DNA of 64,000 nt, from sequence record NC_019410.1; one strand, given 5' to 3'. Shown here one piece after another: positions 1-64,000 of the stretch; within the stretch, counting starts at the first letter, position 1, and every line of letters begins with the position of its first letter. The translations under genes and the position numbers were made by a program. Below the pieces are notes generated by a model, which worked only from the letters and a program-made list of their open reading frames with translations, was not told where the DNA came from and did not search any database.

Positions 1-162
1 GCGGTACATCCCCTGCTTCCAGAGGTTGGCTTCGTCGTCCATCGCGTGGCTCGACTTGTTGTACTCGGGATCGGGCTCGAACCCGAGCCGGCGGATGCCC
101 TCGTCGAAATCGGCCAGGACGCCGTCCATGTCGAGATAGATGGCGAAGTTCTTCAGGTTCAT
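1..162 (-). CDS. HAD-family 5'(3')-deoxyribonucleotidase-like protein (runs off window start)
   Basis: Manual translation MNLKNFAIYLDMDGVLADFDEGIRR; HAD motif I DxDGVLxDF; GGAG RBS upstream of ATG 162. Confidence 0.75.
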   Translation of the reverse strand, partial: MNLKNFAIYLDMDGVLADFDEGIRRLGFEPDPEYNKSSHAMDDEANLWKQGMYR

Positions 163-164
163 GG

Positions 165-365
165 TCACTCCGGAAATTGCGCGTGCAGCCCCATGGCGAT
201 GCGCGCCAGTTCGTAGGCGGTCTTGGTCTCCAACTCGCGGGTCGGCGTGCGCTCGATCTTGAGTTGGTCGCTCATCATGTGGATGGCGTGGATGATGTCG
301 CTCTTGCGCCTCTTCTCGTAGTAGCGGTGCGACGCGGTGGCGCGGATTTCGACGATCGCCATCAC
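165..365 (-). CDS. hypothetical protein (66 aa)
   Basis: ORF track; coupled to neighbours. Confidence 0.65.
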   Translation of the reverse strand: MMAIVEIRATASHRYYEKRRKSDIIHAIHMMSDQLKIERTPTRELETKTAYELARIAMGLHAQFPE

Positions 366-724
366 AGGGCTCCCGCGCAGGCCAGAGCCATCGCCCAGCC
401 GCGCTCGGTCGGCTCGAAGCGGGCGATTGGCCCCTTGACGTTCGGATCGTCGGAGAAATGCGGGTCGAGCCAGCCCTTGTTGGCGTGGATCACCTCGTCG
501 AGCGAGCGCGCCTCATAGACCAGGATTTTGCGGCCCTCGTAGTTGAGGGCGTCGGGGTACATGATCTCGACCACCGTGCAGCGGCCGACCTCCTGGCCCC
601 GGATGAGCCTCCAGCGCGCCGGGTCGGGATCGCCCGGCGTCAGCGTCACGGGAGACTGCCCGCCGGAGAAAAGCCGCATCTTGCTGGGCTCACGCGCCGA
701 GCGTCCGGTCGAGAACAATCGCAT
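362..724 (-). CDS. hypothetical protein (~120 aa)
   Basis: ORF 362..811 trimmed to ATG 724, just after upstream stop at 732. Confidence 0.65.
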   Translation of the reverse strand: MRLFSTGRSAREPSKMRLFSGGQSPVTLTPGDPDPARWRLIRGQEVGRCTVVEIMYPDALNYEGRKILVYEARSLDEVIHANKGWLDPHFSDDPNVKGPIARFEPTERGWAMALACAGAL

Positions 725-731
725 CCCCACC

Positions 732-1118
732 CTAGTCTCCCAGGCCCTGCATGGCGTTGTCGCGACTGTCCTCGGCGTCGGGCCGAGACGCCAGGGCCGC
801 CAGAAGGTCAACCGAGAGGTGGCGGTTGTAGATCGCCACGCCCTTATACTTGAAAAGCTCGCTGGCTTCGTGGATCAGAGCCCGCTCAACCGCCGCCCAG
901 GCCGTCTGGACGATCTCGGTGTCGGTGGCGTAGTAGGAGAGCTTCCACTTGCGCCCCTTCCACATCTCCGGCTCGCCGGTGACGGTGTTGACCCCGTCCT
1001 TGCAGACGATCTGGAGCCAGACCTCGGTGCGGCTGGTCCCGAGTCGGAACTCGAAGCCAGGATAGCTCAGGCGGTCGACGATGGTGCGGATCGATTGGGC
1101 GCTGCGACGATTCGCCAT
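732..1118 (-). CDS. hypothetical protein (128 aa)
   Basis: ORF track; protein-like composition; operon packing. Confidence 0.7.
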   Translation of the reverse strand: MANRRSAQSIRTIVDRLSYPGFEFRLGTSRTEVWLQIVCKDGVNTVTGEPEMWKGRKWKLSYYATDTEIVQTAWAAVERALIHEASELFKYKGVAIYNRHLSVDLLAALASRPDAEDSRDNAMQGLGD

Positions 1119-1120
1119 GC

Positions 1121-1582
1121 TCAGGGCCTCGACTTGATCAGCTTCTTCTTGCGTCGGGGCGGGCGCGGCGCGAGCGGGAAGCCGTGATCCGCGTACACGG
1201 GTTCGGGCGGCGGGGCGGGGAGGTCCGCCGGGCGTTCTAGGCTAAAGGCGTCCGCGTCGAGGTCGTAGATCGACACCCGATCGCTGTAGCCGTAGCGGTT
1301 GTCATGGTAGGTGATCCCGACGTCTCCCAGGCTGGAGACCATGATCACCCGGCAGGCCTTGCCCTTGTAGCGGCCGTAGAGCTTCGGCATGAAGCCGGCC
1401 TCCTCGATCGCCAGGGTCTCGGTGGCGTTGCCGGCGTTCAGCGCCAGGAAGCCCCGCACGATGGCCGGCAGCTTGTAGTCGCAGATCGCGCGGCTGTTGC
1501 TGACCTCGTAGGGCATGCCGATCTTGCCCTCCATCAGGGCGCCCAGGACCTCGGCGTCGCTCAGGGTTTCAGTCTCGGCCAT
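1121..1582 (-). CDS. hypothetical protein (153 aa), basic C-terminal tail
   Basis: ORF track; operon packing. Confidence 0.7.
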   Translation of the reverse strand: MAETETLSDAEVLGALMEGKIGMPYEVSNSRAICDYKLPAIVRGFLALNAGNATETLAIEEAGFMPKLYGRYKGKACRVIMVSSLGDVGITYHDNRYGYSDRVSIYDLDADAFSLERPADLPAPPPEPVYADHGFPLAPRPPRRKKKLIKSRP

Positions 1583-1838
1583 AGGTGATCCTGTACGGGA
1601 GCCCGCCGACGCAGATTTTCCCGCGTCGGCCGTCGGCGGTGGTGAAGCGGAAGCCCTGGCGGTTCTTGGTGCCGGCGCAGGACCACCATGCGCGGTGGAA
1701 GCTGACGACCTCGGCGCCGGTGGCGCGCTCGACCAGATGTCGAGCGTGACGCCCCTCCCAGGTGTAGGCCCAGACCCCGATGGCGAAGAAGACCAGAGTC
1801 AGGGAGCCATAGACGGCCCCTTTGACATAGTCCTCCAT
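1569..1838 (-). CDS. small membrane-anchored hypothetical protein (89 aa)
   Basis: N-terminal hydrophobic helix GAVYGSLTLVFFAIGVWAY. Confidence 0.7.
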   Translation of the reverse strand: MEDYVKGAVYGSLTLVFFAIGVWAYTWEGRHARHLVERATGAEVVSFHRAWWSCAGTKNRQGFRFTTADGRRGKICVGGLPYRITYGRD

Positions 1839-2215
1839 CAGGCCGCCACGAGCCCGGTGATCACGTCGGTGACGATGCGGCGTTTCTCGGCCGGCATGCC
1901 CGCCAGCGCCAGGATCGTCTTGGCGCCGATCTCGGCGACGGCGGTCTCGACGTCGGCCCGGCCGTCGGTCAGGAACGCCGGATCGTCGACCGGCGGATAG
2001 AAGTGCCCGATGTCCTTCTTCAGGAACTGGGCCGCCTCGTAGAGCTTCGAGGACGAGATGCGGTTGTGCCCGCGCTCGTATTTCTGGACCTGCTGGAAGG
2101 TCACGCCGATCGCCTCGGCGAGTTGGCCTTGCGAGAAGCCGGCCGTCTTGCGGGTGTCGCGCAACTTGCGCCCCACATAGACGTCGACGGGGTGCGGGGT
2201 CTTGTCGTCAGCCAT
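1838..2215 (-). CDS. XRE/HTH_3 transcriptional regulator (alphaproteobacterial type, 125 aa)
   Basis: PHPVDVYVGRKLR...SQGQLAEAIGVTFQQVQKYERGHNRISSSKLYEAA; start trimmed to ATG 2215. Confidence 0.9.
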   Translation of the reverse strand: MADDKTPHPVDVYVGRKLRDTRKTAGFSQGQLAEAIGVTFQQVQKYERGHNRISSSKLYEAAQFLKKDIGHFYPPVDDPAFLTDGRADVETAVAEIGAKTILALAGMPAEKRRIVTDVITGLVAA

Positions 2216-3194
2216 GAGCGGCTTCCTCCTTCTGCTTCTTGGACCGCAGGTCGCGGCGGTGCTTAAAGGCCGCGCGCAGGGCCTGGGTGGTGTCGTCGTG
2301 CATGCCCAGGTCCGCCCCATCGGGCGCGACCACGCTGTTCTGGAGACCGAACCGATAGCCCTCGGCCGTCAGTTCATAGACCGCCTGCTCCTCGTGCATC
2401 TGGGCGAGGTGGCGATAATATTCGGCCAGCGCCAGTTCGTAGTCGCCCAGGAAAAGGCGCGCGTTGCGCTCGACGCCGGCGACCTCGGCGCGGAAGGTCA
2501 GCAGGAACCGCCCAGGCCCGACATGCGTCAGCTTGTAGCCGTGTTCGGCCAGCACCTCGTCGACGGTCTTGGTGACCGTGTAGATATGGAAGGTGTAGAC
2601 GGCTTCGATGTGGGTGTCGTCGTAGAGATACTCGGACCGGTTTTGATGCTCGCCGATGTAGGGACCCCACTTGTGGTAGCGCCAGCCGCCGGACGCGGGC
2701 TGGTGCTCACGCCGGACTTCCACCATCGAGATGAAGTAGGGCGTGTCCGGATCGTCGATCAGGTCGGGGATGCAGGCGAGAAGCTGCTCGGGGCTGTCGC
2801 AGACGCCGTAGCTTTCGACCAGATAGGGGATGCGCCTATAGCCCTCGGGGACCGGCGGGACCTCGTCCAGGTACTCGGTGTCGAGCACCTCGATCTTGTA
2901 CTTGTCGTGGAGCAGGTTGATCCGCGCCCAGCGGCGGTCTCCGTCGGCCTTGATCCAGGCCCGGACCGCAGCGCTGCGCTCCTCCTCGGTCTGCCCGCGT
3001 TCGTGGGGCGGACCCCACTTGCTGTCACGGTCCTCGATCTTTTCGACGATCTCGTACTCGGGATTCCAGGAGCCCATCGAGTAGACGCCCTGGTGGAGGC
3101 GAATGGGCTTGCGGGCGCGGTTGTTCATTTCCGCGATCATCTTGGCGATCGGGTCGACTTCCGAGGCGGGGCGCAGGGTGATGTCGTAGAGCAT
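2208..3194 (-). CDS. hypothetical protein (~328 aa)
   Basis: ORF 2208..3293 trimmed to ATG 3194 overlapping upstream TGA. Confidence 0.7.
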   Translation of the reverse strand: MLYDITLRPASEVDPIAKMIAEMNNRARKPIRLHQGVYSMGSWNPEYEIVEKIEDRDSKWGPPHERGQTEEERSAAVRAWIKADGDRRWARINLLHDKYKIEVLDTEYLDEVPPVPEGYRRIPYLVESYGVCDSPEQLLACIPDLIDDPDTPYFISMVEVRREHQPASGGWRYHKWGPYIGEHQNRSEYLYDDTHIEAVYTFHIYTVTKTVDEVLAEHGYKLTHVGPGRFLLTFRAEVAGVERNARLFLGDYELALAEYYRHLAQMHEEQAVYELTAEGYRFGLQNSVVAPDGADLGMHDDTTQALRAAFKHRRDLRSKKQKEEAAHG

Positions 3195-3475
3195 CAGGCG
3201 GCGCCCTGGGCGATTTCGTAGGTGATCTTCGAGACGCCGATGTCGACCACGAACCGGTCGGGCGAGCCGTCGAACACGTAGTTGGCCTGACACCCAATCG
3301 GCATCATCTTGCCGTTGTCCATCCAGATCGCGTCCGGAGTGGCCTCGACCACGCCGCGCACCTGGGCCTGAGCCGGAGAAGGTTGCATCTCCACGCCGCC
3401 CACGGTGATCGCCACGGCCGCGAGACGCGCGCCCGGCTGGTTCAACTTGGCGATCAGGTCCTGGATCGAGTTCAC
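3194..3475 (-). CDS. hypothetical protein (~93 aa)
   Basis: GTG 3475 preceded by AGAAGGAGG RBS and promoter. Confidence 0.7.
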   Translation of the reverse strand: MNSIQDLIAKLNQPGARLAAVAITVGGVEMQPSPAQAQVRGVVEATPDAIWMDNGKMMPIGCQANYVFDGSPDRFVVDIGVSKITYEIAQGAA

Positions 3476-3480
3476 GCGGC

Positions 3481-3548
3481 CTCCTTCTGTCGTTGTGTCG
3501 ACATAAGCTCTAGCCGTGGTTTTCCGGCCTGTCAACACACAACCGCCA
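3481..3548 (-). promoter_or_regulatory. phage promoter cassette (TGGC / TTGACA / TAGAGC / CGACACAAC / RBS)
   Basis: Minus strand TGGC-N9-TTGACA(3535-3530)-N17-TAGAGC-N6-CGACACAAC...GAAGGAGG. Confidence 0.8.
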
Positions 3549-3553
3549 AGGGT

Positions 3554-3586
3554 CAAAAGAAAACCGCCGCCCCGAAGGACGGCGGT
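3554..3586 (-). terminator. Rho-independent terminator
   Basis: ACCGCCGTCC-TTCG-GGGCGGCGGT followed by TTTCTTTT on minus strand. Confidence 0.85.
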
Positions 3587-3612
3587 CATGACAGAGCATG
3601 TCAGGAGGGACG

Positions 3613-5736
3613 TCAGACGTCCAGAGCGAAGGCCGGCGGGGAGACGTCCGGCTTCTGAATGATGAATCCCCGATCCAAGAGGGGCGGGAAGACCTGCTTG
3701 AGCACGCCGGCCGCGACCCCGGCTTCCTCGGCGATTTCGGCGAACGTGAAGGCCTCGCGCTGGCCGGCGCTGGCGACAAACAGATCGTTGAGCGCCAGGA
3801 TCACCGCGCCCGCCGGACTGATCTCGTAGGCCATGTCGAAATTCGGGTCTTCTGACAGCCGCAGCAGGCCTTCCGCCTCCAGGTTCGCGATGAGCGCCTT
3901 GAGTTGGTCAACCTTGACCGCGCCAAGATGGGTTTGGATTTCCCAGGGCGCCGCCGGCTCCTCGGCGCGCACGGCTTGCAGCGTCGCGATCAAGGCGATC
4001 GCCGGCATGGCCCGCACGATCATCTCGTCGCCAACCGTCAGGTCCGGGGCGTTGACCAGCAGGTCATTGATCACCGCGTCGCCGTGGGTCTCGACATAGG
4101 TCCGCAGCCGCTTGAGGGCGACCAGGAAATCGTCCTTGGTGATCGGCTCGATGCGGAAGGTCAGGAGCGGGTCGGTCGGAATCTCCGAGAAGTAGGCCCG
4201 ACCCCGGTGGCTCCAGCCCTCGACCACATGCAGGAAGAGATCGATCGGCATGGCGACGGCGCCAAAGCCCAGTCGCGCATCGTCCGTCGCCTCCTCGACC
4301 TGCGCCAAGGCGTTGTCGATCGCTTCGAGCGTGAAGCCCCCGACAAGGCCGTTTTCCGCCGCGTCCAGCACGTTGGCCGCTTCTTCGGTGCCGAGCCCTT
4401 CGACGACCATTTCCGAGGCCTCCTGAGCCGTTTCCTGCGGCAGGGCGTCGGCGAGCTTGCTCATCGCCTCGGCGACGCCGCTCGTGTCGAGTTCCAGCTT
4501 CAGGGCCAGCTTCTCGGGACGCGCCGAGTAGGGCACGCCCTGGATCACCACGGCGCCCAGGTCGCCGACGACGCGCTTGGTCACTTCCAGATAGGCGTAG
4601 CGCGAGGCGGCGTTGAGCAGCGACAGCCGTTCGAAGACGATCTGCTGCTCCTGCTCGCGCGACAGGATGCCCGTCTCCAGGATGAATAGCGGCTCGGAGC
4701 CATCCAGCGGGGGCTTGGCCTCGCCGTCGTCTTCCGGAAGGTCCTCGTCGAAATCGGCGCCGCTGATCGGCTCGCTCTCCGGCGGGGTGAAGCGGATGCC
4801 CGGCTCGCGGGGCGGTTCGGCGGGAGTGGCGTCGTCGAGAGGCATGTCGGTCCTTTGAGGCTTGGAGGTGATGAAGAGCGTGGTGAGATCGACGTCCCAG
4901 ACCCCGCGCCCGTCGGTGAAGAGCGCCATGAAGGTCCCCAGGCGCGCATCCCAGCGGATGGTCTGGATCACGCCGTTGACGTCGCCATAGACGCCGGTCG
5001 CCCCCACGAGTTCATCGCGCAGGACCTCCGCATGGTCGTGGCACTCACCAAGCGTCGCCGGACGCACGGCGTGGAACGGGTATTGCTGATAGGCGCCCGG
5101 CGGCGAGACGAGGCGGACATTGACGTAGAGCGGCCCCAGATGGGTGTGGGCGTCGCGCAGGAAGCCGACCACGGTCTCCCCGTCGTTCTGGGTCGCCACC
5201 ACGGGCATGCCGGCGCAGTTAGCCGTCAGGACCGCCGGATAGTCCTGGGGATAGGCCACGGCGTACAGGTGGAGATGATCACCCCGGCGCTGGGCCTTCC
5301 AGTCGGCGACACACCAAGCCGCCACCCGCGTGGCCCCGAACTCCGGCGTCTCCTCGATCAAGACGCCGCCGTCCGGAAGGTCCGCCTGCCCGACGTAAGG
5401 AACGACCTCGCTATGGCTGACGCTCCAGGCGGGCTTGGGAAATTGCGGGGTGATCATGAGCTTCTCGGTGAAGGTGAGATTGATGGCGTCGGCGTAGTGA
5501 ACATACGGGCCGACCGGGGTGGTCCATGGCGGATCACCCTTGCGGATGTCCGACAGCGGCACCGCGACGTGCCTGCCGTTGGGCTGGACGATGTCGGCCA
5601 GGATGCGCGGCGGCTGGTGCATCAGGGTCACGACGTGCCCCTCGCCCGCCTCGAAGGTGCGGCTCTTGGGCCACCAGACCTTGGACCCGGTCCAGTGGAT
5701 CGACTGGATGACGAGGTCTTGTTCGGTCCCGATCAT
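3613..5736 (-). CDS. large hypothetical protein (707 aa) with probable C-terminal winged-helix domains
   Basis: ORF track; C-terminal KALIANLEAEGLLRL...YEISPAG and FTFAEIAEEAGV...LLDRGFIIQ. Confidence 0.75.
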   Translation of the reverse strand: MIGTEQDLVIQSIHWTGSKVWWPKSRTFEAGEGHVVTLMHQPPRILADIVQPNGRHVAVPLSDIRKGDPPWTTPVGPYVHYADAINLTFTEKLMITPQFPKPAWSVSHSEVVPYVGQADLPDGGVLIEETPEFGATRVAAWCVADWKAQRRGDHLHLYAVAYPQDYPAVLTANCAGMPVVATQNDGETVVGFLRDAHTHLGPLYVNVRLVSPPGAYQQYPFHAVRPATLGECHDHAEVLRDELVGATGVYGDVNGVIQTIRWDARLGTFMALFTDGRGVWDVDLTTLFITSKPQRTDMPLDDATPAEPPREPGIRFTPPESEPISGADFDEDLPEDDGEAKPPLDGSEPLFILETGILSREQEQQIVFERLSLLNAASRYAYLEVTKRVVGDLGAVVIQGVPYSARPEKLALKLELDTSGVAEAMSKLADALPQETAQEASEMVVEGLGTEEAANVLDAAENGLVGGFTLEAIDNALAQVEEATDDARLGFGAVAMPIDLFLHVVEGWSHRGRAYFSEIPTDPLLTFRIEPITKDDFLVALKRLRTYVETHGDAVINDLLVNAPDLTVGDEMIVRAMPAIALIATLQAVRAEEPAAPWEIQTHLGAVKVDQLKALIANLEAEGLLRLSEDPNFDMAYEISPAGAVILALNDLFVASAGQREAFTFAEIAEEAGVAAGVLKQVFPPLLDRGFIIQKPDVSPPAFALDV

Positions 5737-6158
5737 GCGGACGCCGCCGCGCCGGCCGGCGTCAAGCCGTAGATGGTGGGGCCTCGCGGCGACTTTCCGA
5801 GCGCGACCACTTCCAGATAGCCCATATTGTTCAAAGCCTTGGCTGTTTCATGATCGGGGTGATCGTTGAAGACGTTGAGGCGCCCGCCCTCGCCCATCGC
5901 CTGGGCGGCGCGCAGAAGACTCGCCTCGGCTTCGGTCAGGGTGACCAGGGCGACGTCCTCCAGCGCCACGTCGATCACGCAGGTCTGACCCTGATGAACG
6001 AACTCGATGATCGCCAGCCGGCGATAGGTCCCCGGCAGGACCGCGAGACAGACGCCTCGGACCTCGACCTTCTGGCGGGCGGTGATCGGGAGATAGAGGC
6101 TCGTCTTGACGGCCTTGCCCTTGAGGGACAGATGCTCGTGCGTCGCCAGCGGGATCAT
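5733..6158 (-). CDS. hypothetical protein (141 aa), wHTH-like C-terminus
   Basis: AKALNNMGYLEV...IYGLTPAG; ATGA coupling. Confidence 0.7.
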   Translation of the reverse strand: MIPLATHEHLSLKGKAVKTSLYLPITARQKVEVRGVCLAVLPGTYRRLAIIEFVHQGQTCVIDVALEDVALVTLTEAEASLLRAAQAMGEGGRLNVFNDHPDHETAKALNNMGYLEVVALGKSPRGPTIYGLTPAGAAASA

Positions 6159-6400
6159 GGCTCGACCTTCCGGACAGTGTAGGAGAATTCGTCGTGGACG
6201 CGACCGTCGAAACTAGCCTCGTAGCCGGGGCCGAGTTCGGCCAGGATGCGCGCCTCGATCTCGGCGAAGTCGATTTTCGCCATCGCCTGTTCGGCCGCCC
6301 GCATCTGCTGGAGGAAGCCGTCCTTGATCTGGCGCCCCGCCTCGGTGCGGATCGGGATGTTCTGGATCGGCGGCTCGGATTTCGACAGACGCTCGCCCAT
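6155..6400 (-). CDS. hypothetical protein (81 aa)
   Basis: ORF track; coupled. Confidence 0.65.
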   Translation of the reverse strand: MGERLSKSEPPIQNIPIRTEAGRQIKDGFLQQMRAAEQAMAKIDFAEIEARILAELGPGYEASFDGRVHDEFSYTVRKVEP

Positions 6401-6948
6401 CAGGCCCTCCGGCGATAGACCCGCACCGGGCGGGTGGGGAGGCGTTTCTCAGGCGGCTTATAGGCGACCAGGGCATGGCTGATGCAGTAGACGCCTGCCT
6501 CGGCGCGGCACCCGCAATGGCCAAAGTCCGGCGAGTTCGGGTCGCCATAGGGCCAGCGGCACATTCCGCGCTTGAGTTCGGCCGTCGCGAACAGCCGCGC
6601 CGGGCGCGGCGGGATGACCGCCGTCCCTTCAGGGACCAGGGCGAGCTTGGGCTTGGCCGGCGGAGCGGGCTTTTCGACCTTCTTGGGCTTGCGCGCCGTG
6701 GCCTTCTTGACCTTGCGGACCTGGATGCCCAGGCCGCGCGTCTTCTTGCGGCGGGCGGTCGGAGGCGGAACCTTCTCGCCCAGTTCGCCGGCGGCCTTCA
6801 GTCGGTCGGCCTTGCCGCAGACGGCGCTCTTGGTGCGCGGCACGCTCAGGCGCTGACCGATCTCCTTGGTCCCGACCGGCTCCGCCCAGAGCTTCTTGAG
6901 CAGGGCGATGTCCTCGTCCGGCCAGTCGGAATTCCGCTTCTTCACCAC
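6400..6948 (-). CDS. gcrA: GcrA cell-cycle regulator homologue (182 aa)
   Basis: N-term WPDEDIALLKKLWAE...EIGQRL...SAVCGKADRL and C-term CRWPYGDPNSPDFGHCG...YCISHALVAY match the two GcrA domains. Confidence 0.9.
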   Translation of the reverse strand: MVKKRNSDWPDEDIALLKKLWAEPVGTKEIGQRLSVPRTKSAVCGKADRLKAAGELGEKVPPPTARRKKTRGLGIQVRKVKKATARKPKKVEKPAPPAKPKLALVPEGTAVIPPRPARLFATAELKRGMCRWPYGDPNSPDFGHCGCRAEAGVYCISHALVAYKPPEKRLPTRPVRVYRRRA

Positions 6949-7170
6949 GCTTGCACTACTCCTTGATCTCGACGCTCTTGGGCGGATTGGGATGAGGAAC
7001 GAAGACCAGGGCCACGTCCTGACCGCCGGTATAGCGCGTGCGTCGGCTATAGAGCCAGCCGCCTTCCACCGCCAACCGCTCGGTCACCTGACCATCGGCT
7101 TCGTCGATCTTTTCCCACTTGGACTTCTTAGCCATCTTCCCCTCGAATTTGGCGGCACCCTAGAGGAGCG

Positions 7171-7219
7171 TTCGAGTGTTGACAAGCACCAATGTCGCTG
7201 GCTTTCGAGTGTTGACAAG
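7171..7219 (+). repeat. 16-bp direct repeat TTCGAGTGTTGACAAG x2
   Basis: Copies at 7171-7186 and 7204-7219, each with TTGACA. Confidence 0.85.
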
Positions 7220-7265
7220 TCCGGTGCTCGTCTATAGGGGAGACCGGGACGACAACGAAAGGAGC
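7199..7265 (+). promoter_or_regulatory. phage promoter cassette
   Basis: TGGC-N9-TTGACA(7212)-N17-TAGGGG-N6-GGACGACAAC-GAAAGGAG. Confidence 0.8.
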
Positions 7266-7270
7266 CTGCC

Positions 7271-7579
7271 ATGCGCTATGTGCTCGACTATGCCGACGAC
7301 CGGGACAACCCGGTCTATACCGATTTCCAGGCCGGCGACCGCAAGGCGGCCATCGCCAAGGCCAAGCGCCTGCTCGCCAAGGCGATCAAGACCGTCGATT
7401 TCTCGCTCCACGGGGCCTACATCTTCGTCGATCCGACGGGCGTCGCCCGCGACGTCGACGACATGATCCCGTTCGGCATGCTGAGCACGATGGCCTACGC
7501 CAGCATCGTCACCCCGTCGATGATCTCGTTCGACGACCGCGACGCCAAGGCGGCGATCGCCGCGAGGCTCGCCCAATGA
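7271..7579 (+). CDS. hypothetical protein (102 aa)
   Basis: AAAGGAG RBS; first gene after promoter. Confidence 0.75.
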   Translation: MRYVLDYADDRDNPVYTDFQAGDRKAAIAKAKRLLAKAIKTVDFSLHGAYIFVDPTGVARDVDDMIPFGMLSTMAYASIVTPSMISFDDRDAKAAIAARLAQ

Positions 7580-7788
7580 TGGATCGTCAGGACGTCCAGC
7601 CCGGCTTCATCTATCGCGGCGGCAAGAACGGAACCCTGCGTCAGATCGTGAGCTATGGGGCGACCGAGGATTTCGTCTGCTGGGCCAATCCCCACGACCG
7701 CCTGCCCTACGGCGGCTTCATCTCCACCATCTGCACGTCCAGGACGTCGTTCGCCCGCTGGGCCGACAAGATCGAGGAAGAGGTCTGA
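7576..7788 (+). CDS. hypothetical protein (70 aa)
   Basis: ATGA coupling. Confidence 0.7.
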   Translation: MMDRQDVQPGFIYRGGKNGTLRQIVSYGATEDFVCWANPHDRLPYGGFISTICTSRTSFARWADKIEEEV

Positions 7789-8069
7789 TGCTGTACAGCA
7801 TGATCACGGGCGACTCTCCCGAAGACGAATTCGCCGACTATGAGTTCGCCAACGGGACCCAGGTCCACAATTCTCAAGCCGAGGACGATGGAACCTTCCG
7901 TCGCATGATCACCACGCCCAAGGGGATCAACGTCACCTTCTGGAACGTGATGCCCGTCGAGATCGTGGGCGAGGTCGCGGCCGAACTCGATCGGGTCGCG
8001 GCGGTCAACTTCGAGCAGGGCAAGCGTGCGAAGGCAGGTGAAATCATTCGCGTGTTGGGGCTCGGATGA
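7788..8069 (+). CDS. hypothetical protein (93 aa)
   Basis: TGATG coupling. Confidence 0.7.
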   Translation: MLYSMITGDSPEDEFADYEFANGTQVHNSQAEDDGTFRRMITTPKGINVTFWNVMPVEIVGEVAAELDRVAAVNFEQGKRAKAGEIIRVLGLG

Positions 8070-8338
8070 ACACCTTCTTCCTTCGGCAGACCAAACGGGA
8101 CGAGCAGGGTCGACGCTACTTTGAGTTCGTCGATCCTGACCTGACCCAGCGCCTCTATGTCCGCAAGCCGCCGGACGACTGGTCCGAGGGCTTCCCGATC
8201 GTCCTGGAGGACTTCGTCGATGGCAAGCCCGCCGGCTCCATCATCTGCCCGGCCGGGAAGAAGCGGGGGCATGGCTTCGCGGCCTTCTTCAAGGCCAACC
8301 CTAAGGATTTCCGCAAGCTCAAGAAAGGTCGCCTATGA
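8066..8338 (+). CDS. hypothetical protein (90 aa)
   Basis: ATGA coupling. Confidence 0.7.
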   Translation: MNTFFLRQTKRDEQGRRYFEFVDPDLTQRLYVRKPPDDWSEGFPIVLEDFVDGKPAGSIICPAGKKRGHGFAAFFKANPKDFRKLKKGRL

Positions 8339-8592
8339 GGATTCCCCAGCCCGTCGAGTTCACCGTGGCCGACCTCATCGCCCACCTTGCGACCCTGCCC
8401 CAGGACGCCAAGGTCGGCGTGCGCGGCGGGTTCGGGGGCTTCCGGCCGCTCGACGAGATCGCCCCGATCGAACTCGTCACCTTCTACGGCGAGACCGACG
8501 TCGACCGCATGACGCTGGCGACCGCCGACCCCATCGCCATCAACTGGAAGGGCAAGCGCGGCGAGCCCTTCACGGCCATCATTCTCGACTAG
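8335..8592 (+). CDS. hypothetical protein (85 aa)
   Basis: ATGA coupling; TVADLIAHLATLPQDAKV. Confidence 0.7.
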   Translation: MRIPQPVEFTVADLIAHLATLPQDAKVGVRGGFGGFRPLDEIAPIELVTFYGETDVDRMTLATADPIAINWKGKRGEPFTAIILD

Positions 8593-8600
8593 GAGGACCC

Positions 8601-8840
8601 ATGACCAACCGTGTCTGGATTGAACTCGAACCGTCCGCGTCCGAGGGCCACGCCCGCGCCGCCGCCGCGTCGGCCATGCTGAAGCGCCTGGGTGTCGACG
8701 TCGGCGTCCACAAGCCGGTGTTCTGGCACGAGCGCAATGAGCGCTACTGCTTCACGCTCGACGCCTCGGGCGTCTACGTCGAGGCCGAGGACCACGGCCA
8801 CTGGTACAACCTCGATTTCCTGGCGGGCGCCGATGTCTGA
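8601..8840 (+). CDS. hypothetical protein (79 aa)
   Basis: AGGAGG RBS before ATG 8601 within ORF 8157..8840. Confidence 0.7.
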   Translation: MTNRVWIELEPSASEGHARAAAASAMLKRLGVDVGVHKPVFWHERNERYCFTLDASGVYVEAEDHGHWYNLDFLAGADV

Positions 8841-9228
8841 GGTCTTCCCGCCGATCCGCCCCCGCGAGGCCAGGGACGAGGAAATCCACGGCTTCGTCGT
8901 CCGCTACGGCTGGTTCTGGAACGTGACCCTGCTGAACGGCACGATCCTGGCCTTCGATCCCGACGATGTCGACCCCTGCCGCTACGGCGTGACGGGCAAG
9001 GACGACTTCCGCAACCTCGCCGGCGCGCCCGAGACGATCGCGGCCTACGAGTGCGTCCAGGGCTGGCACGCCAAGGCCAAGCACCTCTCGGGCTGGACCG
9101 AACGTCACGACGACCGGCTCGAAGCCCTGCGGACGGCTTATCGCCGCCTGGAGGAGCAGCGCGAGCGCAACAGCCGCGCCCTGGAGGAGCACGGCGGCAT
9201 CTTCAAGTTTCTGGAAGGTCAGGACTGA
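8833..9228 (+). CDS. hypothetical protein (131 aa)
   Basis: ORF 8692..9228 trimmed to MSEVFPP. Confidence 0.7.
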   Translation: MSEVFPPIRPREARDEEIHGFVVRYGWFWNVTLLNGTILAFDPDDVDPCRYGVTGKDDFRNLAGAPETIAAYECVQGWHAKAKHLSGWTERHDDRLEALRTAYRRLEEQRERNSRALEEHGGIFKFLEGQD

Positions 9229-9470
9229 TGCAGAGGACCCTCCATTCGACCGGCCAGGAACTTTCGGTCAAGTTCAAGTTCCCGAGTGAAAACCTGACCT
9301 TGACCGTGCATGCCGAACAGGACAGCCCGATGGCGTTCCTTTGGGTCGAAGGCCGTTCGGTCGACTATTTCGAGAAGCTCCTGAGCTTCGAGCCGGCCGA
9401 TCTCGATCTCTTGATCGCCACCCTGTCCGAGGCGCGCAAGATGATCCGCGAGCGCGAGCCGCAGGACTGA
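9228..9470 (+). CDS. hypothetical protein (80 aa)
   Basis: TGATG coupling; MQRTLHS. Confidence 0.65.
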   Translation: MQRTLHSTGQELSVKFKFPSENLTLTVHAEQDSPMAFLWVEGRSVDYFEKLLSFEPADLDLLIATLSEARKMIREREPQD

Positions 9471-9471
9471 C

Positions 9472-9726
9472 ATGCTGACCAAGGACGAGATCACCTTCGC
9501 GGGCCTGATCAAGGCCATGGAGGACGCCCGACGCACCGCCAAGGCGGCGGGCGATCTCGTCAGCACGGCCGAGATCGACCGCTGGTTCAAGGAACACGCG
9601 CCGATCATCCGGGAGGTCCGCGACAAGGCCGAGGCCGACGAATTCGACGCTGGCGCGAGAGTGTTGACAGCCTCTGAGGAAGGGGCTAAAGACACCCTCG
9701 ACGACAGCGAAAGGAGCCTGCCTTGA
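9472..9726 (+). CDS. hypothetical protein (84 aa)
   Basis: ORF track; 3' end overlaps next promoter. Confidence 0.65.
   Translation: MLTKDEITFAGLIKAMEDARRTAKAAGDLVSTAEIDRWFKEHAPIIREVRDKAEADEFDAGARVLTASEEGAKDTLDDSERSLP
9651..9716 (+). promoter_or_regulatory. phage promoter cassette
   Basis: TGGC-N9-TTGACA(9664)-N17-TAAAGA-N6-CGACGACAGC-GAAAGGAG. Confidence 0.8.
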
Positions 9727-10742
9727 CCGACTTCCCGATCATCCGCGCCGCCATCTCGCCCCGCCGGACCGCCCAGTTCGACGCCGCCCTGGCGAACGTG
9801 AAAGCCTTCACCGAGGAAGGCGTCCTGATCAAGGCCGAGTGGAACGACATCAAGGACACGTTCAGCCGCGCGATCGCCGAGACCTGGGACGCGTTCAAGG
9901 ACAAGGAATACTATCCTCGCGCCCGCCAGGGCGAGCATGAGAACGTCGGCAAGCTCTACTGGGAGCTTCTGAGCCCCTACCCCCATGTCCTGGCCGGCTA
10001 TCTGAAGAAGGTCCAGAACGCCAAGAACATCGAGCCGGCGATCCTGCGCGATTTCCCGATCGCCTTCTTCACCGAGGCCCTGCCGCTCAACGACATGCTG
10101 GTCGCCCTGAAGCCGCTGATCGGCAAGCGCGCGCCGAAGAAGACCAAGGTCCAGATCGAGCGCGAGGGCAAGGAACGGACCTGTCAGGTCTGCGGTCGCG
10201 GCATCCTGGCCGAGAACGGCCGGATCGCCCACCACGGCTATCAGCGCCCCGGCATGGGTTATCAGACCCCCTCGTGCAGCGGCGCCCTGGAACTGCCCTT
10301 CGAGATCAGCCGCGACGCCTTGGGCGCCGACATCGAGAACCTGAAGGCCTACCGCGCCCGCCGCCAGACCTATCGCTCCGACGTCAACCTGGAACTGGTC
10401 AGCCTGCCGGTCAAGTATCAGGTCTCCGAGCAGGACCCGCGCCGCGCGCCGGGCTTCAAGCACGTGGTCGACAAGATGATCCACGTCACCCGCGCCGACT
10501 GGGACGCCCAGAAGGCCGAAACCCCCGAGGCCTTCGCCGGCAAGTACGGGCCGCGTAAGCCCAACTACACCTACGAGCCCTTCACCTTCGACGCCCTGAA
10601 GACCCAGGTCCTGGGCATGGTCGACGGCGAGATCGAGTTCATCACCGGCACGATCCGGGCGCAGCAGAAGCGCTATGACGACTGGAAGCAGACGATGGAG
10701 TTCGTCGACGGCCAGTATCGGATGCTGGAGGTCGCGGCTTGA
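9723..10742 (+). CDS. hypothetical protein (339 aa) with CxxC...HH...C zinc-finger-like motif
   Basis: TTG start after RBS; RTCQVCGR...IAHHGY...PSCSG. Confidence 0.75.
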   Translation: MTDFPIIRAAISPRRTAQFDAALANVKAFTEEGVLIKAEWNDIKDTFSRAIAETWDAFKDKEYYPRARQGEHENVGKLYWELLSPYPHVLAGYLKKVQNAKNIEPAILRDFPIAFFTEALPLNDMLVALKPLIGKRAPKKTKVQIEREGKERTCQVCGRGILAENGRIAHHGYQRPGMGYQTPSCSGALELPFEISRDALGADIENLKAYRARRQTYRSDVNLELVSLPVKYQVSEQDPRRAPGFKHVVDKMIHVTRADWDAQKAETPEAFAGKYGPRKPNYTYEPFTFDALKTQVLGMVDGEIEFITGTIRAQQKRYDDWKQTMEFVDGQYRMLEVAA

Positions 10743-10927
10743 CTATCACCGCCCACGCAGAATCCGTCCTGGCGCTCCAGGCGCAGGCCGCCGACACCCT
10801 CAATCGGGTGATCGGAGAGCGCAACGCCGCCACGGGCGCGAAGAAAACGCGCCTGCGCCGCCTGACCCTGATCCTTGAAGACGTGATGGGCGCCTGCAAC
10901 GACGCCGTGGAGGAGATGCGCCGGTGA
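10739..10927 (+). CDS. hypothetical protein (62 aa)
   Basis: TTGA coupling. Confidence 0.6.
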   Translation: MTITAHAESVLALQAQAADTLNRVIGERNAATGAKKTRLRRLTLILEDVMGACNDAVEEMRR

Positions 10928-11319
10928 TCTTCAGTTCCAAAACCCAGCCCCACTGCCGCTGCTGCGCCAAGCCGATCAAGAAGCACACCCGCCGCCACTA
11001 TTTCGGCTCCAGGGAAGCCAAGGACAACGGCTGGTCGCTCGACCGGATCGAGACCCCGATGTCGGAGGACGAACTGCGTCGGCTGGTGAACGGTCATATC
11101 GTCTCGTTCGCCTGGAGCCACGACGTCACCTACGACGCCAACTACAAGGCCGTGCGGAAGAAGACCCACATCGCCTGGGCCAACGTCTGGGACGGCGAGA
11201 CCTACGAGGACGGTTATTTCTGCACCCTGCGATGCGCCGCCGCGTTCGGGAGCATGGTCGCCGAGCACTATCCCGATATCCACACCCAGGCCTACGCAGA
11301 CTTCAAGGGCAAGCGATGA
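10924..11319 (+). CDS. hypothetical Cys-rich protein (131 aa)
   Basis: CRCCAK...YFCTLRCA. Confidence 0.7.
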   Translation: MIFSSKTQPHCRCCAKPIKKHTRRHYFGSREAKDNGWSLDRIETPMSEDELRRLVNGHIVSFAWSHDVTYDANYKAVRKKTHIAWANVWDGETYEDGYFCTLRCAAAFGSMVAEHYPDIHTQAYADFKGKR

Positions 11320-12038
11320 ACGACGAGATCAAGAGAACCCACGAGGCCTACGGGACCATCGGCTATAGCCACACTCAGGGCGACACCGATCTGGTCGGCG
11401 TCGACTACGCCCAGGGCCACTATGTGACCCTGACGATCAAGACGGCCGTCGCCTATGAGGGCGAGACCCATGACCGCTTCCACGGCGACAAGTACATCTG
11501 CAAGGTGGCGATGAGCGAGGTCCAGTGGGCCGCCTTCATCGCCAATCCGAACCGGGGCGACGGCGTGCCTTGCACCTTGCAGTTCTATCGCGATCCGCTG
11601 ACCGGCGAGACCAAGCACCCGAAGTATCATCGCGAGCAAATGACCCGCGTCGAGCGCACCCGCGAGGCCGTCACCGCCCGCGCCAAGGCCCTGTCGACCA
11701 AGGTCAAGGAGGCCCAGGCCGAGCTTCAGCGGCTGATGGACGGCGGCCCGATCAAGAAGGGCGATCTGAAGACGCTCAAGGACCTGCTCTACTTCGCCAA
11801 CCAGGACATGGAGTCGAACCTCGGCTACTTCGTCGAGCGGGTGGAGGAGACCATCGACAAGGCGGTGGTCGACGCCAAGGCCCAGGTCGACGCCCACGTC
11901 GACTTCGTGGTTCGCGAACTGGGGGTGCGGGCTCTGGGCGCGCGGCTCCAGGAGGCCATCGACGCGGGGCATGATCCTGGCGCCGTGGGGCAGGCCCTGA
12001 TCGGGCTCGTGGCGCCGCCGGAGGCAGACCCGACGTGA
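11316..12038 (+). CDS. hypothetical protein (240 aa) with coiled-coil
   Basis: ATGA coupling; MNDEIKRT. Confidence 0.7.
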   Translation: MNDEIKRTHEAYGTIGYSHTQGDTDLVGVDYAQGHYVTLTIKTAVAYEGETHDRFHGDKYICKVAMSEVQWAAFIANPNRGDGVPCTLQFYRDPLTGETKHPKYHREQMTRVERTREAVTARAKALSTKVKEAQAELQRLMDGGPIKKGDLKTLKDLLYFANQDMESNLGYFVERVEETIDKAVVDAKAQVDAHVDFVVRELGVRALGARLQEAIDAGHDPGAVGQALIGLVAPPEADPT

Positions 12039-12280
12039 GCCGCCGGTTCCTCAACCGCTGGGCCGAGGCGGTCGACGGCTCGCCCCAGTCCAAGCCCTTC
12101 CGGACCAAGGGCCTGTCGTTCGCCCATGCCCGCAGGACGGCGCGGGAGACCCAAGGGGTCGTCGCCGTCGAACACCAAGAACCCGTCAGCGACGCCTCGC
12201 CCAACTGGGCGGTGATCGAGCGCTGGGAATTCTATCCCGACGGCCGTGAGCGCCGCACCCTCAAGCTGGAGACCGTCTGA
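12035..12280 (+). CDS. hypothetical protein (81 aa)
   Basis: GTGA coupling. Confidence 0.6.
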   Translation: MSRRFLNRWAEAVDGSPQSKPFRTKGLSFAHARRTARETQGVVAVEHQEPVSDASPNWAVIERWEFYPDGRERRTLKLETV

Positions 12281-12281
12281 C

Positions 12282-12776
12282 ATGACCCGCAGCACCGCCG
12301 ACATCATCGCCCGCATCAAGGCCCTGGAGGAAGACCCCAGCGACTTCTTCGGCTTCCAGACCAATGATCTGGTCTGCTACCTGCCGTTCGAGGACGCCAA
12401 GCCCTGGCTGAATGAAAACGCCACGCCCGAGGTCTGGACGCCCAACGTCAAAACCCCCGAGGCGATCAAGCAGGTCATCCTCGACTACATGGAGTTCGCC
12501 TGGGACAAGGCCAACAACCGGCGCGGCCTGTCCGCCGGCCGCTCGCTCGATCACATGAAGGCGTGGCTCTGGATGCTGGAGGAGGACGCGGCCTGGGTCG
12601 CGGCCCTGAAGCTCTCCGACTATACCCACTACGGCAAGCCGCAGCTTCGCGCGATCTGCAAGCGCTTCGGCTGGGACTGGACGCAGTGGGACGACGGGCG
12701 GTGGTCCAGCCGCGAGTTCGGCGATGATCACGCGCCCGAGGACGTCGAGGAAGTCGGGATCATCGAGCCCGCCTGA
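12282..12776 (+). CDS. hypothetical phage protein (164 aa)
   Basis: Trimmed to MTRSTAD; Trp-rich globular sequence. Confidence 0.7.
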   Translation: MTRSTADIIARIKALEEDPSDFFGFQTNDLVCYLPFEDAKPWLNENATPEVWTPNVKTPEAIKQVILDYMEFAWDKANNRRGLSAGRSLDHMKAWLWMLEEDAAWVAALKLSDYTHYGKPQLRAICKRFGWDWTQWDDGRWSSREFGDDHAPEDVEEVGIIEPA

Positions 12777-12784
12777 GTCTTTCC

Positions 12785-12850
12785 TGGCGCGAAAGTGTTG
12801 ACAGCCTGAAGGGACTCCTCTACACCCACGCTCGACGACAACGAGAGGAG
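12785..12850 (+). promoter_or_regulatory. phage promoter cassette
   Basis: TGGC-N9-TTGACA(12798)-N17-TACACC-N6-CGACGACAAC-GAGAGGAG. Confidence 0.8.
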
Positions 12851-12855
12851 TTCCC

Positions 12856-14616
12856 ATGGCCGAGACCATGTCCCTGAGTTTCCGGATCGAAGGCGCCGCT
12901 CTGGTGGAGCGGGCGCGCGATCGCGTCATCGAAGGTAACTGGGAGCACGGCCTGCGCATCCTGGTCGAGGGCCTGCACGGCATGTCCTACGAACTCGCGA
13001 TCGACATCCTGCTTGGCAAGCACACCCTGGGCGGCTGGTCCTCGGACCCCGAGGGCGTCTATCTCACCGACCAGGACCCGGAGGACGAGACTTTCAAGCG
13101 CTACAAGGAAACCCTCGACTACCAGTTCGCCGGCGTCTTCAAGCTGGACGACGGCCGGATCATGCGCCCCTACGCGGTGGTCGACAGCTTCTCCAAGATC
13201 GACTTCGACTCTAGGGTCCGCTTCCTGCGGCTGGCCCAAGGCTCGGACCCGGTGTTCTCGCGCCCCAAGCGCTATCACGACCCCCGCGCCGAGATCAACG
13301 GCGAGGAGATCGACTGGGCCTATCGCGCCCTGCACTACGCCGACGAGCCGACCCAGGACATCGTCCGTCTGGTCCGCATGGAGGGCTTCCACCCCACGAT
13401 CCGCGCGGCGGTCCTGTTCAAGGAAGTCCGCGACTATCCCAAGCTCCTGCTCCCGAAGGTCGAGACCGACGCCCAGAAGGCCGTCGACGTGGCGATCAAG
13501 GCCCAGCGTGGTCTCTCCAAGCGCGGGCACGTCTACGAGTATGGCGCTGGTCAGGACTTCGACAAGGAGCACTACAAGACCACCATGGGGATCGATCAGG
13601 TCCCCACCGCCTGGACCGTGCGCAACCCGAAATACGTCGATCCCGACGCCAAGTTCGTGAAGGACACCCTGGCCGAGATCGACGGCGACAAGCGCTCGGC
13701 GCCGGCCGGTGATTACGCCGGCGCCATGAACCGGATGATCAAGGATGAGATGGACGGCGGCATGGACATCAGCGCGGCCGTCGCCATGACCCAGGCCAAG
13801 ATGGCGCTGCTGGGCGGCATGGCCGAGGACCCCGAGCAGCGCCTGCGGGCGATCAACGACGCCTACGCCGCCAAGTACGAGAAGGCCGAGGGCCGCAGCG
13901 TCGAGGAGTACCGCAAGGCCATCATCGCCCAGGCCGGCGATGATTTCTTTGATCTCGCGTACACGGATGTGAACGGCAAGGACGTCGTCCTGAAGGTCCC
14001 GACCGCGCCGTTCGAGCAATGGGCGCTCTGGCGCACGGCCGGCTCCCACCTCGCCAAGCCCTGGAAGCGGGTGACCTACACCGGCTTCAAGACGTTCGGC
14101 GATGATCCCTATCACACCGACTGGGTGCTGGGCGCTGGGCTCAATCCTGAGGATTGGCCGATCATCGAGGCCGACAACCCGCCGCTCCACAAGGCCGCCT
14201 GGGACAAGCGCTTCCGGCTGGCCGAGGAGAAGCTGGGCGGCAACATGCGCGTCCTGCTCGGCAAGGGCTTCGTGACCGGCAAGATCGTGATGCTCAAGCC
14301 GGGCGAGGCCCTGTCACCGGGTGAGATCGGCGTGATCCGCAACGCCGGCCCCGACTACGTCCAGGCCGCCCAGAGCGCGATCGAGCACAACACCGCCTTG
14401 ATCTGCGAGAACGGCGGCAGCGTCGCCCACCTCGTGGTCGAGTACCTGGACAAGCCCCTGCGCCTGACCCGGATCGAGAACGCGCGCAAGATTTTCAAGG
14501 ACGGCATGACCGTCTACCTCGACTTTGACAAGTCGACGCGAGAGATCGCCAAGGGTGGCCTGGGGCCGAGCCCTGCCGATCTTGGCCTCGACACGGAATG
14601 GGAGATTTTCGAATGA
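12856..14616 (+). CDS. 586-aa protein with C-terminal PEP-utiliser mobile (phospho-histidine swivel) domain
   Basis: GKGFVTG...LSPGEIGV...LICENGGSVAHLVVE...FKDGMTVYLD matches the G.EG...EPGEILV...VTERGG..SHAAI...IKDGD.V.VD pattern. Confidence 0.7.
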   Translation: MAETMSLSFRIEGAALVERARDRVIEGNWEHGLRILVEGLHGMSYELAIDILLGKHTLGGWSSDPEGVYLTDQDPEDETFKRYKETLDYQFAGVFKLDDGRIMRPYAVVDSFSKIDFDSRVRFLRLAQGSDPVFSRPKRYHDPRAEINGEEIDWAYRALHYADEPTQDIVRLVRMEGFHPTIRAAVLFKEVRDYPKLLLPKVETDAQKAVDVAIKAQRGLSKRGHVYEYGAGQDFDKEHYKTTMGIDQVPTAWTVRNPKYVDPDAKFVKDTLAEIDGDKRSAPAGDYAGAMNRMIKDEMDGGMDISAAVAMTQAKMALLGGMAEDPEQRLRAINDAYAAKYEKAEGRSVEEYRKAIIAQAGDDFFDLAYTDVNGKDVVLKVPTAPFEQWALWRTAGSHLAKPWKRVTYTGFKTFGDDPYHTDWVLGAGLNPEDWPIIEADNPPLHKAAWDKRFRLAEEKLGGNMRVLLGKGFVTGKIVMLKPGEALSPGEIGVIRNAGPDYVQAAQSAIEHNTALICENGGSVAHLVVEYLDKPLRLTRIENARKIFKDGMTVYLDFDKSTREIAKGGLGPSPADLGLDTEWEIFE

Positions 14617-14909
14617 GCGAGAAGTGGCAACCGGTGGAGGAAGCCGCCAATAACCTCTCCGGCTGGAACGTGCGCTCGGCCCAGATGGCGGTCGCCGGCG
14701 GGACCCTCTATCGGACGATCGTCTCGCGCGACAGCCAGGGCGCCGCGCCGGCGGTGAGCACCACCTTCGTCCCGGACGCCGCGCCGCAGTTCACCGTCCA
14801 GGTGACCGACGAGGACCTCCGGAGCCTTGCCGAGTGCAAGGACGTCGCCAGGGCGCGCAGCCTGTTCCGGGGCATCCTGAAGGCCCACGGCCTGGAGATC
14901 ATCGCCTAG
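14613..14909 (+). CDS. hypothetical protein (98 aa)
   Basis: ATGA coupling. Confidence 0.65.
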   Translation: MSEKWQPVEEAANNLSGWNVRSAQMAVAGGTLYRTIVSRDSQGAAPAVSTTFVPDAAPQFTVQVTDEDLRSLAECKDVARARSLFRGILKAHGLEIIA

Positions 14910-15134
14910 ATGCCGGTCTACGAACTCTCCGTCACCGCGATCCACCGCGACACCGTCACGATCGAGGCCGATAGCGAGGAGGCGGCCCGCGCCCGCATCC
15001 TCGAAGAAGGCTATGCCAATGGGGACGACATAAAGTCGGTTCACCACGATGTCGATCCGGAGATCGAGATCGGCGACGCGCGCGATGTGACGGACGAGCA
15101 GTGGATCATCAGCACCTCGGACGAGGAGGACTAA
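14910..15134 (+). CDS. hypothetical acidic protein (74 aa)
   Basis: TVTIEADSEEAARARI motif; abuts neighbours. Confidence 0.7.
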   Translation: MPVYELSVTAIHRDTVTIEADSEEAARARILEEGYANGDDIKSVHHDVDPEIEIGDARDVTDEQWIISTSDEED

Positions 15135-15644
15135 ATGGCCGACTTCAGCCGCGCCCGCCGGTCCATGGAGACCGCCGACCTGATCGAACGCCTCAAGGCT
15201 CTCTACGATCTGGAGGACGCCCGCGATATCCCAGACGAGGAGACCAAGGCCACCTTGAAGGAGGCGGTGGTCCATCTTGGGAGCCTGCATGCGCAGGTCG
15301 AGGCCGAGCGCGCCATGGTCAAGACGGTGATGGACCAGTCCCAGGGCTACAAGACCCTGCTCCTGACGGCGTCTGAGGACCCGGACTTCAAGCGGGCGGC
15401 CTCGCAAATTCGCCTGATGGATACCTATCCCCCGCGTCTGCGGGTGGCTGTCAACGCCTTCCAGCGGGCGATGGACGAGGCCGGACATCTCTCGGGGCCG
15501 GAGGGCCGCAAGATCAACGACCTGATCCAGGGCCATCTCCAACATGACCTCGCCGGCGTCATGGGGATGTCGATGAGCTACAATATCCGCGCCGCCGTCG
15601 CCGCGCTTCACGGCCTTCCGACCCCGGAGTCCAAGACCGAATGA
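15135..15644 (+). CDS. hypothetical protein (169 aa)
   Basis: GAGGAGG RBS. Confidence 0.7.
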   Translation: MADFSRARRSMETADLIERLKALYDLEDARDIPDEETKATLKEAVVHLGSLHAQVEAERAMVKTVMDQSQGYKTLLLTASEDPDFKRAASQIRLMDTYPPRLRVAVNAFQRAMDEAGHLSGPEGRKINDLIQGHLQHDLAGVMGMSMSYNIRAAVAALHGLPTPESKTE

Positions 15645-15853
15645 GCCGTCGCTACACCGGCCCGCGCTTCTGGATCGAGGAGGACGGACGCGTCCACAAA
15701 ATCCTCGACGGGGTCTCCGAGGTCGTCACCACCCTGACCGGGGACGAATTGAAGCTCCTGCGGGCCTGTGGCTGGCGGATAGGCTCGTCCACCCGTCGCT
15801 ACGCCTACAACCCCGCCCACCTTCTCCGCAACGCCCTGGGAGCCGCCAAATGA
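15641..15853 (+). CDS. hypothetical protein (70 aa)
   Basis: ATGA coupling. Confidence 0.65.
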   Translation: MSRRYTGPRFWIEEDGRVHKILDGVSEVVTTLTGDELKLLRACGWRIGSSTRRYAYNPAHLLRNALGAAK

Positions 15854-16422
15854 TCGACCCGAAAGCCAAACTCGCTGACCAAGTCGCCGGCCTCGGCCGT
15901 GACGGCGCCCGGCTCTGCGCCGAGGTGCAGGAACGCTGCGCCAGCAACATCGCCGACTCCGTGCTGGAATTCGTCGCCGACGCCGAGACGATCATCGAGC
16001 GCCAGCAAAAACGCGTCGATGAACTCCAGGTCTCGACGGCGCGTCGGATGCACGTCGAGCGGGCCTATCTGCGGGTGATCCAGGAGTTCATCGCCGCCAA
16101 GCGCCTGCCGAGCCTGACGGCGTTCCATGACGCGGTCGGCATGCTCCAGGCCCAGACCGAGCAGATGAACGGCGACATCGAGCGGCTCGCGACCTATCTG
16201 CGCGGACTGGACCGGCGCGCCATGGACCCTAAGCTGAAGGACCTCGTGGAGCACCTGGACTTCTACATCTTCCACGAGTTGATGCGGAAGATTCACTACA
16301 TCGAGCATTTCGTCCTGCGGGACGCCCGCCTCGCCCTGGTCAGCCTGACCGAGGCCGACTTCGGGCGGATGGGGCTGGGCGAGCGGCCCGAGCCCCCGGT
16401 CAGCCAGGACATGCCGTCGTGA
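15850..16422 (+). CDS. hypothetical coiled-coil protein (190 aa)
   Basis: ATGA coupling. Confidence 0.7.
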   Translation: MIDPKAKLADQVAGLGRDGARLCAEVQERCASNIADSVLEFVADAETIIERQQKRVDELQVSTARRMHVERAYLRVIQEFIAAKRLPSLTAFHDAVGMLQAQTEQMNGDIERLATYLRGLDRRAMDPKLKDLVEHLDFYIFHELMRKIHYIEHFVLRDARLALVSLTEADFGRMGLGERPEPPVSQDMPS

Positions 16423-16652
16423 TCGAGCACGTCTATCGTCGCGATCCGCGCGGGCGCGATTACGGGCTTCAATGCCTGGACCTCGACGAGGCGCTGAAGA
16501 TCGTCGCGGCCGAGAAGCAGGACTTCCTTCTGCGCTTGGTCGCGGTCCTGCACGAGAACAACCTTCTGCGCGACGCCGACGTCATGGAACTGCTCGGCAG
16601 GGGCTGGGCGCTCGAACCCTATGATCTCCACTACAGCGACGACGACGATTAG
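16419..16652 (+). CDS. hypothetical protein (77 aa)
   Basis: GTGA coupling. Confidence 0.65.
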   Translation: MIEHVYRRDPRGRDYGLQCLDLDEALKIVAAEKQDFLLRLVAVLHENNLLRDADVMELLGRGWALEPYDLHYSDDDD

Positions 16653-16655
16653 GCG

Positions 16656-16707
16656 TTGACAACACTCTCGCGCCAACATAGAACCACCCTCGACGACAAC
16701 GAGGAGG
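16656..16707 (+). promoter_or_regulatory. phage promoter cassette (28-bp identical core, copy 1)
   Basis: TTGACAACACTCTCGCGCCAACATAGAA then N6-CGACGACAAC-GAGGAGG. Confidence 0.85.
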
Positions 16708-16712
16708 CTTCG

Positions 16713-17096
16713 ATGAAGCTCGCGACCCAAGACCGCACCGACCCGCGCCTGAACGCGCGCTATCGCCTCGCCAAGGCGGTGTTCTACTATGGCGGCCCGC
16801 ACGAGTACCCGATCCACCTGAACGACTGGTGGAACGAGGTGACGCCGGCCGACGTCGAGGACCGCATCTCCGAACTCTGCCGCGAACTCTCCAAGCTGTC
16901 GGGTCAGACCCTGGCGCCGGCGACCTTCTACGAGCGGATGAAGCTGGGCTTCGTCGACCTCCCGGAAGTGAAGGACGAGGACTTCGCCACCCTGTCGGAG
17001 ACGACCCGCAACAACCTGCTCGCCATGCAGGACCGCTTCTCGGTCCACGGGAGCGGCTTCATGCTCTACTGGAACATCGTCAAAGAGGAGGCCTGA
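16713..17096 (+). CDS. hypothetical protein (127 aa)
   Basis: ATG 16713 after GAGGAGG. Confidence 0.75.
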   Translation: MKLATQDRTDPRLNARYRLAKAVFYYGGPHEYPIHLNDWWNEVTPADVEDRISELCRELSKLSGQTLAPATFYERMKLGFVDLPEVKDEDFATLSETTRNNLLAMQDRFSVHGSGFMLYWNIVKEEA

Positions 17097-17099
17097 GCC

Positions 17100-17459
17100 T
17101 TGGATCGCAACGACCCCGCCCAGCCCATGTGCAAGATCGCCGTCCTGGCCGGCCCCCTGTGGGAGGTCGATACCGACAACTGCGAGACCCTGCTGGTCCC
17201 GATCAAGGACGTCCCGCACCCCTGCGCCGAGAACTTCCAGGACGAGATCGACATGGCCCTCAACATGAGCGGCGAGGCCATGGACTGGCGCCGCGTCGAG
17301 GGCTACGCCGCCGTCCTGCGCGATCCGCGCGGCGCGGACATGTCGCCCGTCGAGGGGCCGTTCGCGACCGCCGAGGAGGCTTTCGCCTACGTCAAGGACC
17401 AGTGGAGCGACCGCATCCCCGGCTCGATGGGGCTGGCGCCCTACGAGGCCCCGCAATGA
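17100..17459 (+). CDS. hypothetical protein (119 aa)
   Basis: TTG start after GAGGAGG. Confidence 0.65.
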   Translation: MDRNDPAQPMCKIAVLAGPLWEVDTDNCETLLVPIKDVPHPCAENFQDEIDMALNMSGEAMDWRRVEGYAAVLRDPRGADMSPVEGPFATAEEAFAYVKDQWSDRIPGSMGLAPYEAPQ

Positions 17460-17725
17460 TCAAGGTGACGCGCCGCATGACCTGGGCTGACGCCGGCCGC
17501 TGCTCCAAGACCGACTGGACCGCGTGGCTCATCCCCGCCGGCCCGCTGATCGCGGCGCTGCCGTTCGCCGCCCTGACCGGCGCGTGCCTGTCGATCAAGG
17601 ACCCGACCCACACCAATCTGGCCATCGCCTTGCTGCCCGGCGCGGCGATGCTCTTCAACGGCTGGATGGCGACGTTCGCCTTCGACCAGTTCCTGCGCGG
17701 GCGGGCCGGCGAGGAGGTCCGCTGA
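17456..17725 (+). CDS. small membrane protein (89 aa, ~2 TM)
   Basis: ATGA coupling; two hydrophobic segments. Confidence 0.65.
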   Translation: MIKVTRRMTWADAGRCSKTDWTAWLIPAGPLIAALPFAALTGACLSIKDPTHTNLAIALLPGAAMLFNGWMATFAFDQFLRGRAGEEVR

Positions 17726-17726
17726 C

Positions 17727-18155
17727 ATGAAGCTCTTCATCATCATCCTGGCGGCGATCCTGTGGCTGGGCGACACCGCCCGCGCCCAGTCCCTGCCGTT
17801 CCGCCTGACCCAGCCGCTGAACTACGGCAGTGATCTCCACTACACCGAGACGCGCGACGCGTCCGCCTCGCGCGAGCCGCTCAAGCGGGTGATCGTCGAC
17901 CTGTCGCGCTCGTCCACGGTGGTCATCGAGCGGGCCTGGACCTATGCCGAACTCGCCGGCGCCCAGACGACCTGCGGCGAGATCGTCCTCAACGGCCGCC
18001 GTCAGAGGTTCGTCCTCCAGGAAGGCCCCAAGACCGCCGTGATCGGCCCGGCGGTGCCCGCCTACTTCTGGTCGCTCGACGTGCCGGACTACCAGTTCCG
18101 CAACGCCGGATGCCTGCGCGACCGCGCCGCCCTGATCATCCCGCCGAGGTTCTGA
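17727..18155 (+). CDS. putative secreted protein (142 aa)
   Basis: Signal peptide MKLFIIILAAILWLGDTARA-Q. Confidence 0.7.
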   Translation: MKLFIIILAAILWLGDTARAQSLPFRLTQPLNYGSDLHYTETRDASASREPLKRVIVDLSRSSTVVIERAWTYAELAGAQTTCGEIVLNGRRQRFVLQEGPKTAVIGPAVPAYFWSLDVPDYQFRNAGCLRDRAALIIPPRF

Positions 18156-18158
18156 TCC

Positions 18159-18224
18159 TGGCGTTCTTGTGTTGACAAGGCCAGCGCCGCTGGCCTAGAA
18201 CGTCGTGGACGACAACAGGAGGGA
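18159..18224 (+). promoter_or_regulatory. phage promoter cassette
   Basis: TGGC-N9-TTGACA(18172)-N18-TAGAAC-N5-GGACGACAAC-AGGAGGG. Confidence 0.8.
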
Positions 18225-18226
18225 CC

Positions 18227-18583
18227 ATGCCGCTCTACGACTTTCCGACCGGACCGACCACGATGGCGGACATCGAGGCGTTCGTCGCCGGCGCCCAGGC
18301 GGTGGTGACCGCCCAACTGGCCAAGGCCTTTCCCGGCGTGTCCGCGCCGGTCCTGGAGATCGCGCCGGTTCACCCGAGCAGCCAGTTCGCCAAGATCGTC
18401 GCGGTCGACGCCAGCCAGCGCTCGGCCTGGGCGTTCGTCCGACTGGAGAACGGCCTGATCTACAAGCCCTCGTCGTGGAAGGTGCCGGCCAAGCATGCGC
18501 GTGGCACGATCCACACCGCCGCGCACGGCGCCGAGTACGTCGACTGGACCGGCCCGCGCTACGTCAAGGACCTGCGTCGATGA
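18227..18583 (+). CDS. phage hypothetical protein (118 aa)
   Basis: SAWAFV...GLIYKPSSWKVPAKHARGTI resembles a motif common in phage early proteins. Confidence 0.75.
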   Translation: MPLYDFPTGPTTMADIEAFVAGAQAVVTAQLAKAFPGVSAPVLEIAPVHPSSQFAKIVAVDASQRSAWAFVRLENGLIYKPSSWKVPAKHARGTIHTAAHGAEYVDWTGPRYVKDLRR

Positions 18584-18846
18584 GGAACTTCTCCGTTCTC
18601 CTGTCGCTGCATGACGAGCGCCGCCTCTACGTGGTCGAGGCGTCGGACCCCGGCAAGGCGGTGGCCTTCGCCAAGCGCGTGGCGGCGGCGCACGACACCG
18701 TCGGCTCCAACTGGGAGATGGAAGTCGTCTTCCACGGCGCTTCCTACCTCGCCATGAAGGGCGCTTCCGTCAAGGTCATCGATCTGCGCTCCAGCGCGCA
18801 GGAACAGGAACCGGTGCCGCACGCTCAGCGTGGGAGTGGTTGCTGA
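18580..18846 (+). CDS. hypothetical protein (88 aa)
   Basis: ATGA coupling; MRNFSVL. Confidence 0.6.
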   Translation: MRNFSVLLSLHDERRLYVVEASDPGKAVAFAKRVAAAHDTVGSNWEMEVVFHGASYLAMKGASVKVIDLRSSAQEQEPVPHAQRGSGC

Positions 18847-19259
18847 TGCGCGTCGAGGACGGAAAGGCCATCGTCGATGACGTCTGGGCGGTGGTCAAGG
18901 GCCACCTGCCCGGCGCCATCCATTTCGTGCGCCTCAATTGGGTCGGTCGCCTGCTGCACGGTGGCGACATGCTCCACTACTGGGGCATCCAACAGCCGAC
19001 CCAGATTCCTGGCGTCGCCTATGTCTGGGACGACGAGACCAACGATGGCCCGCTCGGCGGCTGGATGGGTCCGGAGACCAAGATCATCGCCCGCTTCGCC
19101 GACCAGCGCCAGGGCCTGGACGTCCTGCGCGCGGCGATGGAGACCAAGGCGCGCTTCGACGCCCTGGTCCGCCAGGGCGAGGACTTGCTGCTCGCCCTCA
19201 AGGCCCAGCGTGACCAAGCCCTGTTCGCGGCCTTGACCCAGGGGGTTCCCGAGGCATGA
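18846..19259 (+). CDS. hypothetical protein (137 aa)
   Basis: TGATG coupling. Confidence 0.7.
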   Translation: MRVEDGKAIVDDVWAVVKGHLPGAIHFVRLNWVGRLLHGGDMLHYWGIQQPTQIPGVAYVWDDETNDGPLGGWMGPETKIIARFADQRQGLDVLRAAMETKARFDALVRQGEDLLLALKAQRDQALFAALTQGVPEA

Positions 19260-19666
19260 GCTTTGCGATCCGCTACTTTCCCGGCCCGCGCCTGGGCTAT
19301 GGCAAGGTCGTCTCCCGTCACGGGCGTCACGTCCTCTTCCAGGCCTATGCTGGGAACGATCCCCAGCCGGGGACCCTGCCCGAGGTCGTTCACTGGGACG
19401 ACATCATCGAAGGTCGCTTTGCCTCGGTCGCCAAGGTCATCCTGGCGATCGACGAATCCATGCGCTGGTTCAAGGCCCTGGAAGCCGAGCGCGGCGCCGA
19501 GCAGTCCGCCGAGGTCCTCATGACGCATCTGCGGCGCTATGAGCGCGACGACTGCGAGGTTTGCCACGGCGCGCGCGGCGGGGTGCGGGGCAACGAGAAC
19601 ATCGTCGATGGCAAGGTGGTCTGTGACTACTGCACCATGGACATCCTCGACGCGAGGAAAAGCTGA
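19256..19666 (+). CDS. hypothetical protein with C-terminal CxxC...CxxC zinc finger (136 aa)
   Basis: CEVCHG...VVCDYC. Confidence 0.7.
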   Translation: MSFAIRYFPGPRLGYGKVVSRHGRHVLFQAYAGNDPQPGTLPEVVHWDDIIEGRFASVAKVILAIDESMRWFKALEAERGAEQSAEVLMTHLRRYERDDCEVCHGARGGVRGNENIVDGKVVCDYCTMDILDARKS

Positions 19667-19887
19667 TGGGGGCCTACGCCTACTGCCAGAACCCCGACTG
19701 CGGCGCGCCGCACGATCGCCCGTCGGCCCGTGAGGTCGTGGAGCGCGAGCGGCGCTGCTACGCCTGCGGGAAGGACGTCCCGGTCTATGACGATCTGGCC
19801 GACATCCTCGAACGGATGGAGGGCCGGATCGACGATCTGGAAGCCGAGGTCAAGGCCCTGAAGGGAGAGACCGATGGGCCTGCGTAA
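19666..19887 (+). CDS. zinc-finger protein (73 aa)
   Basis: CQNPDC...CYACG plus coiled-coil tail. Confidence 0.7.
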   Translation: MGAYAYCQNPDCGAPHDRPSAREVVERERRCYACGKDVPVYDDLADILERMEGRIDDLEAEVKALKGETDGPA

Positions 19888-20230
19888 AATCCCGCCGCGC
19901 TCCTCCTGGTGGATGGGCTATGCTCTCAGCACGGCGTTCAAGAAGCCCTCGCACGAGGAGCGGATCGCCCGGCTGCGCGCCGTTCAAGGGCATAGGCTCT
20001 CGGGCGCCCAGATGCGCGACCCACTCATGAAGAAGCTGGTGCGCGAGGGCCTCGTGCGCCTGCATCGCTCGTCGAACGCCGAGCATTACAAGAGCGCCCG
20101 AGGCGGCTTCATGAAGTCCACCGAGGCCTATCTGACGCCGGCCGGCGAAGCCTATCTGGCGGACCCGACGCCGCATCACGTCCCGAAGTCCGAGCGGACC
20201 GAGAAGACCAAGGGGGTGCGGGGCAAATGA
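19874..20230 (+). CDS. hypothetical basic protein, wHTH-like (118 aa)
   Basis: LMKKLVREGLVRL...YLTPAG. Confidence 0.65.
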   Translation: MGLRKIPPRSSWWMGYALSTAFKKPSHEERIARLRAVQGHRLSGAQMRDPLMKKLVREGLVRLHRSSNAEHYKSARGGFMKSTEAYLTPAGEAYLADPTPHHVPKSERTEKTKGVRGK

Positions 20231-20625
20231 CCGCGACCCGCCAAGAGATCAAGGACGTCCTCGACCGCGTGGCGAACCTGCGCGAGCCTGACCGTGAGGT
20301 CGAGCTTGCCGTCTGGAACATCGTCAGCACCCAGGGGCGCTGGGCGTGGCACACCCATCATGAGACGATCCACCAGATCGCCAGCGATGGGCGATATGGC
20401 TACGGCATCTGCTCGCTGGAGCGGCTGACCTCGTCGATCAACGACGTGTTGTCGTTCGCCCACTATGCCGATCTCCATTCCCTCGAACTCCTGGAGAAGG
20501 GTCTGGCGCGGGTCAAGTTGCTTCCGCGTCATCTCTACGACCAGGACTACGACGTCCAATTCTTCTTTTGCCGCGACATGCTCATGGTGATCCTGGAGCA
20601 TTGTCTTGAGAAAGCCAACGCATGA
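20227..20625 (+). CDS. hypothetical protein (132 aa)
   Basis: ATGA coupling. Confidence 0.65.
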   Translation: MTATRQEIKDVLDRVANLREPDREVELAVWNIVSTQGRWAWHTHHETIHQIASDGRYGYGICSLERLTSSINDVLSFAHYADLHSLELLEKGLARVKLLPRHLYDQDYDVQFFFCRDMLMVILEHCLEKANA

Positions 20626-21011
20626 GCTTCGTCTATCTTGCGATCCCCTACACCTCCCAACTGGAGGACGAGGCCGAAGCCAAGGCCGAGCGCGACGCCC
20701 GAATGGTCGAATTCTGGAAGGCCGCCGCCTTTCTGATCGACCGGGGCGATCACGTCGTCTCGCCCATGACCCTGGAGCCGGCCCTGGTCGCCGTGCCCGA
20801 CATGCCCTACCGCTGGGAGCACTGGAAGGAATACTCGATCAAGATGATCGGGATTTCGTCGAAGCTGGTGGTCCTGCAACTGCCCGGCTGGTCGACCAGC
20901 CGGGGCGTCATCGGCGAGATGCACGCGGCGGGCGAAGCCGGCATCGAGATCGAGTTCCTGACCCTTCAGACGGTCGCGACGTGGTTGAGCACCAGGGAGA
21001 TTGAAGCGTGA
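20622..21011 (+). CDS. DUF1937 / nucleoside 2-deoxyribosyltransferase-like protein (129 aa)
   Basis: VYLAIPYT...VVSPM...W...LVVLQLPGWSTSRGVIGEM pattern. Confidence 0.75.
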   Translation: MSFVYLAIPYTSQLEDEAEAKAERDARMVEFWKAAAFLIDRGDHVVSPMTLEPALVAVPDMPYRWEHWKEYSIKMIGISSKLVVLQLPGWSTSRGVIGEMHAAGEAGIEIEFLTLQTVATWLSTREIEA

Positions 21012-21463
21012 TCCAGTTCCTCAAGGACATCACGGGCGTCACCGCGCGCGCCGAAGCCCTGGAGCGCGCAAAAGCCAAGGCCCTGCATGCCAATCAGTTG
21101 GCCCAGGCGCGCAAGGTCGGGGAATTTCAGGTGGTGCAGGAAGACCGCAAACTCTTCCACTATCAACTGTTTCTCACCCCCTCCACGCTCGACGGGTCTT
21201 GGTTTTACCTGGGGAGCTACGGCCACATCTGTAGCCGGGTCAACGCCCACTCCTTCTCGTCTCTGGAAGAGGCCAAGGTGGCGGGTGCGGCGGCGGGCGC
21301 TCAATGCCGCGAGCGCATCGCCGGCGAGATGGAGCGCCAGCAGCAGTTCCGCAATATCTACGCCCCGCCGGAGTTCCTGGCCAAATCCGTCAACGCCTTC
21401 AAGTCGAGTGAGGACCTGCTGATCGAGGTCGCGCGGACGGTGTCCCAGAGGTACCAGCGATGA
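21008..21463 (+). CDS. hypothetical protein (151 aa)
   Basis: GTGA coupling. Confidence 0.65.
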   Translation: MIQFLKDITGVTARAEALERAKAKALHANQLAQARKVGEFQVVQEDRKLFHYQLFLTPSTLDGSWFYLGSYGHICSRVNAHSFSSLEEAKVAGAAAGAQCRERIAGEMERQQQFRNIYAPPEFLAKSVNAFKSSEDLLIEVARTVSQRYQR

Positions 21464-21726
21464 GCGCGGTCGCTCTGAAGTTCGACACGCTCGCCGACGC
21501 CGAGATGGCGGTCGCCCAGGCGCTCTATGAGCACTGGGTGCGGAGCGAGCGCGCCCGTCATGTCACCTGGAACATCCCCGGCTGGGTCGAGCCGCCCGCC
21601 TGGGCGGACATGAACTGGACCGAGCGCACGCACTGGCTGGTCGAGGCCGGCCTCGTCGTCGACTGCCTGCTCGAATTCGTCAAGAACAACCCCGGCGCCT
21701 ATGGAGAGAGCCATGAACCGTCGTGA
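21460..21726 (+). CDS. hypothetical protein (88 aa)
   Basis: ATGA coupling. Confidence 0.65.
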   Translation: MSAVALKFDTLADAEMAVAQALYEHWVRSERARHVTWNIPGWVEPPAWADMNWTERTHWLVEAGLVVDCLLEFVKNNPGAYGESHEPS

Positions 21727-22333
21727 ACTGATCCTGGGCGCCGGCGCGGTCGTCGCGGCCTCGGCCCTGCCGAGCGTGGTCGAGGCCGCGCGCATCGAGC
21801 CCATTCGACGCTTGCTCCTGGAAAGCGGCTTCGTCCAGCACGAGACCTTCGCCACCTCTTGGATGGCGATCTGGACGGAAGACTCCCACGCCTCGCGGCA
21901 TGCCGAGGTCGTCCGGGCCTGGATCGACGAGACGGTCCAGAGCGGCTATCTCAAGTGTGGCGGCGAGACCTACATCCTCGATAAGCACGTGCGGCTTCCG
22001 CAGGTGGACTTCACGATCTCCCCGGCCGACAAGGTCTGGTCGCACTGGTCGGGCTGGGTCGAGGAGGCAGGGCTGAAGGTCGTCGTGCGCGTGCTCGCGT
22101 CCGATCCCCAGGTCGATGCGACCTTCGATCCGGTCTATCTGATGAAGACCCGCTGGCAGACCGACGGGACCCAGGCTCCGGAGGAGACTCGCTACCTCGT
22201 CCGCCGGCCGCTCCTGCGTTACCACGAGGAACGCGAGCTTCGCTACGCCCTCGGGGACACCGCCGGCTACTCGCCGAACTCGTTGGTCGAGTTCGACAAT
22301 GGCTGGCTTCTCGACATGGCGAAAAGCGCATGA
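21713..22333 (+). CDS. hypothetical protein with twin-arginine-like signal peptide (206 aa)
   Basis: MNRRELILGAGAVVAASALPSVVEA; GGAGAG RBS. Confidence 0.7.
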   Translation: MNRRELILGAGAVVAASALPSVVEAARIEPIRRLLLESGFVQHETFATSWMAIWTEDSHASRHAEVVRAWIDETVQSGYLKCGGETYILDKHVRLPQVDFTISPADKVWSHWSGWVEEAGLKVVVRVLASDPQVDATFDPVYLMKTRWQTDGTQAPEETRYLVRRPLLRYHEERELRYALGDTAGYSPNSLVEFDNGWLLDMAKSA

Positions 22334-22833
22334 TCCGCTCGACCGGAGAAGCGCCCGAGACCCGCGCCGGCCGTCTTGCCGAGGGCTATGCCGCGCAGAA
22401 AGCCGCGATCAAGAAGCTGCTGGACAGTCCGCCCGAGGTGGTGAACGCCCATTGGCAGCGCCTGAGCGCGATGATCTGGGCGCACTGTGATCTGCGAGTC
22501 CTCGGGGAGTGGCAGGAACGGCCGGTCCGGGGCTGGATCGCCGAGCACATCAACGCCCCGTTCGACATCTGCCTTTCCCAGGACGGGAACGGCCGCACGA
22601 TCAGCGATACTGATCTGGCGATCTCGATGATCTCCAATCTGCTCCCGACGGCCTCGATCGAAATTCGAAAGTGGCCTCCCGGCGGAATCCAAATGCCCTG
22701 GGAGTTGAAGCTGGACACGCGCTTCAGCGCCGGCCGCCACCAGGGCCTTCTCTGGGGTTTCGGCCACAACATCGCCCAGGCCGCTTGGCGCGCCTATTTC
22801 AGCTACGTCAACAAGGAGCCCACCGATGTCTGA
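22330..22833 (+). CDS. hypothetical protein (167 aa)
   Basis: ATGA coupling. Confidence 0.65.
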   Translation: MIRSTGEAPETRAGRLAEGYAAQKAAIKKLLDSPPEVVNAHWQRLSAMIWAHCDLRVLGEWQERPVRGWIAEHINAPFDICLSQDGNGRTISDTDLAISMISNLLPTASIEIRKWPPGGIQMPWELKLDTRFSAGRHQGLLWGFGHNIAQAAWRAYFSYVNKEPTDV

Positions 22834-23044
22834 CGTCTTCGATGAGGTCGAGCGCCGCCTGAACCGCCGGCGTCCCGGCTTCTGGATTCACAAGGTCGCC
22901 ATCGCGATCATCGTGGTGATCGCCCTGTTGGTCGTCGCCGGCGCCGCCGTCCAGGTCTTCAACCCGACCCTGGCCGTCCAGTGGCAGGCCAAGCAGGACG
23001 CGGCCTATGACCGCGCCTACGAAGAAGCCCGGCGGGCCGAGTGA
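22826..23044 (+). CDS. small membrane protein (72 aa)
   Basis: AAGGAG RBS; TM VAIAIIVVIALLVVAGAAV. Confidence 0.7.
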   Translation: MSDVFDEVERRLNRRRPGFWIHKVAIAIIVVIALLVVAGAAVQVFNPTLAVQWQAKQDAAYDRAYEEARRAE

Positions 23045-23535
23045 TGGCGATCTTCGCGCCCGAATACACCTGGGAGGCGATCGGCACCGATGTCGCCGTT
23101 GGCCTGACCGAGGCGGTGATCCGGGGCGAGGCCGCACCGGTCTGCGTCGGCTCCTCGCTGCACGCCATGGAATTCCACGTCATCTGGCGCGGCGATCTCT
23201 ACCGGGCCTTCACCGGCATGGGGAGCGATCCCGACTGGACCTGCGCCGAGAAGGGCGTGCGGGTCCCCCATCCGCTGGACGGCAAGAAGATCGACGAGAT
23301 CGAGAAGGACCGGCATCGCGACGAGGAACGCTACCGCCGCGAGATCGAGACCATGCCCGGCCGGCACCTCTACATCTGCCGCAAGACCGATGACCTCCAG
23401 GACATCCTCGCCCGCATCCCGATGGACCTGCGGATGCGCCACGAGATGTCGAACATGATCACCCTCCTGGCCCGGATGATGCTGGTCCAGAACTCCACCC
23501 GCACGCTTTCCCGCTCCAAACTCGACCGGTTCTGA
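23044..23535 (+). CDS. hypothetical protein (163 aa)
   Basis: TGATG coupling. Confidence 0.65.
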   Translation: MAIFAPEYTWEAIGTDVAVGLTEAVIRGEAAPVCVGSSLHAMEFHVIWRGDLYRAFTGMGSDPDWTCAEKGVRVPHPLDGKKIDEIEKDRHRDEERYRREIETMPGRHLYICRKTDDLQDILARIPMDLRMRHEMSNMITLLARMMLVQNSTRTLSRSKLDRF

Positions 23536-23536
23536 C

Positions 23537-24058
23537 ATGACCACCCAACGCCTCGATTTCTCCAGCGACGTCAACTGGCCCCCGAAGGTCGACTTCGATC
23601 TCAAGAAGCTGCGCTACGACGTGGCGGTCGAAATCCTGGAGACCCTGTGGCCCAAGCATCGCCACGACAAGCGCCACGACCTGTCGCTGCTGGGCTCGCT
23701 CTGCAAGGTCAAGTTCGGCGCGGCGGGCTTCAAGGCCGACGACATCAAGGAGCAGACCCTGGCGGTCATGCGCACGCTCGAAGCGGCCAACTTCGTGCGC
23801 AACGACGGCGGCGACTGGCACCTGACGGCGACCGGGGCGATCTGGGTCCTGGTGGCCCGGACCGCGCCCTCGGGCTGGGCGACCGAGAGCGCCCTGCTCC
23901 ATCACATCGAACTGGCGACCTTCCCCGCCGCCGAGATCGCCTGGGCGATCGAGTCCTGCCCCTATTTCCACGTCCGCAAGGGAAGCCTGTTCGACGACAA
24001 GGTCTTCGACCTCCAGGCCTACCAGCAGCCGCTCGACGGGTGGAACGGATGGCGCTGA
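23537..24058 (+). CDS. hypothetical protein, wHTH-like (173 aa)
   Basis: VMRTLEAANFV...WHLTATG. Confidence 0.65.
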   Translation: MTTQRLDFSSDVNWPPKVDFDLKKLRYDVAVEILETLWPKHRHDKRHDLSLLGSLCKVKFGAAGFKADDIKEQTLAVMRTLEAANFVRNDGGDWHLTATGAIWVLVARTAPSGWATESALLHHIELATFPAAEIAWAIESCPYFHVRKGSLFDDKVFDLQAYQQPLDGWNGWR

Positions 24059-24585
24059 CCCCCGAGGCCTGGGACAGCCTGATCCTCGACCTGCGGACCG
24101 CCGCCGAGGACAAGGACCGCGAGGCCTGGGACGACGCGATCCAGGCCCTGGAAAGCGCCTTCGACGAGCATGTCGAGGGACCGCTGGAGAGCCATCCCAA
24201 CACCCTGGCCTGGAAGAAGAGCCTCGACGAGAAGACGCGGTTCCTGGCCGGCTGGCGCCACTGGGGCGGCGGGGCGCGTGACGTCCCCGACGCCTATCGG
24301 GGCGATCCGCACTTCAACCGGGGCCGGTCCGGCGCGGCGATCGCCCAGGACATGAGCGCGGTGAAGGACCTTGACGCGTGCTTCCACCCGGTCAAGCATC
24401 GGATCGCCGGCGGGGATAATCAGGTCCTGCCGCGCCACCCCGCCGTCTACGGCTCCTACGCGGTCGAAATCTGCCGCCTCTGCCGGGGGTGGACCCTGGT
24501 TCAGCACGGGACGCCCCGATGGCGTCCTGGCCCGTACTATGACGCCTACGAGAAGGCGATGCGCGAGGAAGAGGAGCGCTGCTGA
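24049..24585 (+). CDS. hypothetical protein (178 aa)
   Basis: ORF 23647..24585 trimmed to MALTPEAW. Confidence 0.65.
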   Translation: MALTPEAWDSLILDLRTAAEDKDREAWDDAIQALESAFDEHVEGPLESHPNTLAWKKSLDEKTRFLAGWRHWGGGARDVPDAYRGDPHFNRGRSGAAIAQDMSAVKDLDACFHPVKHRIAGGDNQVLPRHPAVYGSYAVEICRLCRGWTLVQHGTPRWRPGPYYDAYEKAMREEEERC

Positions 24586-25280
24586 TGCTCTACGTGTTCG
24601 GGGACATCCACGGCCGCCTCGACCTCCTGGAGAAGGCGCGGCACGAAATCCGTGTACGCGGCGACTGCACGCAGATGATCTTCCTCGGGGACTATGTCGA
24701 TCGCGGTCCCGAGAGCAAGGGCGTCGTCGAGGCCGTGATGGCGCTCCAGGCGCAGGGCGAGATCGCCCTGATGGGCAACCATGAGGAACTGATGCTGACC
24801 GCCTGCCAGATCAAGTCCTACAACGCCATGTCCAAGCTCTGGGTGTCGAACGGTGGCAAGCAGACCCTGAAGTCCTACGGCGCCGGCGACAATGCCTGGA
24901 ACGCCAAATGGGACCTGATCCCCCAGGAGCACGTCGACTGGCTGGCGCGGCTCAAGCCGATCCACGAGACGCCGGGGCGGGTGTTCGTCCACGCGGGCCT
25001 CGCGCCGGGGGTGGCGATCAAGATGCAGGAGGAGGAACATCTTCTCTGGATCAGGGACAAGTTCCTCAACGCCTCGGCCGACCAGTTCGAAAAGCACGTC
25101 GTCCACGGCCACACCCACACCCATGCGCGCAAGAAGATCGAAGAGCCCGAGCTTCTCGCGCATCGGACCAACCTCGACACCGGGGCCTTCTACACGGGCG
25201 TCCTGGCCGTCGGGGTGTTCGACCCCGACGGCTACGGCGGACCCGAGGAGGTGCTGTTGATCCGCGAGGACGACGCATGA
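24585..25280 (+). CDS. Ser/Thr protein phosphatase / calcineurin-like metallophosphoesterase (lambda NinI/PphA type)
   Basis: GDIHG, GDYVDRG, GNHE, HAG, HGHT, DTGA motifs intact. Confidence 0.92.
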   Translation: MLYVFGDIHGRLDLLEKARHEIRVRGDCTQMIFLGDYVDRGPESKGVVEAVMALQAQGEIALMGNHEELMLTACQIKSYNAMSKLWVSNGGKQTLKSYGAGDNAWNAKWDLIPQEHVDWLARLKPIHETPGRVFVHAGLAPGVAIKMQEEEHLLWIRDKFLNASADQFEKHVVHGHTHTHARKKIEEPELLAHRTNLDTGAFYTGVLAVGVFDPDGYGGPEEVLLIREDDA

Positions 25281-25861
25281 TCCCCGACTTCGTCCAGAAG
25301 GCGCGCAAGCTCCTGGGCCTCTATGGCGACAAGCCCAAGATCAAGCCGGTCGATCCCGCCGCGCCGCTGGGCGGGGCGAGCGTCGGTCAGGTCTTCGTTT
25401 CGCCGGTTCCCCAGGTCCCTTCCGGGAGCAGCCACGGCGCCTTGGGTGGCCCTGGCGGCGGATCGATCCACACCGGCTCGGGGCACGGCGTCATCATGAT
25501 GGGGGCGGGCGGCGGCGGCTCGGCCCAAATCCTGGTCTATAACGGCGCGACGACGACATGGGCGCCCATGCCCGAGGCCGTGGTCAAGACGGTCGAGAAG
25601 CCCAAGACGCGGCCGGGCCTGACGGCGGGAGAGGACGAGGTCATCACGACCATGGTTCACTATGGCGATATCGAACTGGTCCTGGAGCGCGACCGCAGGT
25701 TCGCCTTCGTCCGTTTCGGCCTGGAGCTTGCCTATCCCCGCGTCTCGGGCCGGATGCTCAAGTCCTTGATCAAGAAGGGCTATCTGAAGGCTATCGAGCA
25801 TGACGAGATGGGCGGGCCGCAGGTGGCGGTGGTCGTGGCGGGCAAGGTCGCGGTCTGCTGA
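25277..25861 (+). CDS. hypothetical protein, Gly-rich N-half, wHTH-like C-terminus (194 aa)
   Basis: ATGA coupling; MIPDFV. Confidence 0.65.
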   Translation: MIPDFVQKARKLLGLYGDKPKIKPVDPAAPLGGASVGQVFVSPVPQVPSGSSHGALGGPGGGSIHTGSGHGVIMMGAGGGGSAQILVYNGATTTWAPMPEAVVKTVEKPKTRPGLTAGEDEVITTMVHYGDIELVLERDRRFAFVRFGLELAYPRVSGRMLKSLIKKGYLKAIEHDEMGGPQVAVVVAGKVAVC

Positions 25862-25868
25862 ATTTTGT

Positions 25869-25934
25869 TGGCGTTAGAACGTTGACAGCCTCGGCGTGAT
25901 GTCATAAAAGCCTCCTCGACGACAACGAGGAGGG
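25869..25934 (+). promoter_or_regulatory. phage promoter cassette
   Basis: TGGC-N9-TTGACA(25882)-N17-TAAAAG-N6-CGACGACAAC-GAGGAGGG. Confidence 0.8.
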
Positions 25935-25938
25935 CCAC

Positions 25939-26358
25939 ATGGCTTACGCAATTCCGGACCTGAGCACGTTCACGTTCCACGATCCCAAGGTCGAACGGTT
26001 CGCCAAGGCGATGATCTCGACGATCGAGACCGCCCAGACCATCCTCACGGCCTTCGCCAACGATCTCGCCGACAATCCTCTTCAGGCGTTCGAGCATAGC
26101 TACGGCGCCAAGATGGCCGCCGCCCACAGGGACGTCGCCAAGGGGCTGCTCAACGAAGTCCTCGACGCGCTGCTGCACGGTCAGGACAAGACCTGGGCCT
26201 ACATCGGCCAGGACCTGCGCGAGCGGCTGATGTATCGCGTGATCTACGCGGCCTCGAACCCGCCGCGCTCGACCAACGTCGAAGGCAACGACATGGCCCG
26301 CTTCGTCCTGCGCGCCGAGGCCGACATGCTCGACCGCATGACCAAGAGCCGCTTCTGA
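25939..26358 (+). CDS. hypothetical protein (139 aa)
   Basis: Strong RBS. Confidence 0.75.
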   Translation: MAYAIPDLSTFTFHDPKVERFAKAMISTIETAQTILTAFANDLADNPLQAFEHSYGAKMAAAHRDVAKGLLNEVLDALLHGQDKTWAYIGQDLRERLMYRVIYAASNPPRSTNVEGNDMARFVLRAEADMLDRMTKSRF

Positions 26359-26672
26359 TGCGGATCGTCGACTTCGCGACGTTCGTGACGCTTCCGGCTG
26401 GGACCCTCTACCAGGAGATCGACCAGTACGGGAGCCCCATCAGCGCCCTGGCGATCCGCCACGACGTGCTGTTCGACGGCGATCGCCCGTTCGACTTCAT
26501 CTACGAGGAAATCCTCTACCAGACGGCCGACGGCTTCCTGGGCGACCCGCCGAAGCTGGCCGAGTTGGGGACCAAGCGCTGGGGGCTCTTCGATGACGAG
26601 ACCCTGTTCATCGTCTACGAGACGCAGGACCGCGCCCGGCTGGCCAAGATCATCCTGGGAGACGCCGCATGA
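26358..26672 (+). CDS. hypothetical protein (104 aa)
   Basis: TGATG coupling. Confidence 0.7.
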   Translation: MRIVDFATFVTLPAGTLYQEIDQYGSPISALAIRHDVLFDGDRPFDFIYEEILYQTADGFLGDPPKLAELGTKRWGLFDDETLFIVYETQDRARLAKIILGDAA

Positions 26673-27052
26673 AGTCGCTCGACGAACGCATCCGCGACGC
26701 GATCGACACCCCGCGCCCGGCCTGGATCGAGCGCGTTGGGAGCCGCTATCAGGTGATCACCAAGGGCGTGCTGTTCCCGAATACGCGCAACCCGGTCGGC
26801 AAGACCTGGGCGCTGCGCTCTGGCGCCCTGACCTACATCCGCCAGCAGTATCTCACCCTGCTGGAGGGCGACTGCCCGCTGCCGGCCGCGACCCAGGAGC
26901 AGCGCGACGCCTACCAGAACGAAGGGCGCGAGCGCCGCGCCGTCGTCGAGCAGTTGGCGACGGAACTGGATCGGCCCTACACGGACGTCTGGCGCGTGGT
27001 CCGCGACCTGGAAGCCCAGGGCCTGCTCCGCTTCGAGGAGGCCCGCCCATGA
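26669..27052 (+). CDS. hypothetical protein with C-terminal HTH-like motif (127 aa)
   Basis: VEQLATELDRPYTDVWRVVRDLEAQGLL. Confidence 0.7.
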   Translation: MKSLDERIRDAIDTPRPAWIERVGSRYQVITKGVLFPNTRNPVGKTWALRSGALTYIRQQYLTLLEGDCPLPAATQEQRDAYQNEGRERRAVVEQLATELDRPYTDVWRVVRDLEAQGLLRFEEARP

Positions 27053-27270
27053 CGCCGCAGACCCAGAGGACCTTCATCCTGTCCGGCGTGGGCTTCTTCC
27101 TCGGCTTCCTGCTGGTGTTTGGCCTCATGAGCGCCACGCAGGCCTCCTACAACCGAGGCTATCGAGACGCCAAGGCCGACACGCGCCGGGACGAGCCGGC
27201 ATGCTTCGTCACCGAGCGCTGCTACCTGGGCCAGGACGCCGACGGGCGGTGGTTCATCGAGCCGAAATAG
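27049..27270 (+). CDS. small membrane protein (73 aa)
   Basis: ATGA coupling; TM FILSGVGFFLGFLLVFGLM. Confidence 0.65.
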   Translation: MTPQTQRTFILSGVGFFLGFLLVFGLMSATQASYNRGYRDAKADTRRDEPACFVTERCYLGQDADGRWFIEPK

Positions 27271-27271
27271 T

Positions 27272-27336
27272 TGGCGTTCAAGTGTTGCCAAAGCTGATCT
27301 GATCAGCTAGAACCCTCGCCGACGACAACGAGGAGG
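27272..27336 (+). promoter_or_regulatory. phage promoter cassette
   Basis: TGGC-N9-TTGCCA(27285)-N17-TAGAAC-N6-CGACGACAAC-GAGGAGG. Confidence 0.75.
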
Positions 27337-27340
27337 CCCC

Positions 27341-27535
27341 ATGCCGCACCTGAGCAAGACGCCGTTCGACTTCGACTTCACCAGTGACGCTTTGGCGGCA
27401 ACGCTGGAATTCGAGCGCAACACGACCGAGTTCTACCGCTACGAGACAGTCTTCACATCCGGTCGTGCGGCAACTCACGTTCTCGTCATGGAAGAAGACG
27501 GGAATTTCGTCGGCTTCGTCTCGGGTGAAGCCTGA
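27341..27535 (+). CDS. hypothetical protein (64 aa), atypical codon usage
   Basis: Strong RBS; more A/T-ending codons than neighbours. Confidence 0.65.
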   Translation: MPHLSKTPFDFDFTSDALAATLEFERNTTEFYRYETVFTSGRAATHVLVMEEDGNFVGFVSGEA

Positions 27536-27927
27536 TGCAGCACCTCGACCCCCGCATCGGCTACCTGAACTCGGGCGTCTACTACGCCTTCGTCCACGGC
27601 TACGACAAGCCCGAGACGCGCGGCACGCTCGAAGAGGTCGAGATCGCCCTGGGCCTGCGCAAGCCGGCGATCGCGAAGGCGCCGGCGTTCGAAGAGACCC
27701 GCACCCGCTCGGGCGGCTGGAAGCGCACCTTCGGCTCGATCAACGGCAAGCCCCTGACCCTGACGATCAGCGAGGCCGACAGCGTCTGCGCCGACGTCGA
27801 GTGCGGTCGGTTCGGCTGCTCACTGTCGCTGCTCTGCGACTTCGGGACGGTCGAGGAAGACGGCCCGCACGTGCGCCAGTCCACCATCGACCAGATGGTC
27901 GAGTGGGCGCTGACCAAGGGCTGGTAG
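27535..27927 (+). CDS. hypothetical protein (130 aa)
   Basis: TGATG coupling. Confidence 0.7.
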   Translation: MQHLDPRIGYLNSGVYYAFVHGYDKPETRGTLEEVEIALGLRKPAIAKAPAFEETRTRSGGWKRTFGSINGKPLTLTISEADSVCADVECGRFGCSLSLLCDFGTVEEDGPHVRQSTIDQMVEWALTKGW

Positions 27928-28161
27928 ATGAGCCGCATCCGTGTCATCGACCGCGACGGGTTCATGCAGGGCTGGGTCGACGCCCGCGTCGGCCTGCCGA
28001 CCTATTCTGGCCCCGTCACCCGCTGGACCGAGAAGGGCTCGTTCTGGACCACCGGAGCCGACGGCGAGGAGCGCCTTTGGAAGGCCGGCAACCACCAGCC
28101 CTGCGTCTACAAGAGCAAGCTCCGCAAGAGCGACATCATCCACGCGCGACGGGAGGGCTAA
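27928..28161 (+). CDS. hypothetical protein (77 aa)
   Basis: Abuts upstream stop. Confidence 0.65.
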   Translation: MSRIRVIDRDGFMQGWVDARVGLPTYSGPVTRWTEKGSFWTTGADGEERLWKAGNHQPCVYKSKLRKSDIIHARREG

Positions 28162-28162
28162 C

Positions 28163-28480
28163 ATGAGCCTGCTGGCCATCTATTTGACGGGCGCGGCGCT
28201 CACCGGCGCGGCGACGGCCGTCTACCTCTTCAAGGTCCGGGCGCCGGCGACCAAGGAGACCTACACCACCACCTGGGGCTATGTCGAAACCGACGACGTC
28301 AACGAGACCGGCAACCACCTGGGGGCGATCCTCCTGATGGCGCTCTTCTGGTTCGTCATGGTTCCGATGGGGATCGTCATGGGCCTCTGGCATCTGCTGG
28401 TCCGCGCCGTAGACAAGGCTTGGCGCCGCCGCACGTCGCGCCGCGAGAAGACGCACGTCGGCACCCATCGCTATCTGTGA
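28163..28480 (+). CDS. membrane protein (105 aa, 2 TM)
   Basis: GGAGG RBS; two hydrophobic segments. Confidence 0.7.
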   Translation: MSLLAIYLTGAALTGAATAVYLFKVRAPATKETYTTTWGYVETDDVNETGNHLGAILLMALFWFVMVPMGIVMGLWHLLVRAVDKAWRRRTSRREKTHVGTHRYL

Positions 28481-28496
28481 TCGCCGCCAGCCCGGC

Positions 28497-28538
28497 TGGC
28501 TTCAGTGTGTTGACGGCGCGTCGCTCGCCCGCTAAGAA
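28497..28538 (+). promoter_or_regulatory. promoter (TGGC class, no GACGACAAC box)
   Basis: TGGC-N9-TTGACG(28510)-N17-TAAGAA. Confidence 0.65.
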
Positions 28539-28596
28539 GGGCTGACGGTCACGCTCTGGCTGCATGAATTTTCAATCCGAAAGAGGCCTTAAGTAC

Positions 28597-30627
28597 ATGG
28601 ATTTCCACGTCTTTAAGACGGCCGTCGCCAAGCAGTGGGCCGCGATGACCAAGGATGACGCGACCCTGTTCCGCGTCGACGTCGACAAGGACCTCCTGTG
28701 GTCGACCTATCTGGGGGCGTTCCCGGCCGGGACCGATCCGATCTTCCGCGAGCGCTCCGAGCACGACTGCTCGTGCTGCCGCAACTTCATCCGCAACGCC
28801 GGCGACGCCGTGGCGGTGGTGAACGGCCAGATCGTCACGATCTGGGATGGCAAAATCGAGGGCGAGCCGGCCTACCAGCAAGTCGCCGCCACCCTGGCGG
28901 CCCTGGTCCGCTCGCGCCCGGTGCGCGACATCTTCCTGCACGACCAGAAGACCATCGGGACCGACAAGAACGTCGAGACCATGCTGGGCGGCGACATCAC
29001 CTGGAACCACTTCTTCGTCAATGTCCCCTCGCGCTTCGTCAAGAAGGGCAAGGACATCCCGACCGCGCTCCACATCCCGCGCACCGCGCAGGAGACGCTT
29101 CTGCGCGCCGTGACCGAGATCACCGACGAGGCGATCGACACGGTGCTGGACCTGATCGCCCAGAACGCGCTCTATCGCGGGGCCGAGCATAAGTCGGCGG
29201 TGGTGGCGTTCCAGAAGGCCAAGAAGACCTTCGAGGGCCTGTCGGCCGCCGACAAGGCGCTGAAGGCCTGGGTCAACGTCACCAACGGCGAAATCTGGGG
29301 CTCGGTCTCCGGCATCCGGAGCACGGTGATCGGCTCGCTGCTGGTCGACCTGTCGGCTGACGTCGACCTGGAGGACGCGGTCAAGAAGTTCGAGGCCAAG
29401 GTCGCGCCGCACAACTACAAGCGCACGACCGCCCTGGTGACCAAGAAGCAGATCGAGAACGCCAAGAAGACGATCTCCGACCTGGGCCTGACTTCGGCCC
29501 TGGAGCGGCGCTACGCCGTCCTCAAGGACGTGTCGATCAACGACGTGCTGTTCGCCGACCGCGACGCCAAGTCGGTGATGAACGATGTCTTCGACGATCT
29601 GGCCGCCGACGTCGCCGAGAAGGCCAAGTCCTACGACAAGGTCGAGGAGGTCTCGATCGACAAGTTCCTGTCCGACATCCTCCCGAGGGTGTCGAGCGTC
29701 GAGGCCCTGGTCGAGAACCGCCTGACGAGCAATTTCGTCAGCCTGATCGCGCCGGTCGATCCGACCGCCGGCTCCCTCTTCAAGTGGGGGAACAACTTCT
29801 CCTGGTCCTATGCCGGGGAGGTGGCGGACTCGATCAAGGCCCGCGTCAAGGCGGCCGGCGGCAACGTCACCGGCGATCTCTGCTGCCGTCTGGCGTGGTT
29901 CAACTATGACGACCTCGACTTCCACATGAAGGAGCCGGGCGGTAACCTGATCTACTTCCGCCAGAAGTCCTCGCCCTACACGGGCGGGCGCCTCGACGTC
30001 GACATGAACGCCGGCGGGGGCCATACCCGCGAGCCGGTCGAGAACATCTTCTACGGCGATCGCCGGACGATGAAGGAAGGCGTCTACGAACTGATGGTCC
30101 ATCAGTTCAGCAAGCGCGAGTCCAGCAACGTCGGCTTCGAGGTGGAGATCGACTACCTGGGCTCGATCACCCGCTACGCCTACACCACGGCCCTGCGCCA
30201 GGAGCAGGTCGTCAAGGTGGCGCAGTTCAAGTACAGCCACGCGCGCGGCATCGAGTTCATCTCCTCGCTCCCGGCCTCGTCGGCGAGCAAGGACGTCTGG
30301 GGCGTCAAGACCGAGACCTTCCGCAGGGTCAACGTCATCATGCTCTCGCCCAACCACTGGGAAGGCGAGCCGGGCGTGGGGAACAAGCACTGGTTCTTCA
30401 TGCTGGACGGGGGCGTCAACGAGGACGGCGCTCGCGGCTTCTACAACGAGTTCCTGAAGGATAGCCTCACGCCCCACCGTCGCGTCTTCGAGATGCTGGG
30501 GTCCAAGCTGAAGCCCGCGCCGGCGGCTGAACAACTCTCCGGCCTGGGCTTCTCCTCGACCAAGCGCGACGAACTCGTCGTGCGCGTCAAGGGGGCCTTC
30601 ACCCGTACCCTCAAGATCAAATTCTAA
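28597..30627 (+). CDS. large conserved phage protein (~676 aa), C-terminal YfaP/DUF2135-like beta-sandwich
   Basis: AAGAGG RBS before ATG 28597; HDCSCC near N-term; RLAWFNYDDLDFHMKEP...LDVDMNAG...PVENI...GVYELMVHQF. Confidence 0.75.
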   Translation: MDFHVFKTAVAKQWAAMTKDDATLFRVDVDKDLLWSTYLGAFPAGTDPIFRERSEHDCSCCRNFIRNAGDAVAVVNGQIVTIWDGKIEGEPAYQQVAATLAALVRSRPVRDIFLHDQKTIGTDKNVETMLGGDITWNHFFVNVPSRFVKKGKDIPTALHIPRTAQETLLRAVTEITDEAIDTVLDLIAQNALYRGAEHKSAVVAFQKAKKTFEGLSAADKALKAWVNVTNGEIWGSVSGIRSTVIGSLLVDLSADVDLEDAVKKFEAKVAPHNYKRTTALVTKKQIENAKKTISDLGLTSALERRYAVLKDVSINDVLFADRDAKSVMNDVFDDLAADVAEKAKSYDKVEEVSIDKFLSDILPRVSSVEALVENRLTSNFVSLIAPVDPTAGSLFKWGNNFSWSYAGEVADSIKARVKAAGGNVTGDLCCRLAWFNYDDLDFHMKEPGGNLIYFRQKSSPYTGGRLDVDMNAGGGHTREPVENIFYGDRRTMKEGVYELMVHQFSKRESSNVGFEVEIDYLGSITRYAYTTALRQEQVVKVAQFKYSHARGIEFISSLPASSASKDVWGVKTETFRRVNVIMLSPNHWEGEPGVGNKHWFFMLDGGVNEDGARGFYNEFLKDSLTPHRRVFEMLGSKLKPAPAAEQLSGLGFSSTKRDELVVRVKGAFTRTLKIKF

Positions 30628-30646
30628 CGGAAGGACCTGAAAGACC

Positions 30647-31069
30647 ATGAGCACCGATCTCTTCGAAATCGCCGCGCGCGAGAAGTTCCGCTTCGACAGC
30701 CCCAAGGGCGACCTGGGCGTGGAAGAACTGTTCGACCTGCCGCTGACCAGCACCGTCGCCGGCAAGGCCAACCTGAACGACATCGCCGTCGACCTGTTCA
30801 AGCAGATCAAGGACCTCGACAACATCTCGTTCGTCACGCCCAAGAAGGTCGACCCCTCGATCGGCCAGCGCCTGGACATCGTCAAGCGGGTGATCGAGAT
30901 CAAGCAGGCCGAGAACGCGGCAAAGCTGAAGACCGCCCAGGACAAGGAGACCCTGCGCATCCTGGACGAGGCGATCGCCGCCAAGAAGTCCGAGAAGATC
31001 GCCGGCACCTCGCTGGAAGACCTGGAAGCCCAGCGCGCGGCCCTGCTCTCGGGCGGCGCCTCGGCCTAG
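30647..31069 (+). CDS. phage hypothetical protein (140 aa), coiled-coil C-terminus
   Basis: LFEIAAREKFRFDSPKGDLGVEELFDLPL; AAGGA RBS. Confidence 0.75.
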   Translation: MSTDLFEIAAREKFRFDSPKGDLGVEELFDLPLTSTVAGKANLNDIAVDLFKQIKDLDNISFVTPKKVDPSIGQRLDIVKRVIEIKQAENAAKLKTAQDKETLRILDEAIAAKKSEKIAGTSLEDLEAQRAALLSGGASA

Positions 31070-31094
31070 CCTCCGGGCGGGCTGACATAGGCGC

Positions 31095-31148
31095 TTGACA
31101 ACACTCTCGCGCCAACATAGAAGGGCCTCCGACGACAACGCCGGAGGC
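31095..31148 (+). promoter_or_regulatory. phage promoter cassette (28-bp identical core, copy 2)
   Basis: TTGACAACACTCTCGCGCCAACATAGAA-N6-CGACGACAAC-GCCGGAGG. Confidence 0.85.
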
Positions 31149-31155
31149 CCTTTTC

Positions 31156-31464
31156 ATGTCCGAGATTAGCTGCACCACGCCGGTTCCGAATAATCCGCGC
31201 TACGTGATTGTTACCGTCGATGGTCGGAAATATCGTTTCTCAGCGGCTGAGCGACGCCGACGCGGCGATGTCGTGATCAACTATGTGCTCGGAAGTCGAA
31301 AGGGCAAATGGGGCCAGTCGACCGATTGGGTCTCCCTGCCCCAAGGCCCCAAGCGCCGGACGGTGGTCTCCTCGGCCGCCGAGTTCCTCGCTTCGTCCCC
31401 AGACATTCCGGCTGAAGAACAGTCGGTCTGGGCCGGCGTCGCCTTTGCGAACCTCGCCCAATGA
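31156..31464 (+). CDS. hypothetical protein (102 aa), atypical codon usage
   Basis: GGAGG RBS; many A/T-ending codons. Confidence 0.6.
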   Translation: MSEISCTTPVPNNPRYVIVTVDGRKYRFSAAERRRRGDVVINYVLGSRKGKWGQSTDWVSLPQGPKRRTVVSSAAEFLASSPDIPAEEQSVWAGVAFANLAQ

Positions 31465-31913
31465 CCTATCCCATCCAGATCGATCCCGCGATCCTCGCCC
31501 TGGGCGCCGCCTGGAAGGCGGCTGACATCCTGGAGCGCGACCTGCGCGCCAAATGGACCTACGACAGCCACGACCGCGCCACCTACGAGGCCTGGAAGCT
31601 CGCCGACGACGCGCGCAACGCCGCCTTCAAGGCGATGACCAGCGCCCTGCCCGATCCGGGCAAGCCGGTGTTCATCAGTCCCACCGACTGGCTGGCCCAG
31701 CAGGACAACTGGCGCACCTACTATGCGCCGGTGAAGGCCTGGAACTCGGCGCCGCACTGGAACAACTGGTACCCGTGCCTGGGCCACTATGAGTTCAACG
31801 CCCGCACCGGCGAGCACTTCTACCGTGGGGCCGAGATGTACGACCGCTGCATCGAGGAGGCCGTCCGGCGCAATGCCGAGTACGCGGCATACTACGCCAA
31901 GAAGGCCGCCTGA
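31461..31913 (+). CDS. hypothetical Trp/Tyr-rich protein (150 aa)
   Basis: ATGA coupling. Confidence 0.7.
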   Translation: MTYPIQIDPAILALGAAWKAADILERDLRAKWTYDSHDRATYEAWKLADDARNAAFKAMTSALPDPGKPVFISPTDWLAQQDNWRTYYAPVKAWNSAPHWNNWYPCLGHYEFNARTGEHFYRGAEMYDRCIEEAVRRNAEYAAYYAKKAA

Positions 31914-31914
31914 C

Positions 31915-32163
31915 ATGACCAAGTCCGTCCAGGTCCAGCGCGGCAAGACCACCTACCACGTCACCTTCGACGAGGCCGGGCAGGTCTCGTCGATCATCGG
32001 CGTCGCGGTGGTCGGCAAGGTCCCGCGCTACAAGGGCGGCACGCGCCGCGTCACCTATTCCGGCGCCAGCAACGGCTGGCACGCCAGCGCCGGCCGCCCC
32101 ATCCCCATGCAGCTTCGCCCGATCGCGGACGAGGCGTTCCAGATCAAGGAGGCCCAGTCTTGA
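31915..32163 (+). CDS. hypothetical protein (82 aa)
   Basis: Trimmed to MTKSVQ. Confidence 0.65.
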   Translation: MTKSVQVQRGKTTYHVTFDEAGQVSSIIGVAVVGKVPRYKGGTRRVTYSGASNGWHASAGRPIPMQLRPIADEAFQIKEAQS

Positions 32164-32969
32164 GCGACTTCCAGCTTTCCGCCCAGCACCAGCGGATCGT
32201 CAACAACACGATCGACGCGCTGGACTATCTCTTTCGGCGCAATGGCGAGCCGTCCTCGGGCGGCGAGATGCCGTTCAACCGGCTCGATCTCGGGAGCATC
32301 GCCGACAACATCTCGGCCGTCCTGGCGGTGCTCCCCAGCCACGCCGACATCCTGACGAAGTACCTCTTCATCGCCCAGGGGTTGCTTCGCGAGATCGCCA
32401 ACTACCACGCGGGCGACACCCTGGCGCTCGACCTGCGCCGGATGGCGCAAGCCCTGCGCCCCTTCTACAAGACCCGCGCCGCCGCTGGTCTGTCGCCGGC
32501 GGCCCAGCAGACCCTCGACTTCATGGTCGAAGGCCTGCGCTTCCTGGCCGAGAACGACTGCGAGCCTCCGTCGGGTGGCGAGCAGATGTACAACCGCATC
32601 TCGCTTCTGAGCCGCACCGGCTCGGACGCCAAGCGCCTGCGCCAGGAGGCCCCCAACCTCGACGTGGTGATCACCCAGGTCGAGGCCCTGTTCATCGACC
32701 TCTGGCATTATCGCGCCATCGCCCTGAAGGACGTCCAGGACGCCTTGGAGGCCCTGGAGCCCTACTATGTTCCGCCCGCCTGGACGGTCGCGCCGGCCCC
32801 TGCGCCGGCTAAGCCCGCCGCCCGCATCGTCTCGAAGGCCGAGGCCCTGGAACTCCTCGACCACATCGCCACGACGGCCTCCGTCCTGCGGATGCAGATG
32901 GGGCCGGCCAACGCCGACATCACACTGGAGCGGGTCAAGACGCTCGAAGCCTTCGTCAATCAGCAATAG
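32160..32969 (+). CDS. hypothetical protein (269 aa) with an internal tandem duplication
   Basis: Two copies of T(I/L)D...EP(S/P)SGGE..(F/Y)NR..L; AAGGAGG RBS, TTG start. Confidence 0.7.
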   Translation: MSDFQLSAQHQRIVNNTIDALDYLFRRNGEPSSGGEMPFNRLDLGSIADNISAVLAVLPSHADILTKYLFIAQGLLREIANYHAGDTLALDLRRMAQALRPFYKTRAAAGLSPAAQQTLDFMVEGLRFLAENDCEPPSGGEQMYNRISLLSRTGSDAKRLRQEAPNLDVVITQVEALFIDLWHYRAIALKDVQDALEALEPYYVPPAWTVAPAPAPAKPAARIVSKAEALELLDHIATTASVLRMQMGPANADITLERVKTLEAFVNQQ

Positions 32970-32978
32970 GGGGCCAGC

Positions 32979-33428
32979 ATGACCACTCCGCTCTGCCTGA
33001 ATCCGGACGGCGCCGACTTCCAGGCCCAGGCCGTCCTCGCCCTGGTCCGCTTCATCATCGGCGACGACTTCGAGCCGTCCTGGAACGCGGCGAAGCAGGT
33101 CTTCGAGGGCGAGCCCCAAGTCGCCCGCTTCGATAGCCCGCGCTGCCACGGCTACGTGATCTGGCTGGTCGATCACCGCGCGGCGGTGTTCGGCGGCGAA
33201 CCCCGGCAGATCAACATCACCCTCTACCAACACGGGGTCAGCGACGAGATCGTCATCAACGCGTGGCTGGGCGAAACCAACCGCTGGATGGTCCCGACCT
33301 ATCACGACATGCCCGGCCTCGATCTGATGTTCAGGCACGTGACCTTCCGCTGCCTGGACGTCAAGTCGGCCGCCTACTACGTCGCCGACCTGATGAAGGA
33401 GTTCTGGGCCGAGGGCTCGCCGCGATGA
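32979..33428 (+). CDS. hypothetical protein (149 aa)
   Basis: ORF track. Confidence 0.65.
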   Translation: MTTPLCLNPDGADFQAQAVLALVRFIIGDDFEPSWNAAKQVFEGEPQVARFDSPRCHGYVIWLVDHRAAVFGGEPRQINITLYQHGVSDEIVINAWLGETNRWMVPTYHDMPGLDLMFRHVTFRCLDVKSAAYYVADLMKEFWAEGSPR

Positions 33429-33727
33429 GCGACCACGATGCCTGCCTGACCAACTGGGTCCTCTGCGACGCGCCCGGCGGCGGGCTGGTGGTGATCGGCG
33501 AAATCATGGCCGACAAGCGCGGACGCTGGCCGGACGGGCGGCTCATCCATACCTCGCTCCTCCAGGCCAAGGCCGAGGCGGTGGCGCCGGGCGCGGTGGT
33601 CGCCACGCTCAACTCCCGCTACATCCTCGGGCGCAAGGCCGAGGAGATCACCGTCCGTCACTTCGTCGGGGCGATGCTCGCCCGCGTCGCGATCAGACCG
33701 CTTGACAACACTCTCGCGCCAACATAG
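33425..33727 (+). CDS. hypothetical protein (100 aa)
   Basis: ATGA coupling; GEI...RWPDGRLIHTS...TLNSRYILG. Confidence 0.65.
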   Translation: MSDHDACLTNWVLCDAPGGGLVVIGEIMADKRGRWPDGRLIHTSLLQAKAEAVAPGAVVATLNSRYILGRKAEEITVRHFVGAMLARVAIRPLDNTLAPT

Positions 33728-33790
33728 AAGGGTCCTCGACGACAACGGCTGTCCGAAATTTGTAGACGGATTTCGGACATAGAGGAGCAA
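33702..33790 (+). promoter_or_regulatory. phage promoter cassette (28-bp identical core, copy 3) with hairpin in leader
   Basis: Core 33702-33729; GACGACAAC 33738; TGTCCGAAAT-N10-ATTTCGGACA 33750-33779; AGAGGAG RBS. Confidence 0.85.
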
Positions 33791-33794
33791 CCCG

Positions 33795-34178
33795 ATGGCC
33801 CAGCGCCTGAAGATCAAGGAAGTCGTGGTGGCGCAGCAGGACGCTGTCTACCACTGGCGTGGTGAGGAAGGCGACGAGTATCAGGTCATGAGCCTCGTCC
33901 ACGTCCAGACCCTGGACGGCCGCTGGTTCCTGATGCCGGCCATGCGCCCCTACACCCGCGCCGAGGAGGCCGCGTTCGACGAGGCCTGCGGCGAAATCCT
34001 GTTCGGGATGAAGACCCGCTACTCGGACCCGCAGGCCTTCGCCGCCATCGTCCGCGCCGCCGGCTCGATCGATCCTGATCTGTGGGTCGAGTATCAGCCC
34101 GACACCCGCACCCTGGAAGAGAAGTTCCACGACGACTGGGTCGAGGAACAGTTCGACCGCCAACGCTTCGCCGCCTGA
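33795..34178 (+). CDS. hypothetical protein (127 aa)
   Basis: Strong RBS. Confidence 0.75.
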   Translation: MAQRLKIKEVVVAQQDAVYHWRGEEGDEYQVMSLVHVQTLDGRWFLMPAMRPYTRAEEAAFDEACGEILFGMKTRYSDPQAFAAIVRAAGSIDPDLWVEYQPDTRTLEEKFHDDWVEEQFDRQRFAA

Positions 34179-34188
34179 GGAGGACCCG

Positions 34189-34656
34189 ATGAGCTACCAA
34201 CAAGCCCTGATGGACGCCCAGGCCGCGTTCCACGCCCACGAGATGGACGTCAACGACCGCGCCTGGGAGCGCTGGCTCAAGAAGCTGGAGGACGTCCTCG
34301 GCTTCGACGTCGACGCCGACAACTCAAAGGAGGCCAAGGCCTTCTACTGCGACATGGGCTACTCGCTCGACGAGACCTTCGAGATGTTCGACAAGGGCAT
34401 GAGTGTCGAGCAGGCCCGCGTCGCCATCCTGCGCGCGTGCTACGAGGCCGCCGCCCGCGCCGCCGGCGTGGGCCTGGACGCCCTGGTCGAGGCCGAGGCG
34501 CGCGCCGTCGCCACCCGCGACGCCCTGCCTGAAAAGCGCAAGGTGGACCGCGAGCAGTACGCCCGCTACGCCGAACTGCTGGGCAAGATGATCGCCCGCA
34601 TCCGCGAGGTCGGCGACGACTCGGGCGCGGCGCTTGAGAAGGCGTTCGGCCAATGA
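34189..34656 (+). CDS. hypothetical protein (155 aa)
   Basis: GAGGAGG RBS. Confidence 0.75.
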   Translation: MSYQQALMDAQAAFHAHEMDVNDRAWERWLKKLEDVLGFDVDADNSKEAKAFYCDMGYSLDETFEMFDKGMSVEQARVAILRACYEAAARAAGVGLDALVEAEARAVATRDALPEKRKVDREQYARYAELLGKMIARIREVGDDSGAALEKAFGQ

Positions 34657-34880
34657 GCGGCGGTCTCCACATGCGCCGAATCGATCACCCGCCGGGCCAT
34701 GAGCTTCACGGCGTCACCGAGCGCGAGTTCGAGTGGTTCGGCAAGTCCTACCACGTGCGCAAGGAGTCCGGCGCCGTGCGGGTCTGGGTCCGCAAGAAGC
34801 GTGGAAGCCACTACCGCTTCCTGTCGCGCGACAGCGTGATCGCCGCCTGCGTCCGCCAAGCCTCGGGGCTGTTCCAATGA
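34653..34880 (+). CDS. hypothetical protein (75 aa)
   Basis: ATGA coupling. Confidence 0.6.
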   Translation: MSGGLHMRRIDHPPGHELHGVTEREFEWFGKSYHVRKESGAVRVWVRKKRGSHYRFLSRDSVIAACVRQASGLFQ

Positions 34881-35269
34881 GCCGCCCGTCGATCGCGGTG
34901 GTCGCCGCCACGCCGGCCCTGGCGCCCATGCACTGGGAGATCGTCGACCTCAAGGTCTGCGACGACAGCCGGGTCAAGCTGAACGGTGATGGGACGATGT
35001 TCGCCCGCGCCGCCGACCCGACGGCGCTGGGCTGGATTCCGTTCAAGATCGTCCTGGGCTGCTTTGAGACCTTCGCCGACGCCTACGAGGCCCGCAACAA
35101 GGCCCGGTCGCTCTGGTTCAAAGCGGCCGAAACGGTCGACGCCGCCGCCGAGGCGGTGGTCGCCGCCGAACAGGCCCTGGCGCGCGCCCGCGCCGTCCAG
35201 GCCCAAGCCGAAAGCGCCCAGCGCGCGTCCTGTCGCGAGCCGTTCCTCGGCACGCCCACCGACTACTAG
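34877..35269 (+). CDS. hypothetical protein (130 aa)
   Basis: ATGA coupling; MSRPSIA. Confidence 0.65.
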   Translation: MSRPSIAVVAATPALAPMHWEIVDLKVCDDSRVKLNGDGTMFARAADPTALGWIPFKIVLGCFETFADAYEARNKARSLWFKAAETVDAAAEAVVAAEQALARARAVQAQAESAQRASCREPFLGTPTDY

Positions 35270-35277
35270 GAGGTCCC

Positions 35278-35655
35278 ATGCGCAAGCCCAAGAAGACCGA
35301 GCAGGCCTATATCGTGTCGGGGACGTGGCCGTTTCCGACCGACATGCTGCGCTACGACGACGCCCGCCCGGCGACGGAGGGCGACGCCAACCTGATCAAG
35401 GCCCTGGAGAGCGAGGACCCCTCGCTTTCGGACCTGCGCAACCGCGTCCAGATCAAGCTGATCCGCCCGGCCAACGGCCTGCCCGCCGTCAAGCGCTGGG
35501 AGTCCTTCCTCTGGAAGGTCGTGGGCGGCGACGAGGAGGTCGCGGCGGACGTGGCGTGGCGCGACGCCCTGGATAACCGCGACGCCCTGCGCAAGTCCGG
35601 CCTCGCCAAGCTGACTCCCGCCGAGCGCGCCGCGCTCAATCTCGACATCCGCTAG
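35278..35655 (+). CDS. hypothetical protein (125 aa)
   Basis: GGAGG RBS; FPTDMLRYD motif. Confidence 0.75.
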   Translation: MRKPKKTEQAYIVSGTWPFPTDMLRYDDARPATEGDANLIKALESEDPSLSDLRNRVQIKLIRPANGLPAVKRWESFLWKVVGGDEEVAADVAWRDALDNRDALRKSGLAKLTPAERAALNLDIR

Positions 35656-35669
35656 GACAAGGAGGTCCC

Positions 35670-36155
35670 ATGCCCTGCAATTCCGAATATCAACAGCCGA
35701 ACGCGCGCGAAGCCGAGTCCAAGAAGGTCGCCGGCCTGCTGGTCTATGTCCACGATAAGCTGGGCCGCACCGATCTTTCGAGCAGCATCCGTACCATCGC
35801 CAACATCTATTACGGCGCGCCCGGCCGTTGCGATGAACTGACCGAACGGCTCTGCTCGATGCTGCGCGACCTGACGCTCGATGAGCAGAACGAGGTCATC
35901 TACGACGGCCGCAATCCCAAGGCGCGCGAACTGGCCGACTGGTGGGAGCGCCACCAGGAGCATGACCGCAAGCGCGCCGAGGCCGAAGCCCAGGCCGCCA
36001 AGCCCACGCTGAAGCAAGCCGTCTCGGCGGTGATCGCCCAACTCGACTATTCGGCCGACGGCAAGGTGTTCCCGACCGAGGGGAGCGATCAGCTTCCCCC
36101 GAAGCTGGCCAAGGCCCTGAACGACATGACCGACGCCTGGAACGACGGGCGTTGA
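35670..36155 (+). CDS. phage hypothetical protein (161 aa)
   Basis: AAGGAGG RBS; MPC...LC...LADWWERHQ motif. Confidence 0.75.
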   Translation: MPCNSEYQQPNAREAESKKVAGLLVYVHDKLGRTDLSSSIRTIANIYYGAPGRCDELTERLCSMLRDLTLDEQNEVIYDGRNPKARELADWWERHQEHDRKRAEAEAQAAKPTLKQAVSAVIAQLDYSADGKVFPTEGSDQLPPKLAKALNDMTDAWNDGR

Positions 36156-36159
36156 TCGT

Positions 36160-36224
36160 TGGCTCCGATGTGTTGACAAGAAGCGGCGGCCTCCTGTAGA
36201 AGCATCCTCGACGACAACAGGAGG
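36160..36224 (+). promoter_or_regulatory. phage promoter cassette
   Basis: TGGC-N9-TTGACA(36173)-N18-TAGAAG-N6-CGACGACAAC-AGGAGG. Confidence 0.8.
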
Positions 36225-36231
36225 CCCCGCC

Positions 36232-36726
36232 TTGACCGACACCATCGCGCCTGGAACCGAGTTCGAAGACGCCGTCACCCTCGGCGTCGAGATCATCCAG
36301 TCCAAGCCGCCGCACCTGACCGCCCGTGAGGCGGTCGAGAAGTTCCAACACCAGCCGGACGAGTTCCGCCTGCTGGTGACCCGCTTCAACAAGGCGACCG
36401 CCGCCTTGCCGGCGGTGGTCCACGGCCACCAGTTGCAGTCGACCTGCGCCAAGTGGGTGCTCGACTCGGCCCAGCGGTTGATCGACCTGCCGTTCGAGAC
36501 GATCGAGCAGCGCGTGGCGTTCTACGCCAAGCAGATGACGCTCCCGGCCTATGGCTACCTGATGGATCGCTACAAGGACCGGCTCGACGCCAAGATCGCC
36601 ATCATCCGGGCCTGCCTGGAAGACCGCAACCACGTCGGCGCCAGCTACAACCTGGGCATCCTGGAAGAGGACTTCCAGGAGATGGTCGACCGTCACGACG
36701 ATCTGGTCTCGGACGGCTACCCTTGA
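36232..36726 (+). CDS. hypothetical protein (164 aa)
   Basis: TTG start after AGGAGG. Confidence 0.7.
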   Translation: MTDTIAPGTEFEDAVTLGVEIIQSKPPHLTAREAVEKFQHQPDEFRLLVTRFNKATAALPAVVHGHQLQSTCAKWVLDSAQRLIDLPFETIEQRVAFYAKQMTLPAYGYLMDRYKDRLDAKIAIIRACLEDRNHVGASYNLGILEEDFQEMVDRHDDLVSDGYP

Positions 36727-36798
36727 TGGGCGCTTGCAGCCGTCACAACTCCAGCCTAGCTTCCTCGCGCCGCGCTGTTGCGGTCATGAGGATTCGAA

Positions 36799-37059
36799 AT
36801 GGACAGGCTGAAAGTCAAGCTCTTCGCCAAGGGGATTCATACCTCGGCCGAGGCCCTGGTCGATGCGATCGCGGCGCTTCCGGAGGGGCCGGAGAAGGAT
36901 GCGGTGGTCGCGGCCGAGAAGCAGTTGCACGCGCGGCTGAACTGGGGCGCGGCGAAGGCCGGCGAGTTCTTCGGGGACGAGTCGATCTCGCTCCTGGCGC
37001 GGCGCCGCACTGGCGGCGAGGACAAGCCGGACGCCCCCGAGGTTCCGCCCGGCGGCTGA
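36799..37059 (+). CDS. small helical protein with Pro/Gly-rich tail (86 aa)
   Basis: GAGG RBS; ends TGGEDKPDAPEVPPGG. Confidence 0.7.
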   Translation: MDRLKVKLFAKGIHTSAEALVDAIAALPEGPEKDAVVAAEKQLHARLNWGAAKAGEFFGDESISLLARRRTGGEDKPDAPEVPPGG

Positions 37060-37069
37060 CGGGTGCGTC

Positions 37070-37594
37070 ATGGGCCTGACGGGCTGCACCTTTGCAGTCC
37101 TGACGGCCGGCTCGGTCGCCTATGCGATCGACCGTGGCGGCAAGGCGCTGAAGCTCAGCGCCTTCCTGCTGCTGGCGTCCTGGGCGTTCTCGGTCACCCT
37201 GGGCCAGACCCTCAACGCGGGCATGAAGCCCTATGTCTACGCCTGGGTCGACGCCCTGTTCGCCGGCGCGATGGGGATATTGATCTCCGCCCGGCTCCAG
37301 CGCTGGCGGGTCGCCCTCTTCACCCTGGCGATCGCCCAGATGGGCCTCCACCTGATCATGATCGGGGTCTGGGATTTCTCGCTGCACGCGCGGCGCCTCC
37401 ACATCCTAGCCCTCAACCTGACCTATGGCCTGGAACTCTTCGTCCTGACGATCGGGGCGGCGACCTATCGCGCCGAGGCCGAGGACGACATGCCGGCGGT
37501 GATCGAGGTCCAGCACCGCTTGATCGGGACCGACGACGGCCGCGTTCTCGATTGGCTTGAATGTGTTGACAAAGCCAGAGAGCCCATCCTATAA
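37070..37594 (+). CDS. integral membrane protein (174 aa, ~5 TM)
   Basis: Successive hydrophobic segments; AYAIDRGG...LLLASW...VDAL...W motif. Confidence 0.75.
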   Translation: MGLTGCTFAVLTAGSVAYAIDRGGKALKLSAFLLLASWAFSVTLGQTLNAGMKPYVYAWVDALFAGAMGILISARLQRWRVALFTLAIAQMGLHLIMIGVWDFSLHARRLHILALNLTYGLELFVLTIGAATYRAEAEDDMPAVIEVQHRLIGTDDGRVLDWLECVDKAREPIL

Positions 37595-37618
37595 GCTCCC
37601 TCGACGACAACGAGGAGG
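37553..37618 (+). promoter_or_regulatory. phage promoter cassette
   Basis: TGGC-N9-TTGACA(37566)-N18-TATAAG-N6-CGACGACAAC-GAGGAGG. Confidence 0.8.
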
Positions 37619-37623
37619 CCCCC

Positions 37624-38055
37624 ATGCCGAAGACAAGTCCCGCGACCCTCTCCCGCGCTCTCGCCTATCTGGCGATCACCGGCGGGACCTCCTGCCTGAC
37701 CATCAACACCCGCGTGGCCATGCACCCCTACTACGATCTGGTGCCGCGCGTGGTCAAACTCGGCGAGACCGAGTTGACCCTGCACGTCTACAAGCTCAAC
37801 GCCGAGGGCAAGGCCCTGGCCGAGAAGTCCAAGCTCTGGCGCGGTCACCAGAAGCTCCTCGACATGGGCTTCCAGTTCAAGAAGAACCGCCGGCGCCAGT
37901 CGTCGCGGTTCCTGTCCTACGAGCATGCCGAGCACATGGAGCGCAAGAGCCTGCGCGGCGCCTTCATCTCCGGCGATCGGGTCTACGCCCAGCCGGCGCC
38001 GGGCCAGACGCCCGAAGGCAAGAAGGACTGGGACTACATCGAGGTGGCCCTGTGA
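37624..38055 (+). CDS. hypothetical protein (143 aa)
   Basis: Strong RBS. Confidence 0.75.
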   Translation: MPKTSPATLSRALAYLAITGGTSCLTINTRVAMHPYYDLVPRVVKLGETELTLHVYKLNAEGKALAEKSKLWRGHQKLLDMGFQFKKNRRRQSSRFLSYEHAEHMERKSLRGAFISGDRVYAQPAPGQTPEGKKDWDYIEVAL

Positions 38056-38411
38056 GCGAACGCACCGCGATCGACATCCTCCGCCACGCCGCCGAACTCC
38101 TGGAGACGCGCGGCTGGGGCCAAGGCGCCACCGTGGTCGACACGGCCGACGCCGGCGGCGCCCTGTGCGCCAATATCGCGCTGGGCCTCGCCTCGGTCCG
38201 CATCGACCCCAAGGACTACGCCGCCTACACGGGCGCCCAGGTCGCCCTCCTGAAGCATCTGGGGATCGACCTGGGGCCGGCCCTGCTCCAGAAGACCACC
38301 AAGTCCAGCCTGATCATCGAGTGGAACGACGCGCCCGAGCGCGCCGCCCGCGAGGTGACCGACGCCCTGCGCGGCGCGGCCGACGGCCTTAGCCGGGAGG
38401 CGCAGCCTTGA
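38052..38411 (+). CDS. hypothetical protein, WNDAP family paralogue 1 (119 aa)
   Basis: Manual translation MSERTAIDILRHAAELLETRGWGQG...WNDAPERAAREVTDALRGAA; GTGA coupling. Confidence 0.75.
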   Translation: MSERTAIDILRHAAELLETRGWGQGATVVDTADAGGALCANIALGLASVRIDPKDYAAYTGAQVALLKHLGIDLGPALLQKTTKSSLIIEWNDAPERAAREVTDALRGAADGLSREAQP

Positions 38412-38788
38412 TCACTCCCGTCCAGCAAATCCTCACCGACGCGGCCGTGCTGCTTGAAGAGCGCGGCTGGGGCCAAGGCAACGACACGATCCGGACGGCC
38501 GACCAGGGCGGCGCCATGTGCCTCAACCTCGCCCTGGGCGCAGCGCCCTCCGAGGACTTGGAGACCTTCCGCGCGGCCCAGTACGCCCTCATCAACCATC
38601 TGGGCCTGGAGGTGGTCACCGAATATGATCGCTTCGCCGGCCTGATGCGTGAGATGCCGGGCGTGACCCTGGTCAACTGGAACGACGCGCCGGGACGCAC
38701 GGCCCGCGAGGTGACCGACGCCCTGCGCGCGACGGCGCTGTCGGTGGTGGTCGACGCCCTGGCGGCGGCAGAAGAGGCCATGGCCTGA
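38408..38788 (+). CDS. hypothetical protein, WNDAP family paralogue 2 (126 aa)
   Basis: AAVLLEERGWGQG...WNDAPGRTAREVTDALRA. Confidence 0.75.
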   Translation: MITPVQQILTDAAVLLEERGWGQGNDTIRTADQGGAMCLNLALGAAPSEDLETFRAAQYALINHLGLEVVTEYDRFAGLMREMPGVTLVNWNDAPGRTAREVTDALRATALSVVVDALAAAEEAMA

Positions 38789-39132
38789 TGCCGCGTCCCG
38801 CCCAACGCCGCCACGCCCTCTACCTGCTGGTCGTCAGTTGCGGCCCGCTGGTGATCATGAAGGGGCCGGAGGCCTTCACCCCCTGGCCGGTCCTGCGCAA
38901 GGCGATCCTCAAGACCATGCGCGAGGCGCACGGGCTGAAGGCCTCCGAGGTCTCGGCCGTCGAGGGTCTTGCCGATCCGCGCAGCGAAGACCCGCAAGAC
39001 CGCAACGCCGTCGAGAAGTTCGCCGCCGCCTTCGCCGGCTCGGACAACTTCCCGGCCTTCCATCTCTACGCCTGGACTGGCGAAGGCTTCGCCCTGGTCC
39101 GCGCCCCTCTGGAACAGGAGACCGCCGCCTGA
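38788..39132 (+). CDS. hypothetical protein (114 aa)
   Basis: TGATG coupling. Confidence 0.65.
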   Translation: MPRPAQRRHALYLLVVSCGPLVIMKGPEAFTPWPVLRKAILKTMREAHGLKASEVSAVEGLADPRSEDPQDRNAVEKFAAAFAGSDNFPAFHLYAWTGEGFALVRAPLEQETAA

Positions 39133-39788
39133 TGCCGCTCTACCTGACCCAGTACCCCCTCGACTGGCCCGGCACGACGGCCAAGGGCGGCGCCAAGACG
39201 ACGCTGTTCGCCCGCGATTACGTCGAGGCCGAGGCGTTCTGCAAAGCCCGCAAGCTGGGCGAGGTCCTGATCGACCCCGCCGAGCACATCACCGCCCGCG
39301 ACGCCTCCGTGCTCAACCACATGCGGCCCGAAATGCCTTCGGACCTCCTGCGGCGCCGGCGCTACAGCGATGCGCTCCACGCTGGGGCCTTCCTGTCGTT
39401 CGTGGGGCTGAAGTCCGGCTATCTTCAGGTCGAGGAACTGCTGGGCGATGTCTCGCCCGTCCACGAACTGGCCCACTGGGTGATGTTCCGGGACATGCAC
39501 GCGGAAAGGGGCGCGGCTTGGAAGCCGCCTTCGGCCGAGGTGCTGATGAGCCATGCCGATCGCCTGGAGATCATGGAACGGCAGGTCCCCGGCTTCCACC
39601 CCCGCTCGATCTCGTACACCGAACCACGGGGGCTTCCGATCGAAAGCTGGGAACGCGCCGAGGCGATCCGGCAATGGGACCTGGAGAAGCTCGCGGGCTT
39701 CGCCGATGACTATCCGCGCCAGCGTCGGATCGTCCAACGTCAACGCAAGAAGCGCGCTGAGAAGATCGCGCGACTGGAGAACGCATGA
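39132..39788 (+). CDS. hypothetical protein (218 aa)
   Basis: TGATG coupling; MPLYLTQYP. Confidence 0.7.
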   Translation: MPLYLTQYPLDWPGTTAKGGAKTTLFARDYVEAEAFCKARKLGEVLIDPAEHITARDASVLNHMRPEMPSDLLRRRRYSDALHAGAFLSFVGLKSGYLQVEELLGDVSPVHELAHWVMFRDMHAERGAAWKPPSAEVLMSHADRLEIMERQVPGFHPRSISYTEPRGLPIESWERAEAIRQWDLEKLAGFADDYPRQRRIVQRQRKKRAEKIARLENA

Positions 39789-40318
39789 CCCCGACCGATG
39801 AGCTTTTGAACCGCGCCGCCCAGCGCCTGGAACAGCGTGGCGGGCGAGACGCCTACAGCGCCCTGCTCGACGTCTCGCAAGGCGGCGAGAGCATCGCCGA
39901 GGCCCTGGAGGCGGTGATCCTCCACCTGGGCCTGCCCTATGATCCGACCCGTCGTCTGCGCGGGCCGGTCCTGCGCTGGTGCCTCGCCGAGGACCGCACC
40001 CAGACCCAGGTGCTGGGCGCCCTGCGCGGCGCGGCCCTGTCCATCAAAAAGGCCCGCATGAGGGACCCTTACGAGATCATCAACGGCTGGTGGTGGCTGA
40101 GCTTCGCCGACGACACCGGCTTCCTGGGCGTGGCGGTCCTGCACGCCGAGAGCTTCGACGCGGCGCTGCGCAAGAGCGGAGCCACCGGGCTCAATCCGGG
40201 CGGCTCGGTTCAGGGCGTGCCCCTCCCCGAGGAGTACGTCCCGGCCGAGCCCTATCGCAATCGCCTGCTGAACGCGGCCGAGGCCATTTCCGCCGGCGGG
40301 ATCAAGGTGAGCGCATGA
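39785..40318 (+). CDS. hypothetical protein with diverged WNDAP-like N-domain (177 aa)
   Basis: LLNRAAQRLEQRG...EDRTQTQVLGALRGAA. Confidence 0.7.
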   Translation: MTPTDELLNRAAQRLEQRGGRDAYSALLDVSQGGESIAEALEAVILHLGLPYDPTRRLRGPVLRWCLAEDRTQTQVLGALRGAALSIKKARMRDPYEIINGWWWLSFADDTGFLGVAVLHAESFDAALRKSGATGLNPGGSVQGVPLPEEYVPAEPYRNRLLNAAEAISAGGIKVSA

Positions 40319-40794
40319 CCGAGGCCCGCATCTACAACGGCGCGGCCGGCGCCATCTTCATCCGCAACCCCAAGTACGGGGTGATCGAGACCGACTCCCT
40401 GGTGGTGATCGACCGCCCGGACGACCTCGACCATCACGGCCTGATCGGGCGGCTCCACATCCAACCCGGCATGGACACGGTGATCGTCAAGGCCGGCGTC
40501 GTCCACGTCAACGTCTATCCGTGTCAGGTCCGGCCGCTGAAGCTGGGCGAGCGGATCGGCGACCCCGAGGCCAACGCCCACCTCAACCAGATCGCCGAGA
40601 TGGTCGGCGAGGGCGAGGACGTCGGGGCGGCCTGGGAGAGCGTCCAGGCGATCATCACCGAGCGGGACAACCTCAAGACGGCGGCCGAGCGCGTGCGCGA
40701 CTGCCTGCGGTCGGCCAACCTGACCGACTCGGTTCAGGACGTCCGCTACGAGATCGAGACGGCCGCCAATTTCATCGCCGAGGCCCTGTCATGA
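40315..40794 (+). CDS. hypothetical protein (159 aa)
   Basis: ATGA coupling; MTEARIY. Confidence 0.7.
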   Translation: MTEARIYNGAAGAIFIRNPKYGVIETDSLVVIDRPDDLDHHGLIGRLHIQPGMDTVIVKAGVVHVNVYPCQVRPLKLGERIGDPEANAHLNQIAEMVGEGEDVGAAWESVQAIITERDNLKTAAERVRDCLRSANLTDSVQDVRYEIETAANFIAEALS

Positions 40795-41552
40795 AGGTCC
40801 CGCTGAAGCAATGCCCGCCCGGCCCGTTCCTCTATGAGGGCGTCCTGGGCTTCAAGACCGAGTACGGGGCGATGTCCACGCGCGAGCTTCCGAGCCCGCC
40901 GCTGTCGGGGCGCCACCAGCGCGAGTGGTACGTCACCGACCACGCCGACGCCTATTGCATGTCGTCCGGCGAGGCCTTCTGGGCGGGCGCCAAGACGCGC
41001 GAGGAGCGGGACGAACTCCTGGTCCAGCCGCTCTACGAGGGCTGGCTGAAGCTCAACCGACCGAGCGATCGCGAACCCTCCGCCCTGGAGCGGGCCTTGG
41101 TCGAGTGCATCGCCGTCGCCTCGCTCTATGATAATCCCGCCGGGGTCTACGCCAAGAACATCCTGGACGCGATCAGAACGGGTGGCGATGAAGGCCTCAA
41201 GGCGCTTGCCTCGCCGCTCTCCGAAGTGGTGCGGGAGCGTGATCGCTTGAAGCAGGCGATCGACACGGCCCTGGTCCAGATCAGCGGTGGTCTCTGCTAC
41301 TTCACGGCCGACGCCAAGCACGCCCAGCTTCGTGATGCCGAGAAGACCCTGGAGCGGGCGCTGAATGGCGACGAGACCCCGTTCGAAAAGCGGGTCTATG
41401 GCGAAGAGCCGGCGGCCGACTGGAGCCTGGAGCTTCACGTCTTTCACGCCGCCAACAACCCCGACCTGCCGCAGGCCACGCGGGAGCTTCTCAAGACCCT
41501 GTGGAAGGCCTACTGCGAGATGGAACAACGCTGCGAAGGAGCCTCGACTTGA
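40791..41552 (+). CDS. hypothetical protein (253 aa)
   Basis: ATGA coupling; MKVPLKQCPPG. Confidence 0.7.
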   Translation: MKVPLKQCPPGPFLYEGVLGFKTEYGAMSTRELPSPPLSGRHQREWYVTDHADAYCMSSGEAFWAGAKTREERDELLVQPLYEGWLKLNRPSDREPSALERALVECIAVASLYDNPAGVYAKNILDAIRTGGDEGLKALASPLSEVVRERDRLKQAIDTALVQISGGLCYFTADAKHAQLRDAEKTLERALNGDETPFEKRVYGEEPAADWSLELHVFHAANNPDLPQATRELLKTLWKAYCEMEQRCEGAST

Positions 41553-42097
41553 ACATTCTGCAAGACCTCCTCGCCCACCCCGAGAACATGACGGACGCCT
41601 ACGCGTCCTGCATCTCGATGCGGATCGGCGACACCCTGGCCAGCCCTCGGCGCCAGGACCTCTTCGATCTGGCGACCACCCTGACCTCGATCTCGCACGC
41701 CCTGCTGGCCCAGGCCCCGCAGGAGGTGCGCAACGTCCTGATCCACGACAAGGGCGACATGGGCGATCCGGTCATGGTCGCCTTCCGTCTCGGGCAGTTG
41801 TCCATGGCCGGCGAGATCATGGGCTACGAGGCCAGCCGCCGGGCCGATGACGACATCATCGAGGTGGTTCGCGCCCACCGGGGCTTTCTGTCCGACATCG
41901 CCGCCGGCCGCAACACCCAGCGCGAACTCGCCGCCCAGTTCGGGATGTCGGGTCGGGAGGTCCGCGTCACCCTGCGGCTCCTCGGGAGCAAGGGCCTCGT
42001 CAACACCGTGCTCGGCAAGAAGGTCGGCGAGTTCGAGGCCCGGCTGACGCCACTGGCCGAATCGGTGCTCGACCAGATCAGGAAGGCCGCCGCATGA
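41549..42097 (+). CDS. wHTH DNA-binding protein (MarR-like C-terminus, 182 aa)
   Basis: TQRELAAQFGMSGREVRVTLRLLGSKGLV...ARLTPLA; AAGGAG RBS, TTG start. Confidence 0.7.
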   Translation: MNILQDLLAHPENMTDAYASCISMRIGDTLASPRRQDLFDLATTLTSISHALLAQAPQEVRNVLIHDKGDMGDPVMVAFRLGQLSMAGEIMGYEASRRADDDIIEVVRAHRGFLSDIAAGRNTQRELAAQFGMSGREVRVTLRLLGSKGLVNTVLGKKVGEFEARLTPLAESVLDQIRKAAA

Positions 42098-42450
42098 GCG
42101 AGGGCGCCAAGCGCAAGCGGGCCGCCCGGCGCGCGCCGCAAAAGACGCTGATCGAAAAGCTCGACACGATTCTCGACGAGAGCCTCGCCGGGATCGAGCA
42201 TCCCTCGCAGGTGGCGATCAATGTCTGCGTGCCCCGCGCGGACCTTCAGGAGGCCGTCAGGGGCCTGAAGCTGCGGGAGGTGTCCACCGGCCTGCCCGAG
42301 GACTTCCTGGTCGCCTGGGACGATCTGCGGCGGGCGATCACCGCCGTCGAGACCGCCAGCCTCTACTCGATCGGCGAGGCCGTCCGCTGGCTGGAGGAAG
42401 AGCGCATGAAGTTCGACGCCAAGGTTCGCGACACGGCAAGGTACGCATGA
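42094..42450 (+). CDS. hypothetical protein (118 aa)
   Basis: ATGA coupling. Confidence 0.7.
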   Translation: MSEGAKRKRAARRAPQKTLIEKLDTILDESLAGIEHPSQVAINVCVPRADLQEAVRGLKLREVSTGLPEDFLVAWDDLRRAITAVETASLYSIGEAVRWLEEERMKFDAKVRDTARYA

Positions 42451-42773
42451 CCCCCAAGACCTTCATCGACAAGTTGCGGGTCGGCGCTCAGAAGGCGCTC
42501 GCTCGCTCCAGGGCCTGGACGCCCGAGGAGAACATCGTGCTCCAGACCCTGGTCTGGGCGCCGGCCAACATCCAGCAGCGCTCGGACCTCTATGTGGCGG
42601 GCGTCATGCGCGGCATGCTGGCCCTGATCTCGACCATGAGCGGCAAGGTCTCCGAGGAGATCAAGACCCTCCTGTGGATGGCCGGCGAGGCGACCGAGAC
42701 CAACGCGCCCGTGCCGGACGATCAGGTCCTGGCGGCGCTGGCGGCCCTCGACGGCCTGCATGCGAGGGGCTGA
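42447..42773 (+). CDS. hypothetical protein (108 aa)
   Basis: ATGA coupling. Confidence 0.7.
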   Translation: MTPKTFIDKLRVGAQKALARSRAWTPEENIVLQTLVWAPANIQQRSDLYVAGVMRGMLALISTMSGKVSEEIKTLLWMAGEATETNAPVPDDQVLAALAALDGLHARG

Positions 42774-43168
42774 TGGTCAGCGCCTACCAGCAATCGCTCA
42801 ACGCCCAGGCCTCGGGCCTGTCGACCCAGGCTGATCCGCTCGCCCGAGGCTACTGGAAGAACGGCCAGTGGGTGCGCAACTCGCTGCACGACCGCCTCAA
42901 GGCCTACATCGCCAGGGTCCCGGACGTGGAGTTCCATCGCTACTCGTCGCGACCGGCCGGCGCGATCACCGTCCGGGGCATTTCGCCCAACGCCTATGTC
43001 CCGGTCACCGATCAGAGGAGCCCGCCGGCCCCGTTCAGCAAGGACAGGTGGTGCTACATGCCCAAGACGATGCGCGCCCTGGTGGAGGAGGGCGTCCTGA
43101 TGGTCGCCAGCCTCGACGTCCAGATGGACGGCAGCACCAAGGTGGCGATCTACAAGCCGGTGCGCTGA
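42773..43168 (+). CDS. hypothetical protein, wHTH-like family (131 aa)
   Basis: TGATG coupling; PKTMRALVEEGVLMV. Confidence 0.7.
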   Translation: MVSAYQQSLNAQASGLSTQADPLARGYWKNGQWVRNSLHDRLKAYIARVPDVEFHRYSSRPAGAITVRGISPNAYVPVTDQRSPPAPFSKDRWCYMPKTMRALVEEGVLMVASLDVQMDGSTKVAIYKPVR

Positions 43169-43446
43169 TGCGACGGTTCATGCGCGCCCCCAGCCTGTCG
43201 ACCTATCCGATCCCCTACCAGCTTGAGCGCTACCTGCTCAACAACCGCGACGTGCGACTGGTGCGCTGCCGTGACGGCTGGCGCCTCCAGGGCCGAACCG
43301 GCGTCTTCCACCGATCCCGTGTACCCGGCACCGGGCGCTACTCCTGGCGGTCGGTGGCGATCTGCCTGGACAGCCTCTGCGTGATCGAGAGCTATGACGA
43401 GACCATGCGCCCCGACGTTGTCGGGCTCGCCAAGGACGTGGTGTGA
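43168..43446 (+). CDS. hypothetical protein (92 aa)
   Basis: TGATG coupling. Confidence 0.6.
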   Translation: MRRFMRAPSLSTYPIPYQLERYLLNNRDVRLVRCRDGWRLQGRTGVFHRSRVPGTGRYSWRSVAICLDSLCVIESYDETMRPDVVGLAKDVV

Positions 43447-43808
43447 TGGTCTGGTGGGACCCTCAGGCGCTGGTCAAGAGTCACTGGTCCTATGATCCGA
43501 AGGACGGCACGCGCCCCTATTACATGTTCGAAGGCCGGCGCTACAAGAGCGCCATCGCCGCCGCCACCGCCGAGGTGCTAAGCAATCGCCTGTGGGCGTT
43601 GTTCGACGTCCTCCCAATCCTGCTGCGCTGCGCCGACGGCTCCTATGTCGTCGACTGCGAACCGATCGGGAGCGAGCCGCACCTGCCGGCCCCCGACATC
43701 CGGGTCTCCAGGCGCATCGCCCTGGGCTTGGTCGAGGCCGGGCTGCTGCTGATCACCGAGTACAACGAGCGCGGCGTCCCTGACCGCCTGGAGCTTGCCG
43801 CCACATGA
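43446..43808 (+). CDS. hypothetical protein, wHTH-like family (120 aa)
   Basis: VSRRIALGLVEAGLLLITEYNERG. Confidence 0.7.
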   Translation: MVWWDPQALVKSHWSYDPKDGTRPYYMFEGRRYKSAIAAATAEVLSNRLWALFDVLPILLRCADGSYVVDCEPIGSEPHLPAPDIRVSRRIALGLVEAGLLLITEYNERGVPDRLELAAT

Positions 43809-44071
43809 GAGGCCTTCCCAAGCCCGCCGAGGTCCAGCTTCGCCGGTACCTCCAGGGCGGTCACTTCAAGCACCTGATCCGGGCCTATCGCGGCTGGCGG
43901 CCCTACAATCCCGCCACCGGGACCATCCACGTCGACAAGCGATTCTCGACCAAGACGGTCCAGCGGGCCGTCAGCGCCGGCACGCTCGACGTCTACGAGT
44001 TCGACGAGGAGGGGCAGGTCCAGGTCTACGCCCTCGGCGCCCAGTTCCTCGGCTGGAAGTCCTCGTCATGA
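43805..44071 (+). CDS. hypothetical protein, wHTH-like family (88 aa)
   Basis: FSTKTVQRAVSAGTLDVYEFDEEG. Confidence 0.7.
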   Translation: MRGLPKPAEVQLRRYLQGGHFKHLIRAYRGWRPYNPATGTIHVDKRFSTKTVQRAVSAGTLDVYEFDEEGQVQVYALGAQFLGWKSSS

Positions 44072-44376
44072 CCCCGCACGAAAAGGCGATGACCAAGTCG
44101 GTGATGCGCATCTGCGACGACATCCGCATGGTCGGCGGCGGGACGGGCGAGGCGACCGCGCTCTGGAAGTTCGTCTACCGCCCGGCGATCGAGACGGGGC
44201 GCGCCGGGCGCTACGCCTTCGTGACGGCCAAGCGCGACATGCCCTTGCCAATGCGGACCGCCAGGGGTTATCGTCGCTGCGAGATGGAGGCGGTGGTCGA
44301 CGTCGGCTATGCGGGGCTGCGCCCCGTGGCCTGGGACGAAACCGGCCGTGTCCTGGAGTATCGGGGTCGGGCGTGA
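44068..44376 (+). CDS. hypothetical protein (102 aa)
   Basis: ATGA coupling; MTPHEKAM. Confidence 0.65.
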   Translation: MTPHEKAMTKSVMRICDDIRMVGGGTGEATALWKFVYRPAIETGRAGRYAFVTAKRDMPLPMRTARGYRRCEMEAVVDVGYAGLRPVAWDETGRVLEYRGRA

Positions 44377-44993
44377 AGGCCGATTGGCGCGAGACATTGG
44401 CGGTCGCTTTTGACCGGCCTCTTCCGGCTGCGGACGAGGTCAAGGACCCCTACGCCTTCGATCCCACCGCGCCGGCCATCATCCTCGACTTCGCCACCCC
44501 GCCCGAGCCGCCGCCCGAAAACGAATATCGCTGGCTGGCCCTGGACGCGGCGGGCGAACCGCTGGGGGAGTTCTGGACCATCCCGCTGGCGGCCGAGGGG
44601 CTCGCCCATATCCTCTACCCAGGCCACGCCCAGATCGTGCGGGGCAACGCCACCAGCCGCCTGCGGGCCAAGCGTCTCTCGCGCCTCTGCGAAGCCCAGA
44701 ACTGGCGCTGCTGCTACTGCTATGGAGTGATGCGCCTGCCGGTCGAGTGCCTCCCCCAGGCGCCGGACATGGCGACCCTGGAGCACCTGCACCGCCAGAC
44801 CGACGGCGGCGGCGGGCGGCTGGACAATCTGGTCGCCGCCTGCGCGTCCTGCAACTCCCACCGGGGTGGCTTCACGCCGCTGAAGTGGTGGAAGGTCCGC
44901 CAGCGCCTGCTCCCGGTCTGGCCCGCCTGCACGACGATGACCGAAGCCGCCCGTTACAACCTGCGCGGCTATGGTCCGCTGCGGGCCGGCTAG
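44373..44993 (+). CDS. HNH endonuclease (206 aa)
   Basis: CCYC...ATLEHL...GG...LDNLVAACASCNSHRG. Confidence 0.88.
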   Translation: MKADWRETLAVAFDRPLPAADEVKDPYAFDPTAPAIILDFATPPEPPPENEYRWLALDAAGEPLGEFWTIPLAAEGLAHILYPGHAQIVRGNATSRLRAKRLSRLCEAQNWRCCYCYGVMRLPVECLPQAPDMATLEHLHRQTDGGGGRLDNLVAACASCNSHRGGFTPLKWWKVRQRLLPVWPACTTMTEAARYNLRGYGPLRAG

Positions 44994-44998
44994 GTGGA

Positions 44999-45045
44999 AC
45001 AACCGTTTTTGGTTGTATTTCCGGAATACAACCTTTTTCGGTTGT
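44999..45045. promoter_or_regulatory. tandem palindromic operator-like sites ACAACC-N6-GGTTGT x2
   Basis: Sites at 44999-45016 and 45028-45045, joined by near-palindromic ATTTCCGGAAT, immediately upstream of TTGACA 45058. Confidence 0.7.
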
Positions 45046-45092
45046 AGCGCGATTGTGTTGACAGGGTTTACAGAACCGGGCTAGACCGGAGG
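45045..45092 (+). promoter_or_regulatory. promoter (TAGC variant of TGGC class)
   Basis: TAGC-N9-TTGACA(45058)-N18-TAGACC then GGAGG. Confidence 0.7.
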
Positions 45093-45094
45093 CC

Positions 45095-45523
45095 ATGATG
45101 GCTTCCGCCCCGTTCATCCCGTTGCTCCTCAAGGTCGGCGCGACCCGCCGGCGCTTGGCCGCCGCGCCCCAGCGGGTGCGCGACAAGGTCAACGCCCAGG
45201 CGGAGTTCTACACCGACGCCAAGGAGAAGGCCCGCCGGCGCCGGGCGTTCATCCTGACGGCCCTGCTCGACGAGTTCTTTCACGGCACGGTAGTGTTCGA
45301 GCGCAACGCCCACGGGACCTACGACGCCCATTTCACCGGCACCTCGGCGCAGTTCCAGGCCCTGGACCGGCCGAGCGCCCACCTCCTCCTGGACGCGCGG
45401 TGGTCGCTCAAGACCCTGCGCTATCCCCTGTCGGTGGGCGATCTGGTGGTCGACGCCATGGACGAGAACAGGACGCCGCTGCGGCTGATCCAGCCCCCGA
45501 TCCTTCCGGAGGACGCGGCGTGA
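45095..45523 (+). CDS. hypothetical protein (142 aa)
   Basis: GGAGG RBS. Confidence 0.7.
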   Translation: MMASAPFIPLLLKVGATRRRLAAAPQRVRDKVNAQAEFYTDAKEKARRRRAFILTALLDEFFHGTVVFERNAHGTYDAHFTGTSAQFQALDRPSAHLLLDARWSLKTLRYPLSVGDLVVDAMDENRTPLRLIQPPILPEDAA

Positions 45524-45876
45524 AGCGCCAGACCCAGATGGACCTCAACGGGATCACCCGCGCCGAGGCCGCCTGCGTCGCGGCCCTGATCCACGGCACG
45601 CGGCTGAAGTTCGTCGACCGCGCGCCCGACGGCTATTATCGGGTCGTGGCCATGGTGACGCGCGATCTCACGCACCAGAAGCCCGACGGGCGGGTGCGGC
45701 TGAAGTGCTACGAGCGCAAGTTCTCCCGCCCGACCATCGACAAGCTGGTGGCGCGCCGGGCGCTCCAGGTCGTCCAGATGGACGAGCAGGGCCGCGTCCA
45801 GATCGCCGCCTCGGCCGAGATGGTTCACGCCTGCATGGCGCTGCACGGGATCAGACTGAAGAGGCCCGGCGGATGA
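45520..45876 (+). CDS. hypothetical protein, wHTH-like family (118 aa)
   Basis: GTGA coupling; FSRPTIDKLVARRALQVVQMDEQG. Confidence 0.7.
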   Translation: MKRQTQMDLNGITRAEAACVAALIHGTRLKFVDRAPDGYYRVVAMVTRDLTHQKPDGRVRLKCYERKFSRPTIDKLVARRALQVVQMDEQGRVQIAASAEMVHACMALHGIRLKRPGG

Positions 45877-46202
45877 TCCGGCGCCGCGTCACCCGGCGAC
45901 AGGCCGAGGCCAGGGCCGCCTATCGCGTCGCCGACGCGGTCGGCTATCTGGGGCCGCACCATCTCCTGGTCGAGAAGGTCCCCGGCGGCTGGGTGCTGGT
46001 CGATCGCCTGGAAGGCAACTACGCCCGCCGCGAGCCGCAGGACTTCATGACCTGCACGACCGACGATCTTTCCGAGGCCACGCGCTGGGCCTGGAACTCG
46101 ATCACCGAGGCCTGCGCCCAGTGCCGCCTTTCGCTCCAGGCCATCGCCTGGGATCACCTGCTGCGCCCGGTCCAGTACACCCTCAACAAGGAGCCCCTGT
46201 GA
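45873..46202 (+). CDS. hypothetical protein (109 aa)
   Basis: ATGA coupling; MIRRRV. Confidence 0.65.
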   Translation: MIRRRVTRRQAEARAAYRVADAVGYLGPHHLLVEKVPGGWVLVDRLEGNYARREPQDFMTCTTDDLSEATRWAWNSITEACAQCRLSLQAIAWDHLLRPVQYTLNKEPL

Positions 46203-46531
46203 GCGCCGCCTTCCGCGTCAAGCGCATCCTCGACTACATCGAGGGCCTGCGCGCCATGGGCGATGGCCGCCCCGCGACGATCCACGTCGACCACATCCGG
46301 GGCGACGTCTACCGCCTGCGGGTGATCGAGGCCAACGGCGAGACGTCCTATGGCTTCTACTCGCCGCGCCACTACTCGGCCGATCTCATCCCCGCCGCGC
46401 GCGGCGTCTTCTCGCGCTTCCGCCTTAGCTCGATCCGCGACGGGGTGCTGCTCTGGCGCGACGACGCGGACCTGGAGATGATCTCCTGCGACCACCGCCA
46501 GCGCCCGATCGACTTCGTCGTCCGCGCCTGA
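46199..46531 (+). CDS. hypothetical protein (110 aa)
   Basis: AAGGAG RBS, GTGA coupling. Confidence 0.7.
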   Translation: MSAAFRVKRILDYIEGLRAMGDGRPATIHVDHIRGDVYRLRVIEANGETSYGFYSPRHYSADLIPAARGVFSRFRLSSIRDGVLLWRDDADLEMISCDHRQRPIDFVVRA

Positions 46532-46563
46532 GCCAACGTCGCGAACCGTGACCGTCATGACGC

Positions 46564-46592
46564 TTGACACGCCCGCAGGGCCGCGCTAACCA
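46564..46592 (+). promoter_or_regulatory. sigma70-type promoter
   Basis: TTGACA-N17-TAACCA upstream of the 373-aa gene. Confidence 0.55.
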
Positions 46593-46744
46593 TTTTCCTT
46601 AACGCAACCCATACGAAAATCCTGGTCCAGGGCGCCGCTGAACAGGCTCCCCGGCCGCGCGAAGCCCCGGACCCCAAAAGGGTGTCGCCCGAGGGCGCCG
46701 TAGGCGGACGCCAAATTTTTTCGTAAGAATGAGGAAATACATCC

Positions 46745-47866
46745 ATGCCCCGTGGTCCGCTGGTCGAGAAGTACGTCAAGGGCAAGCTCTACAGCCAGCG
46801 CCAGTTCCGCCGGCTCATCATCGACACCCTGCGGGCCATCCTCGATCTGCCCGGCTACGAGAAGGGGGCGCGCGCCCGCGACATCGCCGACAAGTTCGGC
46901 GACCCCGCCTGGGTCGAGGCCGAGAACCTGCGGCTGATCGCCGTCACCCTGAACAACCTCAAGACCCAGGGGCTGGTCAAGCAGATCGAGCGCGGGCTCT
47001 ACAAGGTCAACGAGGCCAAGGTCGATCTGGGCCTGGACCAGATGGAGCAGACCGAGCAGACCATCGCCGAGGTCCTGCGGGCCGAAGGGGGCTACGCCAA
47101 GCGCCGGGTGATCGACCGCGAGCACGACGCCGACAGCCAGTCGACCGACGTCAAGGCCGGCGACATCCAGCGCACCCTCACCCGCGTGCTGATGAACAGC
47201 CAACGAATCCAGAAGGCCTACGGGGGGATGGTCTACGCCTTCTACAACCTCCCCCAGGCCGAATTGTCCCTCCTGCCCCAGATGGGGAAGTGGCTCCACC
47301 TCCAGTCGGCCGCCGCCACCCGCATGCTGACCGGCCAACCCTCCCACGAGGTCTACGGCCTGATCGAGAAGGCCACCCGCCTCCAGTACCGCCACATCGG
47401 GGCGGTCTTCAAGTTCGTAATCGACCACATCGACGAGGACTTCGCCGACGCCGCGCGCGGCTTTGAGCCCCTGCACGAGGCGATGGCCGAATTCAACGAC
47501 GCCTTCTCGGACGTCAACGCCGGCGCCCGGAACAAGATCGAGGACCGGTTCGGCCCCGAAGGCGAAGACCACCGCCAGATGCGCGAGGCCGGCAAGACCT
47601 ACACCGAGATCGACGACGCGCGCGAAGCGGCCTTGCGCGCCTACGACGCCGAAGCCCCGCTGCGGCTGATCGACCTCTTCTGCGAGGGAAACCCCCAGGC
47701 CCACGAGCGCGCGCCGCTCTCTTTCTACGAGGCGTTCGCCGACTGGGCGATGCTCGACGCGGCCCAACTCAGCCGGGGCATCCTCGTCGCCGACTTCACC
47801 CGCGCCAAGCGGATCAAGAAGCTCGACGACCGGGAAGACGGCCCGCTGCCCGGCTATGAGGGCTGA
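46745..47866 (+). CDS. 373-aa DNA-binding protein with tandem wHTH-like domains (candidate replication initiator or regulator)
   Basis: GAGGAA RBS; ARDIADKF...IAVTLNNLKTQGLVKQIERGLYKV; directly followed by AT-rich island. Confidence 0.7.
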   Translation: MPRGPLVEKYVKGKLYSQRQFRRLIIDTLRAILDLPGYEKGARARDIADKFGDPAWVEAENLRLIAVTLNNLKTQGLVKQIERGLYKVNEAKVDLGLDQMEQTEQTIAEVLRAEGGYAKRRVIDREHDADSQSTDVKAGDIQRTLTRVLMNSQRIQKAYGGMVYAFYNLPQAELSLLPQMGKWLHLQSAAATRMLTGQPSHEVYGLIEKATRLQYRHIGAVFKFVIDHIDEDFADAARGFEPLHEAMAEFNDAFSDVNAGARNKIEDRFGPEGEDHRQMREAGKTYTEIDDAREAALRAYDAEAPLRLIDLFCEGNPQAHERAPLSFYEAFADWAMLDAAQLSRGILVADFTRAKRIKKLDDREDGPLPGYEG

Positions 47867-47920
47867 TCGGCTGGAGGCCCAAAAGGGCTGGCCGCTCTGG
47901 GTTTGTCAACCAAAGCCCTA

Positions 47921-48172
47921 CTCCTCTATGGTCCATAAAGGTACACATATTAAATACATTCTTAGTTTACTCTGTATATGTAAACCTCTCCCTATACTCT
48001 CTATACCCTCTAAAAGCTAACCTAATTAAATACATAGTTAGTAATATGTGTGTCTTTCTACCATTTTACTACCCAGTTATTTATTATAGTTAGTTTTTCT
48101 CCTATAGTGTAGGGTAGAGAAGAGAAGAAAGGATGAAAAGTGGACTATCTACTAAATGAATAGATAATAATC
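47921..48172. other. AT-rich non-coding island, candidate replication origin
   Basis: 68 G+C in 230 nt (about 30%) over 47941-48170; IR ACACATATTA/TAATATGTGT; DR ATTAAATACAT. Confidence 0.55.
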
Positions 48173-48456
48173 CCTGCCGGGCAGACCTCGAAATTGGCGT
48201 CGAGCAAATCCCGAGCAAATCCTGGTCGCCTCGCCGCCTCGCCGAGGGGATCGACACGGTATGCAGGACCCGGAGGGAGAGCGGAGCGTGTCCAGGCCGT
48301 GTCGGCGGTGGTCCTGGCGATCTCCCTGCCGGGAGACCCGTCGACCGCCCAACCCGTCGACCGTCCTGCCGAGAAACGACCCGTCATCCAACACGGCGTC
48401 CAGGTCCCGGAGGGCAAGAGCCCGATAGGGCGGGTTCGGGCCGTGTCGGCGGGGAG

Positions 48457-48485
48457 TTGACAGTCGTTGATCACGACGCTAGACG
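48457..48485 (+). promoter_or_regulatory. sigma70-type promoter
   Basis: TTGACA-N17-TAGACG; CACGACG/CGTCGTG inverted repeat spans the -10. Confidence 0.55.
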
Positions 48486-48567
48486 TCGTGAATCTTGACA
48501 TACGCCCGTCTGCATGAGAGACGTGGTTAACGAGATGGGCTGCTCCAAGGCCCCTCGGGAGCCACCC

Positions 48568-49278
48568 ATGCCGACCCCCACCACCCTCCGCTCGACCTCG
48601 CCGTCCGATCCGCGCCCCACCGCCATCGACCCTGACGTCCTGGCCCTGGCGATCGGCAAGGTCCTGCCCGACATCCTGGGCTGGGCGCGTCTGCGCCAGC
48701 CGGGCTTTGGCGAGGCCGATGTCCACCACGCGGTGGTCACGGCGCTGCACATCGCGGGCCTCGACGCCTTCCGCCTCGGCGTGGTCCTGGCCTCGCAGTT
48801 CAACTGGTCGGTCGACTACAGCCTCGTGCGCCTGCTCGACAGCGTCATCGAGGCCCTGCCGACCGCCTACCGGGCGGTGACCGGCCGCTGGGTCGCCCGC
48901 ACCGGCACCCGCTTTCCGGCCAAGGAAGGCGACACCATCGAATTCCTCGACGCGGCCGGTCGCCGCCGCGTCGGCAAGGTGGTCGGGGTCGCGGCCCTGA
49001 CCGCCACGGCCTATGTCCAGCCCGCCGTCGGCACCGAGTTCACCGATCCGCCGGTCGAGATCGCCGCCGAGGCGGTGGTCGCCAACGTCACCCAGAAGCG
49101 CTACCAGCCCGAGCACCCGATCCTGGGCGCACGCTACGATGACGCCCCAACGCTGGGGGCTCTGGCCGAGGCCGAACGCGCCCGCCGCACTGACGCGGCG
49201 GCTTCGCCGAGGACGCCGGCGCCCCACCCGCACCTGACCGACTTCCGCCCGGACCCTGACGGGCCGGCCATCGCCTGA
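48568..49278 (+). CDS. hypothetical protein (236 aa)
   Basis: GGGAG RBS before ATG 48568. Confidence 0.7.
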   Translation: MPTPTTLRSTSPSDPRPTAIDPDVLALAIGKVLPDILGWARLRQPGFGEADVHHAVVTALHIAGLDAFRLGVVLASQFNWSVDYSLVRLLDSVIEALPTAYRAVTGRWVARTGTRFPAKEGDTIEFLDAAGRRRVGKVVGVAALTATAYVQPAVGTEFTDPPVEIAAEAVVANVTQKRYQPEHPILGARYDDAPTLGALAEAERARRTDAAASPRTPAPHPHLTDFRPDPDGPAIA

Positions 49279-49288
49279 GACCCTCCCC

Positions 49289-49462
49289 ATGAGCCTTTCC
49301 TTCAACGACGATCCCGAGCAATGCGTGCGTGACGCGCTGGACCTCGACCTGGACGAGGTGGCGGTGGTCTGCCGCGACGCCTCGGGCGAGGTCTATGTCC
49401 TGGCCTCCACCAAGGGCCGGCGCCTGGAGCGCCTGCTCGCCGACGGGGTCGACCTGACGTGA
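49289..49462 (+). CDS. hypothetical protein (57 aa, below ORF-track cutoff)
   Basis: Manual translation MSLSFNDDPEQCVRDALDLDLDEVAVVCRDASGEVYVLASTKGRRLERLLADGVDLT; stop overlaps GTG of resolvase. Confidence 0.6.
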   Translation: MSLSFNDDPEQCVRDALDLDLDEVAVVCRDASGEVYVLASTKGRRLERLLADGVDLT

Positions 49463-49974
49463 AGATCATCGGCGTCGATCCGGGCATCGCCGGCGGCGTC
49501 GTGCTGCTGGACACCAAGGCCTGCACCCTGGCGGTTCACGACATGCCGACCGAGCCCTCGACCAAGGGCCGGCGGCTGGCGTCCTCGGCCCTGTTGACCG
49601 TCTTCCTGCACGACGTCGCCCCCGATCACATCTTCCTCGAAGAGGTCGGGGTCCGGCCCGGCGAGGGCGCGGTCGGGGCCTTTTCGTTCGGGCGCGGCAT
49701 GGGACGCCTGGAGGGCGTGGCGGCCGGCACCCGCACCCCGCTGACCATGGTCACGCCCCAGGAATGGAAGCGCGTCACCAAGACCCCGGCCGACAAGAAG
49801 CGCGCCATCGCCCGCGCCTACCAACTCTTCCCCCGCTGCGTGAAGCTCTTCCAGGGGCCGCGCGGCGGTGAAAAGGACGGGCGCGCCGAAGCCGCCCTGA
49901 TCGCCTTCTACGGGGCGATGAAGCTCGGCGCCGTCCCCTCCTCTCCCATCGACCCGGCGGAGTTTCCGGCTTGA
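49459..49974 (+). CDS. ruvC: RuvC-like Holliday junction resolvase
   Basis: IIGVDPG, FLEEV, AFSFGRGMG, DGRAEAALIA catalytic motifs. Confidence 0.88.
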   Translation: MKIIGVDPGIAGGVVLLDTKACTLAVHDMPTEPSTKGRRLASSALLTVFLHDVAPDHIFLEEVGVRPGEGAVGAFSFGRGMGRLEGVAAGTRTPLTMVTPQEWKRVTKTPADKKRAIARAYQLFPRCVKLFQGPRGGEKDGRAEAALIAFYGAMKLGAVPSSPIDPAEFPA

Positions 49975-50615
49975 CCCAGCCCCAGTACCTGACGCGCCAA
50001 GCGCTTTTCCGCCGCCGCCAGCGCGGCGACATCTGGCCCGTCCACGACGATGTCTACTACAGCGCCGGCGCCTCCACCGTCGTCGACGATCCGCGCGAGC
50101 CCAACATCGTCCCGACCGGGGTGCTCGACGCGGCCGGCGAGATGCTGCTGAAGGTCCACATGCCGATCAAGGTCCCGATGGGCTTCGCCCTGCCGGTGGT
50201 CGAGGATCGCGACGACGCCGACGAGGTGGTCTCCTACGTTCCCGAGAGCCAGTTGATCGTCTCCGACATCGGCCTGGGGCGCGGCTATGTCACCCCCGAG
50301 GAAGCCGACGCCGGCGAGATCGACGGCCATGAGGCCCACGAGGAACACCCCGGTCAGGCCTCGATCCGCATCCCCGCCACCAAGGAAGTGATCGCCGCCC
50401 ACGGGGCGATGGGCGAGGCGGCCGAACGGGTCGCCGATCAGGTCACCGCCCTGCACCTCGATCTCACCCCCGAGGGGATCATCGTGCTGCGCGGCCTGAT
50501 CGCCGCCCAGGGCGAGGCGCTGATCGCCTTCCTCCAGGCGGCTCACACCGCGCGGGCCGAGGGCGGCGAGGCAGACGAAGCCGAGGACGAGGACGATGGC
50601 CCCGAAGAAGCCTGA
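49971..50615 (+). CDS. hypothetical acidic protein (214 aa)
   Basis: TTGA coupling. Confidence 0.7.
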   Translation: MTQPQYLTRQALFRRRQRGDIWPVHDDVYYSAGASTVVDDPREPNIVPTGVLDAAGEMLLKVHMPIKVPMGFALPVVEDRDDADEVVSYVPESQLIVSDIGLGRGYVTPEEADAGEIDGHEAHEEHPGQASIRIPATKEVIAAHGAMGEAAERVADQVTALHLDLTPEGIIVLRGLIAAQGEALIAFLQAAHTARAEGGEADEAEDEDDGPEEA

Positions 50616-50901
50616 CCTCTCGACCCGGTCGGGCGCGGCCCGCCATAGCGCCGAGCGCGACAAGGCCCTCGACGCGGCGGTCTCCGCCTTCCACGAGGCG
50701 GTTCGGATGTACACGGGTCTGACCGCCCAGGCCAACCTCAACAAGGTCCGCCCGGCCATCGTCGAGGAGTACCGCTTCGGGGCGATCGCCGCCTTCGAAG
50801 CCCTGCTCGACAACATGAAGACCGCCTCCGACGCCCTGGTGATCCTCAACGCCGTGCGCGGGGCCTCCCCGCCCGACAAGCCCAAACGCACCGAGCTTTA
50901 G
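50596..50901 (+). CDS. hypothetical protein (101 aa)
   Basis: GAGGA RBS. Confidence 0.7.
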   Translation: MAPKKPDLSTRSGAARHSAERDKALDAAVSAFHEAVRMYTGLTAQANLNKVRPAIVEEYRFGAIAAFEALLDNMKTASDALVILNAVRGASPPDKPKRTEL

Positions 50902-50904
50902 ATC

Positions 50905-51780
50905 ATGCCGCGCCTTTCCAACGATCGCCACGAGATGTACGCCCTGATGCGGGCCAAGGGCATGAAGCCGCAAGCCGCCGCCCAGGCCGCCGGCTTCGTG
51001 GCCGGCTCGTCGATCTACGCCGAACTGGAGAAGGACCCCGAGGTCCAGGCGCGCGCCCAGGAACTGCTCGACGAGAACAACCTCAAGCGCGAGCAGATGC
51101 GCACCGCCGCCACCGAGGCGGCCAAGGTCGTCGGTCAGGTCTCGGGCCTGTCCAAGGCCTGGGTGCTTCAGAAGCTGGCCGAGAACGCCCAGATGGCGGC
51201 CCAGGACGGCGACTACAAGGAGAGCAACGCCGCCCTCAAGCTGATCGGCGACGAGTTCGGCATGTTCAGCGGCGCTTCCTCGGAAGGGACCGAGGGCCAG
51301 AACGGCGAGCGCGTCTACGACCTCGACGGGCTGAGCGCCCTCCTCGTCAAGGGAACCTCGGCGATCCCCGTGCCGCCGCCCAAGGTCGACCCCTCCGCCG
51401 CCTTCGACCTGATCGCCGGCAACGGGGCCGCCGCCCGCCGCGCCCGCGAGAGCCGGGCCTTCTCCGACGGCGAGGAAAGCGACGCGGTGTTCTCCGAGGA
51501 CGCCGATATCGACGCGGTCATGGACGGGGCCTGGAGCGGCCCCAGCCCCGACGACTACCTGGAGGCCGAAAATTCGCGCCAGGAGGCCCCTGAAGCCGCT
51601 GACCGACCCGAGCCCCCGGCCGACCCCGTTCCGGCCGCTGGCGACCCCGCGCAAGAGCCGGAGACCTGGGAGCAGATCGATCCCAAGACCTCCCCCGAAG
51701 CGATCATGGCGCGCATCCAAGCCGCCGGCCAATCCCCGACTTCCAGCGATGACCGGCCCAAGCGCCGCTCCTCGCGCTGA
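50905..51780 (+). CDS. terS: probable terminase small subunit (291 aa)
   Basis: N-terminal HTH RHEMYALMRAKGMKPQAAAQAAGF...KDPEVQARAQEL, coiled coil, acidic tail; directly upstream of TerL. Confidence 0.65.
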   Translation: MPRLSNDRHEMYALMRAKGMKPQAAAQAAGFVAGSSIYAELEKDPEVQARAQELLDENNLKREQMRTAATEAAKVVGQVSGLSKAWVLQKLAENAQMAAQDGDYKESNAALKLIGDEFGMFSGASSEGTEGQNGERVYDLDGLSALLVKGTSAIPVPPPKVDPSAAFDLIAGNGAAARRARESRAFSDGEESDAVFSEDADIDAVMDGAWSGPSPDDYLEAENSRQEAPEAADRPEPPADPVPAAGDPAQEPETWEQIDPKTSPEAIMARIQAAGQSPTSSDDRPKRRSSR

Positions 51781-51792
51781 CCCTAGAACGCC

Positions 51793-54525
51793 GTGAGCTA
51801 CTATCCGATCGAGGACCGCGCCAAGGCCCGGTCCGTCGTCAAGAACCTGCTGGACCTTCAGCGCGAGGCGGTCAAGGCCTCTCGCGGCGGCCTGATCCTG
51901 CCGCCCGACCAGAAGGCGATCATCACCCAGGTCACCGAGACCGAGGACCCGGCCCGCTGGGTCGACCTCCTGGGTCAGTTCGCCGATCGCGTCCAGACCG
52001 ATCACCTCGCCCGGCTCAAGCCCCTGGCCAAGCACGACTTCAACGCCTTCTGCGAATACGTCAACCCCGAGGAGGCCCCGGCCTCCAAGTGGCACGTCTA
52101 CCTGACCTCGCTCCTCCAGGAGATCGAGAACAACCACGAGCTTGAGCGCTTCGTGCTCAACTGCCCGCCCGGTCACGCCAAGCCGCTCGACGTCGACACC
52201 GAGGTCCTGATGGCCGACGGGTCCTGGAAGCGCCTGGGCGACATCACCGTGGGCGAGTACGTGGTCGGCGAGAGCGGCGCGCGCTGCAAGGTCACCGCCG
52301 TCCACGAGCAGGGCGAGCTTGCCACCCTGAAGATCACCACCGCCCACGGCCGCCAGATCATCGCCGCCCCCGATCACGCCTTCCGGGTCGGAAACACCTG
52401 GAAGGAGGCGGGCAAGCTGCGGCCGGGCGACGCTCTGTCCGTGGTCGGCGCCGCCAACCTCAACTACGACGCCAGCGGCAAGACCATCGACCACTTCGAG
52501 CTTGCCGCCTACCTCCAGGCCAAGGGCGGACGCTCCTACTTCCACCGCGTCCACAAGAGCGGGCCGAAGACCTACCGCAACGTCTTCCTGTGGACTTCCG
52601 ACCACCGCGAGGCCAGCAAGATCAGCGCCTGCCTCAAGCGCCTGGGGATCGCCTTCAAGGGGCGTCTGGCCAAGCACGAGCAGGTCTGGAAGATGCGTCT
52701 GGCCACCGAATGGGGCGACGCCCTGGCCGAGGAGTATGGCCTGGACGCGCGGATCGACGCGCGGCGGGTTCCGGCCTTTGTCACGAAAGGCGACGAGGAG
52801 CAGATCGCCCGCTACCTGTCGACCTACGCCTCCCTGGCCGGCGAGGCGCCCGACCGCTACACCATCCCGCGCATCATCCTCTACTTCAAGAACCCGGCCT
52901 TCGCCCGCGACATCCAGCGGCTGTTCGCCGTGGTCGGCGTCAACGCCCGCATCGAGGGGCGCAAGACCGGCCGCACCCGGCTGATCCTGTCGGGGCCGGA
53001 CCTGGAGGCCTACTTCGCCGCCGGCCTGACCTACACCGGCCCCAACGCCGACAAGCTCGACGACAAGCGCGTGGCCTTCCCGACCTCGCCCTCGCTGCTG
53101 GCCGACACCGTCACCTGGATCGAGCCGCACGGCGTGCGCCCCTGCCGCTGCCTGACCGTCGAGGACGAGCACACCTTCATCGCCGAAGGCGTGGTGGTCC
53201 ACAACTCGACCTACGCCTCGCGCCTGTTCGTGGCGTGGCGCCTGGGGCGCGATCCGCGCCAGAAGATCATCGGCGGCGGTCACTCCCAGCGCTTCGTCGA
53301 GAACGAGTTCTCCGGCAAGATTCGCAACCTCGTGCGCACCCCGCAATATCGCGACGTGTTCCCCGACGTGGTCATCGACCACGCCACCTCGGCCAAGGAC
53401 ATGTGGGCGATCGCCGGGCACGGCGGGCAGTACGCCGCCAAGGGCGCGGGGCAGGCCATCCACGGTCTGCGCGCCCACTTCGTCTGCGTCGACGACCCCT
53501 ACCGGTCGATCGAAGTGGCCGAGTCCGCGATCGAGCGCGAGAAGATCAAGACGTGGTTCTTCGGCGACGTTGGCTCGCGTCTGTTGCCGCTCGCCAAAGT
53601 ATTCCTCATCATGACGCGCTTCCATGAGGAAGATTTGACCGGGGAGATCATCAAACTCAACCAAGAAGTTCTCACCGGCGCCGACCGTTATCACATCGTT
53701 GAAGCGCCCGCCCTGTGCTACGACCCCGAGAACGACGTCCTGGGCCGGGCTCTGGGCGAAGTTTTGTGGGACTACTATGACTTGCATTATTTCAAGCGCA
53801 AGCGGTCCGAGTGGAAGTACCAAAGATTTGCTTTGGTTTATCAACAACTTGCCGACGCGGCCTCGGACACCTCCATCGCGTCCAAGTTTCAGACCTACGA
53901 TCACCTGCCCCACCTGGAGCCGAAGGTGCTCAAGGCCCGGCTTGACGCGGGTCACGCCGACGAGCGCGGGCGGCCGATTCCGGACCGCAAGGAGCACTTC
54001 CGGCGGGTGGTGGTCAGCGTCGACTCGGCCAACAAGCCCGGCGCCCGCAACGACTACAGCGTCGCCCAGGTCTGGGGGGAGACCCACGCCCGCAAGCACT
54101 ACCTGATCTACCAGGAGCGCAAGAAGGTCGACATCACCGGCCTGACCGAGATGATCGAGCGGGTGGCCAAGCGCTACGAGGTCGACGCCATCCTGGTCGA
54201 AGACAAGGGCAACGGCACCGCCTACATCCAGGCGCGGGGCCAGACCGACAGCCAGCGGCGGCTCGCCCCGGCCCCGATCGAGGCGATCCAGGTCCCGAGC
54301 ACCTATTCCAAGGAGTTCCGCTTCAACGAGATCGTCCCGATGATCGAGGCCGGCGAGGTCTTCCTGCCGGGCAAGGCCCCGTGGCTCGACCTGCTGATCC
54401 GCGAAATCGGTCAGTTCCCCGAAGGCGCCCATGACGACCAAGTCGACGCCATGACGCAGTACCTCCGCTGGGCCAAGTCCAAGCGCACGCGGTTCGGCGC
54501 GCGCAAGGTCGGCTCGATGGGCTGA
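51793..54525 (+). CDS. terL: terminase large subunit with intein (910 aa precursor, ~569 aa spliced)
   Basis: Walker A PPGHAK/S split by intein; Walker B FVCVDDP; coupling motif MTRFH; nuclease VVSVDSA...NDYS...HDDQVDAMTQ. Confidence 0.95.
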   Translation: MSYYPIEDRAKARSVVKNLLDLQREAVKASRGGLILPPDQKAIITQVTETEDPARWVDLLGQFADRVQTDHLARLKPLAKHDFNAFCEYVNPEEAPASKWHVYLTSLLQEIENNHELERFVLNCPPGHAKPLDVDTEVLMADGSWKRLGDITVGEYVVGESGARCKVTAVHEQGELATLKITTAHGRQIIAAPDHAFRVGNTWKEAGKLRPGDALSVVGAANLNYDASGKTIDHFELAAYLQAKGGRSYFHRVHKSGPKTYRNVFLWTSDHREASKISACLKRLGIAFKGRLAKHEQVWKMRLATEWGDALAEEYGLDARIDARRVPAFVTKGDEEQIARYLSTYASLAGEAPDRYTIPRIILYFKNPAFARDIQRLFAVVGVNARIEGRKTGRTRLILSGPDLEAYFAAGLTYTGPNADKLDDKRVAFPTSPSLLADTVTWIEPHGVRPCRCLTVEDEHTFIAEGVVVHNSTYASRLFVAWRLGRDPRQKIIGGGHSQRFVENEFSGKIRNLVRTPQYRDVFPDVVIDHATSAKDMWAIAGHGGQYAAKGAGQAIHGLRAHFVCVDDPYRSIEVAESAIEREKIKTWFFGDVGSRLLPLAKVFLIMTRFHEEDLTGEIIKLNQEVLTGADRYHIVEAPALCYDPENDVLGRALGEVLWDYYDLHYFKRKRSEWKYQRFALVYQQLADAASDTSIASKFQTYDHLPHLEPKVLKARLDAGHADERGRPIPDRKEHFRRVVVSVDSANKPGARNDYSVAQVWGETHARKHYLIYQERKKVDITGLTEMIERVAKRYEVDAILVEDKGNGTAYIQARGQTDSQRRLAPAPIEAIQVPSTYSKEFRFNEIVPMIEAGEVFLPGKAPWLDLLIREIGQFPEGAHDDQVDAMTQYLRWAKSKRTRFGARKVGSMG
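52183..53205 (+). mobile_element. intein (341 aa), Pro1 / Cys-F4, degenerate LAGLIDADG domain
   Basis: Starts PLDVDTEVLMADGSWK; block B AAPDHAF; block F CRCLTVEDEHTF; ends GVVVHN with Ser+1. Confidence 0.92.
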
Positions 54526-54598
54526 CGAGGCCCGTTAACCACGTTTGTTAACCTCCGCCGGGGCCTTAACCCTAACACGGCGAGGGTTAACAGGTCCA

Positions 54599-54736
54599 GG
54601 GACCCTTCGAAATTAACCTTTCGGGGACCCTGGGAAATCGTAAGGCAGGGACCCTGGCCATTTTCCGGCTGGGGACCCTGGCAAATTCACCGCCGGGGAC
54701 CCTCCGAAATTCATCCTCGGGGACCCTGGCAAATCA
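54599..54736 (+). repeat. six ~24-bp tandem repeats, core GGGACCCT(GGC/CCG)AAATT
   Basis: GGGACCC at 54599, 54624, 54648, 54672, 54696, 54720. Confidence 0.9.
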
Positions 54737-54747
54737 AGGAGCCGGCG

Positions 54748-54939
54748 ATGGCCGAATTTCTCGCCCTGATCCCCAACCTCGCGCCGTTCCTGGTCTGGGG
54801 AATCCTCCTCTGGATCGCCGCCGAGGTGGTCTGGAGCGTCTGCCTCTGGGTCTATGGCCTGCGGACCCTGTTCAAGTTGCACCGCGATGATCTGGCCGAG
54901 GCGATCAGCTTCGAGCGGGCCTTGAGCCCCTTCGACTAG
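54748..54939 (+). CDS. small membrane protein (63 aa)
   Basis: AAGGAG RBS; hydrophobic LAPFLVWGILLWIAAEVVWSVCLWV. Confidence 0.7.
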   Translation: MAEFLALIPNLAPFLVWGILLWIAAEVVWSVCLWVYGLRTLFKLHRDDLAEAISFERALSPFD

Positions 54940-55022
54940 GCGCGGCCTGCCGACCTAAGTCACGGACTGTAGGTTTCGTGACAAGGTGAGATATTCCACA
55001 ACGATTTCAAAGGCTTACTGCG

Positions 55023-55271
55023 ATGTCGATCCGCACGTTCTTCCACGATCTGGCCGTCCGTTTCGTCGTTTTGGGGTGGATTTTTGCCCGAAAACCGCTG
55101 AAATGGGCTCCAAAAGGGCATAATTTTCAGCCTAAACCGCCGGTCCAGGTCGGCGCCCTGGCGGCCGGCTCGCTCCTCGCCCTCAGTCTGGCGCTCGGCG
55201 GGCTCTGGTTCCGCTTCACGTTTCCGGACAAAAGTCAAGTGGTCTCGCGCCGGCCGCAGGCTATGTCATAG
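55023..55271 (+). CDS. small membrane protein (82 aa)
   Basis: Two hydrophobic segments; lower GC; weak RBS. Confidence 0.5.
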   Translation: MSIRTFFHDLAVRFVVLGWIFARKPLKWAPKGHNFQPKPPVQVGALAAGSLLALSLALGGLWFRFTFPDKSQVVSRRPQAMS

Positions 55272-55332
55272 ACCGTGGGCTTCGTGACCAGATCACGCTT
55301 CCGTTACCGCTCCAGCCCTTGTGAGGCCTCGG

Positions 55333-55437
55333 ATGTTCGCCTTTCTCCGCCGGCTCAGCCTCGCCGCCGTCCATGGCGTGCTCTGGGCGATCCTCCTGGC
55401 GATGCTCGCCCTGGGCGGGCCGCGCCGCCCGCTCTAA
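55333..55437 (+). CDS. 34-aa hydrophobic peptide
   Basis: Manual translation MFAFLRRLSLAAVHGVLWAILLAMLALGGPRRPL; GAGG RBS. Confidence 0.55.
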   Translation: MFAFLRRLSLAAVHGVLWAILLAMLALGGPRRPL

Positions 55438-55489
55438 AGCGTCATATCTGACGCCTAAGGCCCCCTAAGGCCTCATCTGTGAGACATTC

Positions 55490-55525
55490 AACGCCCTCGT
55501 GTTCCTCTGAACGCGGGGGCGTTTT
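55490..55525 (+). terminator. Rho-independent terminator
   Basis: AACGCCCTCGTGTTC-CTCT-GAACGCGGGGGCGTT (G-U pairs) then T-run. Confidence 0.7.
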
Positions 55526-55630
55526 GACGTCGGCGCATTTTTGACTTGACGCGCGAGCGTTTTGACGCGGGCGCATTTTTGATTCGACGGGCGAGCGTTT
55601 TGACGTCCGAGCATTTTTCAACTTGACGTC
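55519..55630 (+). repeat. three 38-bp tandem repeats
   Basis: GCGTTTTGACGnnnGnGCATTTTTnAnTnGACG units at 55519, 55557, 55595. Confidence 0.9.
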
Positions 55631-55657
55631 GTTCCATTTACCGGGAGCGCCTTAGGG

Positions 55658-55824
55658 TTAACGCCGGCCGCCGAGCCCTGGGGCGATTTACCACCGCCAC
55701 GTTAACCTAACGCCTGTTAACCTATCGGTTGTTAAGGTTAACGCCCCGTTAGGGTTAACGCCCCTTAACCCTGCCCGCGTTAAGGTTAACGCGCCCCGGC
55801 CCAGGCCCTACCCGTTAACCTTAA
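55658..55824. promoter_or_regulatory. dense cluster of 11 TTAA (CtrA half-site-like) motifs
   Basis: TTAA at 55658, 55702, 55717, 55732, 55738, 55755, 55765, 55780, 55786, 55815, 55821. Confidence 0.7.
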
Positions 55825-55848
55825 CCGCCCGACCCCCGCGCCCAGGCC

Positions 55849-55882
55849 ATACCCGGTAGGGCCTGACGGCCCTACCGGGTAT
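55849..55882. repeat. perfect 15-bp inverted repeat with 4-nt loop
   Basis: ATACCCGGTAGGGCC-TGAC-GGCCCTACCGGGTAT. Confidence 0.9.
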
Positions 55883-55936
55883 GACCCCGCGCCCCGGCGG
55901 AGGCCAGGGACCGCCCCGGCGCTTTTTCGCGCCCCG

Positions 55937-55968
55937 TTTACCTTTTGTTAACGTCTGGCCTCTAGGGT
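55937..55968 (+). promoter_or_regulatory. CtrA-box promoter 1
   Basis: TTTA-CCTTTTG-TTAAC-N10-TAGGGT. Confidence 0.8.
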
Positions 55969-56016
55969 CGCCCTTGTCCCCGCCGCACTCCCGCGCCGGG
56001 CAAGGAGCTTCCCGCC

Positions 56017-56202
56017 ATGGTCCCCGACTCGATCATGAACCCCCGCGACCACTTCCACCGCCTGCGCGAGGAAACCGCCCGCGCTCTGGTCGAGGCCTTC
56101 GCCGAATCCGACCCCGGCGAGGATTACCGCGCCGAGGAAAAGGCCGGCGCGTGGGTTGTCGCCTATTACGACGCGGCGGGCGAATTCGTCGCCTATCTCT
56201 AG
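56017..56202 (+). CDS. hypothetical protein (61 aa)
   Basis: AAGGAG RBS. Confidence 0.7.
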   Translation: MVPDSIMNPRDHFHRLREETARALVEAFAESDPGEDYRAEEKAGAWVVAYYDAAGEFVAYL

Positions 56203-56226
56203 CCGCCTTCGCCCCCTGGCGCCGCG

Positions 56227-56258
56227 TTAACGGTTTGTTAACATGTCGGCGCCAGGGT
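56227..56258 (+). promoter_or_regulatory. CtrA-box promoter 2
   Basis: Perfect TTAA-CGGTTTG-TTAAC-N10-CAGGGT. Confidence 0.8.
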
Positions 56259-56301
56259 CGCCCTAGCCCGGCGCGTCGCCGCGCCTTCGGAGAAAACCGC
56301 C

Positions 56302-57105
56302 ATGCTCTACACCCCCGCCGCCCGCCGCCTTCGCGGCTATCGCGAAACCGCCGCGAAGAACGCCGAAATTCACGCCCGCCCGCACATGGCCGGCAACGTC
56401 GCCGGCTACAACGAGTCGGTGTGGCCGACGACGGCGCTAGGCGTCGCCGCCAAGGCCGGCGCCTTCAAGCGCCCCGAAACCGCCGGCAACTGGTCGGAGG
56501 ATCGCAAAGCCTATTACGCCCCCGCGTGGCCGGCCGGCTGGCGCGTGCTGGGCACGGCCGAAGAGGTCTGCCGCAAGGAAGGCTCGCGCCGGGTGGAACA
56601 TTCCGGATGGTACACGACGCCCGACGACTACAGCGCCACGCTTTCGGGCTATGTGCTGCAAATCCCCGCCCGCGACGGCCGCCCGCAATACGTCGCCGGG
56701 ACCGCCCATAGTGAATGGGACGGGGTGACCCTCTACCCCGCCGACCGCTACGACAACCCGCTTGACGCGGCGAGCGCCGCCGACCGTCACGCCGAACGCG
56801 ACGCCGAAGAGGAACGCGAATATCAAACCGCGTGGCAAGCGGGCCAGCGCTACGCCGAACTCGGCGCCGAAGCCAAGGAGGCCCGCAAGGAAGCGCTGGC
56901 GATCCTCGCCGAACGCCGCAAGGTCAAGGGGCTGGAAACCCCCGCCTTGTGCGGCGCGATCCGGGCGCAAGTCGCGGCCCTGCTAGGCCGGATCGAAGAG
57001 GCGCGCGCCTCGCGCGCCAAGCTCAAGGAAGGCGAGGACTCGCGCCTCATGTTCTACCCCTCCGCCGCCATGGTCGCGGCCTTCAATGACGGCGCGGCGT
57101 CGTGA
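56302..57105 (+). CDS. hypothetical protein (267 aa)
   Basis: GGAG RBS. Confidence 0.75.
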   Translation: MLYTPAARRLRGYRETAAKNAEIHARPHMAGNVAGYNESVWPTTALGVAAKAGAFKRPETAGNWSEDRKAYYAPAWPAGWRVLGTAEEVCRKEGSRRVEHSGWYTTPDDYSATLSGYVLQIPARDGRPQYVAGTAHSEWDGVTLYPADRYDNPLDAASAADRHAERDAEEEREYQTAWQAGQRYAELGAEAKEARKEALAILAERRKVKGLETPALCGAIRAQVAALLGRIEEARASRAKLKEGEDSRLMFYPSAAMVAAFNDGAAS

Positions 57106-57311
57106 AGGTCGCCCGCGATAGCTTCGCCGTGTTCTGGACCCTCCCGCAAGGCGGGGTCCAATTTCACGCCGACATAAAACGGGCGCTCTATCCGACCGCC
57201 CGCGACGCCGCCCGCGCTTTTAGCGCCATGTTCCCCCGTGACCGGGTCCGGAGCGTCCGCGACGCCTCCGGCCGCTTCCTGGCCTTCAAGGAGTCCGCCC
57301 CGTGCGCCTGA
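57102..57311 (+). CDS. hypothetical protein (69 aa)
   Basis: GTGA coupling. Confidence 0.6.
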   Translation: MKVARDSFAVFWTLPQGGVQFHADIKRALYPTARDAARAFSAMFPRDRVRSVRDASGRFLAFKESAPCA

Positions 57312-57583
57312 CAAGCTACAACGTCAACGGAACCGGCTTTAAGGGCGGCTCCGCCCCGCCCGTCCCCGCCCAAGGCCTGACCGGTCACGCCGACGGCTTG
57401 AACCTTTGGGTTCCCTCGCGCGAGCATATCGCCGCCATGCTCCCGCAACGCTGGCGCCACGCCTTCGCCCGCGCGTCGTTTTGGTATGACGCGCACGACA
57501 ATAAAAAGCCGTGTCGCGCCGACCTCTACGACTCGCGCGGCCGGTACCTGACTCAGGTCTGGGCGCACCCGGTTTTCAGCTAG
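57302..57583 (+). CDS. hypothetical protein (93 aa)
   Basis: AAGGAG RBS, GTG start. Confidence 0.65.
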   Translation: MRLTSYNVNGTGFKGGSAPPVPAQGLTGHADGLNLWVPSREHIAAMLPQRWRHAFARASFWYDAHDNKKPCRADLYDSRGRYLTQVWAHPVFS

Positions 57584-57589
57584 GCCAGG

Positions 57590-57625
57590 ACGCCCCGGAA
57601 AATCTTCCGGGGCGTTTACCTTTTG
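57590..57625 (+). terminator. terminator overlapping CtrA box
   Basis: ACGCCCCGGAA-AATC-TTCCGGGGCGT then TTACCTTTT. Confidence 0.75.
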
Positions 57626-57678
57626 TTAACCTCTGGCCTCTAGGGTGACTTTCGCCGCCGGGCAATCCCGCCCGCCGG
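57615..57678 (+). promoter_or_regulatory. CtrA-box promoter 3 plus AATCCC-loop hairpin
   Basis: TTTA-CCTTTTG-TTAAC-N10-TAGGGT; GGGC-AATCCC-GCCC at 57660-57673. Confidence 0.8.
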
Positions 57679-57704
57679 ACCCTCTTTCAAGGATTGCTCC
57701 CGTC

Positions 57705-58754
57705 ATGACCTCTCATTCCATGGTCGCGCACCGTTGGGCGCAGGACGACGAGAACGGCCGCACCGCGCGCGGCTTCAACATGTATTTCGAGCGCTACGGG
57801 CGCGGCGCCGACCGCGTCAACGTGATTTTTTCCTACGGGACTCACTTCCCGGCCGCCGCCTTCGTGACCGACGCGCACGGCCGCCGCGTGGTTCTGGTGA
57901 CGACTCGCGGCTACAGCGTTTCGACCGCGAAACACCTTTCCCACATCCGCCGCGCCATCCCGTCCGGGACCCCCTGCTTTTCCGTGCCGCACGTGTCGCG
58001 GATGCACAAGCCGGGCGGGTCGGGCGACTTCCACGGGGACAACCTGCGCGCCTATGTCGAGAGCGCCGCCGGCCTCGCCGAAAAGGCCAAGCGCGCCCGC
58101 GTCAACGGCCCTTGGCTGCTTAGCCAAGCCCGCGAAACCCTCGCCGAAGCGCAACGCTACGCCGACGCCTTCAAGCTGAAAACCAAGGTTCCGGCCTTGG
58201 AAGACGTCGCCGGCCAATGGGCGAAGATGACGGCCGCCAAGGCGCGGGCCGAAGCCAAGGCCAAGCGTGACGCCGAAAAGGCCGCCAAGGCGCGCCGCGA
58301 AGCCGAACGGCTCGCCGACGCCGAAGCCTTCGCCGCTTGGATGCGCGGCGAGCGCCAGAGCGCCCCGTTTAGCTACCGGGTGCGCGATGACGGGACCGTC
58401 TATCTTCGCCGCTTCCGGGGCGTGGTCCGCGACCTGCGCAGCCAAGAGCGCGACGGCTCGCGCGTCGATGAACTGCAAACCTCGCAAGGCGCGGCCGTGC
58501 CGTGGGAACACGCGGTCAAGGCCTTCCGGTTCATCAAGCTTTGCCGCGAACGCGGCGAGAGCTTCCACCGCAACGGCCGGGTGATTCGCGTCGGACACTT
58601 CCAAGTTGACGCGATCAGCCCGAACGGGGACATGACGGCCGGTTGTCACCGGTTCGCGTGGGATGAAATCGAACGCCTCGCCAGGGCCGAAGGGGTTTTC
58701 GACCTCCCCGCCGACGCTGGCGCCGTCGAAACCCGGCAAGCCGAACCGGCCTAA
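57705..58754 (+). CDS. hypothetical phage protein (349 aa)
   Basis: AAGGATTGC leader; FSYGTHF...GYSVSTAKH and TSQGA...VGHF...GCH motifs. Confidence 0.75.
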   Translation: MTSHSMVAHRWAQDDENGRTARGFNMYFERYGRGADRVNVIFSYGTHFPAAAFVTDAHGRRVVLVTTRGYSVSTAKHLSHIRRAIPSGTPCFSVPHVSRMHKPGGSGDFHGDNLRAYVESAAGLAEKAKRARVNGPWLLSQARETLAEAQRYADAFKLKTKVPALEDVAGQWAKMTAAKARAEAKAKRDAEKAAKARREAERLADAEAFAAWMRGERQSAPFSYRVRDDGTVYLRRFRGVVRDLRSQERDGSRVDELQTSQGAAVPWEHAVKAFRFIKLCRERGESFHRNGRVIRVGHFQVDAISPNGDMTAGCHRFAWDEIERLARAEGVFDLPADAGAVETRQAEPA

Positions 58755-58772
58755 GCCTCCCCGCCCCTCTCG

Positions 58773-58799
58773 CGCCCCGGCTCCCCGCCGGGGCGTTTT
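58773..58799 (+). terminator. Rho-independent terminator
   Basis: CGCCCCGG-N7-CCGGGGCG-TTTT. Confidence 0.75.
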
Positions 58800-58809
58800 C
58801 GTGTACGCG

Positions 58810-58873
58810 GTAACCTTTTGTTAACTTCTGGCCTCTAGGGTGACTTTCGCCGCCGGGCAATCCCGCCCGCCGG
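58810..58873 (+). promoter_or_regulatory. CtrA-box promoter 4 plus AATCCC-loop hairpin
   Basis: GTAA-CCTTTTG-TTAAC-N10-TAGGGT; AATCCC at 58859. Confidence 0.8.
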
Positions 58874-58889
58874 CCAAGGATCGCAGACT

Positions 58890-59189
58890 ATGAATCTTTT
58901 CGTTGTCGCCATTGACCCCGCCCTCATCCCTTCGGCCGCCGGCTTCGTGGTCGCCTCCCCCTACGGGTGCGGCAAGTGGCGCGCGTGCGTCGGGAGCGAG
59001 GCGGACATGATCGCGCTTCGCGACAAGATGCGCCGCGCGCACCCGGCCCCGGAAGGCTACAGCGTCCAGCCCCTGGCGTCGTTCCTGGCCTATCTGGAGA
59101 CGGTCGGGGATAGCCCTTATGACCGGTTCCGCGCCCATGACGCCGCCGCCCGCATCCTTGACACCCTGACGACGCATCTCGCCGCCTAG
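58890..59189 (+). CDS. hypothetical protein (99 aa)
   Basis: AAGGATCGC leader. Confidence 0.7.
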   Translation: MNLFVVAIDPALIPSAAGFVVASPYGCGKWRACVGSEADMIALRDKMRRAHPAPEGYSVQPLASFLAYLETVGDSPYDRFRAHDAAARILDTLTTHLAA

Positions 59190-59247
59190 CCCCGCCAAGC
59201 CCCCGGCCGCGCGCCGGGGGCGCTTTCCCTCGAAAGGATCGCCGACC

Positions 59248-59559
59248 ATGACAACCCGTCTTATCGCCGTTCGCGGCCCGACCGCCGCCGAACTCGCCGA
59301 CCCGTCCAGCCGCGCGGGCGGCGCCGAAGTCGTTTTCGAGCGCCGCGACCGCGAAGGCCGCACGCGCCTTGTGTTCGCCTCGACCTGCTACGGCTCATAT
59401 CAGCAATGGGGCGAAACCCGCGACGTGCTCGCCGACAACGTCGAGGCGGTCACGCTCTGGGCCGAAGGCATGGCGGCCGTTGCCGCCCTCATCGACGAGA
59501 GCGACGACGACGACGAGAGCGACGACGCCCCGGCCGAAGATGACGACGGGGAGGCGTGA
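59248..59559 (+). CDS. hypothetical protein with acidic tail (103 aa)
   Basis: AAGGATCGC leader. Confidence 0.7.
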   Translation: MTTRLIAVRGPTAAELADPSSRAGGAEVVFERRDREGRTRLVFASTCYGSYQQWGETRDVLADNVEAVTLWAEGMAAVAALIDESDDDDESDDAPAEDDDGEA

Positions 59560-59562
59560 GCC

Positions 59563-59982
59563 ATGCGCACAACCAAGGCTCAACGCTTCGCCGCCATCGC
59601 CTTTGACGCCCTGGCCAAGGCCCTAAGCGAGCCGCGCCAAGCCGTCGCCCGCGTGACCAAATGGGAGGGCGCGGGCCATAGCTTCGCCAACCTGCAACGC
59701 GATTATGAGCGGTACGGCCCCGGCGCCCGCTCATGGTTCGGCCGGGCTGAAATGCGCTTCTTTGGGACGCGCCTAGAGGCCGCGCCGCTGGATTTCCCGG
59801 CGCTGGGCTGCACCCTCTTTCTGACCTCCGAAACCCCGCCCGGCGCCGGCCGGGTCTGGACCCTTCGCGCCTATGTCTGGGCTTCGGCCGATATCACCAC
59901 GCTAACCCATGGCGACGAAACCGACGCGGCGACCGCGCAAGCGGCCTTTGACCTGCTTTGGCGGGTCCTTTCCGGACAGTAA
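59563..59982 (+). CDS. hypothetical protein (139 aa)
   Basis: GGAGG RBS; WFGRAEMRFFGTRL motif. Confidence 0.7.
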   Translation: MRTTKAQRFAAIAFDALAKALSEPRQAVARVTKWEGAGHSFANLQRDYERYGPGARSWFGRAEMRFFGTRLEAAPLDFPALGCTLFLTSETPPGAGRVWTLRAYVWASADITTLTHGDETDAATAQAAFDLLWRVLSGQ

Positions 59983-60042
59983 CCTTTTGTTAACTTCTGC
60001 CCGCTAGGGTCTTCTTGCGGCCGGGCAATCCCGCCCGGCCGC
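59979..60042 (+). promoter_or_regulatory. CtrA-box promoter 5 plus AATCCC-loop hairpin
   Basis: GTAA-CCTTTTG-TTAAC-N10-TAGGGT; perfect stem GCGGCCGGGC-AATCCC-GCCCGGCCGC 60017-60042. Confidence 0.8.
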
Positions 60043-60060
60043 ATCTTGGAGACAGCGCCC

Positions 60061-60333
60061 ATGACCCGCGCTCAAGCCCTCGCCGACATGAACGCCCTTC
60101 CCGGTATCATCGCCTCCTTTGAGCGCGAGACGGGCGAATATCGCGTGACCCTGCGCTTTGGCCCGCTCCCCATGGGGCGCGGCGCCCAAGAGTGGATGCG
60201 CGCGCGCCGCGAAGCCGTCGCCAGCTACAGCGACGACAAGGCCGACGCCCTGGCCACCGCCCGCGACATGTCCGCCCGCTGGGAGGCGATGAGCGCCGAA
60301 GAGCGTTCGCGCCTCTATCACAACCCCGCCTAA
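60061..60333 (+). CDS. hypothetical protein (90 aa)
   Basis: GGAG RBS before ATG 60061. Confidence 0.7.
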   Translation: MTRAQALADMNALPGIIASFERETGEYRVTLRFGPLPMGRGAQEWMRARREAVASYSDDKADALATARDMSARWEAMSAEERSRLYHNPA

Positions 60334-60399
60334 GACCCCGCGCGCCGCCCTGGCCTTCGCCGGGGCGGCTCCCTCAACCCCTCGCAAGGATCGCACCCC

Positions 60400-60684
60400 A
60401 TGACCGCCCGTAAGCCCCTGACCAAGGAACAAAAGGCCCGCCGCCGCGCGACCCGCCGCGCCGCCCGCCTCAACTGGTCGGATGAGCGCCGCGCTCGCGA
60501 ATTCGAGCGTCAAGCCCGCTTCTTCCTGATGATCGCCACCCGCGCCCAAGGCGCCGGCCAAGGCCAGGAAGCCGCCCGCCTCGCCACGGTCGCACAACGC
60601 AAGGTGACTAACTGGCGCATGGCGCAGGCCTGCGCCCGGATTAACGCCCTGGCCGCGCATCCGTTCGCGGCCGTGGTCGCCTAA
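60400..60684 (+). CDS. hypothetical basic protein (94 aa)
   Basis: AAGGATCGC leader. Confidence 0.7.
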   Translation: MTARKPLTKEQKARRRATRRAARLNWSDERRAREFERQARFFLMIATRAQGAGQGQEAARLATVAQRKVTNWRMAQACARINALAAHPFAAVVA

Positions 60685-60697
60685 GGAGGCCCGCCCG

Positions 60698-60880
60698 ATG
60701 ACGCACCCTCACGCCCTGGCGCTGATCGCCCTCGCCGAAAAGGTGTTACCGCTTACCCGGCTGCACCCGCTCGACCAACGCGCCGCCGCCGTCGATCTAA
60801 TCGGCGACCTCTACCGCCTCGCCGACGATATCGACGCGACCCCGCAAGCCCCCGCCCTGACGCAACCGAAGGCCGCCTAA
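60698..60880 (+). CDS. hypothetical protein (60 aa)
   Basis: AAGGAGG RBS. Confidence 0.7.
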   Translation: MTHPHALALIALAEKVLPLTRLHPLDQRAAAVDLIGDLYRLADDIDATPQAPALTQPKAA

Positions 60881-60883
60881 GCC

Positions 60884-61474
60884 ATGAACCCGAACCGCTA
60901 CCGCCTCGCGCCCCGCGACCGCTTCAGCCGTGAGCTTGCCGAAACGCTCTATCAGGCGGCCGAAGCCGTCGCCCGCGTGATTCCGCTCATGCCGGAGTCC
61001 GCCCCCGATGAGCGCCGCGCGCTGGGCAAGGTCCGCGCCGACCTTCTAACCCATAGCGCCGGCGCCCTTGTTCCCAAGCCGCCGGCCGCCGTGCTCGAAA
61101 CCCTCGTTTGGGTTGTCGAGATGGCGCAAGATCGCGCGACTAACGCCGATTTCAACACCGCCCAAGAAGGACTCGACGAGCACGAGTCCCTAGCCTTTGT
61201 CGCCGACTGGCTGGAAGCCGAAGGCCAGGACGTGACGCCGATTCGCAACGCGCAACCGTCCGCCGACGCCCTGGCCGAACTCGCCGCCCGCCGCGACGCC
61301 GAACAAGCGGCGCTAGACGCCTTGGAGGCCGAAGCCCTGGCCGAAGCGCCGGGCGACGTGATCACCGACGCCTTGCGCCCCTATCTGGGCGCCGCCCTGG
61401 CCGAAAACCACGCCGACGACGTGCTAGACGCCCTCACGCGCGCCGGCTTCCAAATCACCCGCAAGGAGGCCTAA
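60884..61474 (+). CDS. hypothetical protein (196 aa)
   Basis: Operon packing. Confidence 0.7.
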   Translation: MNPNRYRLAPRDRFSRELAETLYQAAEAVARVIPLMPESAPDERRALGKVRADLLTHSAGALVPKPPAAVLETLVWVVEMAQDRATNADFNTAQEGLDEHESLAFVADWLEAEGQDVTPIRNAQPSADALAELAARRDAEQAALDALEAEALAEAPGDVITDALRPYLGAALAENHADDVLDALTRAGFQITRKEA

Positions 61475-61479
61475 AGCCC

Positions 61480-62058
61480 ATGACCGACTCCGCCAAGATC
61501 ACCGGCGCGCTCGCGCTACTCGCCATCGCGGCCGATAATCTCCGCCAAGGCCCGGCCATGTCCAAGGCCGCCGACAACGTCACCAACGTCTGTAACTACG
61601 CCCTGACGCGCGCGACCATGCTCAAGGCCGCCGACCAAATCGGCGAGGCGCTGGAGGCGCTGGGCGCCCTGCAAGCGGGCGGCTATGTGATCGCCCGCCG
61701 CCGCGACGTTTTCACCGATGCGGGCGAGAAGCTGGGCGACCTGTTGGCGGCGCTTTATGACGCCGTCCCGAACTACGCCGTAAGATCGCAGCGCCTCGCC
61801 GACGCCCTGAGTCCCGCGCGAAATTACGTCTATCAGCCCCGGTTCCGGGTCAAGCTGGACGCCGCGCCCGGCGCGCTTTTGACCGACTGCGACACGGGCG
61901 CAACGGTCTATTTCCAGCCGGGCGACGACGCCGACGCCTTCCGGGCCGAATTCGCCCCGTGGGTTCACGCCGCCAACGTGACGGCCGAAGGCGCGGCCCT
62001 GGCCTCGATGATGAACCCGACCGCCGAAGAGTATTTCAGCCCCGCCACGGGGGTCTAA
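61480..62058 (+). CDS. hypothetical protein (192 aa)
   Basis: AAGGAGG RBS. Confidence 0.7.
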   Translation: MTDSAKITGALALLAIAADNLRQGPAMSKAADNVTNVCNYALTRATMLKAADQIGEALEALGALQAGGYVIARRRDVFTDAGEKLGDLLAALYDAVPNYAVRSQRLADALSPARNYVYQPRFRVKLDAAPGALLTDCDTGATVYFQPGDDADAFRAEFAPWVHAANVTAEGAALASMMNPTAEEYFSPATGV

Positions 62059-62063
62059 CGCCC

Positions 62064-62366
62064 GTGGCCCTGACCTTCGCCCCGCAATCGACGCGCTACG
62101 CCGTGGAAGTCCCCGAACGCGACTTTCTGGCCCTGACCCGCGCCGAGGAAATTCTAGCCCCTGGCCCCTATCTGGAGCCGTCGCTTAGCGAGCGTTTGGA
62201 GGCGCAAGCCGGCGTTTGGGATGTCGAGTATAACGGCCATTTCGGCGCGGCCGTTTACTTGACGCTCGACGTTGACGCCGACTCCCCGGCCGCCCGCGAC
62301 GCCCTGGCCTCGATCATCGCCGACCAACTGGCCAAGGCCAAGGCGTGGAAGCGCCAGCCCGCCTAA
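62064..62366 (+). CDS. hypothetical protein (100 aa)
   Basis: GTG 62064 within ORF 61959..62366; WDVEYNGHFG motif. Confidence 0.65.
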   Translation: MALTFAPQSTRYAVEVPERDFLALTRAEEILAPGPYLEPSLSERLEAQAGVWDVEYNGHFGAAVYLTLDVDADSPAARDALASIIADQLAKAKAWKRQPA

Positions 62367-62547
62367 GTCATCATTCCTATCGTCTATGACTTGTCACCGG
62401 CCGAACTCTTGCCCGGTGACAGTCTGGGCAAGTAAAGCTCACTCTGGATTTTATGACTTAGCGCAAAGGATTGAAATTGCTCGAAAAATTCCTCGAAGCT
62501 CACAAAGTTGTTTTCTGGCTGCTTTTGCTGGCCTGTTTGTGGCGCTT

Positions 62548-62613
62548 TTAACGGTTTGTTAACCCCTGGCCCTCTAGGGTCGAATTCCCGGCGCGGCAAT
62601 CCCGCCGCCCGGC
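62548..62613 (+). promoter_or_regulatory. CtrA-box promoter 6 plus AATCCC-loop hairpin
   Basis: Perfect TTAA-CGGTTTG-TTAAC-N11-TAGGGT; GCGGC-AATCCC-GCCGC. Confidence 0.8.
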
Positions 62614-62634
62614 CTTCCTTCGGAGCTTCTGATC

Positions 62635-63081
62635 ATGTTCGCTTCCGTGACCCTTCCCGCCCATGACGCCCAAGGCCTGAGCCTCGAAACCGTCCACATG
62701 GTTTTCGCCCGCGAACTGGCGCAACATTTCGACCACGTGATTTCCGCCCCCGTGGTCGAAAGCTGGCGCGACGAGGACACCGGCGCCGACCACGCGCAAG
62801 CCGCCGTTTGCTTCACCGTCTCGGCGACCCCCGCCGCGTGGGAAGCCAAGGGCGGGCGCCTCGCGCGCCGGCTGGAAAACCTCGCCGCGCGCTATGCCGC
62901 CGACTGCGACGCCCCGGCCCTGACTGTCACCCACTGCGACGGCCAAACGGTCTATGTCGGCGCTCTGGAAGCCCTGGCGCGCCCCGCCCCGGTGCAAGGC
63001 CCGACCCGTGAGGCGGACCCGGCTTTCCTCCCCCGCCAGCGTGAGGACAAGGCCGCCCGCTTCGATCGCCTGACCGCCTAG
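62635..63081 (+). CDS. hypothetical protein (148 aa)
   Basis: GGAG RBS. Confidence 0.7.
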   Translation: MFASVTLPAHDAQGLSLETVHMVFARELAQHFDHVISAPVVESWRDEDTGADHAQAAVCFTVSATPAAWEAKGGRLARRLENLAARYAADCDAPALTVTHCDGQTVYVGALEALARPAPVQGPTREADPAFLPRQREDKAARFDRLTA

Positions 63082-63097
63082 CCCCTGGCCTCCCCCT

Positions 63098-63130
63098 AGC
63101 GCACCGCCCCTAGAAAGGCGGTGCGCTTTT
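63098..63130 (+). terminator. Rho-independent terminator
   Basis: AGCGCACCGCC-N8-GGCGGTGCGCT-TTT. Confidence 0.8.
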
Positions 63131-63139
63131 CTGTGTCTG

Positions 63140-63172
63140 TTTACTTGTTGTTAAGGAATAGCCTGCTAGTGT
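63140..63172 (+). promoter_or_regulatory. CtrA-box promoter 7
   Basis: TTTA-CTTGTTG-TTAA-N12-TAGTGT. Confidence 0.7.
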
Positions 63173-63223
63173 CCCCTTGTTGGCGGACGCATCCCGCGCC
63201 CGCCCCTTTCTGGATCGCTCCCC

Positions 63224-63616
63224 ATGGCTCGCCCCTCTGACCTGCTCAACGTCAACGCCGCCCGCGTCCTGGCTTGCCTTGAGCCTATCGCCGCCGCCGC
63301 TAAGACCGCCCCGGCCGCCGACCGCGCCGCCCTTTCCTACCTGCTCGACGCTGGCGAGTATGTCGCCGCGTGGCGCCGCAACCTCACGGAAACCGACCGC
63401 CGCAAGGCCTATGGCGCGGCCTGCGCCGCCGAAGCCCTGGCGCTCGCTAACGCCTATCAGCCCGCCACCCTGCAAGGCGGCGCCGTCCGCCGCGCTCTGG
63501 GCGCCTATGCCGCCGCCCTAAAGGTCCTGCTAGACGGGGAGCCGGTCAAGGCGGTGCGCGCCGCCGAAGGCGCGGCGCTTTCGGTCCGCGCTCGCTACGC
63601 CAACACCCGCCTTTAA
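63224..63616 (+). CDS. hypothetical Ala-rich protein (130 aa)
   Basis: GGATCGC leader. Confidence 0.7.
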   Translation: MARPSDLLNVNAARVLACLEPIAAAAKTAPAADRAALSYLLDAGEYVAAWRRNLTETDRRKAYGAACAAEALALANAYQPATLQGGAVRRALGAYAAALKVLLDGEPVKAVRAAEGAALSVRARYANTRL

Positions 63617-63644
63617 CCTCTTGTTAACACCTCCCGGCTATGGT
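63613..63644 (+). promoter_or_regulatory. CtrA-box promoter 8
   Basis: Perfect TTAA-CCTCTTG-TTAAC-N10-TATGGT; first TAA is the upstream stop codon. Confidence 0.8.
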
Positions 63645-63670
63645 CGGGAGGTCGCAAGGAGACACCCGAC

Positions 63671-63865
63671 ATGACCCGCCCCGGCCCCGCCTCGCTCCTG
63701 ACCCCGCAAGCCCGCTTCTCGTCGCCGCGCGTCCTGATCCTTCCGGGCGCGGCTCCCATGCCGATTCGCCAGCCGCGCGGCCTTTGCGCCGTCGAGTGCG
63801 TCGCCCTTGGCGTGACGCTGGGCGCGGCGCTCTACCTCGCCGCCCGCGTGTTCGGTCTGGTCTGA
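63671..63865 (+). CDS. small protein with C-terminal TM helix (64 aa)
   Basis: AAGGAG RBS; VALGVTLGAALYLAARVFGLV. Confidence 0.6.
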   Translation: MTRPGPASLLTPQARFSSPRVLILPGAAPMPIRQPRGLCAVECVALGVTLGAALYLAARVFGLV

Positions 63866-63899
63866 CCAGACCCCCGCCCCGCCCCCGGTCGGACCGGTC

Positions 63900-63928
63900 G
63901 GGGGTGTGTCCCATAATGACACACCCCC
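63900..63928. repeat. perfect 11-bp inverted repeat
   Basis: GGGGGTGTGTC-CCATAAT-GACACACCCCC. Confidence 0.8.
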
Positions 63929-64000
63929 GCCACCTAGTATCTTTTTTGATTCGGAGGGACCCAAAGGCCCCCTACGTTAACCATTTTTGGCGGCGCCCCC

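Follow-up and report, generated by a model that had tools for sequence, protein, structure and literature searches.

Eight CtrA-box promoter cassettes probably place a block of small terminal-repeat genes of Caulobacter phage Karma under a host cell-cycle regulator

The 64,000-nt stretch of DNA that we analysed (the window) covers positions 157829-221828 of the Caulobacter phage Karma genome, its right end. The last part of the window is the right copy of the direct terminal repeat (DTR); the unit genome spans 211.6 kb, and the whole genome, with two DTR copies, 221.8 kb. The DTR has 20 annotated genes, every one of them on the plus strand and without a known function. Pfam and PHROGs searches with the DTR proteins returned families of unknown function only, including DUF7447 in gp011, and matched no named family.

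A sequence-only reading of this DNA had placed eight CtrA boxes at 55937-63644, and a scan of the window recovered all of them, each on the plus strand (Table 1). The pattern KTWA-N7-TTAA was matched 13 times, against 0.19 expected. Three of the eight boxes (56227, 62548 and 63613) are perfect copies of TTAA-N7-TTAA, of which 0.01 would be expected, and the other five carry one mismatch each, invariably in the distal half-site (TTTA or GTAA). Full boxes had been described as absent from 7-46 kb; box matches in the window are confined to 55754-63627, and just two stray matches lie beyond both DTR copies in the whole 221.8-kb genome. The combination of box and -10 hexamer, here called a cassette, occurs in the 211.6-kb unit genome only within the DTR and only on the plus strand, which is the gene strand. 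Raw counts of TTAA are 7 in 53.7 kb versus 30 in 10.25 kb, and 80 observed where base composition predicts 173. Striking as these figures look, the idea that TTAA is avoided beyond the repeat was dropped: under a second-order Markov model the observed/expected ratio in the genome body is 2.5, which is no depletion.

Table 1. Features of the repeat, in window coordinates. Predicted starts assume initiation about 7 nt past the hexamer and are inferred rather than mapped; genes given with a cassette are those that it would drive.
Feature	Position	Strand	Details
Right DTR copy, Karma	53747..64000	+	10,254 bp; identical to genome 1-10254 (script comparison)
TTAA / GGTTAAC half-site array	55640..55830	+	upstream of P1; 12 TTAA in 300 bp
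P1	55937..55968	+	box TTTACCTTTTGTTAA, 11-nt spacer, TAGGGT; predicted start ~55975; gp004 (56017-56202)
P2	56227..56258	+	perfect box TTAACGGTTTGTTAA, 11-nt spacer, CAGGGT; predicted start ~56265; gp005-gp007 (56302-57583)
Intrinsic terminator, end of P2 unit	57588..57617	+	-24.1 kcal/mol, z -5.6; GenBank-annotated; abuts P3 box
P3	57615..57646	+	box TTTACCTTTTGTTAA, 11-nt spacer, TAGGGT; predicted start ~57653; gp008 (57705-58754)
P3 leader hairpin	57655..57678	+	loop AATCCC; begins ~2 nt past predicted start
Intrinsic terminator, end of P3 unit	58772..58796	+	z -4.3; 13 nt 5' of P4 box
P4	58810..58841	+	box GTAACCTTTTGTTAA, 11-nt spacer, TAGGGT; predicted start ~58848; gp009-gp011 (58890-59982)
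P4 leader hairpin	58849-58874		equivalent to that of P3
P5	59979..60010	+	box GTAACCTTTTGTTAA, 11-nt spacer, TAGGGT; predicted start ~60017; gp012-gp017 (60061-62366)
P5 leader hairpin	60016-60043		equivalent to that of P3
P6	62548..62580	+	perfect box TTAACGGTTTGTTAA, 12-nt spacer, TAGGGT; predicted start ~62587; gp018 (62635-63081)
P6 leader hairpin	62588-62612		equivalent to that of P3
Intrinsic terminator, end of P6 unit	63098..63127	+	z -5.7; annotated in record; 12 nt 5' of P7 box
P7	63140..63172	+	box TTTACTTGTTGTTAA, 12-nt spacer, TAGTGT; predicted start ~63179; gp019 (63224-63616)
P7 leader hairpin	63182-63204		equivalent to that of P3; loop CATCC
P8	63613..63644	+	perfect box TTAACCTCTTGTTAA, 11-nt spacer, TATGGT; predicted start ~63651; gp020 (63671-63865)

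The box consensus of the cassettes is (T/G)T(A/T)AC-N5-GTTAA, with an invariant proximal half and a looser distal half. The spacing between box and -10-like hexamer agrees with the earlier reading, being 11 nt in six of the eight cassettes and 12 nt in two. So does the hexamer itself, which is TAGGGT in five cassettes and CAGGGT, TAGTGT and TATGGT in one each; all except P2 (CAGGGT) therefore fit TAnnnT. A consensus scan for sigma-70-type promoters recognised none of the eight cassettes, with no -35 hexamer found. The sequence-only reading had also stated that TTGACA cassettes are absent here. One exact copy of the hexamer is nevertheless present at 59158, inside gp009; it lacks the flanks of the TTGACA promoter cassettes at 7-46 kb.

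In geometry the cassettes match mapped host CtrA-activated promoters, as had been proposed. Each box lies 26-27 nt 5' of the -10 hexamer, so that its 5' nucleotide is predicted to fall at -38/-39; in mapped host CtrA promoters of the full and half classes the 5' nucleotide of the box clusters at -38 to -40 (mode). The Caulobacter crescentus promoters ctrA P2, fliQ and sciP (Zhou et al. 2015) likewise lack a -35 hexamer; a single box covers that position, its 5' nucleotide lying at -38 to -40. The proximal half-site is often the better conserved one in the host as well, for example in fliQ (CTAA-N7-TTAA) and fliL (AAAA-N7-TTAA). The phage cassettes differ from host promoters in being stereotyped: their -10 (TAGGGT) is stronger and their leader is standard. 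Their density is also far greater, at about one per 1.3 kb compared with 14 perfect boxes in a 4-Mb genome of Caulobacter henricii, a member of the host genus. At those 14 boxes we found no common -10 hexamer at the phage spacing, a result that is neutral on TAGGGT.

Several cassettes are fused to the end of the preceding unit. Four boxes had been said to follow directly after a terminator hairpin, but only three of these terminators are convincing (z -4.3 to -5.7, with U-tracts), as the sequence preceding 55937 is no more stably folded than its shuffles (z 0.04). The TTTA distal half-site of P3 overlaps the U-tract of the terminator before it, and the TAA stop codon of gp011 forms positions 2-4 of the P5 box. 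Seven of the eight cassettes have a G+C-rich hairpin close to where the RNA is predicted to begin, and a ribosome-binding site completes the cassette. These leader hairpins are separated from random windows by folding energy and loop-anchored pairing, not by the length of the perfect stem. A shared AAGGATCGC leader, in contrast to the earlier claim, was not borne out: its three exact copies (58876, 59234 and 60386) each lie 5-6 nt before a start codon and thus belong to the Shine-Dalgarno region, and with one mismatch allowed the 22 copies found are at the chance level (22.3 expected). P8 is atypical: instead of a leader hairpin it has one with a 10-bp stem (63629-63652) whose loop contains the -10, and the gp019 stop codon falls within its box. 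Because of this hairpin, P8 may not be a simple promoter.

The same cassettes recur in related phages, at 8-22 per DTR. Across 12 phiCbK-like DTRs, including that of Karma, 141 boxes have a -10-like hexamer 10-13 nt downstream, spaced at 11 nt (89), 12 nt (46) or 10 nt (6). A stricter -10 test was passed by 131 of the 141 boxes, which gave 86 unique cores. Positions left free in the search pattern are nevertheless conserved among these cores: C5 in 79, T9 in 79, T10 in 78, G11 in 81 and T20 in 76 of the 86.

Direct evidence for the action of CtrA comes from published work on this phage group. Mascolo et al. 2022 (Front Microbiol, PMC9437464) have Karma itself in their dataset, classed among the phages with clustered sites ('LPEG') and credited with 19 such sites by prediction, which bears out the earlier statement that CtrA sites had been reported in such phages. 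In that study, probes from upstream of phiCbK gp005 and gp018 were bound by CtrA~P in EMSA, binding was lost on mutation of the box, and reporters for the two promoters depended on CtrA by more than 29-fold (gp005) and 5-fold (gp018). Two of the eight Karma cassettes are near-identical to these promoters, which bind CtrA~P and need CtrA in vivo. P2 is the orthologue of the gp005 promoter, being identical to the probe region at 98 of 99 positions, box and -10 included, and P6 that of the gp018 promoter (~97% identical, with identical box, spacer and -10). For the other six cassettes we infer CtrA dependence; five of them have a mismatched distal half-site, which counts against it. A further point against the reading as a whole is that P2, the orthologue of the strongest promoter assayed, has CAGGGT rather than TAnnnT.

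On this evidence the eight motifs are very probably CtrA-activated promoters, built as modular cassettes that drive the units of the DTR. As a whole, the best explanation, in which we have high confidence, is that they split the Karma DTR into eight transcription units comprising 17 small genes of unknown function. The core of this reading is supported, yet it was already known, having been published for phiCbK-like phages including Karma. Both our analysis and that of Mascolo et al. 2022 find the sites clustered in the DTR, in intergenic and promoter-proximal positions. Their analysis scored sites with a motif model and did not describe the fixed spacing between box and -10, the missing -35, the fusions of terminator and promoter or the leader hairpin. 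What is added here is the exact promoter anatomy, with predicted starts, for all eight units, together with reasons, taken from existing data, why the published timing model may not hold. The repeat illustrates clearly how a virulent phage can couple a gene block to a host cell-cycle regulator, a principle already in print. Phage phi29 similarly ties its promoters to a developmental master regulator of its host, Spo0A, but Spo0A represses the early promoters of phi29, whereas the host regulator activates in the case of Karma.

In the mechanism that we consider most likely, host CtrA~P would bind across the -35 position and recruit the host sigma-73 RNA polymerase, as it does at host CtrA-activated promoters. 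No phage protein would be required, and the DTR genes would thus be readable at once when the DNA enters a cell holding active CtrA. Judging from the DTR copy at both linear ends and the analogy with phage T5, the DTR may be the first-injected region. The pre-early genes of T5 lie in its left terminal repeat, the first-step-transfer DNA; this too is a direct repeat of ~10 kb whose small genes share one orientation, have no known function and are transcribed by the unmodified polymerase of the host. Gill et al. drew an analogy of size only between the phiCbK-like DTR and the T5 repeat. The two-step transfer, injection stop signal and pre-early timing are features of T5 that apply to phiCbK-like phages by analogy only, and T5 promoters, unlike the DTR cassettes, require no host activator. 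The phiCbK homologue of T5 A1 is gp126, which lies in the replication module and not in the repeat. Takeover genes of the A1/A2 type were not found inside the Karma DTR, where no protein matched a named family.

When the cassettes fire during infection is a separate question. That the earliest expression is hard-wired to the host G1 state, as the sequence-only reading proposed, is plausible but contested, and we put the chance that the cassettes fire in the infected swarmer (G1) cell at about even. A more specific version, which we hold tentatively and at slightly less than even chance, is that the DTR promoters belong to the G1 class, like pilA and sciP. The CtrA state that placed the pilus receptor on the cell would then also turn on the first genes of the phage, and the degradation of CtrA during the swarmer-to-stalked transition would turn them off automatically. 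If true, such a pre-early pulse would be timed by the host and would be the reverse of the 'lytic deferment' favoured by Mascolo et al. 2022 (PMC9437464), who interpret expression as deferred, not immediate, with the same CtrA promoters silent in the fresh swarmer and expressed in the predivisional cell. Deferment was proposed by the experimenters themselves, and host starts whose full TTAA-N7-TTAA is positioned at -38 to -40 are mostly predivisional, being almost inactive from 0 to 40 min and most active at 80-120 min. Counter to this, in ctrA401 at 30 °C late-S promoters, PfliQ among them (241%), rise as G1 promoters, including PpilA and PsciP, collapse (Delaby et al. 2019). Both phiCbK promoters also collapse at 30 °C in the ctrA temperature-sensitive (ts) strain, by the factors given above; this is the G1 pattern and thus favours the G1 idea. 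The strain in question, LS2195, carries ctrA401. The ts allele used both by Mascolo et al. 2022 (in LS2195) and by Delaby et al. 2019 traces to Quon et al. 1996. Arguing more weakly in the same direction, the full SciP motif (GCGNC-N5-GNCGC) is present at -60 to -90 in none of the eight cassettes; half motifs there are near background for G+C-rich DNA (2.1 versus 1.6 per 40 nt). Also against deferment, phage RNA as a whole, over all its genes, already makes up 14% of transcripts by 15 min after infection in an unsynchronised culture. We therefore regard deferment as a less likely account, although a serious one.

RNA data bear on the repeat in one further respect. Four RNA-seq runs, all from one study, contain sequence of the phiCbK-type DTR, as assembled contigs that record presence only, not levels, strands, ends or timing; breaks between contigs coincide with a repeated 67-nt cassette and not with starts. 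The text of the published study of phiCbK infection by RNA-seq makes no mention of the repeat genes. If firing in G1 is true, the 17 unknown genes would be a takeover set acting in a non-replicating swarmer cell, and factors directed at the host cell cycle might well be found among them.

Some of the TTAA sites could instead act at the level of DNA, namely P8 and the half-site array upstream of P1, with CtrA held on the entering DNA, causing repression or controlling replication or packaging as at the host origin. Nowhere else in the genome is TTAA as dense as in the array, which CtrA probably also binds and which has no -10 at the right distance. A TTAACCAT half-site lies ~20 nt from the physical end, and the P8 hairpin that buries the -10 is maintained in relatives by compensatory changes. 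In phage CcrSC, moreover, TTAA arrays sit upstream of full TTGACA promoters. This explanation is inapplicable to the seven cassettes of standard geometry, and even at P8 the box and hexamer keep the same spacing in all close relatives; we consider it improbable.

Returning to direct activation by CtrA, we give very little weight to the alternative that dependence is indirect, through housekeeping promoters with TTGTTA as a weak -35 or through a phage-encoded factor. The TTG at box positions 9-11 is conserved as well as the half-sites, and the ctrA(ts) strain is pleiotropic, but TTGTTA, the sole hexamer containing TTG, is just 12 nt from the -10 compared with 17 nt in the TTGACA promoters of the phage, the fusions are active in uninfected cells, so that no phage factor is needed, and the phiCbK probes bind purified CtrA~P through the box. 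Further, G11 mirrors C5, which makes the box an extended palindrome, TTAAC-N5-GTTAA, that is found at host sites too.

The window is identical in sequence to positions 157829-221828 of the genome of Caulobacter virus Karma (JX100811), a phiCbK-like giant siphophage, and ends in the right copy of its direct terminal repeat (DTR). Because the two DTR copies are identical, what is found for the boxes applies to both genome ends. All eight CtrA boxes listed by the sequence-only reading are present on the + strand, and the observation, far above chance, holds with three minor corrections. Within the 64-kb window, 13 sites match the relaxed pattern KTWA-N7-TTAA (0.19 expected) and 3 match the strict TTAA-N7-TTAA (0.01 expected). 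Each box precedes a -10-like hexamer (TAGGGT five times; CAGGGT, TAGTGT and TATGGT once each) at a spacing of 11 nt in six of the eight cassettes and 12 nt in two. Across the 211.6-kb unit genome, the combination of box and hexamer is restricted to the DTR and to the gene strand, and stray boxes elsewhere number two. In its 10 kb the DTR carries three perfect boxes and five near-perfect ones. For comparison, just 14 perfect boxes occur in a 4-Mb genome of the host genus, and four of these are at the origin region. The promoters head eight transcription units, one each, together comprising 17 genes, and Pfam and PHROGs returned no function for any DTR protein.

Features of the Karma DTR and neighbouring regions, in window coordinates
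Feature	Position	Description
TTGACA-family promoters, range	7179-37571	
TTGACA-family promoters, examples	7212, 9664, 12798, 16656, 25882, 36173, 37566	
DTR, right copy	53747-64000	10,254 bp; letter-for-letter equal to left copy
Five TTAA	54535-54616	GTTAACC twice at N9 spacing
GGGGACCCTGG(C)AAAT-like copies	54596-54735	six, spaced
38-bp unit ACGCGCGAGCGTTTTGACGTCGGCGCATTTTTGACTTG	55511-55628	three in tandem, TTGAC motifs in each
TTAA / GGTTAAC half-site array	55640-55830	12 TTAA in 300 bp
CtrA boxes of P1-P8, starts	55937, 56227, 57615, 58810, 59979, 62548, 63140, 63613	
Convincing intrinsic terminators	57588-57617, 58772-58796, 63098-63127	z -4.3 to -5.7
gp008 internal stretch	58467-58665	~200 nt
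Exact TTGACA	59158	
Hairpin 3' of gp009	59199-59222	strong, G+C; no proper U-tract
Hairpin 3' of gp012	60344-60369	strong, G+C; no proper U-tract
P8 hairpin	63629-63652	10 bp; encloses TATGGT
TTAACCAT	63977-63984	extended CtrA half-site

The core interpretation of these cassettes as CtrA-activated promoters is right, yet it has already been published for phiCbK-like phages, including Karma. In these phages, predicted CtrA sites cluster sharply in the DTRs, Karma is among the tabulated phages with clustered sites (19 predicted), and purified CtrA~P shifts probes 5' of phiCbK gp005 and gp018, leaving probes with mutated boxes unshifted (Mascolo et al. 2022, PMC9437464). Gene order and size match the two tested genes with Karma gp005 and gp018, which follow cassettes P2 and P6. 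The probe regions of Karma and phiCbK are identical at 98/99 positions (gp005) and about 97% (gp018), with the same box, spacer length and hexamer. Activation by CtrA is therefore experimentally supported for the orthologues of P2 and P6, and for the other six cassettes it rests on close similarity. P8 is the least certain of the eight because a conserved 10-bp hairpin holds its hexamer in the loop. That stem is kept by paired changes (CCTCCCGG/…GGGAGG in Karma versus CCCCCCGG/…GGGGGG in phiCbK), and hairpins resembling it surround the -10 in some Swift, Rogue and RBC8 cassettes.

If the start lies about 7 nt past the hexamer, the box would have its 5' nucleotide at -38 where the spacing is 11 nt and at -39 where it is 12 nt. 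In the global start-site map of C. crescentus, the CtrA motif's 5' nucleotide falls at -38 to -40 in most promoters, a mode common to the 'full motif' and 'half motif activator' sets, with ctrA P2 at -39 (Zhou et al. 2015). On these predicted starts, the geometry of the Karma boxes would match that of host CtrA promoters exactly.

Comparison of the Karma DTR with those of eleven relatives (phiCbK, Magneto, Swift, Rogue, Ccr29, Ccr5, CcrBL10, RBC8, BL57, Colossus and CcrPW) revealed the same cassette in each, in 8-22 copies. The scan yielded 141 boxes followed by a -10-like hexamer at 10-13 nt; the spacing was 11 nt in 89, 12 nt in 46 and 10 nt in 6, and 131 of the 141 passed a stricter -10 test. 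Among the 86 unique cores, C5, T9, T10, G11 and T20, which the search pattern left free, are each kept in 76-81, and so we take the true motif to be the extended palindrome TTAAC-N5-GTTAA plus TT. Because the search pattern set the promoter-proximal half-site, its invariance across this set holds by construction. In Karma itself the proximal half-site is TTAA in all eight boxes and the distal one varies (TTAA, TTTA or GTAA), the same asymmetry as in the host fliQ and fliL promoters, where a perfect proximal half-site faces a looser distal one. The distal half-site overlaps the stop codon of the upstream gene in two cases (gp011 and gp019) and, at P3, the U-tract of the preceding terminator. 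The cassettes lack a -35 hexamer: their TTGTTA lies 12 nt from the -10, versus 17 nt in the phage's own TTGACA promoters.

Close to the predicted 5' end of the RNA, 5-12 nt past the hexamer, begins a G+C-rich hairpin. Leaders have a mean folding energy of -15.2 kcal/mol; in DTR windows drawn at random the figure is -10.4 (p about 1e-14). Of 93 unique leaders, 61 have an A(A)TCC-type loop, and in these the first five stem positions are paired in 82-97%; in a shifted-register control, pairing was at most 60% at all positions except one. The stems comprise at least three different sequences. Our guess is that the hairpin acts as a 5' stabiliser of the mRNA.

The corrections concern details. Four boxes had been placed directly after terminators; three do follow convincing intrinsic terminators, and the stretch before the first box folds like shuffled sequence. 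The leader said to be shared by several genes, AAGGATCGC, occurs in exactly three copies just 5' of start codons, with one-mismatch matches at chance level, and is a ribosome-binding region. The region, said to have no TTGACA cassettes, does hold one exact TTGACA, which lacks the flanks of the TTGACA promoter cassettes at 7-46 kb. The hairpins 3' of gp009 and gp012 may partly insulate gp010-011 and gp013-017, genes without a promoter of their own; the phiCbK counterpart of the first carries a terminator annotation. Within gp008, the internal stretch has 74-75% DNA identity to genes of Brevundimonas phages, including vB_BsubS-Delta, the other CtrA-linked phage in the 2022 paper.

When these promoters fire is a separate matter. 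The sequence-only reading assumed that the earliest expression is tied to the host G1 state, the opposite of the 'lytic deferment' model, in which the promoters are assumed to stay off in the infected swarmer and to fire only once CtrA is back in the predivisional cell (Mascolo et al. 2022, PMC9437464). In ctrA401 at 30 °C, late-S promoters are raised (PfliQ to 241%), the G1 promoters PpilA, PsciP and PhfsJ have poor activity, and the loss of CtrA401 occupancy is specific to the G1 class (Delaby et al. 2019); both papers trace the temperature-sensitive allele to Quon et al. 1996. In LS2195, a ctrA temperature-sensitive strain that carries ctrA401, activity of the phage promoters collapses at 30 °C, which is the G1 pattern and argues against deferment. 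SciP acts at -60 to -90 to shut off late-S promoters in G1; none of the eight promoters has a full SciP motif there, and half motifs are near background. We therefore regard firing in G1 as about an even prospect, and existing data lean mildly towards it. Deferment is a less probable reading, favoured by host promoters whose full box stands at -39: these have almost no activity at 0-40 min and reach their peak at 80-120 min. Mixed or other timing takes the remaining probability. Read as contigs, public RNA runs show the presence of phiCbK-type repeat sequence, not its level.

That a copy of the repeat would be the first DNA to enter is a deduction from the genome ends: both are DTR copies, so whichever enters first brings one with it. 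Gill et al. (2012) drew the likeness of the repeat to that of T5 by size only, set the packaging start at the left repeat boundary and placed the homologue of T5 A1 outside the repeat.

Other motifs lie nearby. Tandem units of 15 and 17 bp and one GTTAACGCCCCTTAA box are part of the half-site array, the densest TTAA spot in the genome. The array is ~110 nt upstream of P1 and has no -10 at promoter distance. The 38-bp units separate it from gp003. The GGGGACCCTGG(C)AAAT-like copies lie in the interval from where the terminase large-subunit fragment ends to gp001, with the five TTAA just upstream. TTAACCAT sits ~20 nt from the physical right genome end and, in the left repeat, likewise inside the right boundary. 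The second family of promoters reads (gtg)TTGACA, mostly 17 nt (15-18), TAnAnn, and has no need of a CtrA box; most copies are followed by a conserved leader, CTCGACGACAACGAGGA, able to fold into a 4-bp hairpin that ends in the ribosome-binding site. In phage CcrSC (6008-17700), by contrast, TTAACC-TTAA-N7-TTAA-GGTTAA clusters stand 40-60 nt upstream of full TTGACA promoters and do not replace the -35.

Follow-up and report, generated by a model that had tools for sequence, protein, structure and literature searches.

The window, a 64-kb stretch of DNA that forms the terminal part of the genome of Caulobacter phage CcrKarma, contains the motif GCAATCCCGC four times, at positions 57662, 58857, 60025, and 62596, always on the + strand. 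Shuffled windows contained the motif 0.51 times on average, and none of 100 shuffles reached four copies. The hexamer AATCCC alone showed no enrichment in the window (18 observed, 30 expected); the non-randomness lies in AATCCC being flanked by closing GC pairs and in where it is placed, not in the hexamer itself. All four copies lie 17–18 nt downstream of a TAGGGT -10 element that is preceded by a CtrA box (TTAA-N7-TTAAC), and the four promoters are all located within the 10-kb direct terminal repeat (DTR). On the + strand, P3, upstream of gp008, occupies 57615–57646 (CtrA box TTTA-N7-TTAAC, 10-nt spacer, -10 TAGGGT), P4, upstream of gp009, 58810–58841, P5, upstream of gp012, 59979–60010, and P6, upstream of gp018, 62548–62580. 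RNA folding placed AAUCCC in a hexaloop in each of the four leaders, with leader energies of −15 to −27 kcal/mol, in agreement with the original prediction of a stem-loop just inside the predicted transcripts of four CtrA-type promoters. These hairpins, termed class A, are found at 57655–57678 after P3 (loop 57664–57669; nine stem positions, one of them a C.C mismatch), at 58850–58873 after P4 (loop 58859–58864; a copy of the P3 hairpin), at 60017–60042 after P5 (loop 60027–60032; a perfect 10-bp stem with a folding z of −3.8), and at 62588–62612 after P6 (loop 62598–62603; the inner stem differs, being GCGGC/GCCGC plus CCGG), and two of the AAUCCC stems contain an internal C.C mismatch or bulge. 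P3 (57612–57678) and P4 (58807–58873) share the same 67-nt promoter-hairpin cassette with 96% identity and are two of the five copies of this cassette; as duplicates, they reduce the independent AAUCCC stems of the window to three.

Sister promoters in the DTR, also on the + strand, carry related or different loops. The hairpin after P1 (gp004; 55979–56000) has the loop ACUCCC, that after P2 (gp005; 56270–56285) is of a different class with the stem GGCGCG/CGCGCC and the loop UCGC, and that after P7 (gp019; 63182–63204) is of class B with the loop AUCCC. Thus, the loop that had been described as invariant is so at the four sites, but not at the sister promoters, and AAUCCC represents one class within a larger set. 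P8 (gp020; 63629–63652) displays a second architecture, in which the inverted repeat surrounds the -10 instead of following it; because the repeat spans the -10 at some promoters, it cannot be part of their own transcripts.

Two of the intrinsic terminators claimed earlier were recovered by a terminator scan, one at 58772–58796 (+), downstream of gp008 and directly upstream of P4, and one at 63098–63127 (+), downstream of gp018 and directly upstream of P7, but a third, near 59200, was weaker and missed by the scan; in the phiCbK record, the site homologous to it carries a terminator annotation. A further intrinsic terminator at the end of the gp005-gp007 unit (57588–57617, +) adjoins P3. The clear terminators stand at unit ends with a new promoter directly after each; only gp010-gp011, for which no separate promoter exists, follow a weak terminator-like hairpin inside a unit, which divides them from gp009. 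With terminators at the unit ends and a promoter for each unit, antitermination is probably not needed for expression of the genes.

The -10 elements are TAnnnT hexamers located 10–11 nt past the CtrA box. Two independent rules agree on the predicted transcription start, namely a distance of 7–8 nt past the -10 and the geometry of the host ctrA P2 promoter, where the CtrA motif has its 5′ nucleotide at −39 (PMC4287350). Both rules put the start of P3 near 57654, that of P5 is predicted near 60017, and in most promoters the predicted offset falls on a purine that follows pyrimidines. Each leader of about 40–55 nt contains a single hairpin of 22–28 nt, and the core stems begin 6–13 nt past the -10 (mode 9–11), which corresponds to 0–5 nt from the predicted 5′ end. 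Their sequence geometry, a TTAA-N7-TTAA box that begins near −39 at its 5′ nucleotide and is followed by a sigma-73 -10, fits that of CtrA-activated promoters. CtrA binding and CtrA dependence have been demonstrated for the phiCbK gp005 and gp018 promoters (PMC9437464), the latter (CbK_gp018) being the orthologue of P6. Public assemblies of runs SRR25662239-264, which probably belong to the RNA-seq study of phiCbK infection in PMC10688885, were used as a source of transcript ends. Seven assemblies begin 3–34 nt upstream of the gp004 ATG, and none of the seven begins upstream of P1. The longest gp004 contig begins 15 nt past the P1 -10, within the left arm of the ACUCCC hairpin, indicating that the loop and the right arm are transcribed in this promoter family. 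At the class A promoters, the assemblies are interrupted at the P3/P4 repeat, and read-through extends over P5 and P6; the starts given for the AAUCCC-class transcripts are predictions from the promoter geometry.

A GC-rich hairpin occupies the same place in 85 of 103 CtrA-box promoters from 10 Caulobacter phages of three genera. In random GC-rich control windows, 23% had a 5-bp hairpin, corresponding to a 3.6-fold enrichment at the promoters, and the mean folding energy was −15.6 kcal/mol at the promoters and −9.2 kcal/mol in the controls (p = 7e-19). The stems measure 5–11 bp and the loops fall into the classes AAUCCC, A(N)CCC, ACUUCC, AUCGG, and others (AUCG, CGG, CCAC, and CUGGAAA), most of them matching GC-A-N(1-3)-CC-GC. 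Class B loops differ at the second position only (A[U/C/A]CCC), and class B hairpins are common to distant genera with the same host. Related Brevundimonas phages have a leader hairpin at one of 29 promoters, Brevundimonas phage Bajun carries one class A hairpin with the stem GAGGC/GCCTC, and the Caulobacter Bertelyvirus CcrSC has no leader hairpins. A covariance model of class A found matches at promoters only within the 284 kb searched. No curated Rfam covariance model matched at E ≤ 1 across 53700–64000, and the leader hairpin is absent from the published accounts of these promoters and genomes that were searched. These results uphold the description of the hairpin as an undescribed RNA element, and the promoter-plus-hairpin cassettes of phiCbK-like phages apparently constitute an undescribed family.

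The stem sequences were as described earlier, differing among sites with pairing retained: in class A, 82% of the cells were paired, as opposed to 33–50% when the arms were slid, and five pairs were altered on both sides. The covariation that had been proposed as a check was observed, with a class A score of 0.194 compared with 0.092 and no score as high in 500 shuffles. The AAUCCC loop and three closing pairs were unchanged in 23 distinct class A sequences. At the gp012 promoter, a 28-nt hairpin is identical in seven genomes of two genera, and the spacer and Shine-Dalgarno region vary, a pattern by which the hairpin is judged to be under purifying selection; the orthologous promoter of BL57 carries a different stem with a different loop in that position. 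Several stems contain uncompensated C.C mismatches. Left and right arms are found in mixed combinations that leave such mismatches, and many arms look recombined, as in the promoter-stem-loop (PeSL) cassettes of T4. A strand test did not favor RNA over DNA, as the opposite strand folded equally well and G.U pairs were few.

Our tentative interpretation, which we hold at somewhat less than even odds, is that the hairpin is a 5′-terminal stem-loop that acts in cis on the fate of early mRNA, protecting or insulating it, as part of a modular cassette. Host RNA polymerase would make the early transcripts from the CtrA-activated promoters of the DTR, and the AAUCCC stem-loop would lie at, or a few nucleotides from, their 5′ ends, with hairpin cassettes preceding almost every early gene in three Caulobacter phage genera. 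The paired 5′ end may hinder 5′-end-dependent decay, namely pyrophosphate removal by RppH and 5′-end sensing by RNase E, and the hairpin may hold the GC-rich leader in a local fold that leaves the nearby downstream Shine-Dalgarno sequence free; an effect on mRNA stability or translation is thus what we infer. The cassettes would be exchangeable modules, duplicated and recombined within a conserved core, and the uniformity of the loop and inner stem may be partly due to this. Stabilization of E. coli mRNAs by 5′-terminal stem-loops is described in work cited in PMC3997798 (Emory 1992; Bouvet and Belasco 1992). The phage hairpins resemble ompA hp1 and the papA stem-loop in being stable, in their predicted position 0–5 nt from the 5′ end and upstream of the Shine-Dalgarno sequence, and in a host with RNase E. 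They differ in that the phage element recurs on nearly all early transcripts, and in that the E. coli hairpins need no particular loop, whereas the phage loop and its three closing pairs are conserved, which counts against simple end protection. The uncompensated C.C mismatches, the strand test, the inverted repeat around the -10 in some promoters, and the fact that Brevundimonas phages and CcrSC manage without leader hairpins also argue against this interpretation.

The original prediction likened the element to boxB, nut, or put sites acting in antitermination, a view that our data do not support. The loop is an AAUCCC hexaloop on a stem of 5–11 bp rather than the GNRA-like pentaloop on a 5-bp stem of lambda boxB, and boxA (CGCUCUUA/GCUCUUUAACA-like), which lambda nut requires, gave no match in the window when searched as GCTCTTTRACA with up to one mismatch. 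In relatives, a boxA-like leader occurs once per genome and never with AAUCCC hairpins. Lambda nutL/nutR and N share with the Karma system a short leader hairpin on early phage transcripts, an early Arg-rich phage protein, and terminators downstream, but the lambda sites stand at the start of long operons in which the distal genes need read-through, which is probably not the case in Karma, where the units have their own promoters and the loops of sister promoters differ. As for read-through, each strong terminator precedes a new promoter, and contigs cross one terminator. HK022 putL/putR are likewise cis RNA elements near early promoters; however, put comprises about 65–70 nt with two stem-loops and acts on RNA polymerase without a protein, whereas the Karma-type element is one hairpin of 22–28 nt in several sequence classes. 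The hairpins are more likely to protect or tune early mRNAs than to mediate lambda-style antitermination.

A broader possibility is that the hairpin is an RNA tag read by a protein, an early phage protein such as gp013 or a host factor, in the control of elongation (by N/boxB-like antitermination), timed shut-off, or translation of the early regulon. The suggested Arg-rich 94-aa protein, gp013 (phrog_6524; 60400–60684, +), does exist and is conserved, with its family limited to the three hairpin-bearing genera; its Arg-rich N-terminal helix, which makes it a candidate hairpin binder, is followed by an invariant AARL-WSDE motif. The constancy of the loop and closing pairs over 23 distinct stems, that of Bajun included, and the restriction of class B variation to the second loop position would suit such a reader, as would the crossing of the terminator before P3 by RNA-seq contigs and the internal terminator-like hairpin before the promoterless gp010-gp011. 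We nevertheless consider this reading unlikely, because other loop classes occupy the same place in sister promoters, and a single reader cannot recognize AUCGG, AUCG, CGG, CCAC, and CUGGAAA loops as well. The missing boxA, the loop unlike boxB, the promoters of the individual units, and the strong terminators at unit ends also oppose it, and read-through in deep RNA-seq can be mere leakage. The distribution of gp013 is identical to that of its neighbors gp014 and gp015 and nearly that of gp006 and gp016, and gp013 gave no informative family or fold match and none to an RNA-binding family or fold. The more specific proposal that GC-AAUCCC-GC, or GC-A-N(1-3)-CC-GC, is a tag, present on most CtrA-dependent early transcripts of phiCbK-like phages, through which a dedicated factor (gp013 or a Caulobacter protein) switches the early regulon as a whole is a doubtful one. 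If true, tag and reader would form a new system of RNA-protein control in phages, with no sequence relationship to N/boxB, switching the regulon by processive antitermination, timed stabilization, or shut-off.

Also improbable, to the same degree as a protein-read RNA tag in general, is a role mainly at the level of the DNA or cassette, in which the inverted repeat would be a conserved PeSL-like module boundary that attenuates transcription from upstream and provides short homology for the shuffling, duplication, and exchange of early ORFans. In the cassettes, an early promoter of host type is indeed joined to a GC-rich stem-loop and a Shine-Dalgarno sequence ahead of ORFans, and the downstream genes all lack an assigned function. 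They lie in a plastic region with known gain, loss, and rearrangement, including reported rearrangements of the DTR (PMC9437464). The five copies of the 67-nt cassette, two of them 96% identical, the mixed arms with C.C mismatches expected from crossovers in a conserved core, and the class B hairpins common to distant same-host genera are consistent with this role, and the repeat around the -10 in the second architecture is one described PeSL position (PMC2839356). T4-type PeSLs are similarly repeated cassettes of about 70–100 nt in which an early promoter of host type is followed or overlapped by a GC-rich stem-loop (in many cases GGGC...GCCC) and accompanied by a Shine-Dalgarno sequence, found before early ORFans in a plastic region with signs of inter-cassette recombination (PMC2839356, PMC4122927). 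However, most PeSL stem-loops are located between the -35 and -10 or overlap them, and they terminate upstream transcription, whereas the Caulobacter phage promoter is CtrA-dependent, its hairpin has a conserved loop, mostly lies just past the start site, and lacks a U tract, and separate canonical terminators precede P3, P4, and P7 in Karma. Moreover, PeSLs are scattered, whereas the position here is fixed, and at orthologous sites conservation is higher in the hairpin than in the remaining cassette.

A double-stranded operator at +5 to +30 for a repressor, either a phage shut-off protein or host SciP, has very little probability. In swarmer cells, which are those that phiCbK infects, promoters activated by CtrA are repressed by SciP, and the P6 hairpin (GCGGC-N6-GCCGC) and class B arms contain GCGNC-type half-sites similar to the SciP motif GCGNC-N5-GNCGC. 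However, GCGNC carries little information in DNA of 67% GC and is absent from the commonest stem (CCGGGC/GCCCGG), the spacing and orientation are unlike a full SciP site, SciP sites in the host are found from −60 to −90, and the arms vary around a conserved asymmetric center, the reverse of a dimeric operator. Least probable of all is that the motif has no function of its own and hitchhikes on promoter cassettes that were recently duplicated in a readily folding GC-rich genome, for which the P3/P4 duplication and the 5-bp hairpins in 23% of random windows could be cited, as the hairpins exceed the controls 3.6-fold at a fixed position, are invariant at orthologous sites despite diverged flanks, and include unrelated stems at the same place.

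The complementarity of the loop to its own Shine-Dalgarno sequence was 3–4 nt, no better than with permuted partners. The loop also resembles the C-rich seed loops of S. aureus sRNAs (UCCC) and Caulobacter CcnA (CCCC, loop A; PMC8959179) in presenting (U/C)CCC on a GC stem and in its complementarity to GGGA/GGAG-type ribosome-binding sequences, but those RNAs act in trans.

The window segment 57400–63900 was found to be identical (100%) to positions 3654–10154 of JX100811, the record of Caulobacter phage CcrKarma (Karma), in which the direct terminal repeat (DTR) is annotated as 1–10254; the right-hand DTR thus corresponds to 53747–64000, and all 20 of its genes are annotated as "hypothetical protein". 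A search of the window for TTGTTAAC yielded eight occurrences versus 0.09 expected, all of them within the DTR, between 54545 and 63628. The four copies noted of the GC-closed AATCCC motif GCAATCCCGC were confirmed at 57662, 58857, 60025, and 62596 (0.5 expected), and the AATCCC hexamer alone was not enriched in the window. These copies belong to P3, P4, P5, and P6 of eight CtrA-box promoters (P1–P8, upstream of gp004, gp005, gp008, gp009, gp012, gp018, gp019, and gp020), and the same order was observed at each: a CtrA-type box (TTAA-N7-TTAAC, with the first half-site frequently TTTA or GTAA), a 10–11-nt spacer, a TAGGGT −10, 7–10 nt, the hairpin, and downstream of it a Shine-Dalgarno sequence and an ATG. 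RNA folding produced the AAUCCC hexaloop in all four leaders, as had been proposed. Stems that differ between copies had also been noted; a hairpin was present at all four promoters, but a 67-nt stretch of P3 recurs at P4 with 96% identity, and therefore only three stems in the window are independent. The sister promoters P1, P2, and P7 carry hairpins with the loops ACUCCC, UCGC, and AUCCC, respectively, and P8 has an inverted repeat around its −10 (63629–63652) instead of a downstream hairpin. No Rfam family matched the Karma DTR.

The phage phiCbK is the classic phage of Caulobacter, and the recent account of how CtrA governs its early genes ("lytic deferment") ends at the promoter level. 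CtrA sites are dense in the DTRs of phiCbK-like phages, and the phiCbK gp005 and gp018 promoters are bound by CtrA and depend on it for activity (PMC9437464); the latter is the orthologue of Karma P6. The words hairpin, stem-loop, inverted repeat, and leader do not occur in PMC9437464, and neither "hairpin" nor "stem-loop" occurs in the phiCbK genome paper. The promoters were therefore already known, and the leader hairpin appears to be undescribed in the literature searched. About a dozen GTTAAC or TTAAGGTTAAC half-sites are densely clustered in a non-coding stretch before P1 (55640–55830), in agreement with the published density of CtrA sites in such repeats.

Start sites were predicted by two independent rules, which agreed with each other: 7–8 nt past the end of the −10, and the geometry of the host ctrA P2 promoter, whose CtrA motif has its 5′ nucleotide at −39 (PMC4287350). 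The predicted starts of P3 (57654), P4 (58849), and P6 (62587) directly precede the first paired base (57655, 58850, and 62588), and for P5 both fall at 60017. Core stems of all classes began 6–13 nt past the −10, with a mode of 9–11. As RNA data, we used public assemblies of runs SRR25662239-264, whose number range, date, and behavior point to stranded Illumina RNA-seq from phiCbK infection (GSE241057, PMC10688885). Seven contigs started 3–34 nt upstream of the gp004 ATG and none of the seven upstream of P1; the longest started 15 nt past the P1 −10, within the left arm of the ACUCCC hairpin. One contig from an unrelated run, SRR5714933, extends upstream of P1. The start positions of the P1 contigs thus excluded a start downstream of the hairpin for this sister promoter; at the AAUCCC promoters, the assemblies are broken at the 31-mer limit in the P3/P4 repeat or run continuously through P5 and P6, and P1 alone was informative.

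The comparison was extended to the DTR, or else the stretch downstream of TerL, in phages of Shapirovirus (phiCbK, Ccr5, and Swift), Poindextervirus (Rogue and BL10, plus RBC8 and BL57, which are closely related to them but recorded without a genus), Colossusvirus (Colossus and PW), and Bertelyvirus (CcrSC, with a different type of promoter), together with the Brevundimonas phages Bajun and Marchewka, Mesorhizobium phage Cp1R7A-A1, and one uncultivated relative. A hairpin, defined by a score of at least five Watson-Crick pairs within 34 nt after the start region, was present at 85 of 103 promoters in ten Shapiro-, Poindexter-, and Colossusvirus genomes and in 23% of 2657 control windows taken at these loci; the mean folding energy was −15.6 kcal/mol for leaders versus −9.2 for controls (p = 7e-19). 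The Brevundimonas phage leaders were short and unstructured (hairpin at 1 of 29). Among 34 distinct hairpins, the loop was AAUCCC in 11, AUCCC in four, ACUUCC and AUCGG in three each, and of a CUGGAAA type in three (three variants), with single cases of AACCC, ACCCC, ACACC, ACUCCC, AUCG, CGG, CCAC, CCAG, GCCG, and UCAUCAAC; most loops fit the pattern GC-A-N(1-3)-CC-GC. The AAUCCC loop was limited to Shapiro- and Poindextervirus and one case in Bajun (stem GAGGC/GCCTC). Scans of viral and genome contig collections with GTTAAS-N26-36-GCAATCCCGC returned real matches only in known phages, the remainder being chance matches in large numbers. One of these, contig L028, was treated as chance because it adjoins a terminase resembling those of Burkholderia phages, so that its host probably lacks CtrA. 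The search for uncultivated relatives via TerL gave one useful contig, with few hairpins (L258). The original observation is real and reaches well beyond the window.

The pattern noted originally, of stems that differ yet stay paired, was borne out when 23 distinct sequences with the AAUCCC loop (one of them the probable chance match L028) were aligned without gaps: 82% of cells were paired versus 33–50% with a slid partner. Both sides had changed in 5 of 11 pairs (16 cells), and the covariation score (0.194, versus 0.092 in shuffles) was reached by none of 500 shuffles. The orthologous gp012 promoters carry an identical 28-nt hairpin in seven genomes of two genera, with the promoter spacer and Shine-Dalgarno region differing, and the BL57 gp012 promoter has another hairpin at exactly the same place (stem GGGCGGGGG/CCCCCGCCC, loop AUCG). 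Taken together, the retained pairing, the covariation, and the gp012 comparison argue for selection on structure at the leader position, within the limits of few independent events, of the probable chance row L028, of uncompensated C.C mismatches in several stems, and of the mixing of left and right arms described below.

As a tentative but quite possible reading, we propose that the hairpin belongs to a modular early-promoter cassette and forms a stem-loop at the 5′ terminus of the RNA, predicted to protect or insulate the mRNA. In function it fits best with the stabilizing stem-loops at the 5′ ends of mRNAs in E. coli (references in PMC3997798), and in architecture with the promoter-early stem-loop (PeSL) cassette of T4-type phages. 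The PeSL cassette consists of a host-type early promoter, a GC-rich stem-loop, and a Shine-Dalgarno sequence; it lies before ORFans in plastic regions, and such cassettes recombine with each other, at times inside the loop (PMC2839356). Unlike PeSL, the Caulobacter phage promoter is CtrA-dependent, its hairpin is at a fixed place right after the predicted start site and has a conserved loop, and the DTR has separate terminators. With these cassettes, modular promoter units of the PeSL kind would be seen outside T4-type phages for the first time, which would help account for terminal-repeat plasticity. If nearly all early transcripts begin with a conserved hairpin, this would constitute a second layer of control beyond CtrA, acting on mRNA lifetime, on translation, or through a loop-specific reader, and setting the amount of early protein after CtrA fires.

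Recognition of the loop by such a putative reader seems rather unlikely. The loop and the three inner pairs were invariant in all 23 sequences, and in the Arg-rich protein gp013 (60400–60684), a possible reader, an Arg-rich helix is conserved and an AARL-WSDE motif does not vary. By tblastn, its family was found only in the genera that carry leader hairpins: Shapiro- and Poindextervirus and, as more remote matches, Colossusvirus. This pattern, however, is shared by gp014 and gp015 and, nearly, by gp006 and gp016. No Pfam domain, PDB sequence match, or fold match was found for gp013, which belongs to a PHROG family with unknown function; its model, built from three sequences only, has three helices at a pLDDT of 76.

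A role mainly at the DNA or cassette level is likewise rather unlikely. Left and right arms were found combined in various ways, a pattern suggestive of recombination between cassettes inside the conserved core. In a strand test of leaders and controls, the opposite strand folded as well or slightly better, an effect of base composition that the controls shared. Internal mismatches were mainly C.C, and G.U pairs were so rare that wobble pairs do not discriminate between RNA and DNA. A double-stranded operator for a putative repressor is very improbable, and a hairpin without function of its own slightly more so.

Antitermination of the nut/boxB or put type, as originally proposed, was not borne out: the loop is unlike boxB, no boxA-like sequence was found in the window, the element falls short of put in size, and sister promoters have unrelated loops. 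The AAUCCC hairpin is not a member of either family. In favor of antitermination are the strictly conserved loop and closing pairs, a weak internal terminator upstream of gp010-gp011, and RNA-seq contigs running on past the terminator before P3, although this read-through may be leakage at high depth. The proposed terminators at 58772 and 63098 were strong, as was one at 57588, each directly followed by the next promoter, but the internal one before gp010-gp011 was weak. The probable phiCbK contigs cross the post-gp007 terminator into the next cassette, and termination is therefore incomplete during infection; 6480–6538 of phiCbK (L430) is the homologue of 57588–57640.

One leader per genome combines a hairpin with the boxA-like CGCTCTTTGACAT, in Swift (L004, 2682), Rogue (L003, 2666), and RBC8 (L010, 2371), and on the minus strand in PW (L006) and Colossus (L007). 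It resembles the rrn antitermination boxA, does not occur in Karma, and is unlinked to the AAUCCC hairpins. A second architecture, with the GC-rich inverted repeat ACCTCCCG...CGGGAGGT around the −10 followed by a conserved CATCAAC leader, occurs at P8 and in Rogue (6683) and predominates in Bajun (L011, 18954–25000); this repeat cannot form in its own promoter's transcript. A conserved element of some 60 nt, structured, containing GGGCTCTTCGAACCG, and absent from the window, lies directly 3′ of CtrA-type promoters in several copies, in both orientations and without an obvious ORF: in PW (about 1935, 3991, and 8938, minus; 6069, plus), Colossus (about 1886, 3451, and 8224, minus; 5077, plus), and BL57 (L009, about 2276, minus). 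It had no Rfam match and is a candidate small RNA family.

Pairing of the loop with its own Shine-Dalgarno sequence was rejected, the 3–4 nt involved amounting to just the trivial UCC:GGA match (mean complementary run 3.34 versus 3.27 nt permuted, p about 0.1). Neither the SciP motif nor GANTC methylation sites match the main stem class. In the terminase region, the large terminase gene (51793–54525) has an annotated intein, and the left boundary of the DTR falls within the gene, which duplicates the C-terminus of TerL in the repeat. Immediately behind the TerL stop, ahead of gp001, about 4–6 copies of the 24-nt unit GGGACCCTGGCAAAT... (54648–54734, from about 54590) form a possible packaging or replication site. 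A 38-nt unit containing TTGACG...ATTTTTGACTTG is repeated three times upstream of the CtrA-site cluster, at 55511–55628, where no gene is annotated. Between gp017 and P6, a 190-nt AT-richer gap (62370–62560), unusual for a 67% GC genome, contains the 10-bp hairpin TGTCACCGG...CCGGTGACA. Of ten DTR proteins scanned (gp008–gp016 and gp018), gp011 (59563–59979) alone matched a Pfam family, DUF7447 (E = 8e-22).
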